DNA of 64,000 nucleotides from Spironucleus salmonicida. Its lineage: Eukaryota. Location: NCBI RefSeq assembly GCF_000497125.1, contig NC_090597.1:1313797-1377796 (forward strand). Reading direction: 5' to 3'. Shown here piece by piece: positions 1-64,000 of this stretch (positions within the stretch are counted from its first letter, which is position 1; each line of letters begins with the position of its first letter). The notes under the pieces are model-generated. The model had not been told where the DNA came from. It did not search any database and saw only the letters and a list, made by a program, of their open reading frames with translations. Made by a program: the position numbers and the translations under genes.

Positions 1-656
1 CCAAGGCCGTTTAGAGAAAGTCCAGCAAAAACTTGCAGTCGATCGCTGAAACTAAACCCTGATATAATACTTCCTTACTGAACCTGGATTCTAATTTCTT
101 CGAATCTCTTACATTAAAATTTCTCATTAAATAATTATTCATCAAAAAGCATATTAGACCATTTCCCCTTAATTTTGATACTTATTGTTCCATTAAAAAT
201 TTTTAATACATTCAACTTGTCTGTAAATTCAAAAATTTATTAAATTTTACTGTTAGACAATATAGTTTCCAAAAAATACTACTGATAATGCAAGAACAGA
301 CTTTACTTTGATTTGCTAAATTAATAACCAATAGTATATTTTTAATACTTTCTTTGAATTTTAACAGATTTTTTTTCGAAAACTGCTTAAATTGTTGATA
401 AAGTTGGAATTGAAAAGTATGAAAATTGTGATTTAATTTATTACCCTATAGAAAATGAATATGAGTAAGAAGATTTATTTAAGGTAGTTGATGAATGCTC
501 GACTTCTATTTATACATTTGTTTTTGTTGAGTAGCTCAGTTTTACTACATTTGGGTTAACATTATTGAGTTCAGGTACTAACTTATAGAAGGAGAAGAAA
601 TTTGGATCATTTTGCTTAGAAATTAATTATGTTAACTTATATGGGTGAAAGTTCAT
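1..656 (-). CDS. Hypothetical protein, 3'-partial (runs off window start); beta-strand-like alternating pattern
   Basis: Table-6 ORF MNFHPYKLTQLISKQNDPNFFSFYKLVPE...SIISGFSFSDRLQVFAGLSLNGL, open for 218 codons to the window edge. Confidence 0.6.
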
Positions 657-757
657 TTAACAAAATTAGATAAGATATTATATTATAGTAATCAATATAT
701 AAGCTAAATTTCTCTTTAAAATGATTATGTTCGTAACGAACCTTTTAGTATTATAAA

Positions 758-2389
758 ATGTTTGTACTGACACTATAACATTTACAAAACTGCCCAACAT
801 TAAACTAATCCTCTCATATAGATTTTTATGGCTTTTACATCAACGACACACATATTTAACTTGAAATTCCAACCAAATTCCCAGAAATTAAAATTTCAGA
901 GTTTCCTGATATGAGTAACGCGATGAAGTTTATATAAAGTGGAAAAGATGGATCATTCTATTGTTATAACGAAAACTCTAAATTTTAACGACTAGATGCT
1001 TGTAATATCTTAACTATTTAATTTCCAGAAGCTAACTTCATTCATACACTTGTTGAGAAGGATGGTGTATTTTTCGAGATCAAAAATTTTTACTATGAAA
1101 CATTCCATAATATTGGTAATTTTGAAATAATTTCTGAAGTGCTCTTTTTAGGAGACGAGATTATCGCGAAAATACCATAATTAAGTACAAACTTGAAGTT
1201 CCAAATAGATACAATCGGATATTTTATATAAAATACCCTTATTCAAACTGCGTATTGCAATAGTCAATAGATACCTGTTGTAGATGCTAAAATAACATTC
1301 TCAAACCTGTGTAAAACGATATAATTTACACTTTTGAACGGTTAGAATGTAGATTTTTAGCTCAAATTAGAGAATACAGTTTACTATAACTATATATATT
1401 CTCCTGGAGATATTAAAACTAATCTCATAGTTGGATTAGGTGATGTATGTAAAATTGTATAAGAACATATTTTCGAAGCCTTAAAGTCTAATTTTTCATG
1501 CCCTAAAAATTAAACTTTAATTGAAGATACCTGCATTTTAGATTGTCTTTTAGAAAATAATTGCCCTTCCATCTGTCCTGAAAACCACGAGAACATCGAC
1601 GGCGCTTGTTATGATTGCGGGATAAATGGTCATTTAGTGGAAGGATAATGTGAACAAATCGAATGCGAAGTAGGTCAAGTCCTTATTTAGGGGGAATGTA
1701 CAGAATTAGAATGTGGCGAATTTGAGGAGTGGAATGGAGCTTAATGTATCGCTATAATATGCAAGAAATATTCAATAATTATAGACCATAGTTGTGTTGA
1801 GTGCGATCTTGACGAAATAGTAAATGGAAATAAGTGTTAGAAGCTCATTTGTGGAGACTTTGAAATTATACATTAGCATATTTGCATCAGTTGTGGTATA
1901 GGCGAACTAGTGGAAAATGGTTATTGTGTAGAAATTATATGCAAAGAAAATTAAGAACTATTAGGGGATTAGTGTCAAGATATTGTTTGTGGAAATAACC
2001 AAATACTCGAAAATGGAATGTGCGTAAGCTGTGCTGAAAATGAAATTATTGTATTAGGAAAATGCAAGGAAAATCCGTGTAAAGAAGGTTAGTAGTTAAT
2101 AGGCATTTTCTGTGTAGACCCAACGTGCCCTATAGGTACAGTATTTTAAAACGGAAAGTGTGAGCAAATCATATGTGATATCGGTTGGATTTTAGTTGGT
2201 AATAGATGTGAGCCCATATTGTGTTAGGAGGGTGAGATTTTCATCAACGGGTAGTGCATAGAAAACGAAATTGAGGCATGTGAAGAAGGATAAATTTTTG
2301 AGGATGGTGAATGTGTTGATGGAGCAGTAGCTATAGGAGTAGTCTTGGGGCTGATTGGAGTAATTGGTGCACTCGGAAATCTAGTTTGA
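758..2389 (+). CDS. Cysteine-rich surface protein (543 aa) with tandem Cys repeats and C-terminal hydrophobic tail
   Basis: MFVLTLQH... start; Cys repeats from ~1500 (CPSICPENHENIDGACYDCG...CEEGQIFEDGECVDG); ends AVAIGVVLGLIGVIGALGNLV-TGA. Confidence 0.85.
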
Positions 2390-2560
2390 TTTGAGTTTCT
2401 TTATTTACCCCCATTACATATAGACTCTTTTGAGTTGAAGAACTGTAACTTTAGTCTAAATTAATTTATAAGTTTGTTGTAATTATACCTCGTCATAGGT
2501 TTTAAATAATATACTACAACTAATACCACTAATTTTTTAATTTGTTAGCTTAAAATATAC

Positions 2561-2950
2561 TCAGTCTAGTTCAGCCTGCTTGTCCAGGAGGAAGCGCTCG
2601 AGAGATGGGTTCCCGCGGCGGACGAGAACCCAGAGCATGTAAAAAATAACCGTGGCGCAGGCAAAGCTGATGTCTAGGACTATGGCCTGGTAGTACATGG
2701 TGCGTGTGCGGTTATATTTTGCCTGGTCCTCCGCCGGGCACACCTGTAGGGATAATTCCACTTCTCCATAAAGGGCACAGAACTTACTGATGCAGTCGGG
2801 TAGTGCCGTACCGAGGTGCCAAGTGACGCCACCGGCCGCTGCGAGGAATAATAGAGAGATAATTGGGAGCAGAGCTGCTGCATGGAAGGATGCTGTACGG
2901 CTGCGGGAGCGCATTAGGAGTGGGGAGAAGAGGAGGGCTGAGTAAAGCAT
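2561..2950 (-). CDS. Hypothetical membrane protein (start uncertain)
   Basis: 129-aa ORF ending in TGA, two to three hydrophobic stretches; the frame is open upstream of the ATG. Confidence 0.55.
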   Translation of the reverse strand: MLYSALLFSPLLMRSRSRTASFHAAALLPIISLLFLAAAGGVTWHLGTALPDCISKFCALYGEVELSLQVCPAEDQAKYNRTRTMYYQAIVLDISFACATVIFYMLWVLVRRGNPSLERFLLDKQAELD

Positions 2951-3069
2951 GCGCGGTCGCCTAGTCCAAGACTGCCAGGTATACGATTCCGTTGTATACT
3001 TTTTGTACCCCTAACAAAACCGGCACAGCTACCTACGTATACTAACATATCTGTGACCACTCCTCCATT

Positions 3070-3474
3070 ATGAGTTTACCTAACCATCTTTCTCAGCTCG
3101 CGATCGCCGTCACGCAGCAGGCCGCAACTGAACCACCGTTCTCGGCTAACTATGATGTATTCAAGTCGCTGCCTTCTACTGGAGATTTTCTATGCACGGT
3201 GTGTTAGGCCTCCCTCTTCCCGGGCGCCGCCAAGTTCGATGCGAAGTGCGGCTGGCCTGCCTTCTGGAAGGGCGATGAATCTAACCTCAAAGAGCTGGTG
3301 GATACCTCTGGTGGAAGGAAACGGACCGAGGTACGCTGCGCTCAGTGTGACGCACACCTCGGTCATCGTTTCGATGGCGAGCACTTCGGCAACCCCAAGG
3401 ACGTACGTTATTGTATCAACGCAGTTAGCGTGCAGTATGCGGGTCCAGACGGCCAGAAAAAGATATTCGAATGA
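3070..3474 (+). CDS. msrB: Peptide methionine-(R)-sulfoxide reductase MsrB (Cys-type, Zn-binding)
   Basis: TEPPFS, CTVC(Q=TAG)ASLF, KFDAKCGWPAF, RTEVRCAQCDAHLGHRF, RYCIN; missing from the ORF track because of the in-frame TAG. Confidence 0.95.
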
Positions 3475-3476
3475 CC

Positions 3477-3828
3477 TCACTTCTTTTTACTTTTTGCCTG
3501 CGCCGCCTCGAAGGCCGCTTTCTACTCCTCATCTTTTTTCTTTTCCTCATCTTCCGCCTACTGCTACATATAGGTCATTACTTTCTGCTACAGTTCCTCA
3601 CGGGCCTGGGCTAGCAGCAACTCTTGGTCATCAGCGTCTGAGAAGAACTCTAAGTGGACCGGCTAAGAAAACTCGTCCGTGCCTACCAGCACCCTGAAGT
3701 GTACGGACCACTGGGACTCCGAGTTCACACAGAGCTCCGCCAGGCGGTCCTCCTAAGATATCACTGTTGGGCCGTTGTGGATCACCACCTCCCCAGCGCT
3801 GCGCGACGTAGCGAATATAGTTTTACAT
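3477..3828 (-). pseudogene. Frameshifted gene (or assembly indel) for a ~116-aa protein with charged coiled C-terminus
   Basis: MQNYIRYVAQRW in one frame, EVVIHNGPTVISQEDRLAELCVNS...EAAQAKSKKK-TGA (AAGTGA) in the +1 frame; span is 3n+1; switch near the G4 run (cccc at 3791-3794). Confidence 0.6.
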
Positions 3829-3911
3829 AAAAAGGTTTTATAACATATGTTGATAAATTTATAATAGTATTAATATATTTTATAAATATATAACAATAGC
3901 TTCTTAATGTA

Positions 3912-4148
3912 TCACACCTCGAGCATGCTAGTGTTCGGGGTGGTCATTGATACAAGCTATACAGGGTAACGTGGTAGCTTCTTGAGTTACTAACGCCTTT
4001 AAAATTGGGTACTCACGTAACCCAACACCACGAATAACAAGATCAACCCTACCGCTATCAATAATATCCATCCTTCATAATAATTGTCGTCCTTACTACT
4101 GTCACTACTACTGTCATCACTACCTGTTGAGCCTTCTCCATCTCCCAT
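3912..4148 (-). CDS. Small single-pass membrane protein (78 aa)
   Basis: MGDGEGSTGSDDSSSDSSKDDNYYEGWILLIAVGLILLFVVLGYVSTQFQRRQQLKKLPR...MLEV; CCACTCC motif upstream. Confidence 0.8.
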
Positions 4149-4324
4149 GAAATATGGAGTGGTAAAAATTGATTGATTTATTTATTAATATAATATTTAT
4201 TACTAATCAATCAAAAATATACTATACCTTTTAAATATAATTAAATTTCAGATATTAACTAAATTGATTTACAAAAGATTAAAAAATAGGAATATCTCTT
4301 TTATTAATATTTCTACAAATTTTA

Positions 4325-4960
4325 TCACTCTAATCGGATATCATCTACAGACATACCTGTAATTTAACTTAATAGGTAAACAGATTAGTGTTTAAACAAT
4401 TCTTATGACTCAGATGTAGATTCATTTGGATCTGAAACCTCTTATATTTAATAATTACTAAAAATATTATTTTTAACTTCATACTTTGGCGTTGGTATTA
4501 GGTTATGTTAAGAAACTCTACTCATTAATAATGATTAAACATCAACAGAGCTATTTTCAGCATCATCCTCAGTAACTTAATACACCTTTTCGATGTTAAG
4601 CTTAAGTTATTTTTTATACTTCTTAGTCTTAACAATAGGTTATATTAATACTTCATCTGTAGATAATTATTATTCAATTTCTTCTGTAATAATATTGATT
4701 TAATCTGTAATTTATTCAATTTGTAAAGTACTGTCCTTATTTTTTAATTCAATTTATGAATTCATAAAAGTCCCCTAAACAAGAAAACTTGAAGTATTAT
4801 TAGATCTATAAAGATTATTTCTAGTTAAAGGCGTTAATGTATTTTTTGAAGTTGTTTATGATTAGCTCTACTTCTTATTAGTTGTAAAATGTACACGTGA
4901 CTTTGTTAACGGTTACAGAGGTACAAAAGATATTTATGTGATATGAAGGTTACGACTCAT
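4325..4960 (-). CDS. Hypothetical protein (211 aa)
   Basis: Table-6 ORF MSRNLHITQISFVPLQP...MSVDDIRLE ending in GAGTGA. Confidence 0.7.
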
Positions 4961-5773
4961 TTTTCAGTAATAATTATAATATAATTATTTACAGAATATG
5001 ATTGAAAGGATGACATTTTGTTTTATATTTATTTATTTAATTATATTATCAGTCTTTCAATGGTTTTATATTACGGATATATTTTCTTATCATAATTTAG
5101 TATAATTTATCGCAAAATTAATCAATCTTTGATATCAGTTTTACTATATATAGAAATATAATTTTTTAGTATAGAGTTTTCTGTAAATATTTTTGATATG
5201 CAATTAATTTTTTAATATTATAATTTGTTCTTTAGTTAACACTATTGATTTACAAAATATAATGTTTATTTAAAAAATATAATATTGGCATGAAATGAAT
5301 TATTTAGCCGTAATGTAATTTTTTGCTAAATTATAACTGGGTATAGTAAGCCATCATAGTTTATTAAGATTAATGAAGATATGATAACATTTAAATAATC
5401 TATTTTATAAAGATCGCGCGAGTATTGCCCAACGTGAAAGACGCCGCGGGACCTGCGGCAGAAAGCGGAGCGCCAGCAGGCCCACCAACTCGCGGTGGTG
5501 GCGTCCGCAACAGGGTCTCCATCGTTTTTGGTCCGTGAGCGCTCTCTGCCTCACACAAGGTCGAGGTGGGCTGGCACCTGCCCTGCTTCGGTGTCGCACT
5601 TCTGGGGAGAAGGTCCCGGAGGTGGTGAGACCGGGAGACAGCTGCTGGCGCTGCGTGGATGGCTGAGAGTGGCTCGAGCGTCCGGCGGTTCATTTGGGAC
5701 CCTGGAGTACCCGGCCGTATGCACAAAGGTCGCTCCGAAGGCGCCAGAATACATATATAACTGCAGCCACAAA

Positions 5774-6031
5774 ATGGAGGAGGCGCTGCTGGCTCGCATA
5801 TCGGCACAGAACGAGGCCCTGGAGGCCCAGGTGGCGGCCCAGACGCTGCAGCTTACCGCACTGCAGCATGGCCGCAAGGGCCAGGCCGCGGCAGGGGTGT
5901 TCCGCCAGAACGCCCTCCTGCAGGCGCAGAACCGGGAGCTCCAGGACAAGGTGCTGGCGCGGGAGGCGGAAAGCCACGCGCTCAGGCAGCAGCTCCACGC
6001 GCTGCAGCGTGGGGGTGCGGCGGTGGAGTGA
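5774..6031 (+). CDS. Small coiled-coil protein (85 aa), repeat copy 1
   Basis: MEEALLARISAQNEALEAQ...GGAAVE; ACATATATAAC and AAAATG upstream; stop in GAGTGA; strong GC3. Confidence 0.7.
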   Translation: MEEALLARISAQNEALEAQVAAQTLQLTALQHGRKGQAAAGVFRQNALLQAQNRELQDKVLAREAESHALRQQLHALQRGGAAVE

Positions 6032-6069
6032 GGGACGCATTCACTGGCAGCGGGCGAGCGCTGGCGCCG

Positions 6070-6279
6070 TCACGGCTCCTCCTCCTGGTCCAGGATGATG
6101 ACGTCCTGCAGGTACAGCTTGGTGGGCTCGCGCAGCTCGTAGAGGTCCCGGCCGCCGCTCACCTTCTGGTACACGACGATCTGACGCAGGTACTCGTCCT
6201 CCATCAGCGCCTCCAGGCTCCCGCAGGACCTGCTCTTCTGCCGGGACAGCCGGGCACGCCACGGTCGTCTGGCCTCCAT
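6070..6279 (-). CDS. Small hypothetical protein (69 aa), repeat copy 1
   Basis: MEARRPWRARLSRQKSRSCGSLEALMEDEYLRQIVVYQKV...; GC3-biased codons; pyrimidine-rich upstream spacer. Confidence 0.55.
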   Translation of the reverse strand: MEARRPWRARLSRQKSRSCGSLEALMEDEYLRQIVVYQKVSGGRDLYELREPTKLYLQDVIILDQEEEP

Positions 6280-6387
6280 TCTGGTGAGAGGGGCCCTCTG
6301 GAAGAAACCGGAAACCGATTTCGGAATGTGGTACGGAAGTGCGCCCGCTCCCTTTCGGGTGCGCTGGAAGGGAAGTGAGGAAGTCGC

Positions 6388-6801
6388 TCAGATCGTCGTC
6401 TCGGTCGTCTTGCCCCCGCGGCAGGTCTGCACGTGCTGGACCTGCATCACCACCACGATCCTGCCGGCGTCCTGGAGGTACTGCTGCACCTCGGGCGTGA
6501 AGCTCTCCTCAAACACCCTCGCGTTAGCGGGCGTGTTCTCGAGCACCTGGAGCTGGCCGGAGAGCGAGGCGTGGTCCTGCGAGCACAGGTCCCCGATGAG
6601 CATGGTGCCCCTGTCGTTATCCAGAAGCGACTGCGCGATCTTGCTCGTTTTGCTCACAGTAAATACAAATCTTTATAGAGAAGCTGATGATGTTATCATC
6701 ATCTAGTTAAAATGAGGATATCCACCTTTACATATAGTAAGTATAGCACCCTTGTTATCACTTTTTTAGTTAATTTACTCAATCTCAGACCAGATAGACA
6801 T
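6388..6801 (-). CDS. Pyridoxamine 5'-phosphate oxidase-like / general-stress-protein FMN-binding split-barrel protein (137 aa)
   Basis: MSIWSEIEQINQKSDNKGAILTICKGGYPHFNQM...RFVFTVSKTSKIAQSLLDNDRGTMLI...SLSGQLQVLEN...; one continuous frame across the repeat boundary. Confidence 0.75.
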
Positions 6802-6920
6802 GATTTGATAAAGGGAAATTTATATTTACTTATTATTATGTGGTACAGTATATAATCATAAAAACTATACATTTGTATATAATTCAGAATCTTGTGTTTA
6901 TAAATATTATAATAATAAAA

Positions 6921-8165
6921 TCACTTTCGCATTTATTTCATTGGCCTGACATTAGGATTTCTTTTCAAGAAATATGCCACATCCTATTCAACTTAAGCTT
7001 TCCCAACTCCCTTCATTAAGTCATCTCCAAATTCCATACCCCGCTACTTTTTTTGATACTTTGCCATTTTGATCTATCTTTCCTCATAAAGTTCAGGGTG
7101 TAGTAAATGAGGCTACTTATATCCTGCAAAGCGCTTTTTCGTTAGGTCTGCTAAGTTATAAACAGTTCCTTTTAAGTCAAAATGTTTGATTCCTTTTGAG
7201 GTTGAAACAACACCATCTTCTATATATACAGCCACACGCATGAGACCTTAATTAGAACATTTTGGGCACATAAGCTTTCTAGCTACTTAAACCTGATCAT
7301 ATTAATGAAATTCACGTATATATGGTAAATTTCTAGCGTAATCTAATACTTCTTAAGTGTCTAAATATACTTATAGGCAAGATGAACATTTTAAAGCAAA
7401 TCTTTTAACTTCTGTAATACGTTGTTTTGAACTGTTAATAAGTTGGAGTTTAATTGCTAATATAATATTTTACATACCCTTATCTTCCGTATAAATAGCT
7501 AATACTTCAGATATTTCGTTTAATTTGATATCTGATGGATTATTAATAAGTTTCTCTTCAATATTTTCCTTTGTTATCCAACCGTCCCCAAAAGAAAGAT
7601 CGGGTTTATCTGATTTTACTTCTACTGGTTTTTGAGGAGTATGAACTGATTGCCATGGGGCTGTTGAAATATGTTGCTTATTCATTTCTGTAAGAGCTTT
7701 GAGGGCGGCAAAAATTGGGTCGGATGCTTCTTTATCATCGGATGATTCGTTTGGTTAATAAACTGGTTCACAACTTAATTATTCATCACTATTATTTTAC
7801 TAAATATTAAGTGCATCAGATTTAATTTTTAATTAATTCTTATCCAGTTTCTAAACTTCTTCAACTTGAATGTTAAGTTGTTTAGCAAGTTGGACGCCAA
7901 GTGCAATTACTTCCATATCTGGTCTAGAAAGTTATCCAAATTAGTTAAGTCGGTATGCTTATTCAACGACAAAGTTATAATTTTGTCTGTCTGGTTAAAC
8001 AACTAATAGATTATGAGCTGATTAAAATGTCTCTAAATATAGTTTTGAATTTTCATCTTTTACTTCAGCTATTACAGATGGTGTTGTATAATAATTTTTC
8101 GATTATACTAGCTCTGATCTATTGACAAAGAAGTTTGTATCAAGAATAAGGTGTTCTAATTCCAT
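6921..8165 (-). CDS. NOB1: 20S pre-rRNA endonuclease NOB1 (PIN domain plus Zn ribbon)
   Basis: LILDTNFF, TTPSVIAEVKD, LSRPDMEVIAL, CSSC...CPKC, C-terminal KRNPN. Confidence 0.92.
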
Positions 8166-8235
8166 AGTGAAGTGGAAAAAGAAAAGGTTTATGTTATAAT
8201 ATATAATAAATAAAATAATTCTAACAAAATAGAAA

Positions 8236-8481
8236 ATGCCAGATATCAAAATTCTAAGCTGGACTGGTGTAGTTTTTGTTAATCCTGATGAATAAATGTT
8301 ATGTTCTATTTGCAAGCAACCTGCAGATTTTCCGTGTCCAGTGTGTGAAGATTTATAAACTAGTAAATGCAAGTAAATTTCTGGTTAATGTGGTCACCTA
8401 TTTCATGTGCACTGCATTGATAACTGGATTGCTGAGCATTAGACATGTCCTCTGTGTTCTGAATCATGGCAACCAAAGTGA
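8236..8481 (+). CDS. RING-H2 protein of the Rbx1/Apc11 family (81 aa)
   Basis: IKILSWTGV, CSICK...CPVC...C...GQCGHLFHVHCIDNWI...CPLC...W. Confidence 0.88.
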
Positions 8482-8525
8482 ACTTATTATTCATATTATT
8501 TTATCTATTATAAAGTAATTTTGAT

Positions 8526-8545
8526 CCACTCCATTCCCGCAAAAT
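8526..8545 (+). promoter_or_regulatory. C-rich initiator plus CCGCAAAA motif upstream of WDR63
   Basis: CCACTCCATTCCCGCAAAAT immediately before ATG; similar motifs at other starts. Confidence 0.6.
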
Positions 8546-11020
8546 ATGTATCCTATTACACCAACATCATTTACGCGTCCTCAGGAAGCATATAACAAGA
8601 TGATGCAATTTTAAAATGTAGATGCATAAGACCATTATATGGAAGTACACTCTTTTACAGATTTAACATTTTCAGTTAAAACATAGCAAGTTACGTAAAC
8701 TATTTAGGCGACAGCTTCAACTATTAAACGGCCAACATAAACATAGATTACTTCTTCTTCATACAATTCGACTTAATATGAGCCATAATTATTAACTGAA
8801 TAAACATTAACATAAAAACTAAAGGATAATCCATTGCAATCTGCCATACAACGAGTTTCTGCCATTTTAACAGATTCTATTTATATGAATTAATTAGGAG
8901 ATGCTGAATATGCTATGCTTTCTGACTAAGAATAATATGATGCTCGTGGTCAGTCAACTCTTCCTGAAATATAAGCATTACAACATGCAAAGTATTCAAA
9001 AGGAAAAGTTGTCTCTTGTACTACTTCAACAAATTGGAATAATTCAACTATTGTGTTTCAAGCTGTTGTTCCGTAAGGATATTTCGAATCAATCGATGAA
9101 GAAACCGGGTTAAAAGATACCAAAAATGAATTTCACGTTCTTATTTGGAATATTGCAGATGCTCTATCACCATTAGGTGTTTTGGTTTCGCACACAGCTA
9201 TTTCTTCAATAGCAGTTAGTTAAAATAAATAGGGATTAGTGGTTTCTTGCGGTACTGTATCAGGTTAAGTTTTAGTATATGATTTAGATTCAACATTTAA
9301 ATCATTCTATGACGTCATTTTTTAGCAAAATGCTCCTAAAAATTCACAGGAAGCTATTTTCAACGCAAGAAATAATATGACATTTTCATAATCAATTAGT
9401 TCAAATTCAACACCTCAATATTTTTATCCTTCTATTTCTACATCTGTAACTCATTTCCATACTCTAACAATTACTGATATATAGTGGCTCCCTCATGATT
9501 GTTAAATATTACGTAGCGGCGAACTATAACTCTCAGCCAATCCAATGGGAGCAATTTAGTTTGTATCTGTTAGCCCTGATGGATTTTTAAAGTTATTTTC
9601 ATTAAATTGTGTAGATAGAGACACTACTAGACCAGATTTAACAGTATTAGTTCCATTCTTAACTCTTCCTATGGCTTCTATGTTCCCATAAGTTAAGTCT
9701 CTCAAACCTGTATCTATTACATTTCCCGATAGTCATGAACCTAATACCAATTTTGTTTTAGGAGATGCATTTGGAAATTTGAGTTTTAGTACTTGGCCAG
9801 CTGCAGTCGCTGGATTTTATGCATTAGAAGATGAAAAGAAACGTTAAGAAAAAGTTTTAAGCAGAGAGATGACAAATGAAGCAAATTAGTAACTAGAGAG
9901 ACTACAAACAATGTACTAAGATAATCCTACAAAAGGAACTTGTATTAGTAGTTTTAGATATTTTTTAGGTGCTGTTTTTAAATTAGAATTCAGCAAAATC
10001 AATAGTACTATGTTGATGGCTGCGGCAAGCGATGGTATTAAAATGTGGGTTTTAGAGAAAAATATTCATTTATAAAGTAGTGAAATGGCTATGAGAGGTG
10101 TCGTTGAAGAACAGTTAGTTTTGTAATAAGATTTTGAAGCTGGTGAAAATGCAGGTTTCGTTATTGTAGAATAAATGCCCTTTGTGTCAAAGCCATATAT
10201 GGCTGCCTAAAATATTATAGAAGAGGAAATAAATTTAAATTCTCCTTTTGTAGAATAAAATGCCTTGCTTTCACACTTAAATATGAATATTTCTAGCAAT
10301 TAAACTGTATCTGATATGAGTTCTATGAATGTTGGAGACTTAAATAAAAGGGCCCTTAACTAGCCTTAGATTTTGGTTAAATCATTTGAAACGGATTTCC
10401 CTAATTATGACTTTTACGAACCTGTATTTTCATTTTTGATTAATGAGGGCTCTATTACCGCTTGTTGTTTGTCACAATCTCGTGTGGGAGTTGTTTTTAT
10501 CGGAACGGATCGTGGATAAATTCTTGTATTTGATCTTCTTGATAGAATGTATGAACCATTAATCACTGCTTAAACAACTGTAGGACCAGTTACAAATATG
10601 CATTATTTTTCGTAGGCAGTAATGAGTAATTAAATATCAACAACTGTTCAGACTGATGCTAATGCTAATTTTAATATTTTACCAGAAAAGAAAAAATAGA
10701 GGCGTGTAGATTGCTTACTAGTGGGGGATATGCATGGAACAGTTCATGTTTTGGAAATTCCTAGCTCATTGAAATAGTAAAAGAAAAGAGCCGGTGCATT
10801 AGTTGATGAGAAAACAGTTCATGAAAAAAGTAGGCTAAGACAGCAATTTAGAAGATGCTTAGAAAGTGTAGTCTATATGAGATATAGATAAAACGTAAGA
10901 TCAAGATAAATTGACGAATCCAAATAAAGGGCTATCGAATAAGAAGAATAAAAATAAGAGTAGACCAGGTAAGAAGCTCTAAAGGAATAAGAAGAAAAAG
11001 CAGGCAAGAAATAGCAGTGA
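8546..11020 (+). CDS. WDR63: WD40 inner-arm dynein intermediate chain WDR63/DNAI3 (IC140-like), 824 aa
   Basis: VLIWNIADALSP...CGTVSGQVLVYDL, SHFHTLTITDIQWLP, GVVFIGTDRGQILVFDLLDR, VGDMHGTVHVLEIP, charged C-terminal coil. Confidence 0.8.
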
Positions 11021-11046
11021 TATATTATACTGAACAAATATATGAA

Positions 11047-12354
11047 TCATTCGTCAATAGGTATATTTTCTAACACACGTACCTAGCTTTGTTGATATTT
11101 GTGTTTATTTACTTCACTTAATTAAACCCCAGCTCCAAAATAGTAAAGTAAGAGATTAATAACAGGTAAGAGGCAAACTATTAAGGATATCATATATGGA
11201 TAGTTAAGTGCTCCTTAAATATAAAAGAATATTACTTTTCCACAACAACCACTACATGTTATTAGAAAACTAGCTACATAATTAAATTTTACAGGTAACA
11301 GTTGCATAATAACACCAGGTAATAGCGTCAAACATACAGAGCAATTTATTTATGCTAAATACGTATTCATGGTTCTAAGCCAAAAGGTAGTTGCAAACAT
11401 GTTTAGGAATTGATTTAACACTATTAACAAATTTGATAAAAGGAAAATAAACTTATTCAAATGCTTTTTTTATAGTAACAAAGTGAACAACGATCCTATA
11501 AGACTGCAAATCAATAGCCCTGTTTCAAACCCGGCTATAAGTATAGGTGACTAATATGGTAGTTTTTAAATAAACAAAAATTTTATTAATTCGTTAATAG
11601 TAGAGGTTAAAATAGAACAGAAAAATAGAGAAACTAATGGCTTTTGAATCAAATATAATGGAATAAGAGGATTAACTGCCGACCTTTCTATATAGTATAA
11701 TCCTACAAAGCATGATAATGAAATTAACAATAAACAAAATGCTGGAATATAGAATTGTAAACCCCCTAGAAAAAACGAGTATAACACAGTTAAAAATGCT
11801 AGCACGCTAATAGATGCTCCAGCGATATCAAATTTTAATTTATAAAAATTACTGTTAGTAATTAGCACAGAATATATACAGCAAACTATTAATAGTGCTC
11901 CGGTTGGATAGTAACAGCATCTTTTAAGAAAAGCACTGCTTACCAAAAAGTAAGGACCAAACACTTATCCTAAGTTCATATATGCAACAAACAGTATATA
12001 AAATTATTAGGAATCGATGACAGATGGAAGTAACCTAATATTACTTAAAAGAGCAGTATACGTTACTGAACATGATATTCCAAAAATAAATTCAAATATT
12101 ATTTTAACATAGTACTATTAACTTAATACTGTAAGAATGCACAATAATGAGCTTAGAAATAATCCGATCGTTAGTTGGGCCTATGAACCAATCCGATTCT
12201 ATACTCTTCCTAAAGCGAGTGAAAAAGACGCTTAAGAAATACTAGAATAAATTGATAATGTTGAAGTTAAAGTAACACCTAATATAACTAGAAACGGAGC
12301 TATGACTAATATTTTTCCTTTTGCTGGCTGTAAAAATAAAGGTTTAGTATTCAT
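11047..12354 (-). CDS. Major facilitator superfamily transporter (435 aa)
   Basis: About 12 hydrophobic segments; LGRVQNRIGS resembles motif A; ERSAVNPLIPL. Confidence 0.8.
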
Positions 12355-12438
12355 TTTTCGAAGAAATATAATATTCTTAATTATACATTATAAATATATA
12401 CAGTATGCATAGTTAATATTTTCATTAGTTTTTTTCAT

Positions 12439-13095
12439 ATGCTATCACGTAACCCAATTTATATTGCCTGTTCTGAATAAACTTTATTTAAGGATAATAA
12501 ATACAAATTTTTAACAAAAATAGAAAATATTAATATACAAAAAAATACTTACTCTACCATTTGTTCATAATAGATTTCATTCAAACTAACATATATACAA
12601 AAGTATAAATTCTACTTTAATCTTAATAAATAACATTTGTAAAGCTCTAAATTTCACCTTTTAATAATAGTTTTGATGTTTTAACAGCAATACAAAGTCT
12701 ATAAAAATATACAATCTGAGAGTTAATAATTAGCTTAAAAACTATATTCATTTCATCCTATCATAATTTATTTTATAGCAGTTTATATGTTTAATAAATA
12801 TTAACCTTACATCTTATATGTGTATTTCAGATGCTTAGTATTAATTCCGAATATTTAGTTTCTGCCATAAAATTTACAAAATATAAGTCAATTACACCAT
12901 AAATTTCACCTAACTTTACCTTATCATGACAATGCAAACATCATCTATCAAAAACCAACTGAATTAATCCTATACTGTCAATAATTTGACTGCAAACCAA
13001 ATGCCTATTATCAGCAAAAGGATATTCAGAATATCGTGTTAATTTATCCCATCACGCACATAATAATGATACAATAAAAAAATACAATATTCTGA
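12439..13095 (+). CDS. Possible hypothetical protein (218 aa)
   Basis: Open table-6 frame, but G-poor sequence makes chance ORFs plausible. Confidence 0.3.
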
Positions 13096-13152
13096 ATATC
13101 TTCACACGCTCGAAACTACCAATAAAGTTTTTAATTAAAAAAACGACTATTC

Positions 13153-16100
13153 TCACTCCCAAGTAAACCTCCATAGTTCTCCACATAGACTCATTTACAT
13201 TAGCTGCATTTCATACTTCCATCTAACCCCCAAATCTTCAAACTGAAGCGAAAACGCTCACTACAGGTCCGGCAAAAACGCGCCGCCGACCTTCGCCTAC
13301 CGCTCCTTTGCACGAATGACGTTCCGCAACCGCAAAATCTCAGAGCGGTTCTCCTCGTAGCGATCCAGCAGCGCCTCGTCGATCTTGCAGTCCGAGTTCG
13401 CCTGTACCTGCGCCTGGTGCAGCTCTCTGCGCAACTGGTTGATCTCCTGTAGCAGCAACGCGTTCTACTGCATCACACCGCTCGTACTGGACTTCGTCTG
13501 GTTGTTCTGCGCACTAACTTTTTGTTGCAATTTGACTACATTGGCCTCCATTTTTGAGAAGTTTCCGTTCACTTCGTCTTGCTCGCGCTGCTCCACTAGC
13601 TTGTTGGCCTTCTACGTGAGCGTCATATCGATGTTTTTGATCTCGTTGACTAGCTATTTATATTACATGTTCTTATCGATGCCTATCGCACTTGGCTAAA
13701 TCTACATTTTGCTATTTTAAAGCTGTAGATTGGGAAGGGAATTGAGTGATTTTTGCTATATAATTTAAGAATCCAGAACCCGCTTCATGCGGTTTACACT
13801 CACACGGACCTCGGAAAGTTTGTGCAAAATCGTGTATTTTTCCTCTTCGCTAATTGTGATTTACTGCTTCAAAGCGGTAATTTTGCGTGTCAATTCTTTC
13901 TTGTTCGTCTGCAGTTGCATTAAATTCAGCCTATATTAGCTCAGCTCCTGGTTCATCTCTTTGAGTTTAATTTTTAGGTCTGCACGTTCTTGGTCTTTTG
14001 GCTGTATAGTGCGCTTTAATTCGCGGATTTTGAATTACAAAATGAACGAAATTTTGTTCAATTCGCGAATTTTCTGGTTGAGTTCAACAACTCGCTTTTC
14101 ACGCTAAGAAATCGTGGAATCACGATTGCGAATTTCGTTTTTATTATCATTTATAGCCTTGCGTAATTCCGCAATTTTGGACTTTAAATCGCTTATTTCG
14201 ATTTCTTTGGCGGAAAGAAGCTTTTTCTGGTTGATAAGCGATGTTTCCAGCGTTCTATATTCTTGTTTTGTCGTGTAATTGAGCTGCTTTACCTGTTCTT
14301 GCTCCAAATCGAGTTCTTTGTTACGCTAGTTGTAAAATGAGGAATAATTATCGCATTCGACGTAAAGCTAATCCTCAGAAAGTTTGTAAATGAGCTCATT
14401 TTGCTCTGTCATAAACGAAAGTTGTTTATTTAGCGCTGAAGTTTTATTTGTCAACTGATCCAACTCCGATTCCCGCTATTGCATGTAATCGTCAACTTGC
14501 TAGCTCGTTTCGTTCACGAAAACTTGTTACTTCTGAATCAAGTCCTCTTCGACGTTGATTTGACGAGTTTAGAGCTCTGAAATCTGCTCCTACATCATCA
14601 CGAGGCGCTTCTGATACTGATTTTCTAGCGCTCGCTTCGAGTCCTTGAACAGATTCTCATTATTCGCAATTTAACGTTTCAGCAAAATCGCCTTGTTGTC
14701 GTGATCCGTTTTCAGGCGCGCGTGCTCTGATAAATGCGTCGAAATGTTATCGTTTGTGGAGTTGATAATTTTGTTCAAATCAATCTGAAATTGGTCGTCA
14801 AGAAATTGAAGCTTCTGTTGGAGCTCCTTTTTAGTGTCGAAAATATAGTTTTTTGCGTGATTTATCGTCTTGTAAATTCCCTAAAGTTGTGTATCGTGGA
14901 CTGAAAAAGGAAGGAAATTAGCTGTCAAAACTGACGTTTTCTCCTGCGTTTGCGATATCGATGCCTGCTGCTAAACGAGCGGTTTTGGGGTCATGAAATT
15001 CTTGAATTTTATGCTGTAAACGAGGCCGTCCTCGGTCGAAACGATGAATCCGGTATTGTCATGAATCGCTGAAAGACCGGTAATTCTGGTGTTGTTGATA
15101 GGAATCACAATTTCCTCAGATTCTTTGTCGCGGCTCAAAAATTTCGTTATATCACCTTAATTTCCTTAAATAGCGACTTCTTCAATGAGATTTTTGATAT
15201 TTTTTACTATAACATAGCCTTGTTCGTAGCTGATTATGAGGTAATTTAGCATTTATAATAACATAGTTGGTCGGCCTTTGTAGACTTTTTTCTAGTCCCA
15301 TTTTCCGTCGTTTATGCTGCAAATGACATCGTTGCTTGCACTTCCACGAATTTCGATCAAATTTAGTGCATTTCCAACGCCTATAACCTGGTCATTTCCC
15401 AAATTTACGTTCAAAATACCACGTTCTTTAGCATTAAAATCAAATACGCGAATTGTGGCGTCTGTCATAATTCCGAAAAGAAGTGGATTTTGAGGTAAAA
15501 ATTAGTTAATTGTTAGCTGGCCTTCTTTTTGTGAGATTATACCGCCGACACCAATGCAGCAGCTGACAAGAACATGCATTCCGCGTAGCGCGCATTATTT
15601 CTCGCGTTTTCCACTCGCAGCATCAAAAATACAAACCGTACCGTCCGCACACGAAATCCAGAATAATCCTTCATATTTTCCGCTCGAAAAATCTCTAAAA
15701 ATTGGCTAAATTGAGCTCACACGGCTAGGAAAATCATCAATTTTGTATAATTCCTCGCGTGCGTAAAAGTCGAAAACGTGTAAATGGATCCCACTAGCAG
15801 CCAAAAACAGGTCACCACTGTGCGAAAATGCCATAACTTTACAGAATTAAATGTTGAATTAATGCAATTTCAAGATCCTGTCGAGGTAAATCTGGCACAG
15901 CATAATGAAATCGGTTCCTGCTAAAACTAGATACTGAGCGCTCGGATGGAGCAAAATTTGGCTCGCAGTGTCAGGAAATCGGCAAAGCGAAAATTCGTTT
16001 AGAGTGAACTGATCAAAGATTCTGACGATTCGGTCGTTAGATAAAATGGCCAAATTGTTCGAAATGATTGACGAAGAAGTTGACGTAATTGTGTTATTCG

Positions 16101-17673
16101 TAAACAGCGGTTTTACAAGCCAAAGCTCAGTATTTCGGTTATAGTCGTATGGAAGCGATTGATCCAACGAATCCTCCGGAGACGATTAAAAGTTGATTTG
16201 CAGGATTTCTGCATCCATACTGTTCAAATCCGTGACTTCGCCTTTGATGATCGTCAGCTGGTCCTGGCTAATGAGCTTTTTGACCTCTTCCGTCTGATTT
16301 GTGAGCATCGTGCGAATAACGTCTTTTAGCGTATTCAGGTCTCGCGACTACAGAATGAACTGACCGCGCAGCCCGTCAACTTCCATAATTCGCTTCACGA
16401 GAAGCGGTAATTTGAGCCCAAAAATCATTTTCTGGCTCTAATTCCGGCCGTAGCCGACCATGAAACGTTCATTTTTAGTCAAAATCAAATTCTGGACGTC
16501 AAATGGCGGATTCGTACGACAGAGCAGCGAATCGACAACACCTGCGCAGGAATAGCTCAATAAGTGCACGAAAAATTTGTTGCTGTCGAACTGCTTTTCC
16601 CAGTTCGTGCTGCCGCTGTAGACGTTTTTGACGACAAATCGGAAGAATTCGCTGATTTGAATGCCGTAGAAATGAACGAGCCCCTTGCTGCTTGCAACAG
16701 CCAGGAACCCCGCAGAGCGCTCAGGAACGTCGATTTGGTTCAGTTGGCTGTTGAAAAACGTGAAATTCGTGCGGGCAGGATTCACATCCTCAAACGTGTT
16801 TTTGCCGTCAAAACCGTTCAAAAAGACCACCGGATCGTTTAAAAAGAGCATCTAGTTGAATTGAAATTCCTTCACAATTTCACACTTGAATTCGCTCACA
16901 ATCGTGTTGTTGAAAATGACGCAAATACTGCCATCTTTTGTGCTCAAAAGGATCAATTTATCGCTTTCTTGAGGGAAAAACGGGTACTTTTTCAAAAGCG
17001 CCTTGTTGAGGTAAATGCCGTCCGTGAAGATTTTGTTGCCCGTGAGACTCTGCATGTTATTAGGTGCTAGGACCTTCGCAGTCCCGGCGGCCAATTTGAT
17101 GAATTTTATAGTAGAATTCGCGATGAAAAGAAGCTCTTTGTCAGTCAGTTGCACAATTTTGAGCGTTTCGATTTCCTGGTCGTTTTTGCTGTCGATAATA
17201 TCCGGCTACGTGATTTTGAGCGAGTAGGTTGGTAGCGAGGTCGTTTTCTGGTCATTGTCGTAGATGAGCATCTAGTAGCCTGACGTGAAATCGGTGATAA
17301 CGAGCAGGCGGTTTTCAGTGACGAAATGGGCAAGAATGATCGATTTGACTATTTTCATGCCCTGGTTCGTTTTCACGGCGATAAAAATGCGGTGTTTGAA
17401 CTGGAATTGGAAGGCTGAGTTCTTCTCGTAAATTGAGACGCATGCACCCTCCGGGCGGATCTCTGTCGACAGCAGCGTACAGCCGTTATTGAAAAACTGC
17501 AGCTGTGCGATTTTGATGATGTTCTCACCCAGAGAGAGAGTTGTGACAGTTTTGTTTTCCGTAAAATTGTGGAAAACGACCGAAAACCCGGCTAGATAAG
17601 CGGTCACATCGGCTGTAACGTAGTGCAGCGTCGCGGAAGGCAACTGGGTAATGCCGAAAGTGGCCGATAGCAT
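13153..17673 (-). CDS. CFAP57: Cilia- and flagella-associated protein 57 (WDR65), 1,506 aa
   Basis: N-terminal WD40s; C-terminal REKRVVELNQKIRELNKISFILQFKIRELKRTIQPKD and MQQNALLLQEINQLRREL match CFAP57 hallmarks. Confidence 0.9.
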
Positions 17674-17699
17674 TTTTGCGGAATGTGGAGTGGGTGGGG
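17674..17699 (-). promoter_or_regulatory. C-rich initiator plus CCGCAAAA motif upstream of CFAP57
   Basis: CCCCACCCACTCCACATTCCGCAAAA-ATG on the minus strand. Confidence 0.6.
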
Positions 17700-17938
17700 T
17701 AATAAGATTAATTAATATATAATAATATGGTTAATAGATGCTTTTGAAAAAAGCTCGGTTGCTAAGATGCAGTTTCTTGGACAAGAGAAATATGTAAGCT
17801 TAAGGATGATATATTTAAGGCAACCTAGCATGTGAAGCTGATTATAGATATTTAATTGATAGAATATAAGATTGAAATAAGGTACTACCACTAGTTTATT
17901 ATAATATATAATATAAGAATTAATGCTTAAATTTTGAT

Positions 17939-18949
17939 ATGAATTAATATTCCTAACACTAGCTCACGAATACTACGTAAATAGAGTAATTTATTAACCA
18001 TTATTAAAATCTTACTGCTGATTTTTCGCCTTAACGGATTTTTAAAGCCATAGATTTCATTATAAACATAATGCATACTTACATTTCACAAGCGTCATAG
18101 GTTTATGATACTTTTCGCAAACTAAAGGTAATAAACTAAGCTATTCTGAATCTATCTAGCGATGATTTATTTTAGCAGGTGAAAAGACTCTTTCCTTCCG
18201 TGTTTGGATTTGCACGCAATAGCGAATAGATCTCTCTACACCCTTCGCAACTATTTAAAATCTTTGCAAATGCATTAATAGATGAAGCATTTGTTAACTA
18301 AAGGTATACAGGAAGATCAGTGTAGATGATAAAGGATCTACTTTAACATATATCGATAACTCACAAAATCGACTTCTCTTATGTGGAAGAGTATGCAGAT
18401 TTGTTAGTCTTTAATGCAGGCAAAATTGATGTCTTTAAATCGTACACTCAGCTTTACTTTATTATTTCGCTCTTAGGGGTAAAATTTGGCGATATTATGG
18501 ATCGGGGTAGTAAACTTGAGATGAGGTAGTTTGATGGGATAATTCATGATTTTTGGCGCGCAATGGAGCACAATTAGTTATTGATTTTGAACCAACCACT
18601 ATTTTTAGGATCAAAGTGTGTAGTTTTATCTAGATTCTTTGAGTCTGACAACGGTGATATTGTTGAAATGTAAAATGGATCCATTTAAATCAAAAGTGGA
18701 CTTATGAATGATTAGTTTAGGAAAAATAGCATTGGCAGTTACGAAACAATGACTTACCAAGGCATGAAAAGTAAACTCCTTGAAGATAGGGATTTTGGAG
18801 ATGAATTAAGAACAACACAGCTAAAAATGCCAAATTAAAGTTCTTAAATCTCAGAGTTACTCAAGTTAATGAGAGACATGTAATAGTAAATCAATAAATT
18901 ATAAAATGATGTTGAGGAATTAAAAGTTTTAAAAAATTATTACCAATGA
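17939..18949 (+). CDS. Hypothetical protein (336 aa) with C-terminal coiled coil
   Basis: Table-6 ORF MNQYSQHQLTNTTQIEQFINHY...DVEELKVLKNYYQ. Confidence 0.75.
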
Positions 18950-18992
18950 TTATTTTATTATGTTAATTATATTGTTTTTCTTTCCGCAAAAT

Positions 18993-19148
18993 ATGCAGTT
19001 TGTTTAACAAGTAGAATATCCCAAAGATTTTCCCGCACTTATGATGGATTTTTCAAGAGAAGTACTTAGAGAATAACCTGAAAATATCTATGAGTTTGCA
19101 GTTAAACATTTTACAACAATTAAAAAAGCATAAGTAGGATAACAGTGA
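18993..19148 (+). CDS. Stand-alone RIIa dimerisation/docking-domain protein (51 aa; radial-spoke/SPA17-like)
   Basis: YPKDFPALMMDFSREVLREQPENIYEFAVKHF; TTCCGCAAAAT upstream; CAGTGA stop. Confidence 0.85.
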
Positions 19149-19316
19149 AAACTCATATTATCTATATCTTTACGTAATACTATTTGTAAGATATATTTAT
19201 TTTATTCTTATATCTATACTATTCTTCATCGTTTTACAGTCCTTTTGATATCTTAATAATCAATGTAATAAAATATTATATCAATATGTTAGTTTTTAGA
19301 TACCACTCCTCAAATA

Positions 19317-21833
19317 ATGCAGTAACCAGATCTTATCGCAACACTATAATCTGCTTTAGATCCCAATTCTCCTAGCCATTAATAGTCTAATTTAGATATA
19401 AACAATTTACTATAATAAGCATCGCCAGATTTGTTAAAGTTAGCACTTTTTGGTGCAACATCAGCCAATGCCCCGGGAGAGTTCCGAGAATAGTCAGCCC
19501 TGCTTGTGAAAAACTTCCTTACTTCACAGAACCAAATTGTGCAGAGTTAGCGTTAGGCCGTCTGGAAAGCCTTTGAGATTGACTTCAAGGAACAGATCTT
19601 CTCCAGCCTGATGGGCGAGCTGAATCAACAACAGAGCTTCGGTCAGATCAACCAAATTTTCGCTGCGCTGGTAAACGCCTGCGACTACAAGGAGAAGAAC
19701 GAAATCATCGCTGGTCTGTTTGCCCAGGTCACTGGTCAGAATGTGCTGCGCATTCTGCAGATCCTGCTCCAGATTGAGATAAAGGATGCACAGATCCCGG
19801 AATTCATCGTATAGGCCTTGGAGCAGTGGCAGACGGTATTCCAGCCGCAAGACGCGCTGGAGTGCATTGTCCTGTGCATCAGGATACTGTAGTCTAGCAG
19901 CAGCAAGATCGCTAGGGATATGGAGGGGAGGGTTAACCTCCAGTTCAACAGCTTACTCTAGATGTGCGTATCTAATGGTCAGGTGGACTGGATTTGCGAG
20001 ATCCTCGAGTTCTACAACATCGTAGCGGACCAGTTCGATCTGCTGAACGAGCAGATCAACGGGCAGTCCTTTGCAGTGCAAATAATCAACCTGGGACTCA
20101 TGTTCTGCCCCGTCGAGCGGTAGGACCAGCGGATGTCCTTCATCATCCTGGAGCTGTACAAGAAACTATTCAGTCTCCCGCAGTACCGGTCGATCTACGC
20201 TTCCAACTATACATTCACTGTGATCGAGAGCTGCGTTCTGATGCACATAGAGAACCCCGCATACTTCCAGACCGCGCAGCTGAGTGACATTTTCGTGGTA
20301 GTCCAAGAGCTCCTGGGCACCATCATTCAGAACGCTAGCGAGCTATTACCAGACTTCGTCTCTCTGTATCAGGACTTCGTGTACTCCAGAAACTACCACC
20401 ATCCCCCCTCGGCAGACCCAGGCGCGTAGCTTAGCCAGCTCAAGTTCCAGATTCTGATCACACCGCTGCTGCAGCTGGAGAATGCGGCACAGATCCGTAC
20501 GTAACTGCTGGCAGACGTGCTGGGTGCACTGAACTTCGTCTTCTAGACCTCGCCACAGATAGTCCCACCGCTTCTGCAGTAGTCCCTTCTAGCGGCATCC
20601 TTCGTCATCAGTAAGACCACCTAGAAGCACAGCGTATTTAACCAGGTGTTAGCACTCACACCACAACTGACTCATGACTTCCATTACCAGGCGTTGGATC
20701 AGTTCCTCAGGAAGTTCATTGAGCTAGACAAGGGATATGCTCAGAATCACTTGAACAACATTCTACTGACAGTTATCCGCCCGGATAACACCACTATCTC
20801 CCTGCCGTCCAGTATGGTTCTGATCAACCATATTCTGCCGACACTTGAGTAACTCGTCAATTATACTAACTACAGCATGCTGCTACAATCACTCATAACC
20901 ATTTTCGCACCCCTGTAGCAGCTCTACATGGCCAACTAGAACAGTAACTACACATACCTCCAGGTGATCATCGAGGCCATCAACCTGCCGATCTTTTTCA
21001 TCGTCCAGAACCAGATACTGTTGTAGAAAGCAGACCTTATCTCTGCACAACAGTTGGTGAACCAGATCGAGAACCTCGTAATCCACGGCCTGCAGACCGA
21101 CGATTTCGCGACGGAGAACGTGGTCGCCAGTGGTATCGACCTCATTAGCGTCGTATTGCACAAGAACGAGCTGATCCTGCGGCAGGCAGGAGACCTGAAA
21201 GACTGGTGCATCCAGACCATCCGTAATGGAAACGGTGAGCTAGTAGCAAACTGCATCGACATCGTGATTTAGCTACCTAACTACCAGCCAGATACGGACC
21301 TCGAAAACCTCTTCGCTAGCGTGATCCAGAACCAGTACTCAACCGTCAAGGCCCAGAACGCCATCGTGGTCTACTACTGGCAGAAGATATAGCTTTTCAG
21401 CACCCTGCCTGCACCGGCCATCTTCCAGTTCTGCGAGACATTTATTAGCCGCATCGACGAGTTCAACTTTGCTGTCAAGGACTGGTTCATGCTGCTGCAG
21501 AGTGTGGTGCTTCTATACTCCCGGGTATACGAGTTCTCGCAACAGTACCCCGAGCAATTCGCATTCAGCTGCCAGAAGTTCATTTTCTTTAGTCAGCACA
21601 GGCCCACTCTTGCGACCGAGTACAACGAGATTCTCTTCAGCGTTGGCTACGAAGAGTGCTTCAACGGGATGATCCGGCTCTATCATAAGGAGAAGTCTCT
21701 TTAAAACATGATCCTGGGGTACATTCAGAGTCTAAAAAAAGTTTGGCCCGGACTTAGGGCCAATTGGAAAGGTACTGAGCTCGAAGGCAGTCTGCTGGTG
21801 TTCGAGGGGTAGTTCAGGGGTATCATTGAGTGA
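19317..21833 (+). CDS. Importin-beta/karyopherin family HEAT-repeat protein (838 aa)
   Basis: N-terminus LIATLQSALDPN...FREQSALLVKNF...W resembles IBN_N; helical repeats; joins several track fragments in one frame. Confidence 0.75.
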
Positions 21834-21868
21834 AATTTTGCATATTCAGATAAGATCTTTGGACTTTA

Positions 21869-22324
21869 TCAAGTTATCGGTGAATCCAGACAATTATTAA
21901 AAGACATATACAAATTATTTAGAATCAAACACTTTAATTTCAGTTTCACTAAAAGAGTCTTTAAATGCTTAATATTAGTTTTTATACCAAAAATCTATTC
22001 TATGGCAGTAGCTTCCTATTTTTCGTAAAGTAAATTTCTCGCTACAGTTCGTAGTTTTTAGTAGTCATAAATTTTTATTTTCCTATTACAATGTCGAGAA
22101 GTACAAGTTGTAGGTATATCTTATAAAATACTAAAGTTTAAAGCAAATAGTGAAGCCTCGTTTGAGTCACAAGGGTTAATCATTTTGATTATTGGCTTTG
22201 GCCGTAAAGAAAGGAATGGTTTGAGTTATATCTATGCATTTGAACTTTTTTATCTTAATGAATGTGAAGAATCCAAATCAAAACCTCGTTAATCTGATAG
22301 ATCAAGTTGAAGCGGTCTCTTCAT
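21869..22324 (-). CDS. Hypothetical protein (151 aa)
   Basis: Table-6 ORF MKRPLQLDLSDQRGFDLDSS... Confidence 0.5.
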
Positions 22325-22548
22325 TTTACCCCTTTAAATAATATCAGTTAATTGCACTTTATTGTAGTGAATTAATTGTTAAATGCTGAATATCATACAC
22401 GAGTCAACACATATATTACAGATAAATTTTAATCACATTTTTTCTTCATACTAAATTGTTATTAATAAAATTTAATCACTAATAATAATATTATTAATTA
22501 ACAAAAAGGTATATCAAGATCTTAAACCAGATATTCATTAACAGTCAA

Positions 22549-22804
22549 CAAGATCGCGCAGTCGCTTCTGGATAACGACAGGGGCACCATGCTCATCGGG
22601 GACCTGTGCTCGCAGGACCATGCCTCGCTCTCCGGCCAGCTCCAGGTGCTCGAGAACACGCCCGCTAACGCGAGGGTGTTTGAGGAGAGCTTCACGCCCG
22701 AGGTGCAGCAGTACCTCCAGGACGCCGGCAGGATCGTGGTGGTGATGCAGGTCCAGCACGTGCAGACCTGCCGCGGGGGCAAGACGACCGAGACGACGAT
22801 CTGA
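22549..22804 (+). pseudogene. 5'-truncated copy of the PNPOx-like gene
   Basis: Same KIAQSLL...TETTI C-terminal part; no in-frame ATG in the upstream flank back to a TGA near 22265. Confidence 0.65.
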
Positions 22805-22912
22805 GCGACTTCCTCACTTCCCTTCCAGCGCACCCGAAAGGGAGCGGGCGCACTTCCGTACCACATTCCGAAATCGGTTTCCGGTTTCTTCCAGAGGGCC
22901 CCTCTCACCAGA

Positions 22913-23122
22913 ATGGAGGCCAGACGACCGTGGCGTGCCCGGCTGTCCCGGCAGAAGAGCAGGTCCTGCGGGAGCCTGGAGGCGCTGATGGAGGACGAGT
23001 ACCTGCGTCAGATCGTCGTGTACCAGAAGGTGAGCGGCGGCCGGGACCTCTACGAGCTGCGCGAGCCCACCAAGCTGTACCTGCAGGACGTCATCATCCT
23101 GGACCAGGAGGAGGAGCCGTGA
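22913..23122 (+). CDS. Small hypothetical protein (69 aa), repeat copy 2
   Basis: Identical translation to 6070-6279. Confidence 0.55.
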   Translation: MEARRPWRARLSRQKSRSCGSLEALMEDEYLRQIVVYQKVSGGRDLYELREPTKLYLQDVIILDQEEEP

Positions 23123-23160
23123 CGGCGCCAGCGCTCGCCCGCTGCCAGTGAATGCGTCCC

Positions 23161-23418
23161 TCACTCCACCGCCGCACCCCCACGCTGCAGCGCGTGGAGC
23201 TGCTGCCTGAGCGCGTGGCTTTCCGCCTCCCGCGCCAGCACCTTGTCCTGGAGCTCCCGGTTCTGCGCCTGCAGGAGGGCGTTCTGGCGGAACACCCCTG
23301 CCGCGGCCTGGCCCTTGCGGCCATGCTGCAGTGCGGTAAGCTGCAGCGCCTGGGCCGCCACCTGGGCCTCCAGGGCCTCGTTCTGTGCCGATATGCGAGC
23401 CAGCAGCGCCTCTTCCAT
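23161..23418 (-). CDS. Small coiled-coil protein (85 aa), repeat copy 2
   Basis: Copy of 5774-6031 with one T-to-A amino-acid change. Confidence 0.7.
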   Translation of the reverse strand: MEEALLARISAQNEALEAQVAAQALQLTALQHGRKGQAAAGVFRQNALLQAQNRELQDKVLAREAESHALRQQLHALQRGGAAVE

Positions 23419-23525
23419 TTTGTGGCTGCAGTTATATATGTATTCTGGCGCCTTCGGAGCGACCTTTGTGCATACGGCCGGGTACTCCAGGGTCCCAAAT
23501 GAACCGCCGGACGCTCGAGCCACTC

Positions 23526-23822
23526 TCAGCCATCCACGCAGCGCCAGCAGCTGTCTCCCGGTCTCACCACCTCCGGGACCTTCTCCCCAGAAGTGCGACA
23601 CCGAAGCAGGGCAGGTGCCAGCCCACCTCGACCTTGTGTGAGGCAGAGAGCGCTCACGGACCAAAAACGATGGAGACCCTGTTGCGGACGCCACCACCGC
23701 GAGTTGGTGGGCCTGCTGGCGCTCCGCTTTCTGCCGCAGGTCCCGCGGCGTCTTTCACGTTGGGCAACAGTGATGTTAATTTCTGGAATTTAGGTTAGCC
23801 ATAAACGGGCTTTTAACTGCAT
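23526..23822 (-). CDS. Possible 98-aa ORF (or decayed gene) starting in the outer flank and entering the repeat
   Basis: ATG in AT-rich context (GAATATAAATG), MQLKARLWLTQIPEINITVAQRERRR...; the true frame inside the repeat is ambiguous. Confidence 0.3.
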
Positions 23823-24351
23823 TTATATTCGAAATTTTTAAGAATAGAATAGGATATATCAGCTTCGATGGATAATTGATTCATATTTACATTTGTAATT
23901 TAACTTTGCAATAATTGTTATAGCATGTCATTATAGTTTTATAAATATTGAATTATTCGTTAATAGTTAATAAAATAAATCCTGATTTTCTAGTAATTTT
24001 TGTACTGAAATTTGTACAGTGTAACATTTAGATGAACATATTTTAGGAAAAGAGTAATCATAAAATGATTTCTTATATATTACTAAAATACAATACAAAA
24101 GTTGAGAGTTGATATTATATTATATAAAAATTTAATATTATGGAAACATATTGCTTCATTTGTGATTAATTTATAGAAAATATATTTAATTCTTAGAATA
24201 ATGTTAAAAACAATTTAAGTTATTAGTTATAACTTTTTTATATACATAAAGTTAAGATACTTATAATAGTTATACTCATATTTCAAAATTTATATTTGCT
24301 GGTATAGTAGTATTATAAATTAGCATAGAAAACATTATTTCAGTTCTAAAA

Positions 24352-25011
24352 ATGCTAGATGACTTACAGCAATACCTTAATTACTCTTATTCGAATTCTT
24401 TATACTTCTGTTACTCTAATTTAGATAAATTTCCAGATTCTCCTGAAATATATGCCGAAACTATATAATTTATTCTAAATTCACCATCTTTGTAAATAAA
24501 CTCAACTGATGCTAGATAATCGTCACTGTCAAAAGATTCAAAGGACGCAAATTAGGTTACAGATTCACCGGAACTTTAGTCATATTTAAAATAAATTTCT
24601 ACTATTATAAACCAGTAACCTTTGTAGGTCAAATAAAGTTATTAATAATATGTGAATAGAAAAAGCGACACTCATTAAGATCGAGCATTACCTCAATATT
24701 GGACTTAAGAGATGTCTGACAAGCTAACATACCTTAAATAGAAAAAATAGTATTTAAGTTTTGTCTAAATAGCTGATTTATTAAATTAATAATGTGAAAC
24801 AAATTTAAAACCAAATTAGGTATAATAAAGATGGTAGCGAGTACAAAGCCCTGATATAGTAAAAGGACGATGGACAAAAGAGGAGTCTGATTTATTATCA
24901 TACTTGCATAAAAAGCATAATGGCAAGCTATCTACAATTTAGTAATAACTTTAGTATAGAACTATACTGTAAATTAGAAATAGGTTAAAATAATTGAATC
25001 TTATAGAATGA
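24352..25011 (+). CDS. Myb-like DNA-binding protein with two C-terminal repeats (219 aa)
   Basis: YWTQEMSDKL...QVQQRWQRVQSPDIVKGRWTKEESDLL...YRTILQIRNRL. Confidence 0.9.
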
Positions 25012-25358
25012 TTCTTTAATAAATGTCTTGAGCAGCTCAGCTTTTTCTGTTTGTAAAGAATAAGCGATAATATTTTTTTTGTAATATCTTATAGTGAACT
25101 TGACATGAAATAAAATATTGCAAAATAGTTGTGATTAGTTTATATAGGATTATTTTATATTTAAACGCAAACTTATAATCTCATTGTATCTGTAATTATA
25201 CTTACATTATACAATTAAACTTCTAAGTTTTTGGAGAAAATTTAATATAAAATAGTATTTAGCAAGTTAATAACTATTACCTCTTATTATTTGTTAAGCC
25301 AGTTTATTAGTAATGTTATTATAAACAGTAGTTTATTAAAATAAATAACAATAAAAAT

Positions 25359-25814
25359 TCATTTTGATTAGTATCCCCACGTTTTATATTAGCATTATTT
25401 ATGTATTTTACCTTAGCCAAAGCAAGCTTTCTTTAATGATGGTAGTTATAAAGTTCCATAAGTTAATTACTACGCATTCCATAATTTCATTGCCGCAGAA
25501 TTATACTTTTAACCTTACTCCTGCCTCTTTGGGTAAAAAGAAGATATTAATTCATTAGTCGAGTTAGGTCTTTAAAACTAATACCGAGAAGCAGCTACAC
25601 CAAATTCAGCATCAGTATATCGCTCTGAATTTTCTAAGATATTCTAAGTAGATGTATTCTTTATTGATAAAAGATCAGATTCAAATGTCTACGTTGTTCG
25701 CATACCCTGAGGTATAGTTTCGTATAATATATTAAATTTAGTAAGTTTAGTAAATTTTTAAGGCACTGGAAATTATTTATTTCGAACAAATTATGATAAT
25801 TTGAACGGATTCAT
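25359..25814 (-). CDS. Hypothetical protein (151 aa)
   Basis: Table-6 ORF MNPFKLSQFVRNKQFPVP...TWGYQSK. Confidence 0.6.
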
Positions 25815-25936
25815 TTATTCTATGTGGTTTCAGTTATTGAAAATATTATACAAATAAACCATATAATAATCAATATTAGATTTTATAAACGCATAAACTC
25901 AAAAGGATAATGTAAATATTTAATAGTGAGAATCTA

Positions 25937-26437
25937 TCATTCATTCTTTACTAACCACTTTTTTAATCTATACGCTCCTTTTCCATTCATATAATATCTA
26001 TAAAAATGTCTAGATCTATAAAAACCTAGTTTTTCATAAAATCGAATAGCTCTATGATTATCATCTTCCGTCTCTAGTACAATATTTGTTACATTCAGTT
26101 TACCAAATTCCTACATAATAAGTTTGAAAAGATTTTAAGCCACACCTTTTCCTTTAAATTAATCTATAACACTTATCATACCAATATATGCTTATATTTT
26201 ATTTTCACCTTCTTTACTACATTCAGGCTGCAACATGCACATACAACATCCAACTATTTATCCTTCAAATTCTGAAAAAATTGTAAGATCTTGATACTGT
26301 TCAGCAAAATATCTATATGTCCAAACCTGATATGGTTCTGATAATTCTTTTGAAAATAAATTCTTAATAGAATGAAGGTCTGCATCCGAATGATATGGGC
26401 GATAAAAAATCTCATTAATAGTTTACTCTTCGATCAT
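25937..26437 (-). CDS. NAA30: N-terminal acetyltransferase NatC catalytic subunit (Naa30/Mak3)
   Basis: LSEPYQVWTYRYF, AYIGMISV, KGKGVA, IVLETEDDN, FYEKLGF, YRYYMNGKGAYRLK. Confidence 0.92.
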
Positions 26438-26507
26438 CGATGGAATGAAACATAATCAATCAATTTTAGTATAATATTATTATATATAATTTTGCGAATG
26501 TTAATTA

Positions 26508-26741
26508 ATGTTAGAAGAACTTATTATTACTCTAGATGAAACAAGGCTCGATGTATTGAAGCTAGTATAAATTGATCTAGAACTTCAGTAACTCAAAACT
26601 AAATTAGAAATTAGCAATGAAAAACTTAAATTTTTGGAAAAGGGTTAGCTAGATAATTATCTAACAGCTAGCCTTCTAAGGGGTACAAAAATTCCTCTTG
26701 ATAAGCTTAATAAGCTTAAATAGATTTTAAGCAAAAACTGA
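26508..26741 (+). CDS. Small coiled-coil hypothetical protein (77 aa)
   Basis: MLEELIITLDETRLDVLKLVQIDLELQQLKTKLEISNEKLKFLE... Confidence 0.65.
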
Positions 26742-26809
26742 AATTTACTAATTTAGAAATACTTATTTTTATATACTGTTATCATCAATTTCATTCCTAT
26801 TTTTCAAAA

Positions 26810-29560
26810 ATGAGATCTCTTATTATTCCTCCAAATACTATTTTTTACGAATTTGAATCACCAGTATTTATTACTATGACTAGACCAGAGATTCTTATAC
26901 CTTAAGTTAGTATTAAGATATTAAATATTCCATCTCTTACAGAGTCACTAGAAATTTAATTTTTCCCTCATAATCTATCATTTTTTTAGCTTCTTTTACT
27001 ACCAGATTCTGCACCTAAAATGGCTCTTTTAGCAGTAAACTCAGCTGAGTAAAGAAAATTCATATAGGCGAAATAAATGGCACAAGGAAATAAATAGTTA
27101 CTTCTTATTATTTCTTATCTAGCGGATTACAACTCTAAAAGCCAATAAGCAGTTGAATGCTTATTCTCACTTTTGGATAAAACGGATGACATTTTTCGGG
27201 ATTATCCTTAAGATAATGCATTTTTTGACATTGAAACAGTAATTTGCAAGGAATTTGATTCTTTTAGAAATGTTTTAGTGTAATTGAGAAAAGGTGAATC
27301 CTTTGTTGAATCGTATTTACATTGTGCTATCTTATATTTCGTTGATTTAATGCTAGTTGTAAATATTTAAAAGACGCTTGGTGTTTCGTAGGACATGTTA
27401 GAGGTTTTACAATAATATACGATGAATAAGAGATATATTTATGATAGCTAAATTTAATAGAAAATGACTGTAATCTATTAAACTTTATCTTGTGTCATTA
27501 GTGGGTTAACATTAAAAATTTAATTAGAGCTATTATTGGAGTTATCATCATTTCCAAATACGGATTTTGGGTTCGCTTATTATTACTTTTAGAGCTTATT
27601 GTGCTCAATTTCTGGATCTTAGTAAGCATAATATAATATTAATTCAGGGAATGCACAAAAGTTAATAAATTCTTTAAATTAAAAATTTTTATAAAATTAT
27701 CACAAAATTGCTGGTAGTCAAGATGCATTTCAATAGTAAATTAATCTTACATAAGCTTTAGCTATGACATATAATCATCTTAATGATGTTAACGAGACAA
27801 AGAGATTTATTTAAATAATAAGTAATTCATTATTGTCTGAAAATGAATTTCATAATGTGACTATAAAAAATTTAGAGGAAAGTTTAGATATATTTGAAAT
27901 ATTTCATTTTAATTAGTTCTTTTTACATGATGTTCACTTAGTTTTGATTATATTATATGAATTTGTTTCAGTTCTAAACTAGCAGACATTATAAACTGTT
28001 TAAAAAGATATAGACTTATTCATTTATAAATTAGTATATAATGTAAACTTTAGAGGTTTTACATTTATTAAGAACAAGGAAGAATTTTCTTAAGGCATGA
28101 CCTATACCCAAATATTTTAAATATCAAATGAAATATTTTAGTTCTGCGTAACATATTCAAAATATAATCACCATGAAATCCTTTTATTTAATCTTAGAGA
28201 AATGGGTTGTTTTTCTAAAGAATATGGTTTTAATGAGCTAGGGTTGACATAGTAACTTTAGCTGTGGAAATATATTTTTGAGATTAATACAATTGACAGT
28301 ACCTATATTCATAAATATGTTGAATATGCATTATAAATTGTTAAAAATAGTATTTAATGGGTAAAAACTTAATTATACTCAGAGTTTTTTGAACTTGTTA
28401 GTATTTTAATGTGGTTTTTAGTTGTAGAAAATGATGTATAACAAATTATAACTCATATTTAAAACGTATAAATTAAAGAAGTTATATTAAATTTTATTAT
28501 AAAACTTCTTTAATTCGGAGTCTAGACAAATTAGTTTATAGATAACTTTGCTTATATTTCTTGTAAATTAGATCTACTGTCCGACTTTCAATAGTTTTTC
28601 CTATTAAATACAAAACTGTTTGATCCACAATATGTTTGTTAATTTGTGTTTTCGTACATCAATAATTAGTCTAAAAATTAAGGCACAGATAAATGTAAAT
28701 ACTAAAATCTAGTAATAACTATAATTAGACACTATCATGCTATATCTTATAACTAGCAAAATTATATTTATTTAGCATAATTATCTGCAGGATTAATTTT
28801 CTTTGATTTATCATTTGCTAACTAAGACTGCACCTAAATTTTTTAAGAGATTGAGTCAATCTTTGTTGATTAGTGTATTCCAGATAAATACTATAAAGAA
28901 ATCCTTAATTAATTTATTGATTCTGAGATTTGGAATAAGGCTAATTAAAATAATTCTATATAAGAGGTGTTATAGACTATTTTAGGAAAATGTTAAAAGC
29001 TAGAAATTTAAACTCAAATCTAACTGATAATAAATAAGATTTAACAAGATTTAGAAATAAGTATTGATGTAATAAGTTAAAATTCTACACCATATTAGTC
29101 AGGTATATTAGAAAAAGTTTAGTTTTAGTTTTGCGATTTCCCTAATCTTCCAAAATTTCCACATTACAACGAGATAGATAAATTAATTAAATATGTTAAG
29201 ATTCCTGGAATACCTTTTGCTTTTATTATTCCCCATCCTCTTGCTAAGAGTAGTACTATTTAAACAGATCTTGATAGTTTAATAAGAGATATTGGTACTA
29301 TTGAAACTTTGCATGAAGTGGTTAATGATTTTTTAATTCCTGAATAGAGACCTTAATCAGGTAATGCTCCTAAACAAGTTAATTCAAGTGCTAGACCCAT
29401 GAGCGCCGGGGGTTTAAAAGTTGTACAAGAAACAGTGTAGAAAGTATAAGTGTAGAGGAAAAAGAAGGAATCTGGAGTTGAACAATTATAAGAGTGGAGT
29501 GGAAGTGGAAGCGATGAAGAAAATTTGTTGGAAATGCTTGATAACGAAGGGATTTTATGA
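26810..29560 (+). CDS. Large hypothetical helical-repeat-like protein (916 aa)
   Basis: Long table-6 ORF MRSLIIPPNTIFYEF...LEMLDNEGIL. Confidence 0.75.
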
Positions 29561-29660
29561 TTTTATTTCATCACTGCATGATTACTTATAAAAATTATAT
29601 CTTAGTTAAATTGCTTATTATCCTATAGAAACGTAATAAAAAGTAACGCAATACAATTCT

Positions 29661-32600
29661 TCACACCCCTTTCTCATCAGCACCAGGTTCTGGGAACCCT
29701 AAAAGACCTATAGCAATATCATCAGCACTGATTTAATCTGGTAGTACTTAGGCAGCACTTAAAACACCTTATTTGATTACCTTACCACTCATTAACCCTA
29801 GACAATCTGTAAGTTCACCTGCATTAAATTGCTCGGCCAAACTATAAAACTTATTCAATAAAGTATTCCGATCAATAACAGCATTCTATTCACCGGCTAG
29901 TATACTAAATGCAGAAACAATATCATCATAGCTTTATGCTTACACAAATCTGTAATTAACTAAAATTCTGACAAAATCTGACAAAGACAAAGTGATCTCG
30001 TTAGTTCCTACCATTTCCCATAATGACCCCTCAAATGTTTCATACTTTTCAATTTTATCTGGATTTTCTTCTTGCAATAAATTCGATATTTATCCCGTAA
30101 TAACATCCTTGAAATAAACATAAATGTTATCTTCACCTTAATAAAAAGCAGGAGCTCCATCGCGTGTTTCAACTAAGAAAACTGGTTTTTATTCGTTTAC
30201 AGCCAACCTCACAGACTACAAAAAGAATTAAAGTCTCTTATATCTGACCTCTTCTTCAATTATATCACAAACAGCGCTATTCACATGCTCGTTACTGATA
30301 TATACTCCCAATGCTCTTAACATATCTCCAATCATACCAACTGGTGCTCTAGCATTTTCTGAAGGCGATAACCCTTTTTCTTCAGAATCGTATATTTAAG
30401 CATACGAAAAGTACTCTTAAATCTCTTAATAATAGTCACCTGACATCCCGCCCTCTAACTGGTTCAAAAACGGCTCAAATACGTTATATTCGTTGCTTTC
30501 AGCTGCAACTGCACTGTCTACAAGCAAATCCATGCACGAATAGTCAATTTGCCACAAAAAGACCGTAGAATCTGTCTTCCCAGCGCTCACAGTGTAAGTA
30601 TTTCCAGCGTTTAGCTGCTGCTAAAAGCAGTAGCAAATTTCAGTCTGAAGCAATTCGCCAGCGTGCGCGATGAGACCTACATATCGATGTGGCGCCCCAT
30701 CAAACGGCGTCCTCATCATGCCGATCACTTTGTCAGGAGTCTAGAACACTACATACTGAGGAATATGCTTCACGCTACCTGTGCTGTTCAAAATTTCATA
30801 GCGGGTCCTGTATCGGAACTTTTTGCTCATTTCTCCATTTTCGTCGATCTGCTCAATTGCTTGACAGGAATTAATATCGTTTCTGAAGTCGCTAAATTCG
30901 TTATTTATGCTGCTCATCAAGTTTATTTCTCTGGCAAAAGTAGGTCCTACGACCGTCCGCCTCAAAGGGAAGGGACCTGCTAATCTCGGATTTACATAAT
31001 AGCTCGAATTAGTGCTGAACTTGTCTTGCGTCAAAGGAGGCTAATTCGTGGGGTATCCACCTTGGAAATGACTTGTTGTGACAGGGTTTGAAGTTAGTTG
31101 CACCTGTGTAAAAACGGTATTATTGGAGAGCTCCATAGCTCCTGGCAGACGTTTAGGCTCTCTGAGTTATAGCTTGAACTGATTATTCGCTATAATAATA
31201 AGATCGCGCTGATCGATTGGTTGTAGTTCAGGACGGATAGTTGCGTTTAAATATCCTTTATTTTAGCTTTATAAGGATATTAATGACTTCTTAATTTCAC
31301 GTTTTAAGTCATCAGGTTCAGCTTCAATTTCTGAAATTTAAGACTAAAATTCATCAGTATTCAACTGATCGAGATAGAAAAGTGGTCTCGGTAAGAAACA
31401 CATTGCAGTTGGAGTTGCTTCTGAGTCTGATTTAAAACGACGATAAACTACAATTCTAGAAGTTAATGTTAGGGTTGCATCGATGTCGATAATTGTATAA
31501 AAACGATCTTTAGATAGGATAACTAATGGGTCGCGTTTTTGGTTTGTAAGTGGAAGATTTTCGATTTCGTTGAATAGTTGGAAGGGCAAAAATTCACATG
31601 AAAATACAGCGTCGATAGGATCTTTTGTGATTAACAAATTATTTCCTAGTGGATCCCACTGTCCGGCCGATGACGCTGCATCACGTTTCTTTTGGTTTTA
31701 TCTTGCTAATTAAGCTGCTGGGTGAATTCTAACGTCTGTTTCAGTTCGTTTTTCTACTTCATCATCATTGTTATTTTCAGCTTCTTCTAAGTCTGATACA
31801 AATTTTGGTGGCTATTTTAGTGGCTCAACGAAATTATCGTTGAAGATTGTTGAAAATTCAGCTATATTATTTTAAACCTCTTATTATAATATATCAGTTT
31901 TTCCCGTCATATAATTCATTTTTTAATCTTAAACTTACGTTTTTGCCAACAACTTCAGCTAAGACGATTCATCAATAATAGCTATTATATCACCTTCACG
32001 AGAAAACTTAACGTGCTTAATCTTATATGGCCAATCATCTACAAAGAAATCCTTTTACGCAATTCTGGTCATAACACGTCTATTTCTAGCCACATTTCTA
32101 AAACTTTGTAAAACCTATAAATTAAACGGATCTAGCAGCAAAGCTGAACCTAAACTCGTACCAGCAAGCAACACTGGTTTACTTCCAGCCCCACTAAATA
32201 AATTCATACTTGTAATATGAGGATAGGTTTAAGATTTTATAGAAGCTAAAGGATGGACTGGCACTAAAAATGATGCCTATTCATAACCTTCAGCATGTCT
32301 TTGTGCTAAAGTACCAGAAAGTCGTTTTGATACATTTCCAGTATTCAAAATCTCTCCAACAACATTATTTGACCTTAAAATCTTATTTGATGTAAAATCA
32401 TAAATAAGTAAGTCTCCACGTGAGTTTGCAAGCCAAATAAGGGGTTGAGACTGCCCAGTTTTTACATTAAAGCTCTATTATATAGGTAAAGTCTGCATTG
32501 ACTTCGGTATGTGCATGCACTTGACATCACCAGGAATACCCTAATAAAGTAATGTTCCTTTGCGTTTTTCAGGCTGAATGAACTCAAAAACTGCAGCTGG

Positions 32601-33977
32601 AACGAGAATAATTGACCCACGCGATGTCGAACAAATAAAATCACGTAAAACTACAGAACCAAATTTTGCGTTTAATGCTTCAGATTTTGATTAGAAGTCT
32701 CTGGGTGTCTGTCCAGGCATTAGCTACACCGCCGCAGTACTCATATCAATTTGATCCATTGCACCTGAACTTACTTACGGCATGGCTATCGAAATAGATG
32801 TGATTGGACCAGATTCCAAATTTTCGTACCATGAAAGCAATCTAAGCCGGAAATCGAACATTCTAACGGCACCATCAAGACCCCCAGTAACGATGAATCC
32901 GTCTGCTTTTGCATGCATGTATGTAATAGCTTGTGTGAATGATTAGGTAGCCGAACCAGTCATCTATTAACTAGCGATATTTGCGGCAGTTAAATAGCGA
33001 TAAAATGATAGCTATATTTATTATTGGTCATTTTGGGCAATTGAGTTGTAAAAATGTTAACCTGGAACCATATAAGATGATTCACCGAACTCCCCTGTTT
33101 AAAATGCACTTTCTAGAAGGATTTATTCGTTTTTTTAATTAATTTCATCGGATGGCATGATTGGTTTGGAATTTCCAGATGCTGTATGTAGGACTAGGAG
33201 CTTGATCGGAATACGGTTTTTCGCATCGGTTTTAGTGAATGCTCGCCCTGAAACATCGTAAAGAACAACTTCACCAGCTACCGTTGCTGTGAGAGCAGCG
33301 GTTGTGTTTGGTAGAAAACAAGAGACTGTAAATGCAGAAGGAAGTACTTTAAACTCACCGGATTGGATATCTGGTGCGTGAATAGCTAATGTCTATGTTA
33401 GTTATTTTTCAATAATGGTTTCTGACCAGGTCCAAAATACTGTTCTGAATGCTGAGTTGGTTACAATCTCGCGATAATCTGATGGATTAAATCTTATATC
33501 ACGTTAAAATCCATATTTTTATGGGATTTGTCCTGATACAATCGGTTCTTCGCTAGGAGATGCCCATTCATAAATTTATAGCTCTTGTAGTTAGTCCTAT
33601 ACAGTACCTGTAAGAATTGCAATTAGGGCGCCATCATCAGACAAGTCAATCCTAGTTACACCAGCCCCAAAATTATTAGAATAAGTTCGAACAGGAAGTA
33701 GTGTTTTACAGTCCCAGATAATAACTAGTGTGTCTTATGCTCCATAATCTGCAGATACAATCCATTTTTTGTCATTAGATACTGCAACTGCAGATATAGT
33801 GTTAGCATGACCTTATAAGAATTTTTACTGTCCAGTTCTGCAGTCATGATATATTAATGTGTGTGAAGATGGAAAAAGTACTGCTTCCCTAGTTTCATCA
33901 AATAATGAATGAACTGCGCCTGTAAGGTCATGATTATAACCAAATGCAGCTTTCATGTTTAGACAATGATTAGACAT
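29661..33977 (-). CDS. CFAP251: CFAP251 (WDR66), WD40 plus C-terminal EF-hand-like region, 1,438 aa
   Basis: AFGYN...HTLIYHD...LQGHANTISAVAVSNDKKWIVSAD...LVIIWD; C-terminal LEGGMSGDYYQEIQEYFSYAQI, GDMLRALGVYISNE. Confidence 0.9.
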
Positions 33978-33997
33978 TTTTGCGGAATTCGGAATGG
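33978..33997 (-). promoter_or_regulatory. CCGCAAAA motif upstream of CFAP251
   Basis: CCATTCCGAATTCCGCAAAA-ATG on the minus strand. Confidence 0.55.
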
Positions 33998-34095
33998 CCA
34001 ATATGAATATAAATATATATTATTTCAGAATATTTTGGGACCAATGAATTTTAGACAAAATTAAAATATGACTAAAGATAAACAGAACCCCAGTA

Positions 34096-34698
34096 TCACT
34101 TTACAATTTCAAATCCAAATAACTCTTTTTTCTTTTCTTCTAAAGATGTATTATCTGCTAATTCTAAATATGTGGCTACGAACATACCAATAAAATCTGG
34201 TCCATAAAAGCAACCATCAACACAAAATTCATCATATTATGTAAGATCATATAGCGTTTTGCATTTAGGACAATAATTTTTCAAAAATCCTTCTCCTGGC
34301 ATAAGGTGTTCACCATAAACTAACATTCCTGCTCCACATCTAATCCTAGGACACCTGCCATATGCACCATTTTGAAACAACTATAAAGTGTCTTATAGAC
34401 CCTGAGGTGTTCTTATATATCTCTAATGAGCTAATGCATAAACTATGCACGCAGCGTTTTCAATAATCTCTTATTCACTAGGTTGACAGTCGTAGTTATC
34501 ATATAAAATCAACTATATAGCTTGGCTATAAAATTCAATTTTTTCTAAACCGAGTAATGCTAAAGATTCTTAGAAATATGTATCCGGCACTTACACAAGT
34601 ATGTGGTTAAATTCTGACTTTTAGAGAAATTACTCTAACCATGTACCTTAATCAGAATAATATGATGTTGATGCTGATGACGATAATTGAAAAGGCAT
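34096..34698 (-). CDS. CSNK2B: Casein kinase II regulatory (beta) subunit (200 aa)
   Basis: WLEQF, YALAHQRYIRTPQGL, YGRCPRIRC, YCPKC, DGCFYGPDF, LFGFEI. Confidence 0.92.
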
Positions 34699-34913
34699 CC
34701 GATGAAGTGAAAGACTAACATTTAATTTATATAATAAATATATAGGAAAACAATATTTGTAGTTATAATACCTTTTTAGCAACATATTCTTCATATATCA
34801 CATAATAAACACTTGGGCGCATCTAATCACAATTGTAATACTAATAGGAAAGTATTTTTGATAATTGTGGTATTATGTATAATTAATAATATAAATAGCC
34901 CATTTTCCAAAAG

Positions 34914-37721
34914 ATGGATGTTAAACTTTAATCTTAAGTGAATACTATTTTTCTTAATATAGCCTCAGGTTACATAAAGTAACTATAATCCAACTTAAAC
35001 CCACTTATTGAAAATTTTTCTAGTTTCTAATTAGATACAGCGCTAAAAGCAAATTTTATCAAAGAATTTCTCGATTCAGTATAACTGTTCCAAAATATAA
35101 TAATAGATTCTAGATAATCATTTTTAGAGAAAATTTAGACAATATATATTTAGATTAAAGAAGAAAATAGTATACTTATGAGAGAAAAAGATAATTATGA
35201 ATATGAATCTACCAAATTGACAATTATGTTGTAAGTCTCTGAGTAATAAATGAAAGAATATAGAGAGGAAATTCTTACATTAGGAAATCAGATTAAAAAA
35301 TTAAATATTGGACTGAAATAACAGTCTATTTCAAAAGTAGGAAACCAAGTTTTTAAAGCAGACTCATATGCAATGTCATAAACTCAGATTAAATATATAA
35401 ACTAGACATTAAACAAGGCTTAAAATTAAGAAAATCACCTGCCTCCTAGCTCTGCTTAATAGAAAGAAATAATAAACATCGATGAAGTAGTGAAAACAGA
35501 GGTGGAGGTTTTATAAGAAAAAGTCAAGAAATTAGAGAAAGTTGTTAATATTAAAAAGATTAACTAGTCTACAAGCATGCGTAGTCATCTTGCAAAGCAA
35601 AAGAAGGATGAAAACTAAGAGTCTGAAGATTATGATGAAAATTTTGAAGAGGAATACTCTGATAACCAATGTTAAATACCAGGAAGTATAAAGAAAAACA
35701 AGCAAGTAAGACAGCTATAATAAATAGTCTATGAATTAACAGACAAAGAAGTTTAGGATATTAGTAAAGACTATAATATAGATGTATCTAAATAGCTTTA
35801 ATTACTCTCAAATGAGCAAGATGAGGAATCTAGTAAGTCCAAGTAAAGTATTGCAAAAAATAGCACAAAAATGAGAGCAAAATAGAAACTAAAATTTGAA
35901 TCTGGTGCAAAGAACAAAAATAACTCACTATCAGAATCAACTGATGGTAATACAGGTAGATAAATGCCTAAAATGAAGCATTAGTCCACATAAACAAAAA
36001 TTATTGATGTAAATTCGCCTGATAAATAGAATCCAATCAAGCTTTTATAACGTTTTTAAACTAATATGACTCAAGGCAGTTCGATATCTTTAACTACTAG
36101 AGATTCAGTAGGTATGGTAGTTAAATAGGTACCTAATAATGAGATTAGAAATTCAAACTTTTAGTAGTCTAGACTAAAGACATAATTTTTTGATTAAAAT
36201 ACTATACCTGGAAGTTAAAATTCAAGCAGTTAATTATTATTTGATTAGTAAAATGGTTAAAATGGTTATATATCTGCAACTGATAATTATGATCCAAAAG
36301 GTAAATTCAAAGTATTTTCATTAAATGAGAATCAAACTAGAGCTTCTCCAAATCAAAGGAGCTAACCGGCAGAGTCAGACCAACACGAATACAAATAAAT
36401 GTTTTCACACGGTGTTATATAAAATAAATTAATTAAAGAAAAGAGGAATAATAAAAATTCAAATGTTTCGGAGGATGGGAGAACCGATTATGATGATCAA
36501 GTTGATTAAATGCTAATTGAAAAAGATATAGATTATGTTAAGCACTTATTTAATGTCAATGGTCTTAGTAGTGAAATGTCATTCAATGTTAATGACTATT
36601 TAGATGATTTAGGGAATTTATGTGATTCAGATGGAAGAATCAAGTATAGCAAAATTTAAATTGACACACTCAAGAAGTAAGTACTAATGAATCATATGGA
36701 ATAACAGTATATCCAGTAAATTGATGCGATTCATATTAAAATTAATTCTGATAAGTCATCACATATTTCAAAGACATTACCTGTATTTGATTAACAACAT
36801 GCAAATTCATTGTTTACTAATGGGAAGAAACCTGTCTATACAAATACAAAGACAGAAAAAATAGTATATGTTCATACGTGTCTATGTAGAGAATATCAGA
36901 GTCTATAGGAAAAATATTAGGTAATAGCTGACAAAAATAAATTTTTAGAAAAAGTTATTACATAATTATCTAAATAAACAAACAATGACTATAAACTTAA
37001 GACAAACGAGCATCTATAGTGCAAAAGTTCGATTGTAGATAGTTCATAAGTATCATAATAAGCAAAAAGAGATTAACAAGTACTACAGACAAAACATATG
37101 TTACCTTCTGTGCCTTAATAAAATAAAAGGTCAGAGTCACCGATTTTAAAACCCTAGGAATAACCTTTATTTCATAGTGGATAAATGGTAGAAAAAATAA
37201 TATATACAAAAAGTAAAACATAAAATTCATAGTTACGTGCAGAAATACTCTCTTCTTTGCCAGAAACTCTACGATATTAAGATATTTAAAGATAAACATC
37301 TGTTAATAGCTAATAATTAGAAACTGGAAATAAATAGTCTCAAAAAAAGAGTACCACTTTACATCATCCATAATCTACTAGCATTTAAAACGCATAAAAA
37401 CCCGGGTTAAGGAATTCATTTATTGAATCCACATAAATAGATCTCTTAGAAAATGAAAAGGTTATTTAAACATTATTAGATCTAACACATTATATACCTA
37501 CACCGGAGACAGCACTTATAGGTTTCTAAACTAGTGATCTTGTTACAAACTAAACTAGGAATTGTTTTTCACCGTGTAAAGGCTAACCTTGGTAAGGAAG
37601 ATCAGCTTCTGTCTAAATTAATGAACGATTAAACGAATTTTAGGCTAGGAGCATTATTAATGCTGAAAGAATCGCATATAATGACGTTGCCGTCCGGCTT
37701 CGAAAGTAAAATTAAAAGTGA
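34914..37721 (+). CDS. Coiled-coil / low-complexity hypothetical protein (935 aa)
   Basis: Long table-6 ORF ending in AAGTGA. Confidence 0.75.
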
Positions 37722-37730
37722 GTAATTTCA

Positions 37731-38822
37731 TCATTCATTTACATCCCTTAAAAGGAAGCTATTGGATCTTGCATTGCTAAGAGCTCTAGTAGTGGCCCCC
37801 GTCGCTAGGATATTTTATCTTTTCTAATGCATTTGAGTCATTTCTTCATTTGAAAGCTACATTGGATCAGCATTATTAGTCAATGCTAAAGAATCTGTAA
37901 GTTGTGGAAGTGAAAAGTTTTACATTGATCCATCATTTGACATGTTGGATATTTTCTCCTTTTAGCTTATATAAGAAGCACTCATTTCCAATTCCTAAAT
38001 TTTCTTTTCTTAATCTTCAAAACTATGTACAAATTTATTCTTTAGCTTGTCAATTTCCCCGTTTAATTTCTTTATCTAGCTATCCTTAGCCTTATTTGAC
38101 GCAAAGCTTTCACTAATCATTGAGCTATAAAGTTATTCATGCTCAATAGATTTTTATAATTCGGTACTGAGTTTTATAAGCTCAATTTTATTCTACTCTT
38201 GTATATCTTTGAGCTAACTTGCAGTTTCTTGATATTTTAAGGGGAACTTAACAAGCTTTTGTAGCTGAGATTTCATGCGCTAGTTGTCTTTCTTAACATC
38301 ATAAATTTCGGCCTATAATTAAGTATTTTACGCTAGTAGTTCTGTATTTTCTTTTATTTTCTAAGTCAGGTCATGATCAATAATTTGTGTGTTGTGTTAG
38401 ACAGAATCAGTAAATTCTGTATTATCTTATAACTAGTTATGAAGATCCTCTATTTTTGCGTGAGCTTGTACTAATAATTCTTCTAATTAGTCATTTTCCT
38501 CAACAAGTGCTTAGTACATTAATGGAATGGTCGCTTTTTATTTTTCCGATACCTTTTTATTAAGATCGATTACTTAAGCTCTAAGAAATTCACACTCTAT
38601 TGTTTATTTGCTAAAATCATTGATTAAATCGTCTACTATATACTTTAAATCATCATTATCATATTATTGTAATAAGGTGAGCAATTCGTCCTTCTTCTCT
38701 TTAATTGACATAGGTATAGTTGGGTGCTACTATTAGAGTTCTATTAGTTAACTGCTAAGATCATTATTTAGGTTATTAAGTAAAACTATCTAAGCATATA
38801 AATCTTCAACATATTCTGTCAT
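37731..38822 (-). CDS. Coiled-coil protein (363 aa)
   Basis: MTEYVEDLYAQIVLLNNLNNDLSSQL...; heptad-rich; double TGA. Confidence 0.75.
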
Positions 38823-39197
38823 TTTTATTGGTCAAAAATAAAATTTAAATATACTTATTATATATTTATATAAATTAGTAATTAGGCAAGTTTCCATAAG
38901 TTATTTATTAGATATTAAAAACTTTGAATTAATTTTTTATAATGCAAGCACAATGCGAATGAAAATTTTATAAATATAATCCATTATTTATTTTAATCAG
39001 ATTTTTATTTATTATTTATACCTTTTTAATTTATTATTAAACTATATTTGAAGTAATATTAATATTGTTAAATTAAGTAAGTCTTATAAAGCTACTTTAT
39101 TATTGAAACTTGAAATAGCGTAATACTAAAATTTAACTATATAATAAATGCATCAAGTCTCTAAACACTTCTTACTGAAGTCTAATCATCTACGATT

Positions 39198-39200
<3 letters not shown>

Positions 39201-39227
<27 letters not shown>
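39201..39227. repeat. (AAT)9 microsatellite in a long AT-rich intergenic region
   Basis: Perfect 27-bp trinucleotide run. Confidence 0.9.
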
Positions 39228-39228
<1 letters not shown>

Positions 39229-39740
39229 TCAATATTAAAGAAATAAAAGTATAAAATTCATATTTACCTCTAATATACTTTAAATTGCTTATAGATATTC
39301 ATATTGAATTTATCCTTCATAATCTGATAGTAAAAACAAAGTACTTGTCTGTACAGTTATAAAAATAGAGTTGAGAGTATTATTATTAGTTGTTATAATA
39401 AAAATATTAAATCAATTATATAACTTGTTTTAATCAAACAAAAAATAAGTAAATAATGTTTTGATTGAAAATTACTGAACATATCATATATAACAGAGAA
39501 TATACGCAACAATAAAATATATTTCTTATGACCATAATTATATACGAACTCAGAGTTAATATGTTTTTAAATTTTCTGAAGTAATTATTGAAAATTTATT
39601 AGGCTTGTACAATAAATAATTATTATGACATAGTAAAGTGAATTATAAATTTATAAAAAAGATATTGATTTGCGTGTTATTAGAACCGAATAACAAGATG
39701 TATTGTGATAAAAAGATATAAATGACAAACTAACATTGAA

Positions 39741-40064
39741 TCATAATTTAAACTCGGCATAACTTAAATCTAAATCTTTTTTTAAGTCCTTGAAGAGTTA
39801 AGATTTTTTTGGTAATGAGTAATCAGGAATTTTAATTTGTTCATCTTGTTCTATAATCTCTATTTCTTATAATTTGAAACTTTTATCGTAGATTTAATTA
39901 GAATTACTTTATATTTTTTAATTTAGCGATATTGATTAAAGAAGATTCTAAGAAGCTATTAGATTCTGCTCCATTTCTAAAAATGAATCTTCTTGATGAA
40001 ATCGAGGAGGTTGAACAACTTCATCAAAGTTCAAAACAGTGTCAATAAAATATGAAAGTTCCAT
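39741..40064 (-). CDS. Hypothetical protein (107 aa)
   Basis: MELSYFIDTVLNFDEVVQPPRFHQED...SYAEFKL. Confidence 0.65.
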
Positions 40065-40129
40065 TTTGATAATAAATTTGGAATATAAAATTAATATATT
40101 AAGTGTTAATAATTTTACACAGATCTAAA

Positions 40130-40834
40130 ATGTCCGCAAATACATCAGCATAATCTGAAGCAAACTATGTCCCATCACGACTAGCTGATTCTACAGTAAA
40201 GATAAAACTATAATCTGTGCAAGCACTAAAGGAGGCAGATGCTTAAAGAAAGCGACTTTATGCACTATAAAATAAAAAGCAATCAATTCATCAGTAGCAG
40301 TAAAATGCATGGTAATAGGTTAGTAAAATTTAATAGTAACAAAAAGAAGTGCACACATAACGAGAATACCTTAAAACTACAAAAATTGAAGCAAGGACTG
40401 CACTTTAGGAGTAAGTCAGATCACGTATGGAAGTATAGAAATCAATTAGGTCTACTGCTGATGCTCGAAAATAAGAACTTTTAGAGTAGAAGCGTGAGAT
40501 GGTTGCTTAATAGAAGTAAGAAAGAGAGTTTCTTAGGGCGTATCAACATTAGGCTAAAATTTTCGAACTTTAAGAGTTGAACAGACGTACAGAGTTCATA
40601 CGAAATGATATCTAAGAGTCTTAACAGAAGGTTTTAGAGGCCAAATTTTAAATAGCAGATTAAGCTAGAATGAAAGCATTATCAGAAGCTGTATAACTAG
40701 CTGAGAGGGCTGCGCATGAAATGGAGGAAGCAGAAAACATACAAAAATAAGAAGAGTAATGCAGAGCGGAAATTGATAAAGAACTAGGTTAGAAAGAGCG
40801 TGCAAAAGAGGTTATGAAGATGACACTGGGTTGA
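40130..40834 (+). CDS. Charged coiled-coil protein (234 aa)
   Basis: MSANTSAQSEANYVPSRL...; E/K/Q/R-rich helices. Confidence 0.8.
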
Positions 40835-41197
40835 TTTATGTGAGAACTTGATATATATGAAAATTAGTATCTGAAAAAGTTATCTTTAAATTAAATATAT
40901 TATTATCTAACCTGTTTATTTATATATGAGCCTAATAATTTTATGTTAATTATATTGTTGATAATATTTACTCAAACTTTTAGTAAACACTACTAGCATC
41001 ATCACTACTTGCAATTTATTTTTAATTACTAATTATTAATTATATCTTATAGGATAAAGATTTCATTATTTGTCTGCTTATATATAAAAGAAATTGTTAA
41101 TACATACAATAATACTTATAAAATTGAATATCAAATATTACACGATATAATTACTTTAGAATAATAAAGAGTAATAGGAGTGAATTTAAACTTAAAA

Positions 41198-41467
41198 TCA
41201 CTTTCTGAAAACCCTCCTTGGTGATTCAGGATGTATTTAGATCAAATTATTTTAATGGCCCAAGATATTATCGACTTCCTGATCATAATCTATACACCAA
41301 TTACCATTAACTATATATTTGTAACGATATTCACCTTGATTTAAAGAAATAGATAATTACCAAACATAATCTACCAGTAGTAAAGGTATTGGGATCCAAT
41401 TATTAAATTCACCAGCAACAAACACACTACTCGCCTGGTTCCTCCATACAAAGTGAACATCGTACAT
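41198..41467 (-). CDS. Stand-alone CBM48 (AMPK-beta-type glycogen-binding) protein (89 aa)
   Basis: VHFVW...VFVAGEFNNW...LNQGEYRYKYIVNGNWCID...NNLIQI. Confidence 0.9.
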
Positions 41468-41527
41468 TTTGAATCATTGTGTAGACAAGAAAATATTATA
41501 ATTATATAATTAATACTAATAATAATC

Positions 41528-41977
41528 TCATTTAAATAGTATTTCTCCAGATGATGTTTTTCGCCATCTTCTAGCTTTATTTACGCACAAATCTATAAGT
41601 TTTGTTTGTATTATCAATTACTCTTTTAACTCGTAATTATCAAGCTGTTTTTGTGAATGAGAATTAAATGCTTAATTTTCCAATCTCTGTATTTTGTATG
41701 GTTAAATATTCTTTTAATCATGATGGTACGTATTAAAAATACCACATGTTGGATGCAGCACAAAATCTGGCTGGTTACTCTATTGAAACTACTGAACCAT
41801 ACATTTTACCTAAAAACAAGCTTAATTGGAAACAGGAACCAAAAACTTGCTTTTCAGAGATTATTTTGGTGGTCTGATCAGATTATACTAGGTCTTCATT
41901 TATAAATGGTGCTGAAATGGTTCCCAGTCTGCTTTTGATATCAGAATCGAAGATGTTGACGGCCGCAAATTTTTCAT
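41528..41977 (-). CDS. Hypothetical protein (149 aa)
   Basis: MKNLRPSTSSILISKADWEPF...SGEILFK. Confidence 0.6.
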
Positions 41978-42057
41978 TGTGAAACTTACTATTAGTATAT
42001 AATACTATAAATTATTATTAAAAAACACAGATTAAACCCACATTACACATGAAAATC

Positions 42058-43284
42058 TCACCATCTGAAGCAGTAATCGCCGCTAACTATCCTTCCGCGC
42101 ACCCATTTCTCCACAGGCTTGTTCTAACTCCCCTGGTCTATTTCGAGTGACTTAACTTCAAGGCCGCTGCAAGAGGCCTACAAAACTTCAAATTCAGCCT
42201 GGATTTCTGGTTTTTTCCATACTCGCAGGTCAATTTTATCACTAAAATCACATGTAAATGCGAATGTCAAATCGACTTTCTAGGGTGCATAGAGCTCGTT
42301 AACGCGCCATTCTATAAATTCACTTTTTCGCTTGGCCTTTCCACCTTTAACATTTTGAATTTCCACTCTATTGCAGGTTTCTGGGAGCGGAATTTTTATG
42401 GTTACTTTTTCTATTATCTGTTTCGAATTGAGCTGTGAAAACGCAGTGACTTGAACGGATGCTGAGAGCGCACTCTCAGCGCTATAAATAATGTTAATTT
42501 TGAGAGGTAAAATCGCACACTCCTGTAAATTGTATTGTAAAAGCTCGAAATCTCCGTCCGGTGGCACAAATTGAACAGCGCGCGTTTTGGCGTAATCCTG
42601 CACGCTAATACACTGGTGAAAGTTCATATTTTGTTAGTTACCGTTCGTAAACTTGATTCTACAGGAAGGGATTCCAGAAAGGCGAGATTTAGCGAGAATT
42701 TGTCCCAACACTGATGATTTAAGGAGCTCGTTTTGGGACGAAAACGTGGCAGATATTCGCTCGTTGATATCGAAAAAAATTTAATCTTTGTCATATTTTA
42801 TATTGCTTGGACGGTAATTAACTTATTTTGTAGCTTGAATTGTCGGATTCTCTGCTTCTTAGTGCTTCTTGCCTTGGAGTTATGATGGAGCAATAAATAG
42901 TCTAATGACTTCGGGGTCAGCAGTGTGAATGTTTCCATTATCGATCATTTCGTCGAGGATTTCTTGTAAAATGAGTTAGTTATCTTCTAAGAGTTTTTAG
43001 CCTTTTTTATAAAGTAACTTGTTTATGCAATTCCAAAATTAGTCTATGAATATAAATGGTGCTACGCAATCCTGGTTCTCAATTAAGACAAAAATTTGGT
43101 AGACATCTTTTTTCATTGTCACGAAAATTTTACTTCCAACTAAGAAGATTGGAAGGTTAAGTTCTCCGCTGATAATTCTTGTTCGGAGTTATTATTTGTC
43201 TTATAATGTTAAATATTCCATAAAATTACGCTCGAGTACAATTTCAGCGTCAACCGTAAAAATTATTATGGCTTTAATCGTCAT
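42058..43284 (-). CDS. Adaptor protein complex mu subunit (AP-2 mu-like), 408 aa
   Basis: EILDEMIDNG, TIQAT...YRPSNIKY, SRLSGIP, NFHQCI, FVPPDGDFELLQY, SGLEVKSL, KWVR. Confidence 0.9.
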
Positions 43285-43555
43285 ATTATGTAGATAGTGT
43301 TGCAAAATATAATAATTATATAAATTAGATTTTTTAAATTTCATATTTAACATATAGTTTTTAATTACACTATATGATAATATGTTAGTGCAAATTTTAT
43401 TAATTCAGATGCGTACTAGATTCTATTTTTGAAATGATATGTCTATATAATAATATAAGTTATTCTATTTGTGATCAGTTAATTTTTACAATCCAAAACT
43501 AGTTTTATTGAGGATATAATTAAATAATATAATAACAATTATAGTAAAATCAAAA

Positions 43556-44509
43556 ATGATTTTACTTTAAATATTTGCAGCCAAGACAAATATGATTTGT
43601 TTTTCAACTGTTACGTAGAGTAAAGTGAGTTTAAAGTTTGTAACTGAGAGTTAAACAGTAACTGTAGTTTAAAATTTTATCATTACAATTAAAGGATAAC
43701 CATTAATTTTTGTACCAACATAAGAAAAATTATAGTTTGTAGCGTAATTTTCAATGGACTAACAATAAAATATTGCAGAATTTTTTGAAGCAACACCAAC
43801 TATCAATATAATTACTACTGAAGAAGTATAGGTTCAAGTTTATGCAAAATCGCTATTGCATTAATTCTCTGATCTTGAAGTTTTAGTAACTATGTTTTAT
43901 ACAAGTGAAACTGATAATTCTATTGTGATTCAATTCCCTATTGGTGTTGATATAGCGAAAGGAGAATATGTTCAACTAGGATCGGATTTTTATAATATTC
44001 CTAGTACCGATCCCACTAGTTTAACATTTACATGCCCAGGTTCTTTTGCATAAACCAACCCAGCACATTGTTATGATAGATTAAAAGGTCTTTTAAAAGC
44101 TTAGTAAATACAAATATTTACAACTGAACACAGGAAATTTTAATCTTCGAATATTTATTTTCTTGGAAACATAATAAAATTTTTGGATTATATGGAATAA
44201 ATTGATAATAAAATAAAATTTACTCCATTATAGATTATTATGATTGTGTGTATATGTGCTTTATTATTAATGTCACTTGTTTTACCAATCGTTTGTTGCA
44301 AATCAAATGGAAGAAAATCACCTATAAATCAACCATTGGCAAGCGGGTTTGGCCCTATTAGGGAAATTAAATAAAATACGTACAGAAGGGCTAATGTTTA
44401 TCAAACTCGTGAGTAGTATCAACCAGAGTTTGTTTTCTAACCTGTAAAGTAAGGTTAACATTAATATTAATAGTAAATTGCAACTACATTGCAGTATACT
44501 GATGTATGA
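43556..44509 (+). CDS. Type I single-pass membrane protein (317 aa)
   Basis: Short hydrophobic N-terminus; TM IIMIVCICALLLMSLVLPIVCC; cytosolic tail ending YTDV. Confidence 0.8.
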
Positions 44510-44522
44510 TTCTTTAAATCAC

Positions 44523-44612
44523 TCATTATTCTTCTTTTTCACCGAATATACACAGTCCAATGGCGGCTACAAGCAGTGTTAATGTAGCTAAAGCCCCGTA
44601 AGTGATGTTCAT
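44523..44612 (-). CDS. Candidate 29-aa transmembrane micropeptide
   Basis: MNITYGALATLTLLVAAIGLCIFGEKEEQ; AAAATG start, TGAGTGA end. Confidence 0.5.
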
Positions 44613-44648
44613 TTTTAAAACGAAAGAAAAAATAAAAATGATTAAATC

Positions 44649-45008
44649 TCACTATTAGACATTATTTTCTAGTAGCATTTTACTTAAAAATTCCTTTTCT
44701 GAATTGGTTTTCACCACTTTAAAAAGAATTTTTAATTAAGGATCATTTATATGAAAAATGGCTTAAGATTTAAGTAAATCTATTCGTTCAGGAACATATT
44801 TTAAACATGAAAGCTGGTCACATATTTATATAACTGATAATTATATATCTAGGTGGTTATGAAACTTTCTAAATAAGGAATTTTTTGAATAATCAATAAG
44901 ATCCTCGTTCATATAACAGCTCAAGCTACTTATAATACACAATATAATAATTTAGTGAATATTTTCGTAATCTAAAAATTTAGATAAAATACAATATTAT
45001 TATAACAT
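44649..45008 (-). CDS. Hypothetical protein (start uncertain; alternative ATG at 44912)
   Basis: Table-6 ORF ending in TAGTGA. Confidence 0.5.
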
Positions 45009-45055
45009 TATTATATCATATTATTATATAACATCCACTCCAAACTAGTAACGAA

Positions 45056-45892
45056 ATGGATTTTGAAAAATATCTTCCAAATTACAAACTGATTAAATCA
45101 CTTTAAAAAACTGCTACAGCAGAGACGATTTTAATGTAATATGAAGATTCGTAACGTGTTGTTAAGCTTACATACACACAGAATCTTGATGAGCATGCTA
45201 AACATCTTTTTAATTAAGAAGCAGTACTTTTAAAATAGTTAAAGCATCCTAATATTATAGAATTAATAGATTATTTTACTACGCCAAATCATTTGGTACT
45301 TATTACTAATTATGCTAATTCAGGAGATTTACAATAATTTATCAATAAATAGGTAAGATTAAACTAAAAAGTGAAACCTGTATAAATATTTTCATTCATT
45401 GGTTAAATTTGTGCCTCGTTAAGTTACTTGAAATAGAATAAAATCATTCATAGAGATATAAAACCTGCAAATATATTCCTTGACAAAATAGATAAAAAAT
45501 TAATTGTAAAAATAGGAGATTTCGGAGTGTCTAAAATACTAGATGCAACGGTTAATGCACAAACTGTGGTTGGAACGCTATAATATATTTCTCCAGAATT
45601 GGCTTTATAGTAAAAATACTCTTATGAAACTGATGCATGGGCGTTAGGAGTAACTTTATACGAGTTAATAGAATGGAAAACTCCTTTTGATGATGTTAAT
45701 TTAAAATGTAAACTGGATCGTATAATAAGAGGAGATTTTACACCGCTCAATTGTGATGTAAAAGAATTTGAAGTTATTGTAAATGGTTTATTAAAAGTAG
45801 TACCCAAAGAAAGATTAACTGTATAGTAGATCGGTGAGGCAGGAAATGTGAAGAAAGTCATGGATATGTTAGGTATTTATAATAATTAGTGA
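45056..45892 (+). CDS. NEK-family Ser/Thr kinase (278 aa)
   Basis: VVK, LKHPNII, YANSGDL, HRDIKPANIFL, KIGDFGVSK, TVVGTLQYISPE, DAWALG. Confidence 0.93.
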
Positions 45893-45965
45893 GACTGTAT
45901 TTTGATCTTGTACTTTACGATTTAAGTATTTAGTATTATAATATATTTTTATAATATATCATAAA

Positions 45966-46589
45966 ATGACAGATATTCTCATAGCTATATAGCATTAGTT
46001 TGAGAGTTACTACCTAGATTCAGCCTCACAAAAAACGAGTATAGAGCTATAAATAATATGGAACGATGCTTTTATAAATAAATTAAGCTAGTAAAACAAG
46101 AAAGCTTAGATCAAGCTTTAACACATAAAGTATATAGGAAGTTTAGATAGCTACAATATAAAATTAATAATATAAGATTCTACTTGCATTTGGTTAAAAA
46201 ATGCAAAGTAGTAGATTCGATAAGTTCCTCTAAAACTGCTACGAAACTAAGTTAGATAAAAATACCATGATAATACCGCTAAATATTGTTAATAGTTCAA
46301 TATATTACTTGGAAATGATTATTAAATAGAATTATCTAATATTTAGACTGATATTAAATTGTTATAATAAAATTTGTTAAAGGAAACTATACTCTATAAT
46401 GAAATAATTAAAGAGTTTAATAATGTTTATTTCTAATATAATAATATGTTAGATATAATAGAAAATTCATAATACTACTCCATTAACTTATAAAAAATTC
46501 ATTTGAAAATATTATAATAGTATTTACGATTATTGTCTTAAGTATATAAAAATGACATTCTTGCTTTTCTTTACAATATAAATCTGTGA
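45966..46589 (+). CDS. Hypothetical protein (207 aa)
   Basis: Table-6 ORF MTDILIAIQHQFESYYLD...FLYNINL. Confidence 0.5.
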
Positions 46590-46808
46590 ATTAGAATTTT
46601 TTATCAATATAGTTTACTGATTATAATATATATGATATTTAATTTTATAATTAATATTTTATTATATTTCCAATAGAAAATCAATCGTATATTAAATTAA
46701 ATATATCATAAATTATTTTTTAATTTAAATGAATTAATAAGATAATTTTTATCAAATAGTAAAAATTTACATAATACAGATATATAGCTTTTCCGCTTCT
46801 ATTACAGA

Positions 46809-48305
46809 ATGAAGTGGTTGGTTATAAGTTCAGATGAGCGTTCTTCTTCCAAGACAGTAGTATCTGCTTATATAGCAGCATTATTAGATAGAAATAGTAT
46901 CTAAATTAACTATATTAAATTAAATCCTGCACTTTCGGTAAAGCTTGGACTGCTGTCACCTGAGTCAGTCGGTGAAGCATATGTTACTTATGACGGAGGG
47001 CAGGTAGATAAAGATATTGGTATTATTGAAAGATCAGTATCATATGCATTGCCCGGAAGATCATGTTTGACACTTGGTTAAGCAATTGATATTGTTAATG
47101 TCACTGAACTAGGCTCAAAAACCTGCGGCTATGACTTTCTTTCAATTGATTAGCATCTTAGAGATTACGTGTATTAATATATAACCAATTTCAAAGATCA
47201 TGTCATCAATGTCATAGAATTGGGTGGCTCAATCAAGGAGACAGGTGTATAAATTTTTTGTTAAGCAATTAAAAAGCTCCACGAACTATCTGATATAACT
47301 ACTATTCATATCGGTGATTCTATAAATGATTTTGAACGTGTATTTTCAACGTAACCAGAACTATTCATAAATTATACAGAAAATGCTAAATTCATGAAAA
47401 ATAGGTAATTAACTAAGGCTTTAGAAACATAATTACATTCTCATTTAGAAAATTATTTAAAGGTAAAATTAGCTGATTTTGATCTTTAGCTCACTTATTT
47501 GGCTCCTTTAGACAAATAAATATATCCGCAAACAATTAGAATCGCCATAGTAGGTCGTTACGTAGCAAATGATTCAGGTTATCTTTCTATCATTGATAAT
47601 GTTCGGGCTGCTGCTCACAATAATAGCGTAGGTCTTGAATTACACAAGGTTTAATCATTATACTTGAACGATTAAAATGTTACTTCTAATCTTTAACATA
47701 TGCATGGTATCATAGTTCCAGGAGGCTTCGGTAACTGTGGGTTAGAAGGTAAAATCTGTGCAATTAAATTTGCCAGAGAGAATAGAATTCCTCTTCTCGC
47801 CATTTGTTACGGATTTTAAATGACTGTTATAGAATATGCTAGAAATGTATGTGGAATGGATGGTGCTGACACTTTTGAAATCGATTAAAATTGTAAATAT
47901 CCATTAATTGACAAATTAACCAAAATATTGTAAACTGAACAAAGGAAAGACGGTGAATAGTATGGGGTGATGAATTTAGGTGATTGTAAAGTAAAGGTTA
48001 AAGAAGGCACTATAGCTAGTACTTGCTTCAACGAAAACGATGCTGAAAGACATTGGCATAGTTATGCTGTGAATATGAAATATTGGGATTAGGTTGAAAA
48101 AGGTGGCCTAATTGGCAGCATTAGAAACGAAGCGGGAAACTTGGTGGTTGGTGTGGAAATCAAAGACCACCCATTTTTCTTTGCTAGTTAATTTCATCCG
48201 GAATTTAGAGCGAAGTACAGTTGTCCACATGAAATATTCATTAAGTTCATTGCTGCTGGTAAAAAATAGGACGCAGCTTAATAAGGAAAATCAGTGAAGG
48301 AATGA
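46809..48305 (+). CDS. CTPS: CTP synthase-like protein with degenerate synthetase domain and intact glutaminase domain (498 aa)
   Basis: [50 protein letters not shown]. Confidence 0.85.
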
Positions 48306-48365
48306 AATAATATTGTTTATATTATGTAACCTAAAATTAATAATTTTTCTTTTCAAATAAATCAA

Positions 48366-48896
48366 ATGGGCTCAAAATTTTCATCAGTTTCATTTGAGTA
48401 GGCTATTAGTACATTAGGACCCAACAACTTCACCAGATAAGAACTGAAAGGATTATTTGATAGATTTAACCAGCTTTCCTAGGGGTAGTAGATGCTGAAT
48501 AAGATGAAATTGCTCGAACTACCTGAACTTTAGTTAAATCCATTAGCTGATAGAATGATTGATATGCTAGTTGAAAATAGTGGTATGATCACTTTTAATT
48601 CTTTCGTGGTAGCATTGTCACCATTTTCACCAACTGCACCTGATGAAGAAAAACTATCTTTTGTTTTTAAAGTATATGATAAAGATAATGACGGATTCAT
48701 TAACGCGGATGAGCTATTTGGATTACTTAAGTAAATTGTTGGTTATTCTATTAATGACGTTTAATTGCAAATGCTTGTTAAAGGTACTATAACGGATGCA
48801 GATACGGATAGAGATGGTAAGCTGAATTATGAAGAGTTCAAAGCAAGCTTGTAAAAATGCAGCGATATTAGAAGTAAAATTACAGTCAAATTTTGA
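48366..48896 (+). CDS. Calcineurin B-like EF-hand protein (176 aa)
   Basis: MGSKFS myristoylation motif, PELQLNPL, EKLSFVFKVYDKDNDGFINADEL, DADTDRDGKLNYEEF. Confidence 0.9.
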
Positions 48897-48936
48897 GTGA
48901 TAATCTATATTATAAGTTATAATATGTTCCGGAAAA

Positions 48937-49374
48937 ATGTTAAATCCTAAATCTATCCCTAGAAAAATTTTACTAGATAGAAATTACCAAATTCATGATC
49001 AAATTCGAGATTATATCAAAGATACTAAGAATTTGAACAAGATTAACTCAACTTACAACAATGTTTTTGAAAATCCATAAATGCTTTTTCGTGAAATTGA
49101 GATATAAGCAGGAATTAAGCAAAGAAAAATAGATAAAGAATATTAAAATTTTAAAAGAAACTAATCATCCTGCTTAGATATAGGTTAAAAAGAATCATTA
49201 TAACATCAAGTTGTTATGAAAAAATCATTTTTATATAGTGTTTGCGATTAATAATATCATGAAAGATAAATATAGAGATAGAACTAGCTATTTCATCAAA
49301 AACCTATTTAAATTGGATTCAGACCTACCATAAATCCGAAGATTCGTTCATTATCAAGATAATTTTTTTAGTGA
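48937..49374 (+). CDS. Hypothetical protein (145 aa)
   Basis: MLNPKSIPRKILLDRNY...FRPTINPKIRSLSRQFFQ; TAGTGA stop. Confidence 0.7.
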
Positions 49375-49413
49375 TATTATATAGTATTTTATCCTTATTA
49401 TTTTTCGTAAATT

Positions 49414-51351
49414 ATGAAAGAATAAGTTTAGATTTTGGTGTAAACCAAATCGACACAGGAACGCGTGAACGCCATTATAGAGATGTACCTAACAAATGAG
49501 CCACGAGAGCCATTGGAAATAAAAATCACTTCCTGGGATAACATGCTTTTGCTATTTAACTCCAGAATTACACAAGGACAGGTATCTGAGATGTGTGCAA
49601 AGCTACTTATGGCTAATATAAAGGCAGATAAGCTCCCTGAATTACTTTAGAAATTAATTTCAACTAAATCACAAACTTCACGATCTTTCTATCTCGTAGC
49701 AGAAGATGCTGCAACTTTCTATCTCCAAATTACAGATACATGTGACGATCAATAATTTCCACGATTCTCTCTTCCAGTTCTACGCTGCGACTTCGAAAAG
49801 GTTTCAAAGCATCTTTAGGACTGGCTAAAATACTATAGAAATCTTGAGGTCGAAATGCAAGGTTCTTACGACTAATTAAACTAGGAAACCTACTAGAAAG
49901 AAACGATCTATAGTACATAATTAGCAGAATTAAATGATAATTTCAACAAATTATTAACTGAAAACAAACAGCTTACAACAAAACTAATCAGTTAGCAGTA
50001 ATCTTTTGATGCAAAATCTGCCGAATTGTAAAGCAAAATACTCATTTTAGATCGCGATTCTAGCGAGTTTTCGTCATAAAACAAAGACCTGCAAGCATCT
50101 AATATTGACCTCACGGCTAGGTCAAATAAGCTTCAAAATGAACTCCAACTCGCACAGATCAAAATCACAGAATTGACTACTGCTTCATCTATGAATAGTA
50201 ACCAAATATAAGCAAAATTATCTGAGTTAGCACAAGTTAAGTAGGAGCTTGGAGAAGCTATGTAAGGTAATATCAAGCTTAACTAGCTAAATGAAAAATT
50301 GCAAATGCAGATTAATTCATAAGAAGAGCTCTTCTAGTAGCGGATTAATAACAGTTCTGGGGAGGTATCAAACTTATTCAATGACAATGTTTAGCTAAAA
50401 ACAAAATCTGAGGAGTTATAAATATTATCGTAAAAATTAGCTGAAAATTTGTAAGTTTTAGAAGCTCAAAAAGACGAATATTTCAGCTAAAAAACGTATT
50501 TAGAAGCTCAGCTAGAACGGGCCATTAATGCACTAAACGACGTTTTGATGAAAAACGAACATTTAACATTAAATCTAACAAATGAATAAATACAAAACAA
50601 AGATTTGATAACAAAATTCGATCAAATGAATAATTAATATATGGATTACAACACTTAACTAGTTTAGCAAACGGAATTAATAAAAAATTTAGAGGCTAAA
50701 CTTTCAGTCTGTTAAAAGTAGCTAATCGAGCAAAAGCAGCGCGCTGATGATGCCGAATAGACACACGGTCGTGAATTTTATAAGGGTATTTTAGAAAATC
50801 CAGAAGATGCTTTTTTGAAAAAAAACAGACAACTTCTCATTAGTGTAAATAGCAACAAACCAACAAATCCTAAAACTAACACTGAGCTCTCCTTAGATGA
50901 TATAAGCGTCTGCTCTGAGTATAAATAGTATCTACGTGACTCTTCAGCATAAAATGCTTCTGTGGACTTGCTCCAATAGGCAAGTTTGAAGACATTCGAT
51001 ATGAGTAAATACTTGAACAAGATGCAGAAACTCCCAAAAGTTGTCAATTAGAGAGCTAGTGACAGCAATTAGAGCGGAAAGGAGGAATGCGGATCAAGTT
51101 TAAGCTTGGACACCAAGAATTTGGTCAGCAAGTATATGAAGGGAAAAATGACAAATATAGACGTTGAAGTGAGCAGTACTAGCGAGGATCTGATTTTCAG
51201 GGCAATGGATTGCGTTGGAGGGGGAGGCACCGGATAGTTGTAGAAAAAAGAAGTTACAGAGACTCAGTTTGATTTGTCTTGCAAGGGGGATGTTCAAACT
51301 GACGATTTGCTGGCCAAGTTTGTAGGAATGCTAGATGAGGAATTTGAGTGA
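49414..51351 (+). CDS. Long coiled-coil protein (645 aa)
   Basis: Table-6 ORF with extended heptads; GAGTGA stop. Confidence 0.8.
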
Positions 51352-51451
51352 GGGGAATGAATAAGTGTGTTATTTAGGATTAAATTGATTATTTTAGTAA
51401 GATTGGTATATTGCTATATAACTTATAATCATTTATTTTTTCGCTTCGCAA

Positions 51452-54400
51452 ATGCACAATAAGACAGTCAAAATTAATGTACCAGATTCGTTGAAATAGT
51501 TTGATTAAAACTCTACTTTTATTAATATATAGAAATGTGATGTTAAGAAGAACAGTTATTGCAGCCAGTCCGAACAAAAATTTATTGCTATGCTCAAACA
51601 GTAAACAGTTAAAACCATTAGTAGCAACGGGTTTGATAGTTATGCTATCGTTAATATTGTTGGTTATATGCCTAAAGAAAATTATGTCATCATTCAATAC
51701 GAATTAGAAGGTATTCTTGTTTAGTAAACAGTAAATAAAAATATGTTGGTGGTATTTTAAAATATGCTCACGTAGGACTTATTATTACCAATTAAAAAGA
51801 TTCAAAGTAAATAAATAGATGAAAAGTTGTTTACAAGAGCAATTCCTGTATATGATCCAGAATAATATGCTATTGACCCTAGTTATATACCTGATAAGTA
51901 TATATAATAGTCATCAATAATGTAAAATGACTCATTTATTCGAATATAGCAGATTATTTAAGATACATTTCCAGGAAAATTTCAATAAGTAAAGGTCGAA
52001 TTACTTTAAGAAGTTACTAAGTTATTTAAAATAGATGTTACGACAATTATTAATAAAAATAAAGGACCAGATGTAATATTTTTTGATGATAAACTTAAAA
52101 ATATTTATAATTAATCGTATTAAGCTCCTGATTTTTATTCTAAGACTTCTGAATTTCAAGAAGATTATAATATTGGAATCACATAACTTAACTTATCAAT
52201 AATTTCATGTTCTTTATAGAATATTAATATTTAATCCAATTTTATCCAATTTCAACAGCTAGAAGTTTAATAAAAAATTATTAATGATGAACATAATGAA
52301 AGTAAATAACTTCTATAAAAATAGTAGAAATTCTAGTTATATTTTTTCAATGCTGAAAGCCTTACAATTATTTATAAAAGAGTTTATGAACTAGCATGTG
52401 AGTCAATATATAATAAATAATAGATTGATATATCATAGTCTTTATCGACTGTCAAATAATTCATTTAGATGATTAAGAATGAGAAAGGATAAATTCTTTT
52501 AATGTAATAGTTTGACTAAATAACTATATAGTATAATGATTTAGAGAATATTGAACCTGATATGTAGAAAGAAATCAATTATTATTTCGATAAATTATTA
52601 GAAAATTAAGATGTTGATTTTCCAAAACTCAAAAATATATAATATCTTCTTTTTATGCAAGATCTTTTAACACCTTTGTATAGAATCGCATTTGGTATAT
52701 ATTTTTAAGATTATATTAGCTTTTAAGCTGGCATAAGGGTTTTTGATTCAATATTCTTAGAATTTTTCAGAAACTATCATGACATCATTTTTAATTTTAC
52801 ATATAAAAATTATTTAGAATTCGACAAAGAACAAATAAAATAAAATGAGTTTGCTGTTTTGCTACCAGATTTAAATGATATAGAGTTGGGATTTCATAAT
52901 TTTAAGGAAGTAGTTTAAGAGTAACTACGTAAAGAAATAGAGTTTGTAGACAATCCAGATGTTATACTAAAAATTGTGCAAAGAAAATTATTATTATTCA
53001 ATATATTCCTATAAGAACTAGGATTTTAGTATAATAATAAATAATTTTCTACATTTCCATTTAATTTTCAGTTAGAAATTAGATATTCTATTTAAGAAGA
53101 AAAAATTGTATTCTAGCCACCACTTTAAGAGGTTAATGAAATTTACTCAACCTTTATAAAAGGGATTATGAAAAATATGTATTATTTAAGGATGGATTTT
53201 CCTCAAAAATTTAAGGACGAGTTGTTAATATTAATATTTTAATCTTTTTCTTCCCATTCTGAATAAGATTATTATTGTGAATCTTTATTTAAATAGTTAG
53301 AAATTTATTAAATTTTTGATGATGATAGACCAAATTTAGAGGATTATTTAGACTAAATAGAGAGTCTAATTATTTTATTAACTGATGTTCTATATTAAAA
53401 TTTCAATCTTATTGAAGAGTAGACGTAATGGAAAAATTATTTATTATGTAATGATTATATTTGTCTGACATCATTAGTAGAAAATATTTAATTATAAAAT
53501 AGCCTTGCATAATCATGTTTGGACAAAAGTAATTTAGAAGACATTGATTTATAATCCATTTAATTTTTCTAATTTCTATAAAATATTTAGAAATTTTCTT
53601 TTCCCAATCTTTTTTCCCAGTAACTCAACTTAATTGTTTAATACAGAATAACAACAAATAAAATATTTTGTTCATTGATAAGCGACATTAAATATTTTTA
53701 TTGCATTTAGTTAGATTTATCATCGCTTAAAACATATTTTATCAGAAATTACAATATTCTTATTTAATCTATCGTAAATAATATGATGGAGCTATTTAGT
53801 AATATCATTAGCAGTTTAGCGGATAGTTTTATTTTATTTTATAAGTTAAGTTAGCATTGTATTAAAAATCCATAATATTTTAAAAAGATGGTAATAGTTA
53901 GATAGATTTTTCATACCAACCATCCTATATTATTTTATCGAAAATTTACAGATTGGATTGATGCATCTATTTTACTAATAATAGATTTATTTGCGGATGA
54001 TGGCACATATACTAATATTGTATATTCATAATAACCAATTGTAGTAAAAATATATAGTAAACTTCATGTTATCAATACATTAGAATAAATAATAGGATCT
54101 TAGGATATGTCATTAGTAGATTAATTGCCAGAAAAGTTTCAAGATGTTAAATTTTATAAATCAGTAGAAGTTAAAAAATTATTAGAAAGAATATATTATT
54201 CATTTACATAAACTTTTGATCAGATTAAATTAACTATTTTTGATTAGTTAATATATTGCGGCTAAATATATTTCTAACTTGTAATTCAGATAAAAACGTT
54301 TATTTCTTAGCTAGATTTAAGAATAAAATATTTTAGTATATTCTAAATAGAACTTGAAAAATATCTTACTTAATAAGTAATGTAAATTGAAAATTATGTA

Positions 54401-57400
54401 AAAACAATACTTTTCACAAATAATTATTAAATACTTAACAATAAAAGTTTGCCCAAAGATAAACAATACACTATGGATATATCAAAATTGATAATCAACT
54501 CGAAAGATTCAAATTTTTAATCTGAGATTTTTGAAAAAGAGTATATTAAAGAGTTGCAAAAACATACTTTCTTAAATATTGAAAAATCAAATAACATAGT
54601 TAAATAATCACAAATTGAGATATTAGATAAATTTGTATAAAGATTTTATAAATAGTCGTTCGCAGCAAATCGTTTTAATGAATTTGAAGCTACGTTATCA
54701 TATTTTATCTCACTTAGAAATATTATTTTCTATACATAAGAGGTAATTGTATTGTATTAGATTAAGAAAAGATTTGATTAATGGTTATAACTATCGAATA
54801 AAGAGGTGGTCAAAGATTAATAAAATCTCATAGAAAATTATAAAACTGTTATTCAGTAGCTCACACCAATATACTAGATATTTATATATGAACTTATTAT
54901 TTTCTCTTACCACCATATGTTTACAACATAAAAATTAGTTTACTATCCAACTGTTTAAATATTATCTTGCTATTAACTTGTACTTTTTTATATAATATAG
55001 TTTAAACAAAACTTTTAGTTTTTTGTTAACTTTCTTAAAGTTAATGCGATATAATTTAACTATGATTTCTTATTCTTATTAGATAAAAATTGTGAAACAA
55101 TAAAGGTTATATATCCTCTTCTTAGTTCTTTAATCATTATTAAACAAAAAGATATTTTGCCAATATAATATTCAGAAATATCAACGACTTTTGGTATATT
55201 TATTGATTCAAGTTTATTTTTTGATGTGTCATAGCTTATAACTGTTTTTAATGATAACACCATTAAATTTTATAATCACTGTGTACTAGTATAGACTACT
55301 GTTACAAAAAATATGACGATTTTCAACTAATTGATGTTATATTTTTCTTATATTGACGACATAAAATTATAAATAACTAAATTAGCATTATTTTCTACAG
55401 CTCAACATGATTATTTTTTAGTTGAATTTGAACCATTTAATATTGAAAATATAATAAATTCTATTTTAATGTTCATAACAAATATATTTTTATAAGATTA
55501 ATTTTCTTTTCATAAGTAAATTATTATTTTAGCAAGAGATTTGGAATCATTAGCTTTAAATATTAATGAAGTATATATTCTTCTATAGAGGTACACATAC
55601 CTGATGAATGAGTTAATTATGGTAAAGTAATATGGAAACATTATAGAATTCGATTTGAATTAATTAGAAATGACTTTGATTATTCCATTTTGTAAGGTTT
55701 ATAAAAAGAAATAGCGGATGAATGCCGATGCTTAAAATATTTAATAATAACTAGATCCAAGCTAAAACCTCAAGAATTCCGTAAAAAATGTTATTAATAA
55801 ATTATCTGATATCATTCTATCAAAAGACAATGGACGCATCTAAAGAATAAATATTTTGTCTGATGTGGAAATTAAATAAATTATTGATGCGTATAAACAT
55901 TTTGAACTACTAAGTAATAATCTTGATAAAGAAACAAAATTAGGATAATTAATTTCACTTAGTAAAAGCACTAAAGGTGAACTGAAAAATATAATCAAAG
56001 ATCTTATGAGACACTAGTTGAATATGGAAAATATATAAAGAAGACTTTACTAGTCGCGATTTTAAATTATCTTAGATAAATACTCTAAATTGTAGACTCA
56101 AAGGTTATCTAACAATGGTTTAACTGAAGTATTATCATAATATGATATTTTTGATTGTTCTAATACTCAACTTAATGGGACTTAAAAGTAATAGGTAGTA
56201 GATAGAAAAATAAAATATGAAAAGCACAAGTCTGAAAAGAACTAACTAATTTCATTAGATTTTACTTAAAATACAATGATTATCCCACAAGCTAAAGGTT
56301 TTCTATACACTTCATTTTTATTATACGATTTTGTTATTATTGAACAATTTTCTTCAACTTTGCAGTGGACATAACTGTTTTTAACAAGTCCCAAGTTGAA
56401 AGAATTATTTTTTAATAATATAACTGAATTTGATGTATAAAAATCGATTCTTAAAGGTAATATTTTACTTTCCATTACATCCAACAATGAAAAGTTTGTT
56501 TTTAATGATGCCATGTCTTGTCCTGATGTATTATACAAATTTCCAGATCATATATTACTATAGTCATAGCCTACTTTTATTAAGCTATACGTTCAATCAT
56601 TAAACTATTTTTAAGCATAAGATTACTCTAATTTTTTAAATAGTTTATTTTAGTTTTAATATTATAGTCTATTAAGTTCTACTAAAGATGATATCTTAAA
56701 ATTTAAAGAATATATTTCAAATAATAAAATTAAAGAAAACATCCCAATTATGTGTAGACTTGAAGAAATATTAAATTACTATTATGTTTCTAGTTAATAC
56801 AAGATTAATATTAAAAATAACTAACTCTATTTTGGAAATAATATTTAAATCTACCCACTCTGGTAGGGAAGTGCTTAGCAACATGAGAAATAAATTATTG
56901 CTACACATATTCTTTAGTATGTTTACGATATTTTGTAAGGTTTTGACTAACTATCAATTACCATTACCTGCTAGGACTCAAATAACATTAACTCATCTAA
57001 AAAAACTTTATCTTTAGTTTAAAAGTTATTAATTAGAATCACATCTAGAAATGTTGAAAATTTCTATTTCACATAATAGAATTTTGTATAGCTTATTAAT
57101 AAAATTCAAGCTTACTTACTAAATGGAAGAATTATTTTCATACATAATGTATTATAATTGACATTTAAGTAATAATCTATATTAATCAATATACTAGTAA
57201 AATTCAGTTAACATTAAGGATCAATAGATAATGTATATAATCTTTAAGTTAGTTAACATAGAATAAATGAGATTATTACAAATAGAAATTTAATTCTTTC
57301 ATCTGGAAAAGAACTACCCCTGGATGATTAGAGTATATTTTTATCTTAGGATGATTTTGTTTTATAAAATGCATAATATGATTCTTTTAAACATTAATTA

Positions 57401-60400
57401 GGTTATTTTGTTCTTAATATGGATTTTTAGCAAAATCTTGCGGCCATTGATTTAGAGTTAAATTTTAATTAGTAGTTTAAAGATTTGAATTCATATTCTT
57501 ATGCTGGTAATGATACTCTTATATCTTTTATTAAGTAGTTCCATGATCCAAAAATTATTAATTTTGCAGATTTTAATTTATCTAACAACACTATTGGATA
57601 AGAGTTCTTATAAGCATCTCCAATTTTTGGTTAGCAATTTTTGGAATTATCTATTCTTCTCAAATAGTTTAATAATAAATATCCTTTATTAACACCTTAT
57701 GATGCTCAATTGATCATTAAAATAGCATCTAATTCAACTGATAAATTTGTTGTATCTAGTCTTATTGTAGAAATTTTATTAAGATAATATTTAGATTTAT
57801 AGGGATAGTCATACGGAAAAATAATGAATAGTTATACAAATGGATTCCCAAATCACTCTGATAATAATATTAAAACAATATCAAAGAATGCACATTTAAT
57901 TAAGAAATAATAAAATATATCTGTATCTAAAGGTGAATAGTTTGTTATGATGGCCAATTTAACTAGTAGTGTATTTGGTTTATAAAAACAGCATTAGACT
58001 ATTTTAGTAAATTAAGCAAAATATTACAACAATCTTCAACTTAAAGCTAATAAGTTATCTAAATTAACGAATGTAAACTTTTAACGGTATTTTGTGTAAT
58101 TTTTATTACCTATTTTATCACAGTAATCTAATTAGATAATTTAATCTTTACTACGACAGTTTTAGTCTGGATACTCACTATCGTATGAAGTATTTTTACT
58201 ACTAAACTTTTAGCAACTAAAATAACCAGTTCTAATTTATATTGATAATCCAAAATATGCATAATTTATTTTGTCAGCCTTATGTACTGGTGCAGTTAAT
58301 TAAGCTTAAGTTAAAAAATAAGTTTATTTTATTTCTAATTATCTGCACATGGTTATTTAATTATAAAATACTTAAATTAATGATTATATGTGTTGTACAC
58401 CAAGTTCATTAATAGAATTTTAGAAAATAACATAATTTTTACAATCTTTTGATACTAAATTTCTACCAAATATTATTGTTATATTGCAAAAAGTTAAATA
58501 TTCACAATAAGATTTATTATTTAATACGGTATAATATTATTAAAAGCGTATTACATTTTTCTAAGAAGTTACAGAATTAATAGGTTGTTAGCTATATTAA
58601 TTTGGAAATATTTAGTTTAATTATACACACGCGCAATAGTAAATATTTGAAACGAATTAAGTATTTTAATGTAATTAGTTGTATAATCTCCTCACGACAA
58701 GAAAATTTCTTAGCGATGAAGCAAGGTTTTAATAATAAGGTTTCTTTAGATTAAGAATGCTTAGTAGTGTGTTTAAAGCGTTATATACAATTGCATTTGA
58801 ATATTTGCAAGATTAATTTAGACTTGGAAATCATCAAGATTAAAACATGTTAATTCGTTCATTGATACAATTTTATCTATATAAGTTTTAAGTATTGTAA
58901 CCATATAATAGCTAAAATATAAGTTCAAAAAATATAAGCTCTAAGCTTTAATATGCATAAGTGTAATAAAGATAAAAAATTTACGATAACTTATTTCAAC
59001 ATCATAAAAATATAGACTAATAATGTAAGAATATGTCAAAAGAAGTAAAAGACTCACTAAATTCAATTAATAGATTATATAATATTGATTTTTAACATGA
59101 CTAAAGTTTAGTTTACGGATTTAACTTAAGTGATTTACAAAAGGTAAAAGAAGAGCTGTCAACAATTGATGTGTCATTAAATTCAAATAGTATCGCAATT
59201 AAAACTATTTAATAATCATTAGGTAAGTTTGGAATTGGATGTTAAGGTTCTATAAACTTTTTATTTACAGAAAAGTTTATTATTACCTTTCTTACTTAAA
59301 AATCATTTGTAGAATCAATTATTTTGTTGGTAAAACCGTTATTTGCAGCAATTTGGAATGCATTTGCTTTACTTAATCAATTTATATAACCGATTGTGCT
59401 AGTATATAAGCGTTATGAAAGCTTTATATAATTTGTAAAAACCTTTGATTTAGAAAAAATTAAAATCTCATTCTATTAATAATAATTGCTAAAAGCACCT
59501 TTAAATTTTTGTTCTTATGAAAATTAATAAGGTATCTGTGAAATTTCTACTTTAGATAAAAAATCAAAGTATAATAATATTTAATTAATTTTAAAATATA
59601 TTATAAATACTGCTTGTTAATTTTTACCAGCTTAGTATAGTGTACGTCAATTTTCATACTTATTTTTTAGTTTTTAATAGTAAAATTTAATTTTCATGCC
59701 ATTTACTTTAGGAAAAGGTATACTTTAGAATATAGCTCTTTCAGATTTTATTCTTAGTTAATAATAAAAACGGAAGGGTAATTATAATTAGAATGTAGCT
59801 GAAAGTGATTATTTTGATGCAGAAAAGAAAAGTGATTAATAATAAGATGAAGAAGATTTTGATATGTGGTAAGATGAGTAAGATGAAATGTCTGAAGATG
59901 AAGAAATTAATCTAGAAGATCGTTTACTAAAAATGATTAATACCCAAAAAAATGTTTTAGAGTTAGTTTAAATTGATGAAGACAACGATTCTGGTGATAA
60001 TGTTTCTACTGCAAAATCTGCGATGTCAGCAAGATCAAAATTCAATAATTCAGAATAGTTTACTAAGTATACTGTTAATTCAATGAAAGAATTTCATTAA
60101 TCTTTTAAGAATTAGTTTGATAAAAGAACATTTTAAGGGAAACGAATTGATTTTTAATAAATAGATTCATACAATTTTATTTTACTCGATGATGAAAGAA
60201 TAGCTTTATCGGTTCTAATCGGAGTTTCTATGATGACACCAGTTACATTTGGTGTTATAGGAGAGGCTGGAATTGGAAAATCTGTGCTAATTATGGCTTC
60301 CAAAATTATCATGAGAGATCTAGTAAATTCTAACTATGCATAAGTTAATGACTACTCTTAATCTGGGAGTGTGAACTTAGTTTTATAAAATATCGTAAGA

Positions 60401-63400
60401 TATTATTAAAGAACACCTTATCCACTTATAGATGTATTGGATGATGAGAATCCATTTTTTGAAATAGATTATAAAAATACAGATTCAATTGAATATTAAA
60501 TAGAAGATTATTACAGGATTTTATAATAAGAATATGAGCAGCATGCTATACAAGAATTATTTAATTGTAAATTAAAATTTATTGATTTAAAGGATAAACT
60601 CAATTTGATGTTTTCTGTCTCATAATAGCTTGATAAGCGTGTATTAGAGTAAGCTGTCACTTAACTTAATGTAGAAGAAAGAGAATATTTTAGTTTACAA
60701 AATAAATATACTAAACCTCCATTATAAGAATAAACAGAAATATATAATTACATTGGATCTTTTGGGTTTCCTTCATTTCATTTTCATTCCTCTGTTCTAT
60801 TAAATGCAAACGAAATTCATGATAATTTTGTTAGCTTAATTAGAGATCATGTTATTGTCTTAAATGATGTCTAAAAAACTATCTTAGACCAAATATATTT
60901 AGATAACGTTATTAATCGATAAATTGGTTAAATACAACTATCAGACACATCAATTTTATTAGAAGTAGAAGATCAGACCAGCCCATTATTATAATATTGC
61001 AATCTTTAATTTAAGCTACCTAGAATTAGTATTGCCTTTATGCGTAAATACTTCAAATATTTATTTGTTTAAAGAAAAATGAGCATGTCAGATGAATGGA
61101 TTTAGTCCTTCTTTAATGGGCTTAATTTAATTTAAGGAGATTTACCGCCAAATTTATTTAAGAATTTTAAATTTATTTCTTAAATAATTAGGTAAAATGT
61201 TAATTTATTGCCTAGTTATTCAAATTTAGTAAAATAAAGTGTTAAATTGTCAAAAATTGATATGAAACTATCGATTGAAGATTATAGACGTGATCTTAAA
61301 CCATAGCTGTGGGTATAATTAGTTAATGGCTATGATTTTTATGGATAGAGTTATGAAAAAATAATTAAAGAAGTCAATTTCAATTCTTATTTAAATAAAG
61401 TTATTGAAACAGTTATTAATCAGCCTAATTAAAATGTCTCAATTTTGTAGACCATACTAGCATTAAATTAAGATGATGTATTTAAGTAGTTGAATATTTA
61501 CACATTAATCACAGTTCTTAAGAAGATGAATGTCAATAACTAAAGAATTATTAGTCTATTAGAAAGGTTCACGTCTCTAAATTTGTTAGGATATTTGAAT
61601 TTAAATCAGTATATTATAGATAAAAATAATAAAAAATTAGTATAAGTCAAAAAGATTAAACTTTATCATCCATGGTAAAATACTTAAAATCATTTATAAT
61701 TATATCCTGCTTTTCATTCTACAATGATGTAATAATCAATAATTTAGTAATAAGATTAAAAAGTTAGCACATTCCATTCTGTTTAAAAAGCTTTCTCGAA
61801 CAAATTTGCCAATAAGCTATTTTATATATCATCACCTTTATTGGTTGATGATGATTGGCTATAGAAGAAACTACCGTTTAGAAAGATATTTGCTAAATTT
61901 ATAAAACCTTTGCCTACAACATTATAATTTTAGTATTAGATTTAGCATTTTATGAAAGAATAAGGCTACTCAAGCATATATTAAGCTGGAATAATAGCAT
62001 CCGGTTTATCTTAAGACAATCCATTCTTTATCGCACACTTTATTTAACTATTCTAATAGTGTGCAGATTATTTAGATCCTTGTTTATTAACGGCTGCATT
62101 TTAAATTATGATATAAATTCTGTAAATGAAGCAAAGAAATTCAGCTATATTTTAAACTTAGATTTAAACTAATATATTTTAAGATTATTAAGGAGAATTT
62201 TTAACTGGATATAATTCTTTTGATTTTTTGAGAAATTATAAATTATTTCTTATTTAATCTCTATAAGATTATCTTTCATATAATTTTATTTAAGAAGAAC
62301 ACAAGTAAGACCCTTCACTTCCTATTGAGAAATATAAAAACGAGGTTGTCAGTAGTTAAGATGAATCGTCAAGATAAGAATCTAGTGTATAATCCGTATT
62401 AAACGAATCTAATTTTATATATAAAGGTATTATGTAAACTATGTTGTATTCCCTTAAAATACCTATGTTTGAACTGTAATTAAATTCAAATGCGAATGTT
62501 AATTAATATAATTTGCTTATTTAAATTATTTCGCAAATTAGCTAATTTTAGATAATGTCAGCAGATAATATGAAGGATATGTTCAAATAAATGTAAAAAA
62601 CAGATATAGAAGAAGATGTGGACATTAGTGACAATTAATCAGTCGCTTCTAAAGCTAGCAGTTCATGTACAGCATCTAGTGTGTCTAGTGGAGTATTACA
62701 AGATTACTAAGATGATTAAAAGTAAAAATAAGAGTAATAAAAGAGCAATGATGTTAAAATAATTTAAAATTTAACTTATAAATAGTTTAGATTTTTAAAT
62801 TCAATTAAGCAACCTCAGAAAATAATTATAGATGTATAAAATATTATGTAGACATTAGTTACAACTTAAAACAATTAGAAAAAGTAAACAAAATCTCATA
62901 ATAAAGCCGATAAAAAAGTTACAGAAGATATTTTATCATTCTTAAGAACATTTATGATAGAGTTGTAACTGTATCATACAATAAGTGTTGATGCAGTAGA
63001 ATATCTGGTAGTCTTATAGATTTTCAGATTTTCAGTATTAATGGCACTGGGCATTAAACCAAATTATGTGTTTAGTCCAACAACATATTATAGATAAGGA
63101 TTTTAACCAGAAAGTACCAAACAATCTAAAATTATAGGTATTACCATGAATTCAGTATTATAAAATCAAAATATTATATCTAAAAATAAATGTGGACTTT
63201 CTTTTGCTGAATTTAATTTTGGGTCAATTAATAGCTAGTTTTCTTAAAGACTGTAATATTATTTAACAAATTATAAACCTAATAACAAAGATTTTAATGA
63301 CAGTAGCCTTTATGCAAAGATTAATGAAGTATCTTTCCCAGACATTCATGACGCTGTAGCAAAACATACAGATGAACCATTTGATATTTTATTAATAGTA

Positions 63401-64000
63401 CAAAAATCAATGTTATTACGTGAATCTGGAACTGGAATATCCCTTTATACCTCTTTATTGTAATCATTATAATCAGATACATTTGTTTAACATATTTTTG
63501 ATTAAGATGAAATAGCTAATATAATGAAAATATTATCATTAAATTTAGAATTTAATGTAGAAATGGATATAAAAGATTTAATTGGAATTTTAGGGGTTAC
63601 ATTTTCTTTACTAATAATTGATGATACACCAATCTCAAATAATATTTTATAAGAATTCTCTAAAAGTTCACTTAATAATGATAATGTCTAAAATATGGGA
63701 AGGATCGGAAATATTATTGAAAATTATGTCAATAATTAAGATATAGATTTATTACGTGATCAGAAGCATGATTAACATGTTACTTCCAATATGGGGCTTT
63801 AAATTAACAAGTTCAATACTGTATTTTATTAATAGTTTGATATTTTAAAATTATTTAAAATTTCGAACTGTTCATTCCCAGAAAATTTTGCAATAATGGA
63901 CAAATTTGGTATTTAATTTAAATAAATCTAGGTGGATTTTGCAAACATATCCGTATAAATTTATAAATAAATAATGATAATCTCAGGAGATTGGAATGTT
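51452..64000 (+). CDS. Giant divergent dynein-heavy-chain-like protein, 3'-partial (>4,180 codons)
   Basis: One frame open at all points sampled from MHNKTVKINVPD to the window end; AAA1-like segment at ~56800-57400; P-loop FGVIGEAGIGKS at ~60250. Confidence 0.6.

Follow-up and report, generated by a model that had tools for sequence, protein, structure and literature searches.

The stretch of Spironucleus salmonicida DNA analysed here (64 kb, referred to as the window) contains exactly one repeat pair, as found by both repeat finding and a blastn self-comparison. The two copies are inverted, with a length of 1,219 nt each and a separation of 15,905 nt. One edge of the first copy (arm 1) lies inside a small gene. 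The features of the locus are as follows.

5425–6643, no strand: arm 1 of the inverted repeat, 65.8% GC; carries ORF85, ORF69 and codons 54–137 of the PNPOx-like gene
5425–5773, no strand: non-periodic stretch of the arm, 349 nt with no codon periodicity, 63% GC; an RNA-like contig lies over it
5774–6031, plus strand: ORF85, coiled-coil-like, TGA stop; copy at 23161–23418 (minus strand)
6070–6279, minus strand: ORF69, orphan, TGA stop; copy at 22913–23122 (plus strand) by arm mapping
6388–6801, minus strand: PNPOx_N/general-stress-protein-26 (GS26)-like gene, 137 codons and a TGA stop in code 6 (TAA and TAG read as Gln)
6388–6643, minus strand: part of this gene inside arm 1, codons 54–137 and the stop; GC3 0.95, CAG for 10 of 10 Gln
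6644–6801, minus strand: part of this gene outside the repeat, codons 1–52 and two bases of codon 53; AT-rich third positions, three TAA and one TAG for Gln
6644–22548, no strand: spacer between the arms, 15,905 nt; includes GC islands lacking a near-identical second copy
22549–23767, no strand: arm 2, matching the reverse complement of arm 1 at all but three positions; flanks AT-rich
22549–22804, plus strand: arm 2 copy of only the 3′ 84 codons of the PNPOx-like gene

The two arms are nearly identical. Direct comparison finds three mismatches in 1,219 nt, a divergence of 0.25%, and this is the number given in a preliminary description of this DNA. The differences are at positions 5779 (G in arm 1, A in arm 2), 5843 (A and G) and 6571 (G and A), and all of them are G/A (strong/weak) pairs. 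The first two are located in ORF85, at codon 2 (GAG/GAA) and codon 24 (ACG/GCG). The arms have a GC content of 65.8%, compared to 30.4% for the remainder of the window and 31.7% for the whole, and the immediate flanks are at 18–25%, compared to 65–66% in the arms. The published GC content of the genome is 33.4–33.5%. The same description had placed arms of about two-thirds GC in AT-rich surroundings, and the values for the arms and their surroundings agree with it.

The flanks of arm 1 and arm 2 share no residual homology, with 104 of 300 and 203 of 300 shuffles reaching the observed alignment score. The frame upstream of arm 2 has neither a Met nor any similarity to the N-terminus of the PNPOx-like gene, and arm 2 is therefore the derived copy. 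The locus is a 1.2-kb segment of native diplomonad DNA that has been copied in inverted orientation, 15.9 kb away; the copied segment includes two small genes and the last 84 codons of a PNPOx/GS26-like gene.

Short-read DNA contigs from two runs of one sample support this organization. They comprise a single repeat contig of 1,219 nt and four flank contigs, each overlapping it by 30 nt, which confirms all four junctions. The spacer assembles as one unbroken DNA contig (6614–22578, run X2) that bears a repeat end at either side. Positions 6571–6722, which include the GC step, are covered by an RNA-like contig of a different study, which extends for 72 and 79 nt to either side of the edge. That the runs with such contigs (X5 and X6) are RNA is a guess supported by contigs with the shape of genes, by adaptor ends and by a single T-run at 13244; neither is recorded as RNA. 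The depth of the collapsed repeat contig is about 1.0–1.5 times that of the flanks rather than twice, which may be due to GC bias of the library. This depth and the occurrence of the three arm differences as mosaics in contigs would fit an assembly artefact (a chimeric long read or a contaminant), which can be dismissed with near certainty, since contigs of the short-read runs enter the repeat from each of the four flanks, the contig of the spacer ends in repeat sequence at either side, the contigs show neither an empty-site joint nor a loose end at the edges, and a contig from a separate study crosses the step. An inversion polymorphism of a single copy was also considered and rejected, as it requires the joints A|C′ and C|D, and neither is found among the contigs.

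The reading frame of the PNPOx-like gene is uninterrupted over its 137 codons under table 6, as had been described; codons 9, 12 and 43 are TAA, and codon 33 is TAG. The protein matches PF01243 over residues 18–126 with an E value of 8.4e-5 and 23.4 bits, below the Pfam cut-off of 28.1 bits. Eight of nine aligned family members match PF01243 at E ≤ 0.01, and the family profile matches three solved GS26-like chains (PDB 2hq7, 2fhq and 2re7; 8.5e-6 for 2hq7_A). Like the FMN-binding split barrels of the PNPOx_N/GS26-like families (PF01243 and PF16242), the protein has a single domain of about 140 residues. It is a putative member of the family, and differs from the others in falling below the Pfam cut-off.

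The family seen here is small, consisting of Hexamita proteins and a few other sequences. The full-length homologues (about 140 residues), five of which are from Hexamita inflata, align from residue 1 to about residues 131–134. The closest is 35% identical at the protein level, and a word-indexed search with the window protein returned no match beyond the query itself. The same eight homologues align to both parts of the gene, with 23–36% identity for the AT-rich N-terminal part and 19–33% for the GC-rich C-terminal part, and the two halves are therefore not of different origin. Judged from these alignments, the gene is native and whole, and is not a foreign insertion. The preliminary description had reached the same view, to which a chimera of halves with different origins would have run counter; none is found. 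The gene is native and runs unbroken across the repeat edge, so its GC-rich part was once ordinary DNA of this lineage.

The arm edge falls within codon 53 of the gene, with codons 1–52 outside and 54–137 inside. Codon usage changes abruptly near this edge. With ATG and TGG excluded, GC3 is 8/44 for codons 1–48 and 82/87 for codons 49–137 (Fisher p = 4e-19). Glutamine is encoded by four TAR and no CAR codons in the first part, and by no TAR and ten CAG codons in the second (p = 0.001). At four-fold sites, the count of G/C goes from 0/17 to 40/42 across the edge. The best GC3 step is after codon 51 (support range 48–52); the rise begins at codons 49–53, just outside the arm, and the switch in Gln codons occurs within about five codons of the arm edge. 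The flip from AT-rich to GC-rich codons, with TAA and TAG giving way to CAG, is thus as first described. It had further been suggested that the non-standard Gln codons are erased locally. Their loss is real, but it follows local GC3 as a gradient that includes native genes, with the arms at its end and no special effect of the arms. At the amino acid level, FYMINK columns are kept in 12 of 16 cases in the N-terminal part and 10 of 22 in the C-terminal part, which is only a trend (p = 0.10).

The GC steps coincide closely with the ends of the repeat. Change-points are located at 6648 (support 6637–6662) for the inner edge of arm 1, 22555 (22541–22557) for the inner edge of arm 2, and 23766 (23765–23777) for the outer edge of arm 2, and the repeat edge is inside the support range for these three. 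The fourth, at the outer edge of arm 1, is at 5415 (5411–5416), 9–14 nt outside the repeat edge at 5425. Because each GC step lies no more than about 10 nt from a repeat end, a complete gene at arm 1 changes its codon dialect in mid-frame.

Just outside arm 1, the GC-rich overhang contains the sequence AAGATCGCGC (5410–5419, plus strand), an exact inverted copy of positions 6633–6642 at the other end of the island. An inverted match of 10 nt at the island ends is reached in 4 of 2,000 shuffles. This sequence was rejected as a general motif of island edges, as it has only three independent sites (5410, 6633 = 22550, and 31200) and is absent from the other islands.

The other two genes of the arm share its composition. 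GC1/2/3 values are 0.85/0.41/0.88 for ORF85, in which all 13 Gln codons are CAG, and 0.68/0.38/0.94 for ORF69. All three arm ORFs end in TGA, the sole stop of code 6, and their GC3 is 0.88–0.95 at a regional GC of 0.66. Four-fold sites in the arms are G/C in 112 of 124 cases (90%), compared to 63%, 76% and 60% GC in the non-periodic stretches. Pfam has no family for ORF85, ORF69, the ORFs that cross the arm edges (5049–5693, 23499–23879 and 23654–24583) or the other flank ORFs, and the edge-crossing ORFs are treated as chance frames of a one-stop code. A word-indexed search with ORF69 gave no match beyond the query itself, and Rfam (at gathering thresholds) and ARAGORN gave no match anywhere in the window.

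A foreign origin would have the GC-rich block arrive by lateral transfer or on a mobile element and fuse in frame to the start of a native gene. The sharp contrast in composition, the lack of TAA and TAG sense codons, the two ORFs without a family and the 10-nt inverted match at the block ends speak in its favour. The protein part inside the arm, however, continues the same diplomonad family with equal identity to the Hexamita homologues, all three ORFs stop at the only stop codon of this code, the loss of TAR codons tracks GC3 in native genes as well, and no transposase or mobile-element family is present in the ORFs scanned. This explanation is close to refuted. Its more specific form, a DNA transposon with terminal inverted repeats or a MITE, was rejected, as arm 2 lacks one end, there is no transposase family, only two copies exist, and the block encodes, in frame, the 3′ portion of a host gene.

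GC-rich islands are also found elsewhere in the window. An HMM identifies ten in the 64 kb, and the two arms have the highest GC among them (0.659 and 0.658, compared to 0.452–0.545 for the other eight). Their edges are the sharpest among the islands, with a support range for the GC3 step of only codons 48–52. In the gene at 19317–21833, which has no near-identical second copy, GC3 steps up after about codon 49, from 0.20 to 0.73, and a 1,608-codon gene reaches a GC3 of 0.86 at its 3′ end. Both are inside one unbroken DNA contig of 15,965 nt. A flip within a gene therefore does not need a repeat edge. Single-copy orthologues with the same GC step had been named beforehand as evidence against conversion between the arms, and the gene at 19317–21833 goes part of the way, from within the window.

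Such islands are known in this organism. Sharp G+C-rich regions, where GC shifts over a few kb between about 30% and about 70% and GC3 is above the regional GC, were reported by Andersson et al. (2007, PMC1805757), who considered their genes native rather than transferred. The arms show the same pattern, a sharp shift to about 60–70% GC with GC3 above the regional value. Whether near-identical duplicated segments are GC-elevated across the genome, a question raised by the preliminary description, is answered in print, as duplicated regions of S. salmonicida (at least 2 kb and at least 95% identity) have 44.7% GC, compared to 30.7% elsewhere (Xu et al. 2022, PMC9509377). The repeat here, at 1.2 kb, is below this 2-kb cut-off. 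The AT-rich genome, the diplomonad code, the GC-rich islands and the GC-richer duplicated DNA are common to these two reports and the window. In contrast, the two papers give no mechanism, do not name biased gene conversion and describe no in-gene step at a repeat edge. A literature search found no paper that links biased gene conversion to Spironucleus, or to diplomonads in general. The locus is a sharp local case of the GC-rich islands published for S. salmonicida since 2007, one more example and not the first.

A cause linked to coding or expression would place the driving force in the genes themselves. Codon-usage selection, or a repair bias coupled to transcription, would have raised GC3 in strongly transcribed small genes, with the duplication incidental. 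The excess of G/C at four-fold sites (90%) over the non-periodic DNA of the arms (60–76%) is consistent with such a cause, as is the non-random codon usage that Andersson et al. (2007, PMC1805757) inferred for high-GC3s genes. RNA-like contigs over the arms also have mean word depths of 557 and 899, compared to 1–97 for the neighbouring genes, although this is a poor measure of expression because two copies are collapsed. On the other hand, the 349-nt non-periodic stretch is still at 63% GC, compared to 18% just outside, and the step is inside one transcript and one ORF rather than at a gene boundary. Moreover, the high-GC3s genes of the 2007 study are among the weakly sampled ESTs, and the optimal codons given there are not simply GC-rich (PMC1805757). 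We regard this cause as improbable.

Alternatively, the island came first. A block of about 1.25 kb at arm 1 would already have been a GC island, of the same making as the single-copy islands, when a recent duplication took its inner 1,219 nt, and the likeness of the arms would reflect youth, with no conversion between them. Single-copy islands with in-gene steps are present in the same window. The GC-rich block at arm 1 is longer than the repeat, both at the outer edge (5411–5416 compared to 5425) and at the GC3-rich codons 49–53, arm 2 is AT-rich up to both junctions with no outside homology, and the arms differ at only three sites. However, both ends of the duplication must then fall within about 15 nt of the island edges, for no known reason, and the arms (0.66) are clearly richer than the other eight islands (0.45–0.55). 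The published GC excess of duplicated regions (PMC9509377) would need a separate cause as well. This sequence of events is possible but, on balance, unlikely.

The explanation that we put forward, tentatively and at a likelihood somewhat short of even, is GC-biased gene conversion (gBGC) between the arms, on top of a milder general island process. The arms would act repeatedly as mutual repair templates, in intrachromosomal, non-allelic gene conversion, and the mismatches in heteroduplex DNA would be resolved more often to G:C. Under AT-biased mutation, this conversion would keep the arms alike and push every class of site toward GC, synonymous sites the most. Successive synonymous transitions would turn TAA into TAG and TAG into CAG, and the non-standard Gln codons would vanish. 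The general process would be the one that makes milder GC islands in the single-copy DNA of the same genome, and may itself be this bias at work between homologous chromosomes.

Several observations make such conversion plausible as the origin of the GC richness; the preliminary description had proposed it as a long-running process. Two near-identical copies are present (three mismatches, in the sole pair of the window), and the rise in GC (65–66% compared to 18–25%) has its step at the limit of homology for three of the four edges, with the fourth about 10 nt off. The arms have the highest GC and the sharpest edges of the ten islands, and the gene is native and continuous across its edge. Two of the arm differences are synonymous, and in each the A/T allele lies in a region whose third positions are 95% G/C, the pattern expected from recent mutation toward AT. 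The contigs at all four junctions show the structure to be real. The published GC excess of duplicated S. salmonicida regions (PMC9509377) and the palindromes of primate X chromosomes (PMC8981503) point in the same direction.

Other observations argue against conversion. GC islands and in-gene GC3 steps also occur without a near-identical duplication. A drive that is blind to site class predicts similar GC at neutral sites, and this is not seen, with 112 of 124 four-fold sites G/C compared to 63%, 76% and 60% GC in the non-periodic stretches; the lower GC of non-coding DNA in the arms could be due to constraint. The overshoot of the GC-rich block at the outer edge of arm 1 (9–14 nt) is beyond the reach of conversion, and the divergence between the arms fits youth as well as homogenisation. 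The near-single depth of the repeat contig and the FYMINK result, only a trend, also count against it. A simple calculation from the GC values puts the required fixation ratio at about 27–41 to 1 at four-fold sites and about 5–8 to 1 in non-coding DNA, far above the bias of about 0.7 and the 5-point GC excess of primate palindromes (PMC8981503).

The primate sex-chromosome palindromes (Jackson et al. 2021, PMC8981503) are in other respects similar. They have gene-bearing inverted arms that are more than 99% identical and GC-richer than their flanks, with biased repair in intrachromosomal conversion as the proposed cause, and they share the caveat that the arms were perhaps GC-rich at formation. 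The GC contrast is about 40–48 points here (66% compared to 18–25%) and about 5 points there (46.3% compared to 41.2%), and the arms are 1.2 kb here, compared to tens to hundreds of kb. Unlike in the palindromes, the arms are separated by 13 times their own length, and an edge is inside a gene. In plastid inverted repeats and rDNA arrays, repeats homogenised by conversion are also reported to be GC-richer than single-copy DNA (PMC4524490; PMC5713276; Escobar et al. 2011, cited via PMC10123126). These are organelle or tandem arrays with modest shifts, compared to a nuclear two-copy repeat with an extreme shift here.

The stronger effect on third positions than on non-coding DNA would suggest something beyond classical, site-blind gBGC. 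To our knowledge, no sexual cycle has been described in the diplomonad lineage considered here. The locus could then reflect a homology-dependent, GC-enriching repair in vegetative cells, far beyond any measured gBGC, that brings duplicates to about two-thirds GC and synonymous sites to above 90%, with borders of about 10 bp, and that affects coding third positions more than the neighbouring non-coding DNA. We consider this stronger proposal doubtful.

If biased conversion between the arms is the cause of the GC richness, the locus would show how strong this process can be outside meiosis, with a 40-point jump in GC and a change from 0/17 to 40/42 at four-fold sites in one reading frame. Reassigned stop codons used for Gln would have been lost by purely synonymous steps. 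The same process would then be a candidate explanation for two published observations, the Spironucleus GC islands (2007) and the elevated GC of duplicated regions (2022). If the stronger form of homology-dependent, GC-enriching repair is true, genes cut by a repeat edge would be natural before-and-after experiments. Screens for foreign DNA that are based on composition, and estimates of expression that are based on codon usage, will misread such segments in this genome.

A single repeat pair is present in the window, as found both by a repeat search and by a blastn self-comparison. It consists of two inverted arms of 1,219 nt (arm 1, 5425-6643; arm 2, 22549-23767) separated by 15,905 nt. A base-by-base comparison finds three mismatches between arms 1 and 2 (5779 G/A, 5843 A/G and 6571 G/A). 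The window has a GC content of 31.7%, and the arms stand at 65.8% compared to 30.4% in the remainder. Change-point analysis places a GC step near each edge of the repeat, with 18-25% GC in the flanks and 65-66% in the arms.

GC steps at the repeat edges, from change-point analysis
5415 (support range 5411-5416), outer edge of arm 1
6648 (support range 6637-6662), inner edge of arm 1
22555 (support range 22541-22557), inner edge of arm 2
23766 (support range 23765-23777), outer edge of arm 2

Three of the steps therefore match the repeat edge; the exception is the step at arm 1's outer edge, which falls 9-14 nt beyond the repeat.

The GC-rich block of arm 1 is bounded by a 10-nt exact inverted match, AAGATCGCGC (5410-5419 and 6633-6642). 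The first copy lies immediately beyond the repeat, and the second at the inner end of the repeat (also at 22550-22559). When the two 51-nt edge windows were shuffled 2,000 times, only 4 shuffles gave a match of this length; the duplication event may have left the match as a scar, or it may be due to chance. Another copy, at 31200-31209, is some 35 nt away from the boundary of a different island. Recombination between the arms would invert the 15.9-kb spacer (6644-22548); both isomers may exist, and short-read junctions do not distinguish them.

The structure is observed in contigs of one sample sequenced in two short-read DNA runs, mapped to 5000-24500. A 1,219-nt contig matches the arm exactly, and the flanking contigs (5049-5454, 6614-22578, and 23738 onward) each extend 30 nt into the repeat. 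The spacer contig is intact in one run (X2) and is split into 6614-20639 and 20611-22578 in the other. No empty-site joint or loose end at the repeat edges is found among the contigs over this region. This topology therefore requires two inverted copies. In one run the repeat contig has a depth of 194.6, with its flanks at 143.5-198; in the other run the values are 15.4 and 9.9-12.3. The collapsed contig thus has about 1.0-1.5 times the single-copy depth, rather than 2 times; library GC bias may be the reason. Two further runs, from another study, are RNA-like, a status that is a guess based on contigs that fit ORFs, bare intergenic DNA, adaptors at contig ends, and one T-run at 13244 beside a stop codon. 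One RNA-like contig passes through the arm and continues over 6571-6722, with 72 and 79 nt flanking the GC step, and a second spans 5420-6274. The three arm differences appear in mosaics on the contigs, for example an A at 5779 on a contig beginning 5 nt inside the arm 1 flank. Both states are seen for 5843 only, so the differences at 5779 and 6571 could stem from assembly errors or popped bubbles. For practical purposes, the read evidence excludes an assembly artefact.

The long ORFs of the window stay open only with TAA and TAG read as Gln. The inner edge of arm 1 falls within one of its genes, a PNPOx-like gene (6388-6801, minus strand) that is a 137-codon ORF with a TGA stop under translation table 6. 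Codons 1-52 are outside the arm, codon 53 lies across 6643, and codons 54-137 are within the arm. GC3 is 8/44 for codons 1-48 and 82/87 for the later codons (p = 4e-19), with the best step after codon 51 (range 48-52). Four-fold sites ending in G or C change from 0/17 before the step to 40/42 after it, and the Gln codons from three TAA and one TAG to ten CAG (p = 0.001). The preliminary description, which had reported this flip at the repeat edge, was accurate in each particular checked.

Searched exhaustively with HMMER, 1.84 billion representatives yield eight proteins with E ≤ 0.001, four of which have 138-142 residues and are aligned from query residue 1 (or 4, 18) to 131-134. The best homologue (P0003) has an E value of 1.4e-15 and 35% identity. 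A profile search likewise picks eight proteins at E ≤ 0.001 out of 798 candidates, and the sources name five of these eight as Hexamita inflata. In a nine-sequence alignment, the identity to the eight homologues is 23-36% for codons 1-48 and 19-33% for codons 49-137, and therefore both halves of the gene belong to one diplomonad family. The Pfam PNPOx_N match (residues 18-126) runs across the GC step; its score of 23.4 bits is under the 28.1-bit cut-off, and eight of the nine aligned members match this domain. Moreover, the family profile matches three solved general-stress-protein-26-like chains. Judged from these alignments, the gene is whole and native rather than a chimera, which bears out the earlier claim of native DNA. 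The unbroken run of the family across the step excludes foreign DNA for practical purposes.

The arm 2 copy of the gene comprises the last 84 codons only. Its frame upstream of the arm has no Met and nothing like the N-terminus of the gene, and alignment of 300 nt of flank per side gives scores that are reached by 104/300 and 203/300 shuffles. From these three observations, arm 2 is a derived, partial copy, with an abrupt break in homology.

Coding-like units in the arms were recognised by codon-phase GC and position counts.

Coding-like units, in arm 1 coordinates
5774-6031, plus strand, ORF85, GC1/2/3 of 0.85/0.41/0.88
6070-6279, minus strand, ORF69, GC1/2/3 of 0.68/0.38/0.94
6391-6642, minus strand, 3' part of the PNPOx-like gene, GC1/2/3 of 0.62/0.38/0.95

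All three have a TGA stop. Their Gln codons are CAG in 28 of 28 cases, and 112 of 124 four-fold sites are G or C. The arm stretches without periodicity have lower GC (5425-5773, 63%; 6032-6069, 76%; 6280-6387, 60%), and no Rfam families or tRNAs are found in them. A word-indexed search finds no relatives of ORF69. The 349-nt stretch 5425-5773 (copy 23419-23767) lacks codon periodicity, yet it is covered by the RNA-like contig 5420-6274; it is far poorer in GC than the adjoining four-fold sites. Three long ORFs, 23654-24583 (minus), 5049-5693 (minus) and 23499-23879 (plus), span the outer arm edges from GC-rich into AT-rich DNA. None of the three has a family, and little RNA is seen where they are covered. 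Most likely they arose by chance, as long frames often do in a code whose sole stop is TGA.

With a two-state HMM, ten GC islands are identified, totalling 8,736 of 64,000 nt. GC is highest in the two arms (0.659 and 0.658), compared to 0.452-0.545 in the remaining eight islands and 0.281 in the background. Five islands in the spacer (13227-13624, 15542-15653, 16230-16837, 16998-17699 and 19452-21820) are located within one unbroken 15,965-nt X2 DNA contig. They have no near-identical second copy, as such a copy would break this contig, as the arms did. In an 856-codon ORF there, counted from the second Met (19317), GC3 rises from 0.20 before a step at codon 49 (range 48-79) to 0.73 after it, and a 1,608-codon ORF has a GC3 of 0.86 in its last ~84 codons compared to 0.50 earlier. 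An internal GC3 flip is not unique to repeats.

From the second Met, the former is an 839-codon gene (19317-21833, plus strand) without a near-identical second copy, with RNA-like contigs over 19325-21830; its Gln codons include TAA before the step and are mostly CAG after it. The latter (13258-18084, minus strand) encodes a WD-repeat/coiled-coil protein and has an uneven GC3, from 5' to 3' 0.10-0.37, then 0.6-0.77, a dip to 0.23-0.5, and 0.8-0.9 over the last ~80 codons. Its 5' end is perhaps non-coding, and the T-run, 14 nt beyond the stop, points to a very short 3' UTR. A gene for methionine sulfoxide reductase B (SelR, E = 1e-33; 3070-3474, plus strand) in a 54% GC island (2572-3813) keeps an in-frame TAG in the region of the first Cys motif despite its GC-rich surroundings. 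The neighbouring genes are of ordinary diplomonad type and AT3-rich, with GC3 of 0.21-0.27.

Neighbouring genes
758-2389, plus strand, Cys-rich repeat protein with a hydrophobic C-terminus
6921-8165, minus strand, NOB1 (PIN_6 plus Zn ribbon)
8191-8481, plus strand, RBX1/APC11-like RING-H2 protein
11047-12438, minus strand, weak MFS-like membrane protein

Across these classes of sequence, the choice of Gln codon tracks local GC3 in a gradient.

Gln codons by class of sequence
Four AT-rich genes: TAA 75, TAG 28, CAA 30, CAG 9
Three single-copy island segments: TAA 2, TAG 24, CAA 22, CAG 76
Arms: TAA 0, TAG 0, CAA 0, CAG 28

A general trend thus reaches its extreme in the loss of the non-standard codons, for which synonymous transitions, from TAA to TAG and on to CAG, would suffice. 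The local erasure proposed earlier holds in that the arms have no TAA or TAG, but it is not peculiar to the repeat, as the single-copy segments trend likewise.

The excerpts available from earlier studies describe related features. In finished S. salmonicida contigs, GC shifts sharply from ~30% to almost 70%, and GC3s exceeds regional GC in the GC-rich regions; lateral transfer was argued against, as many such genes have Giardia homologues, and the excerpt leaves the cause open (Andersson et al. 2007, PMC1805757). The genome has 33.4% GC and 12.9 Mbp (Xu et al. 2014, PMC3916229). Duplicated regions (self-matches of at least 2 kb at at least 95%) have 44.7% GC against 30.7% for the rest, and the excerpt mentions gene conversion for surface-protein genes only (Xu et al. 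2022, PMC9509377). Full-text literature searches found no paper combining 'biased gene conversion' with 'Spironucleus', and none on this subject with 'diplomonad'. The closest analogue is the palindromes of primate X chromosomes, with 46.3% GC in the arms against 41.2% in the flanks and a conversion bias of ~0.7, where GC-rich arms at formation are explicitly allowed as a possibility (Jackson et al. 2021, PMC8981503).

What has to be explained is a 40-point GC step that meets the ends of a duplication at four junctions, within 0-14 nt. Our leading explanation, held tentatively and at somewhat under an even chance, is GC-biased conversion between the arms, acting on top of the general island process of the genome. 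Such conversion would account for the steps at the repeat ends, for the arms being the richest and sharpest islands, for the near-identity even of the useless gene fragment in arm 2, and for the higher GC reported for duplicated regions. Conversion leaves unexplained the single-copy islands, the 9-14 nt of GC-rich DNA that overhang arm 1, and the 90% GC of four-fold sites against 60-76% in non-periodic stretches of the same arms. The drive would also have to be strong: if mutation favours AT by a ratio of about 3-4.6, as assumed from the flanks, arithmetic from the measured GC gives a needed ratio of AT-to-GC over GC-to-AT fixation of about 27-41 at four-fold sites, a scaled strength near 3.3-3.7 in population terms.

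Somewhat unlikely is that a pre-existing GC island at arm 1 was copied recently. This would account for the overhang and for the small divergence of the arms, but the agreement of both end-points would then be a matter of chance. A cause linked to coding or expression is improbable, as it accounts for the four-fold excess but leaves over the 63% GC across 349 nt without periodicity and the step in mid-ORF. Foreign DNA, an artefact and other causes jointly share the small remainder.

In the interpretation offered previously, the native DNA stands and biased conversion is plausible but unproven, with the flip being present also in genes without a near-identical copy; the arms lend no support to conversion having been long-running. 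The locus illustrates cleanly, and in a form suited to teaching, a phenomenon whose components were known before.
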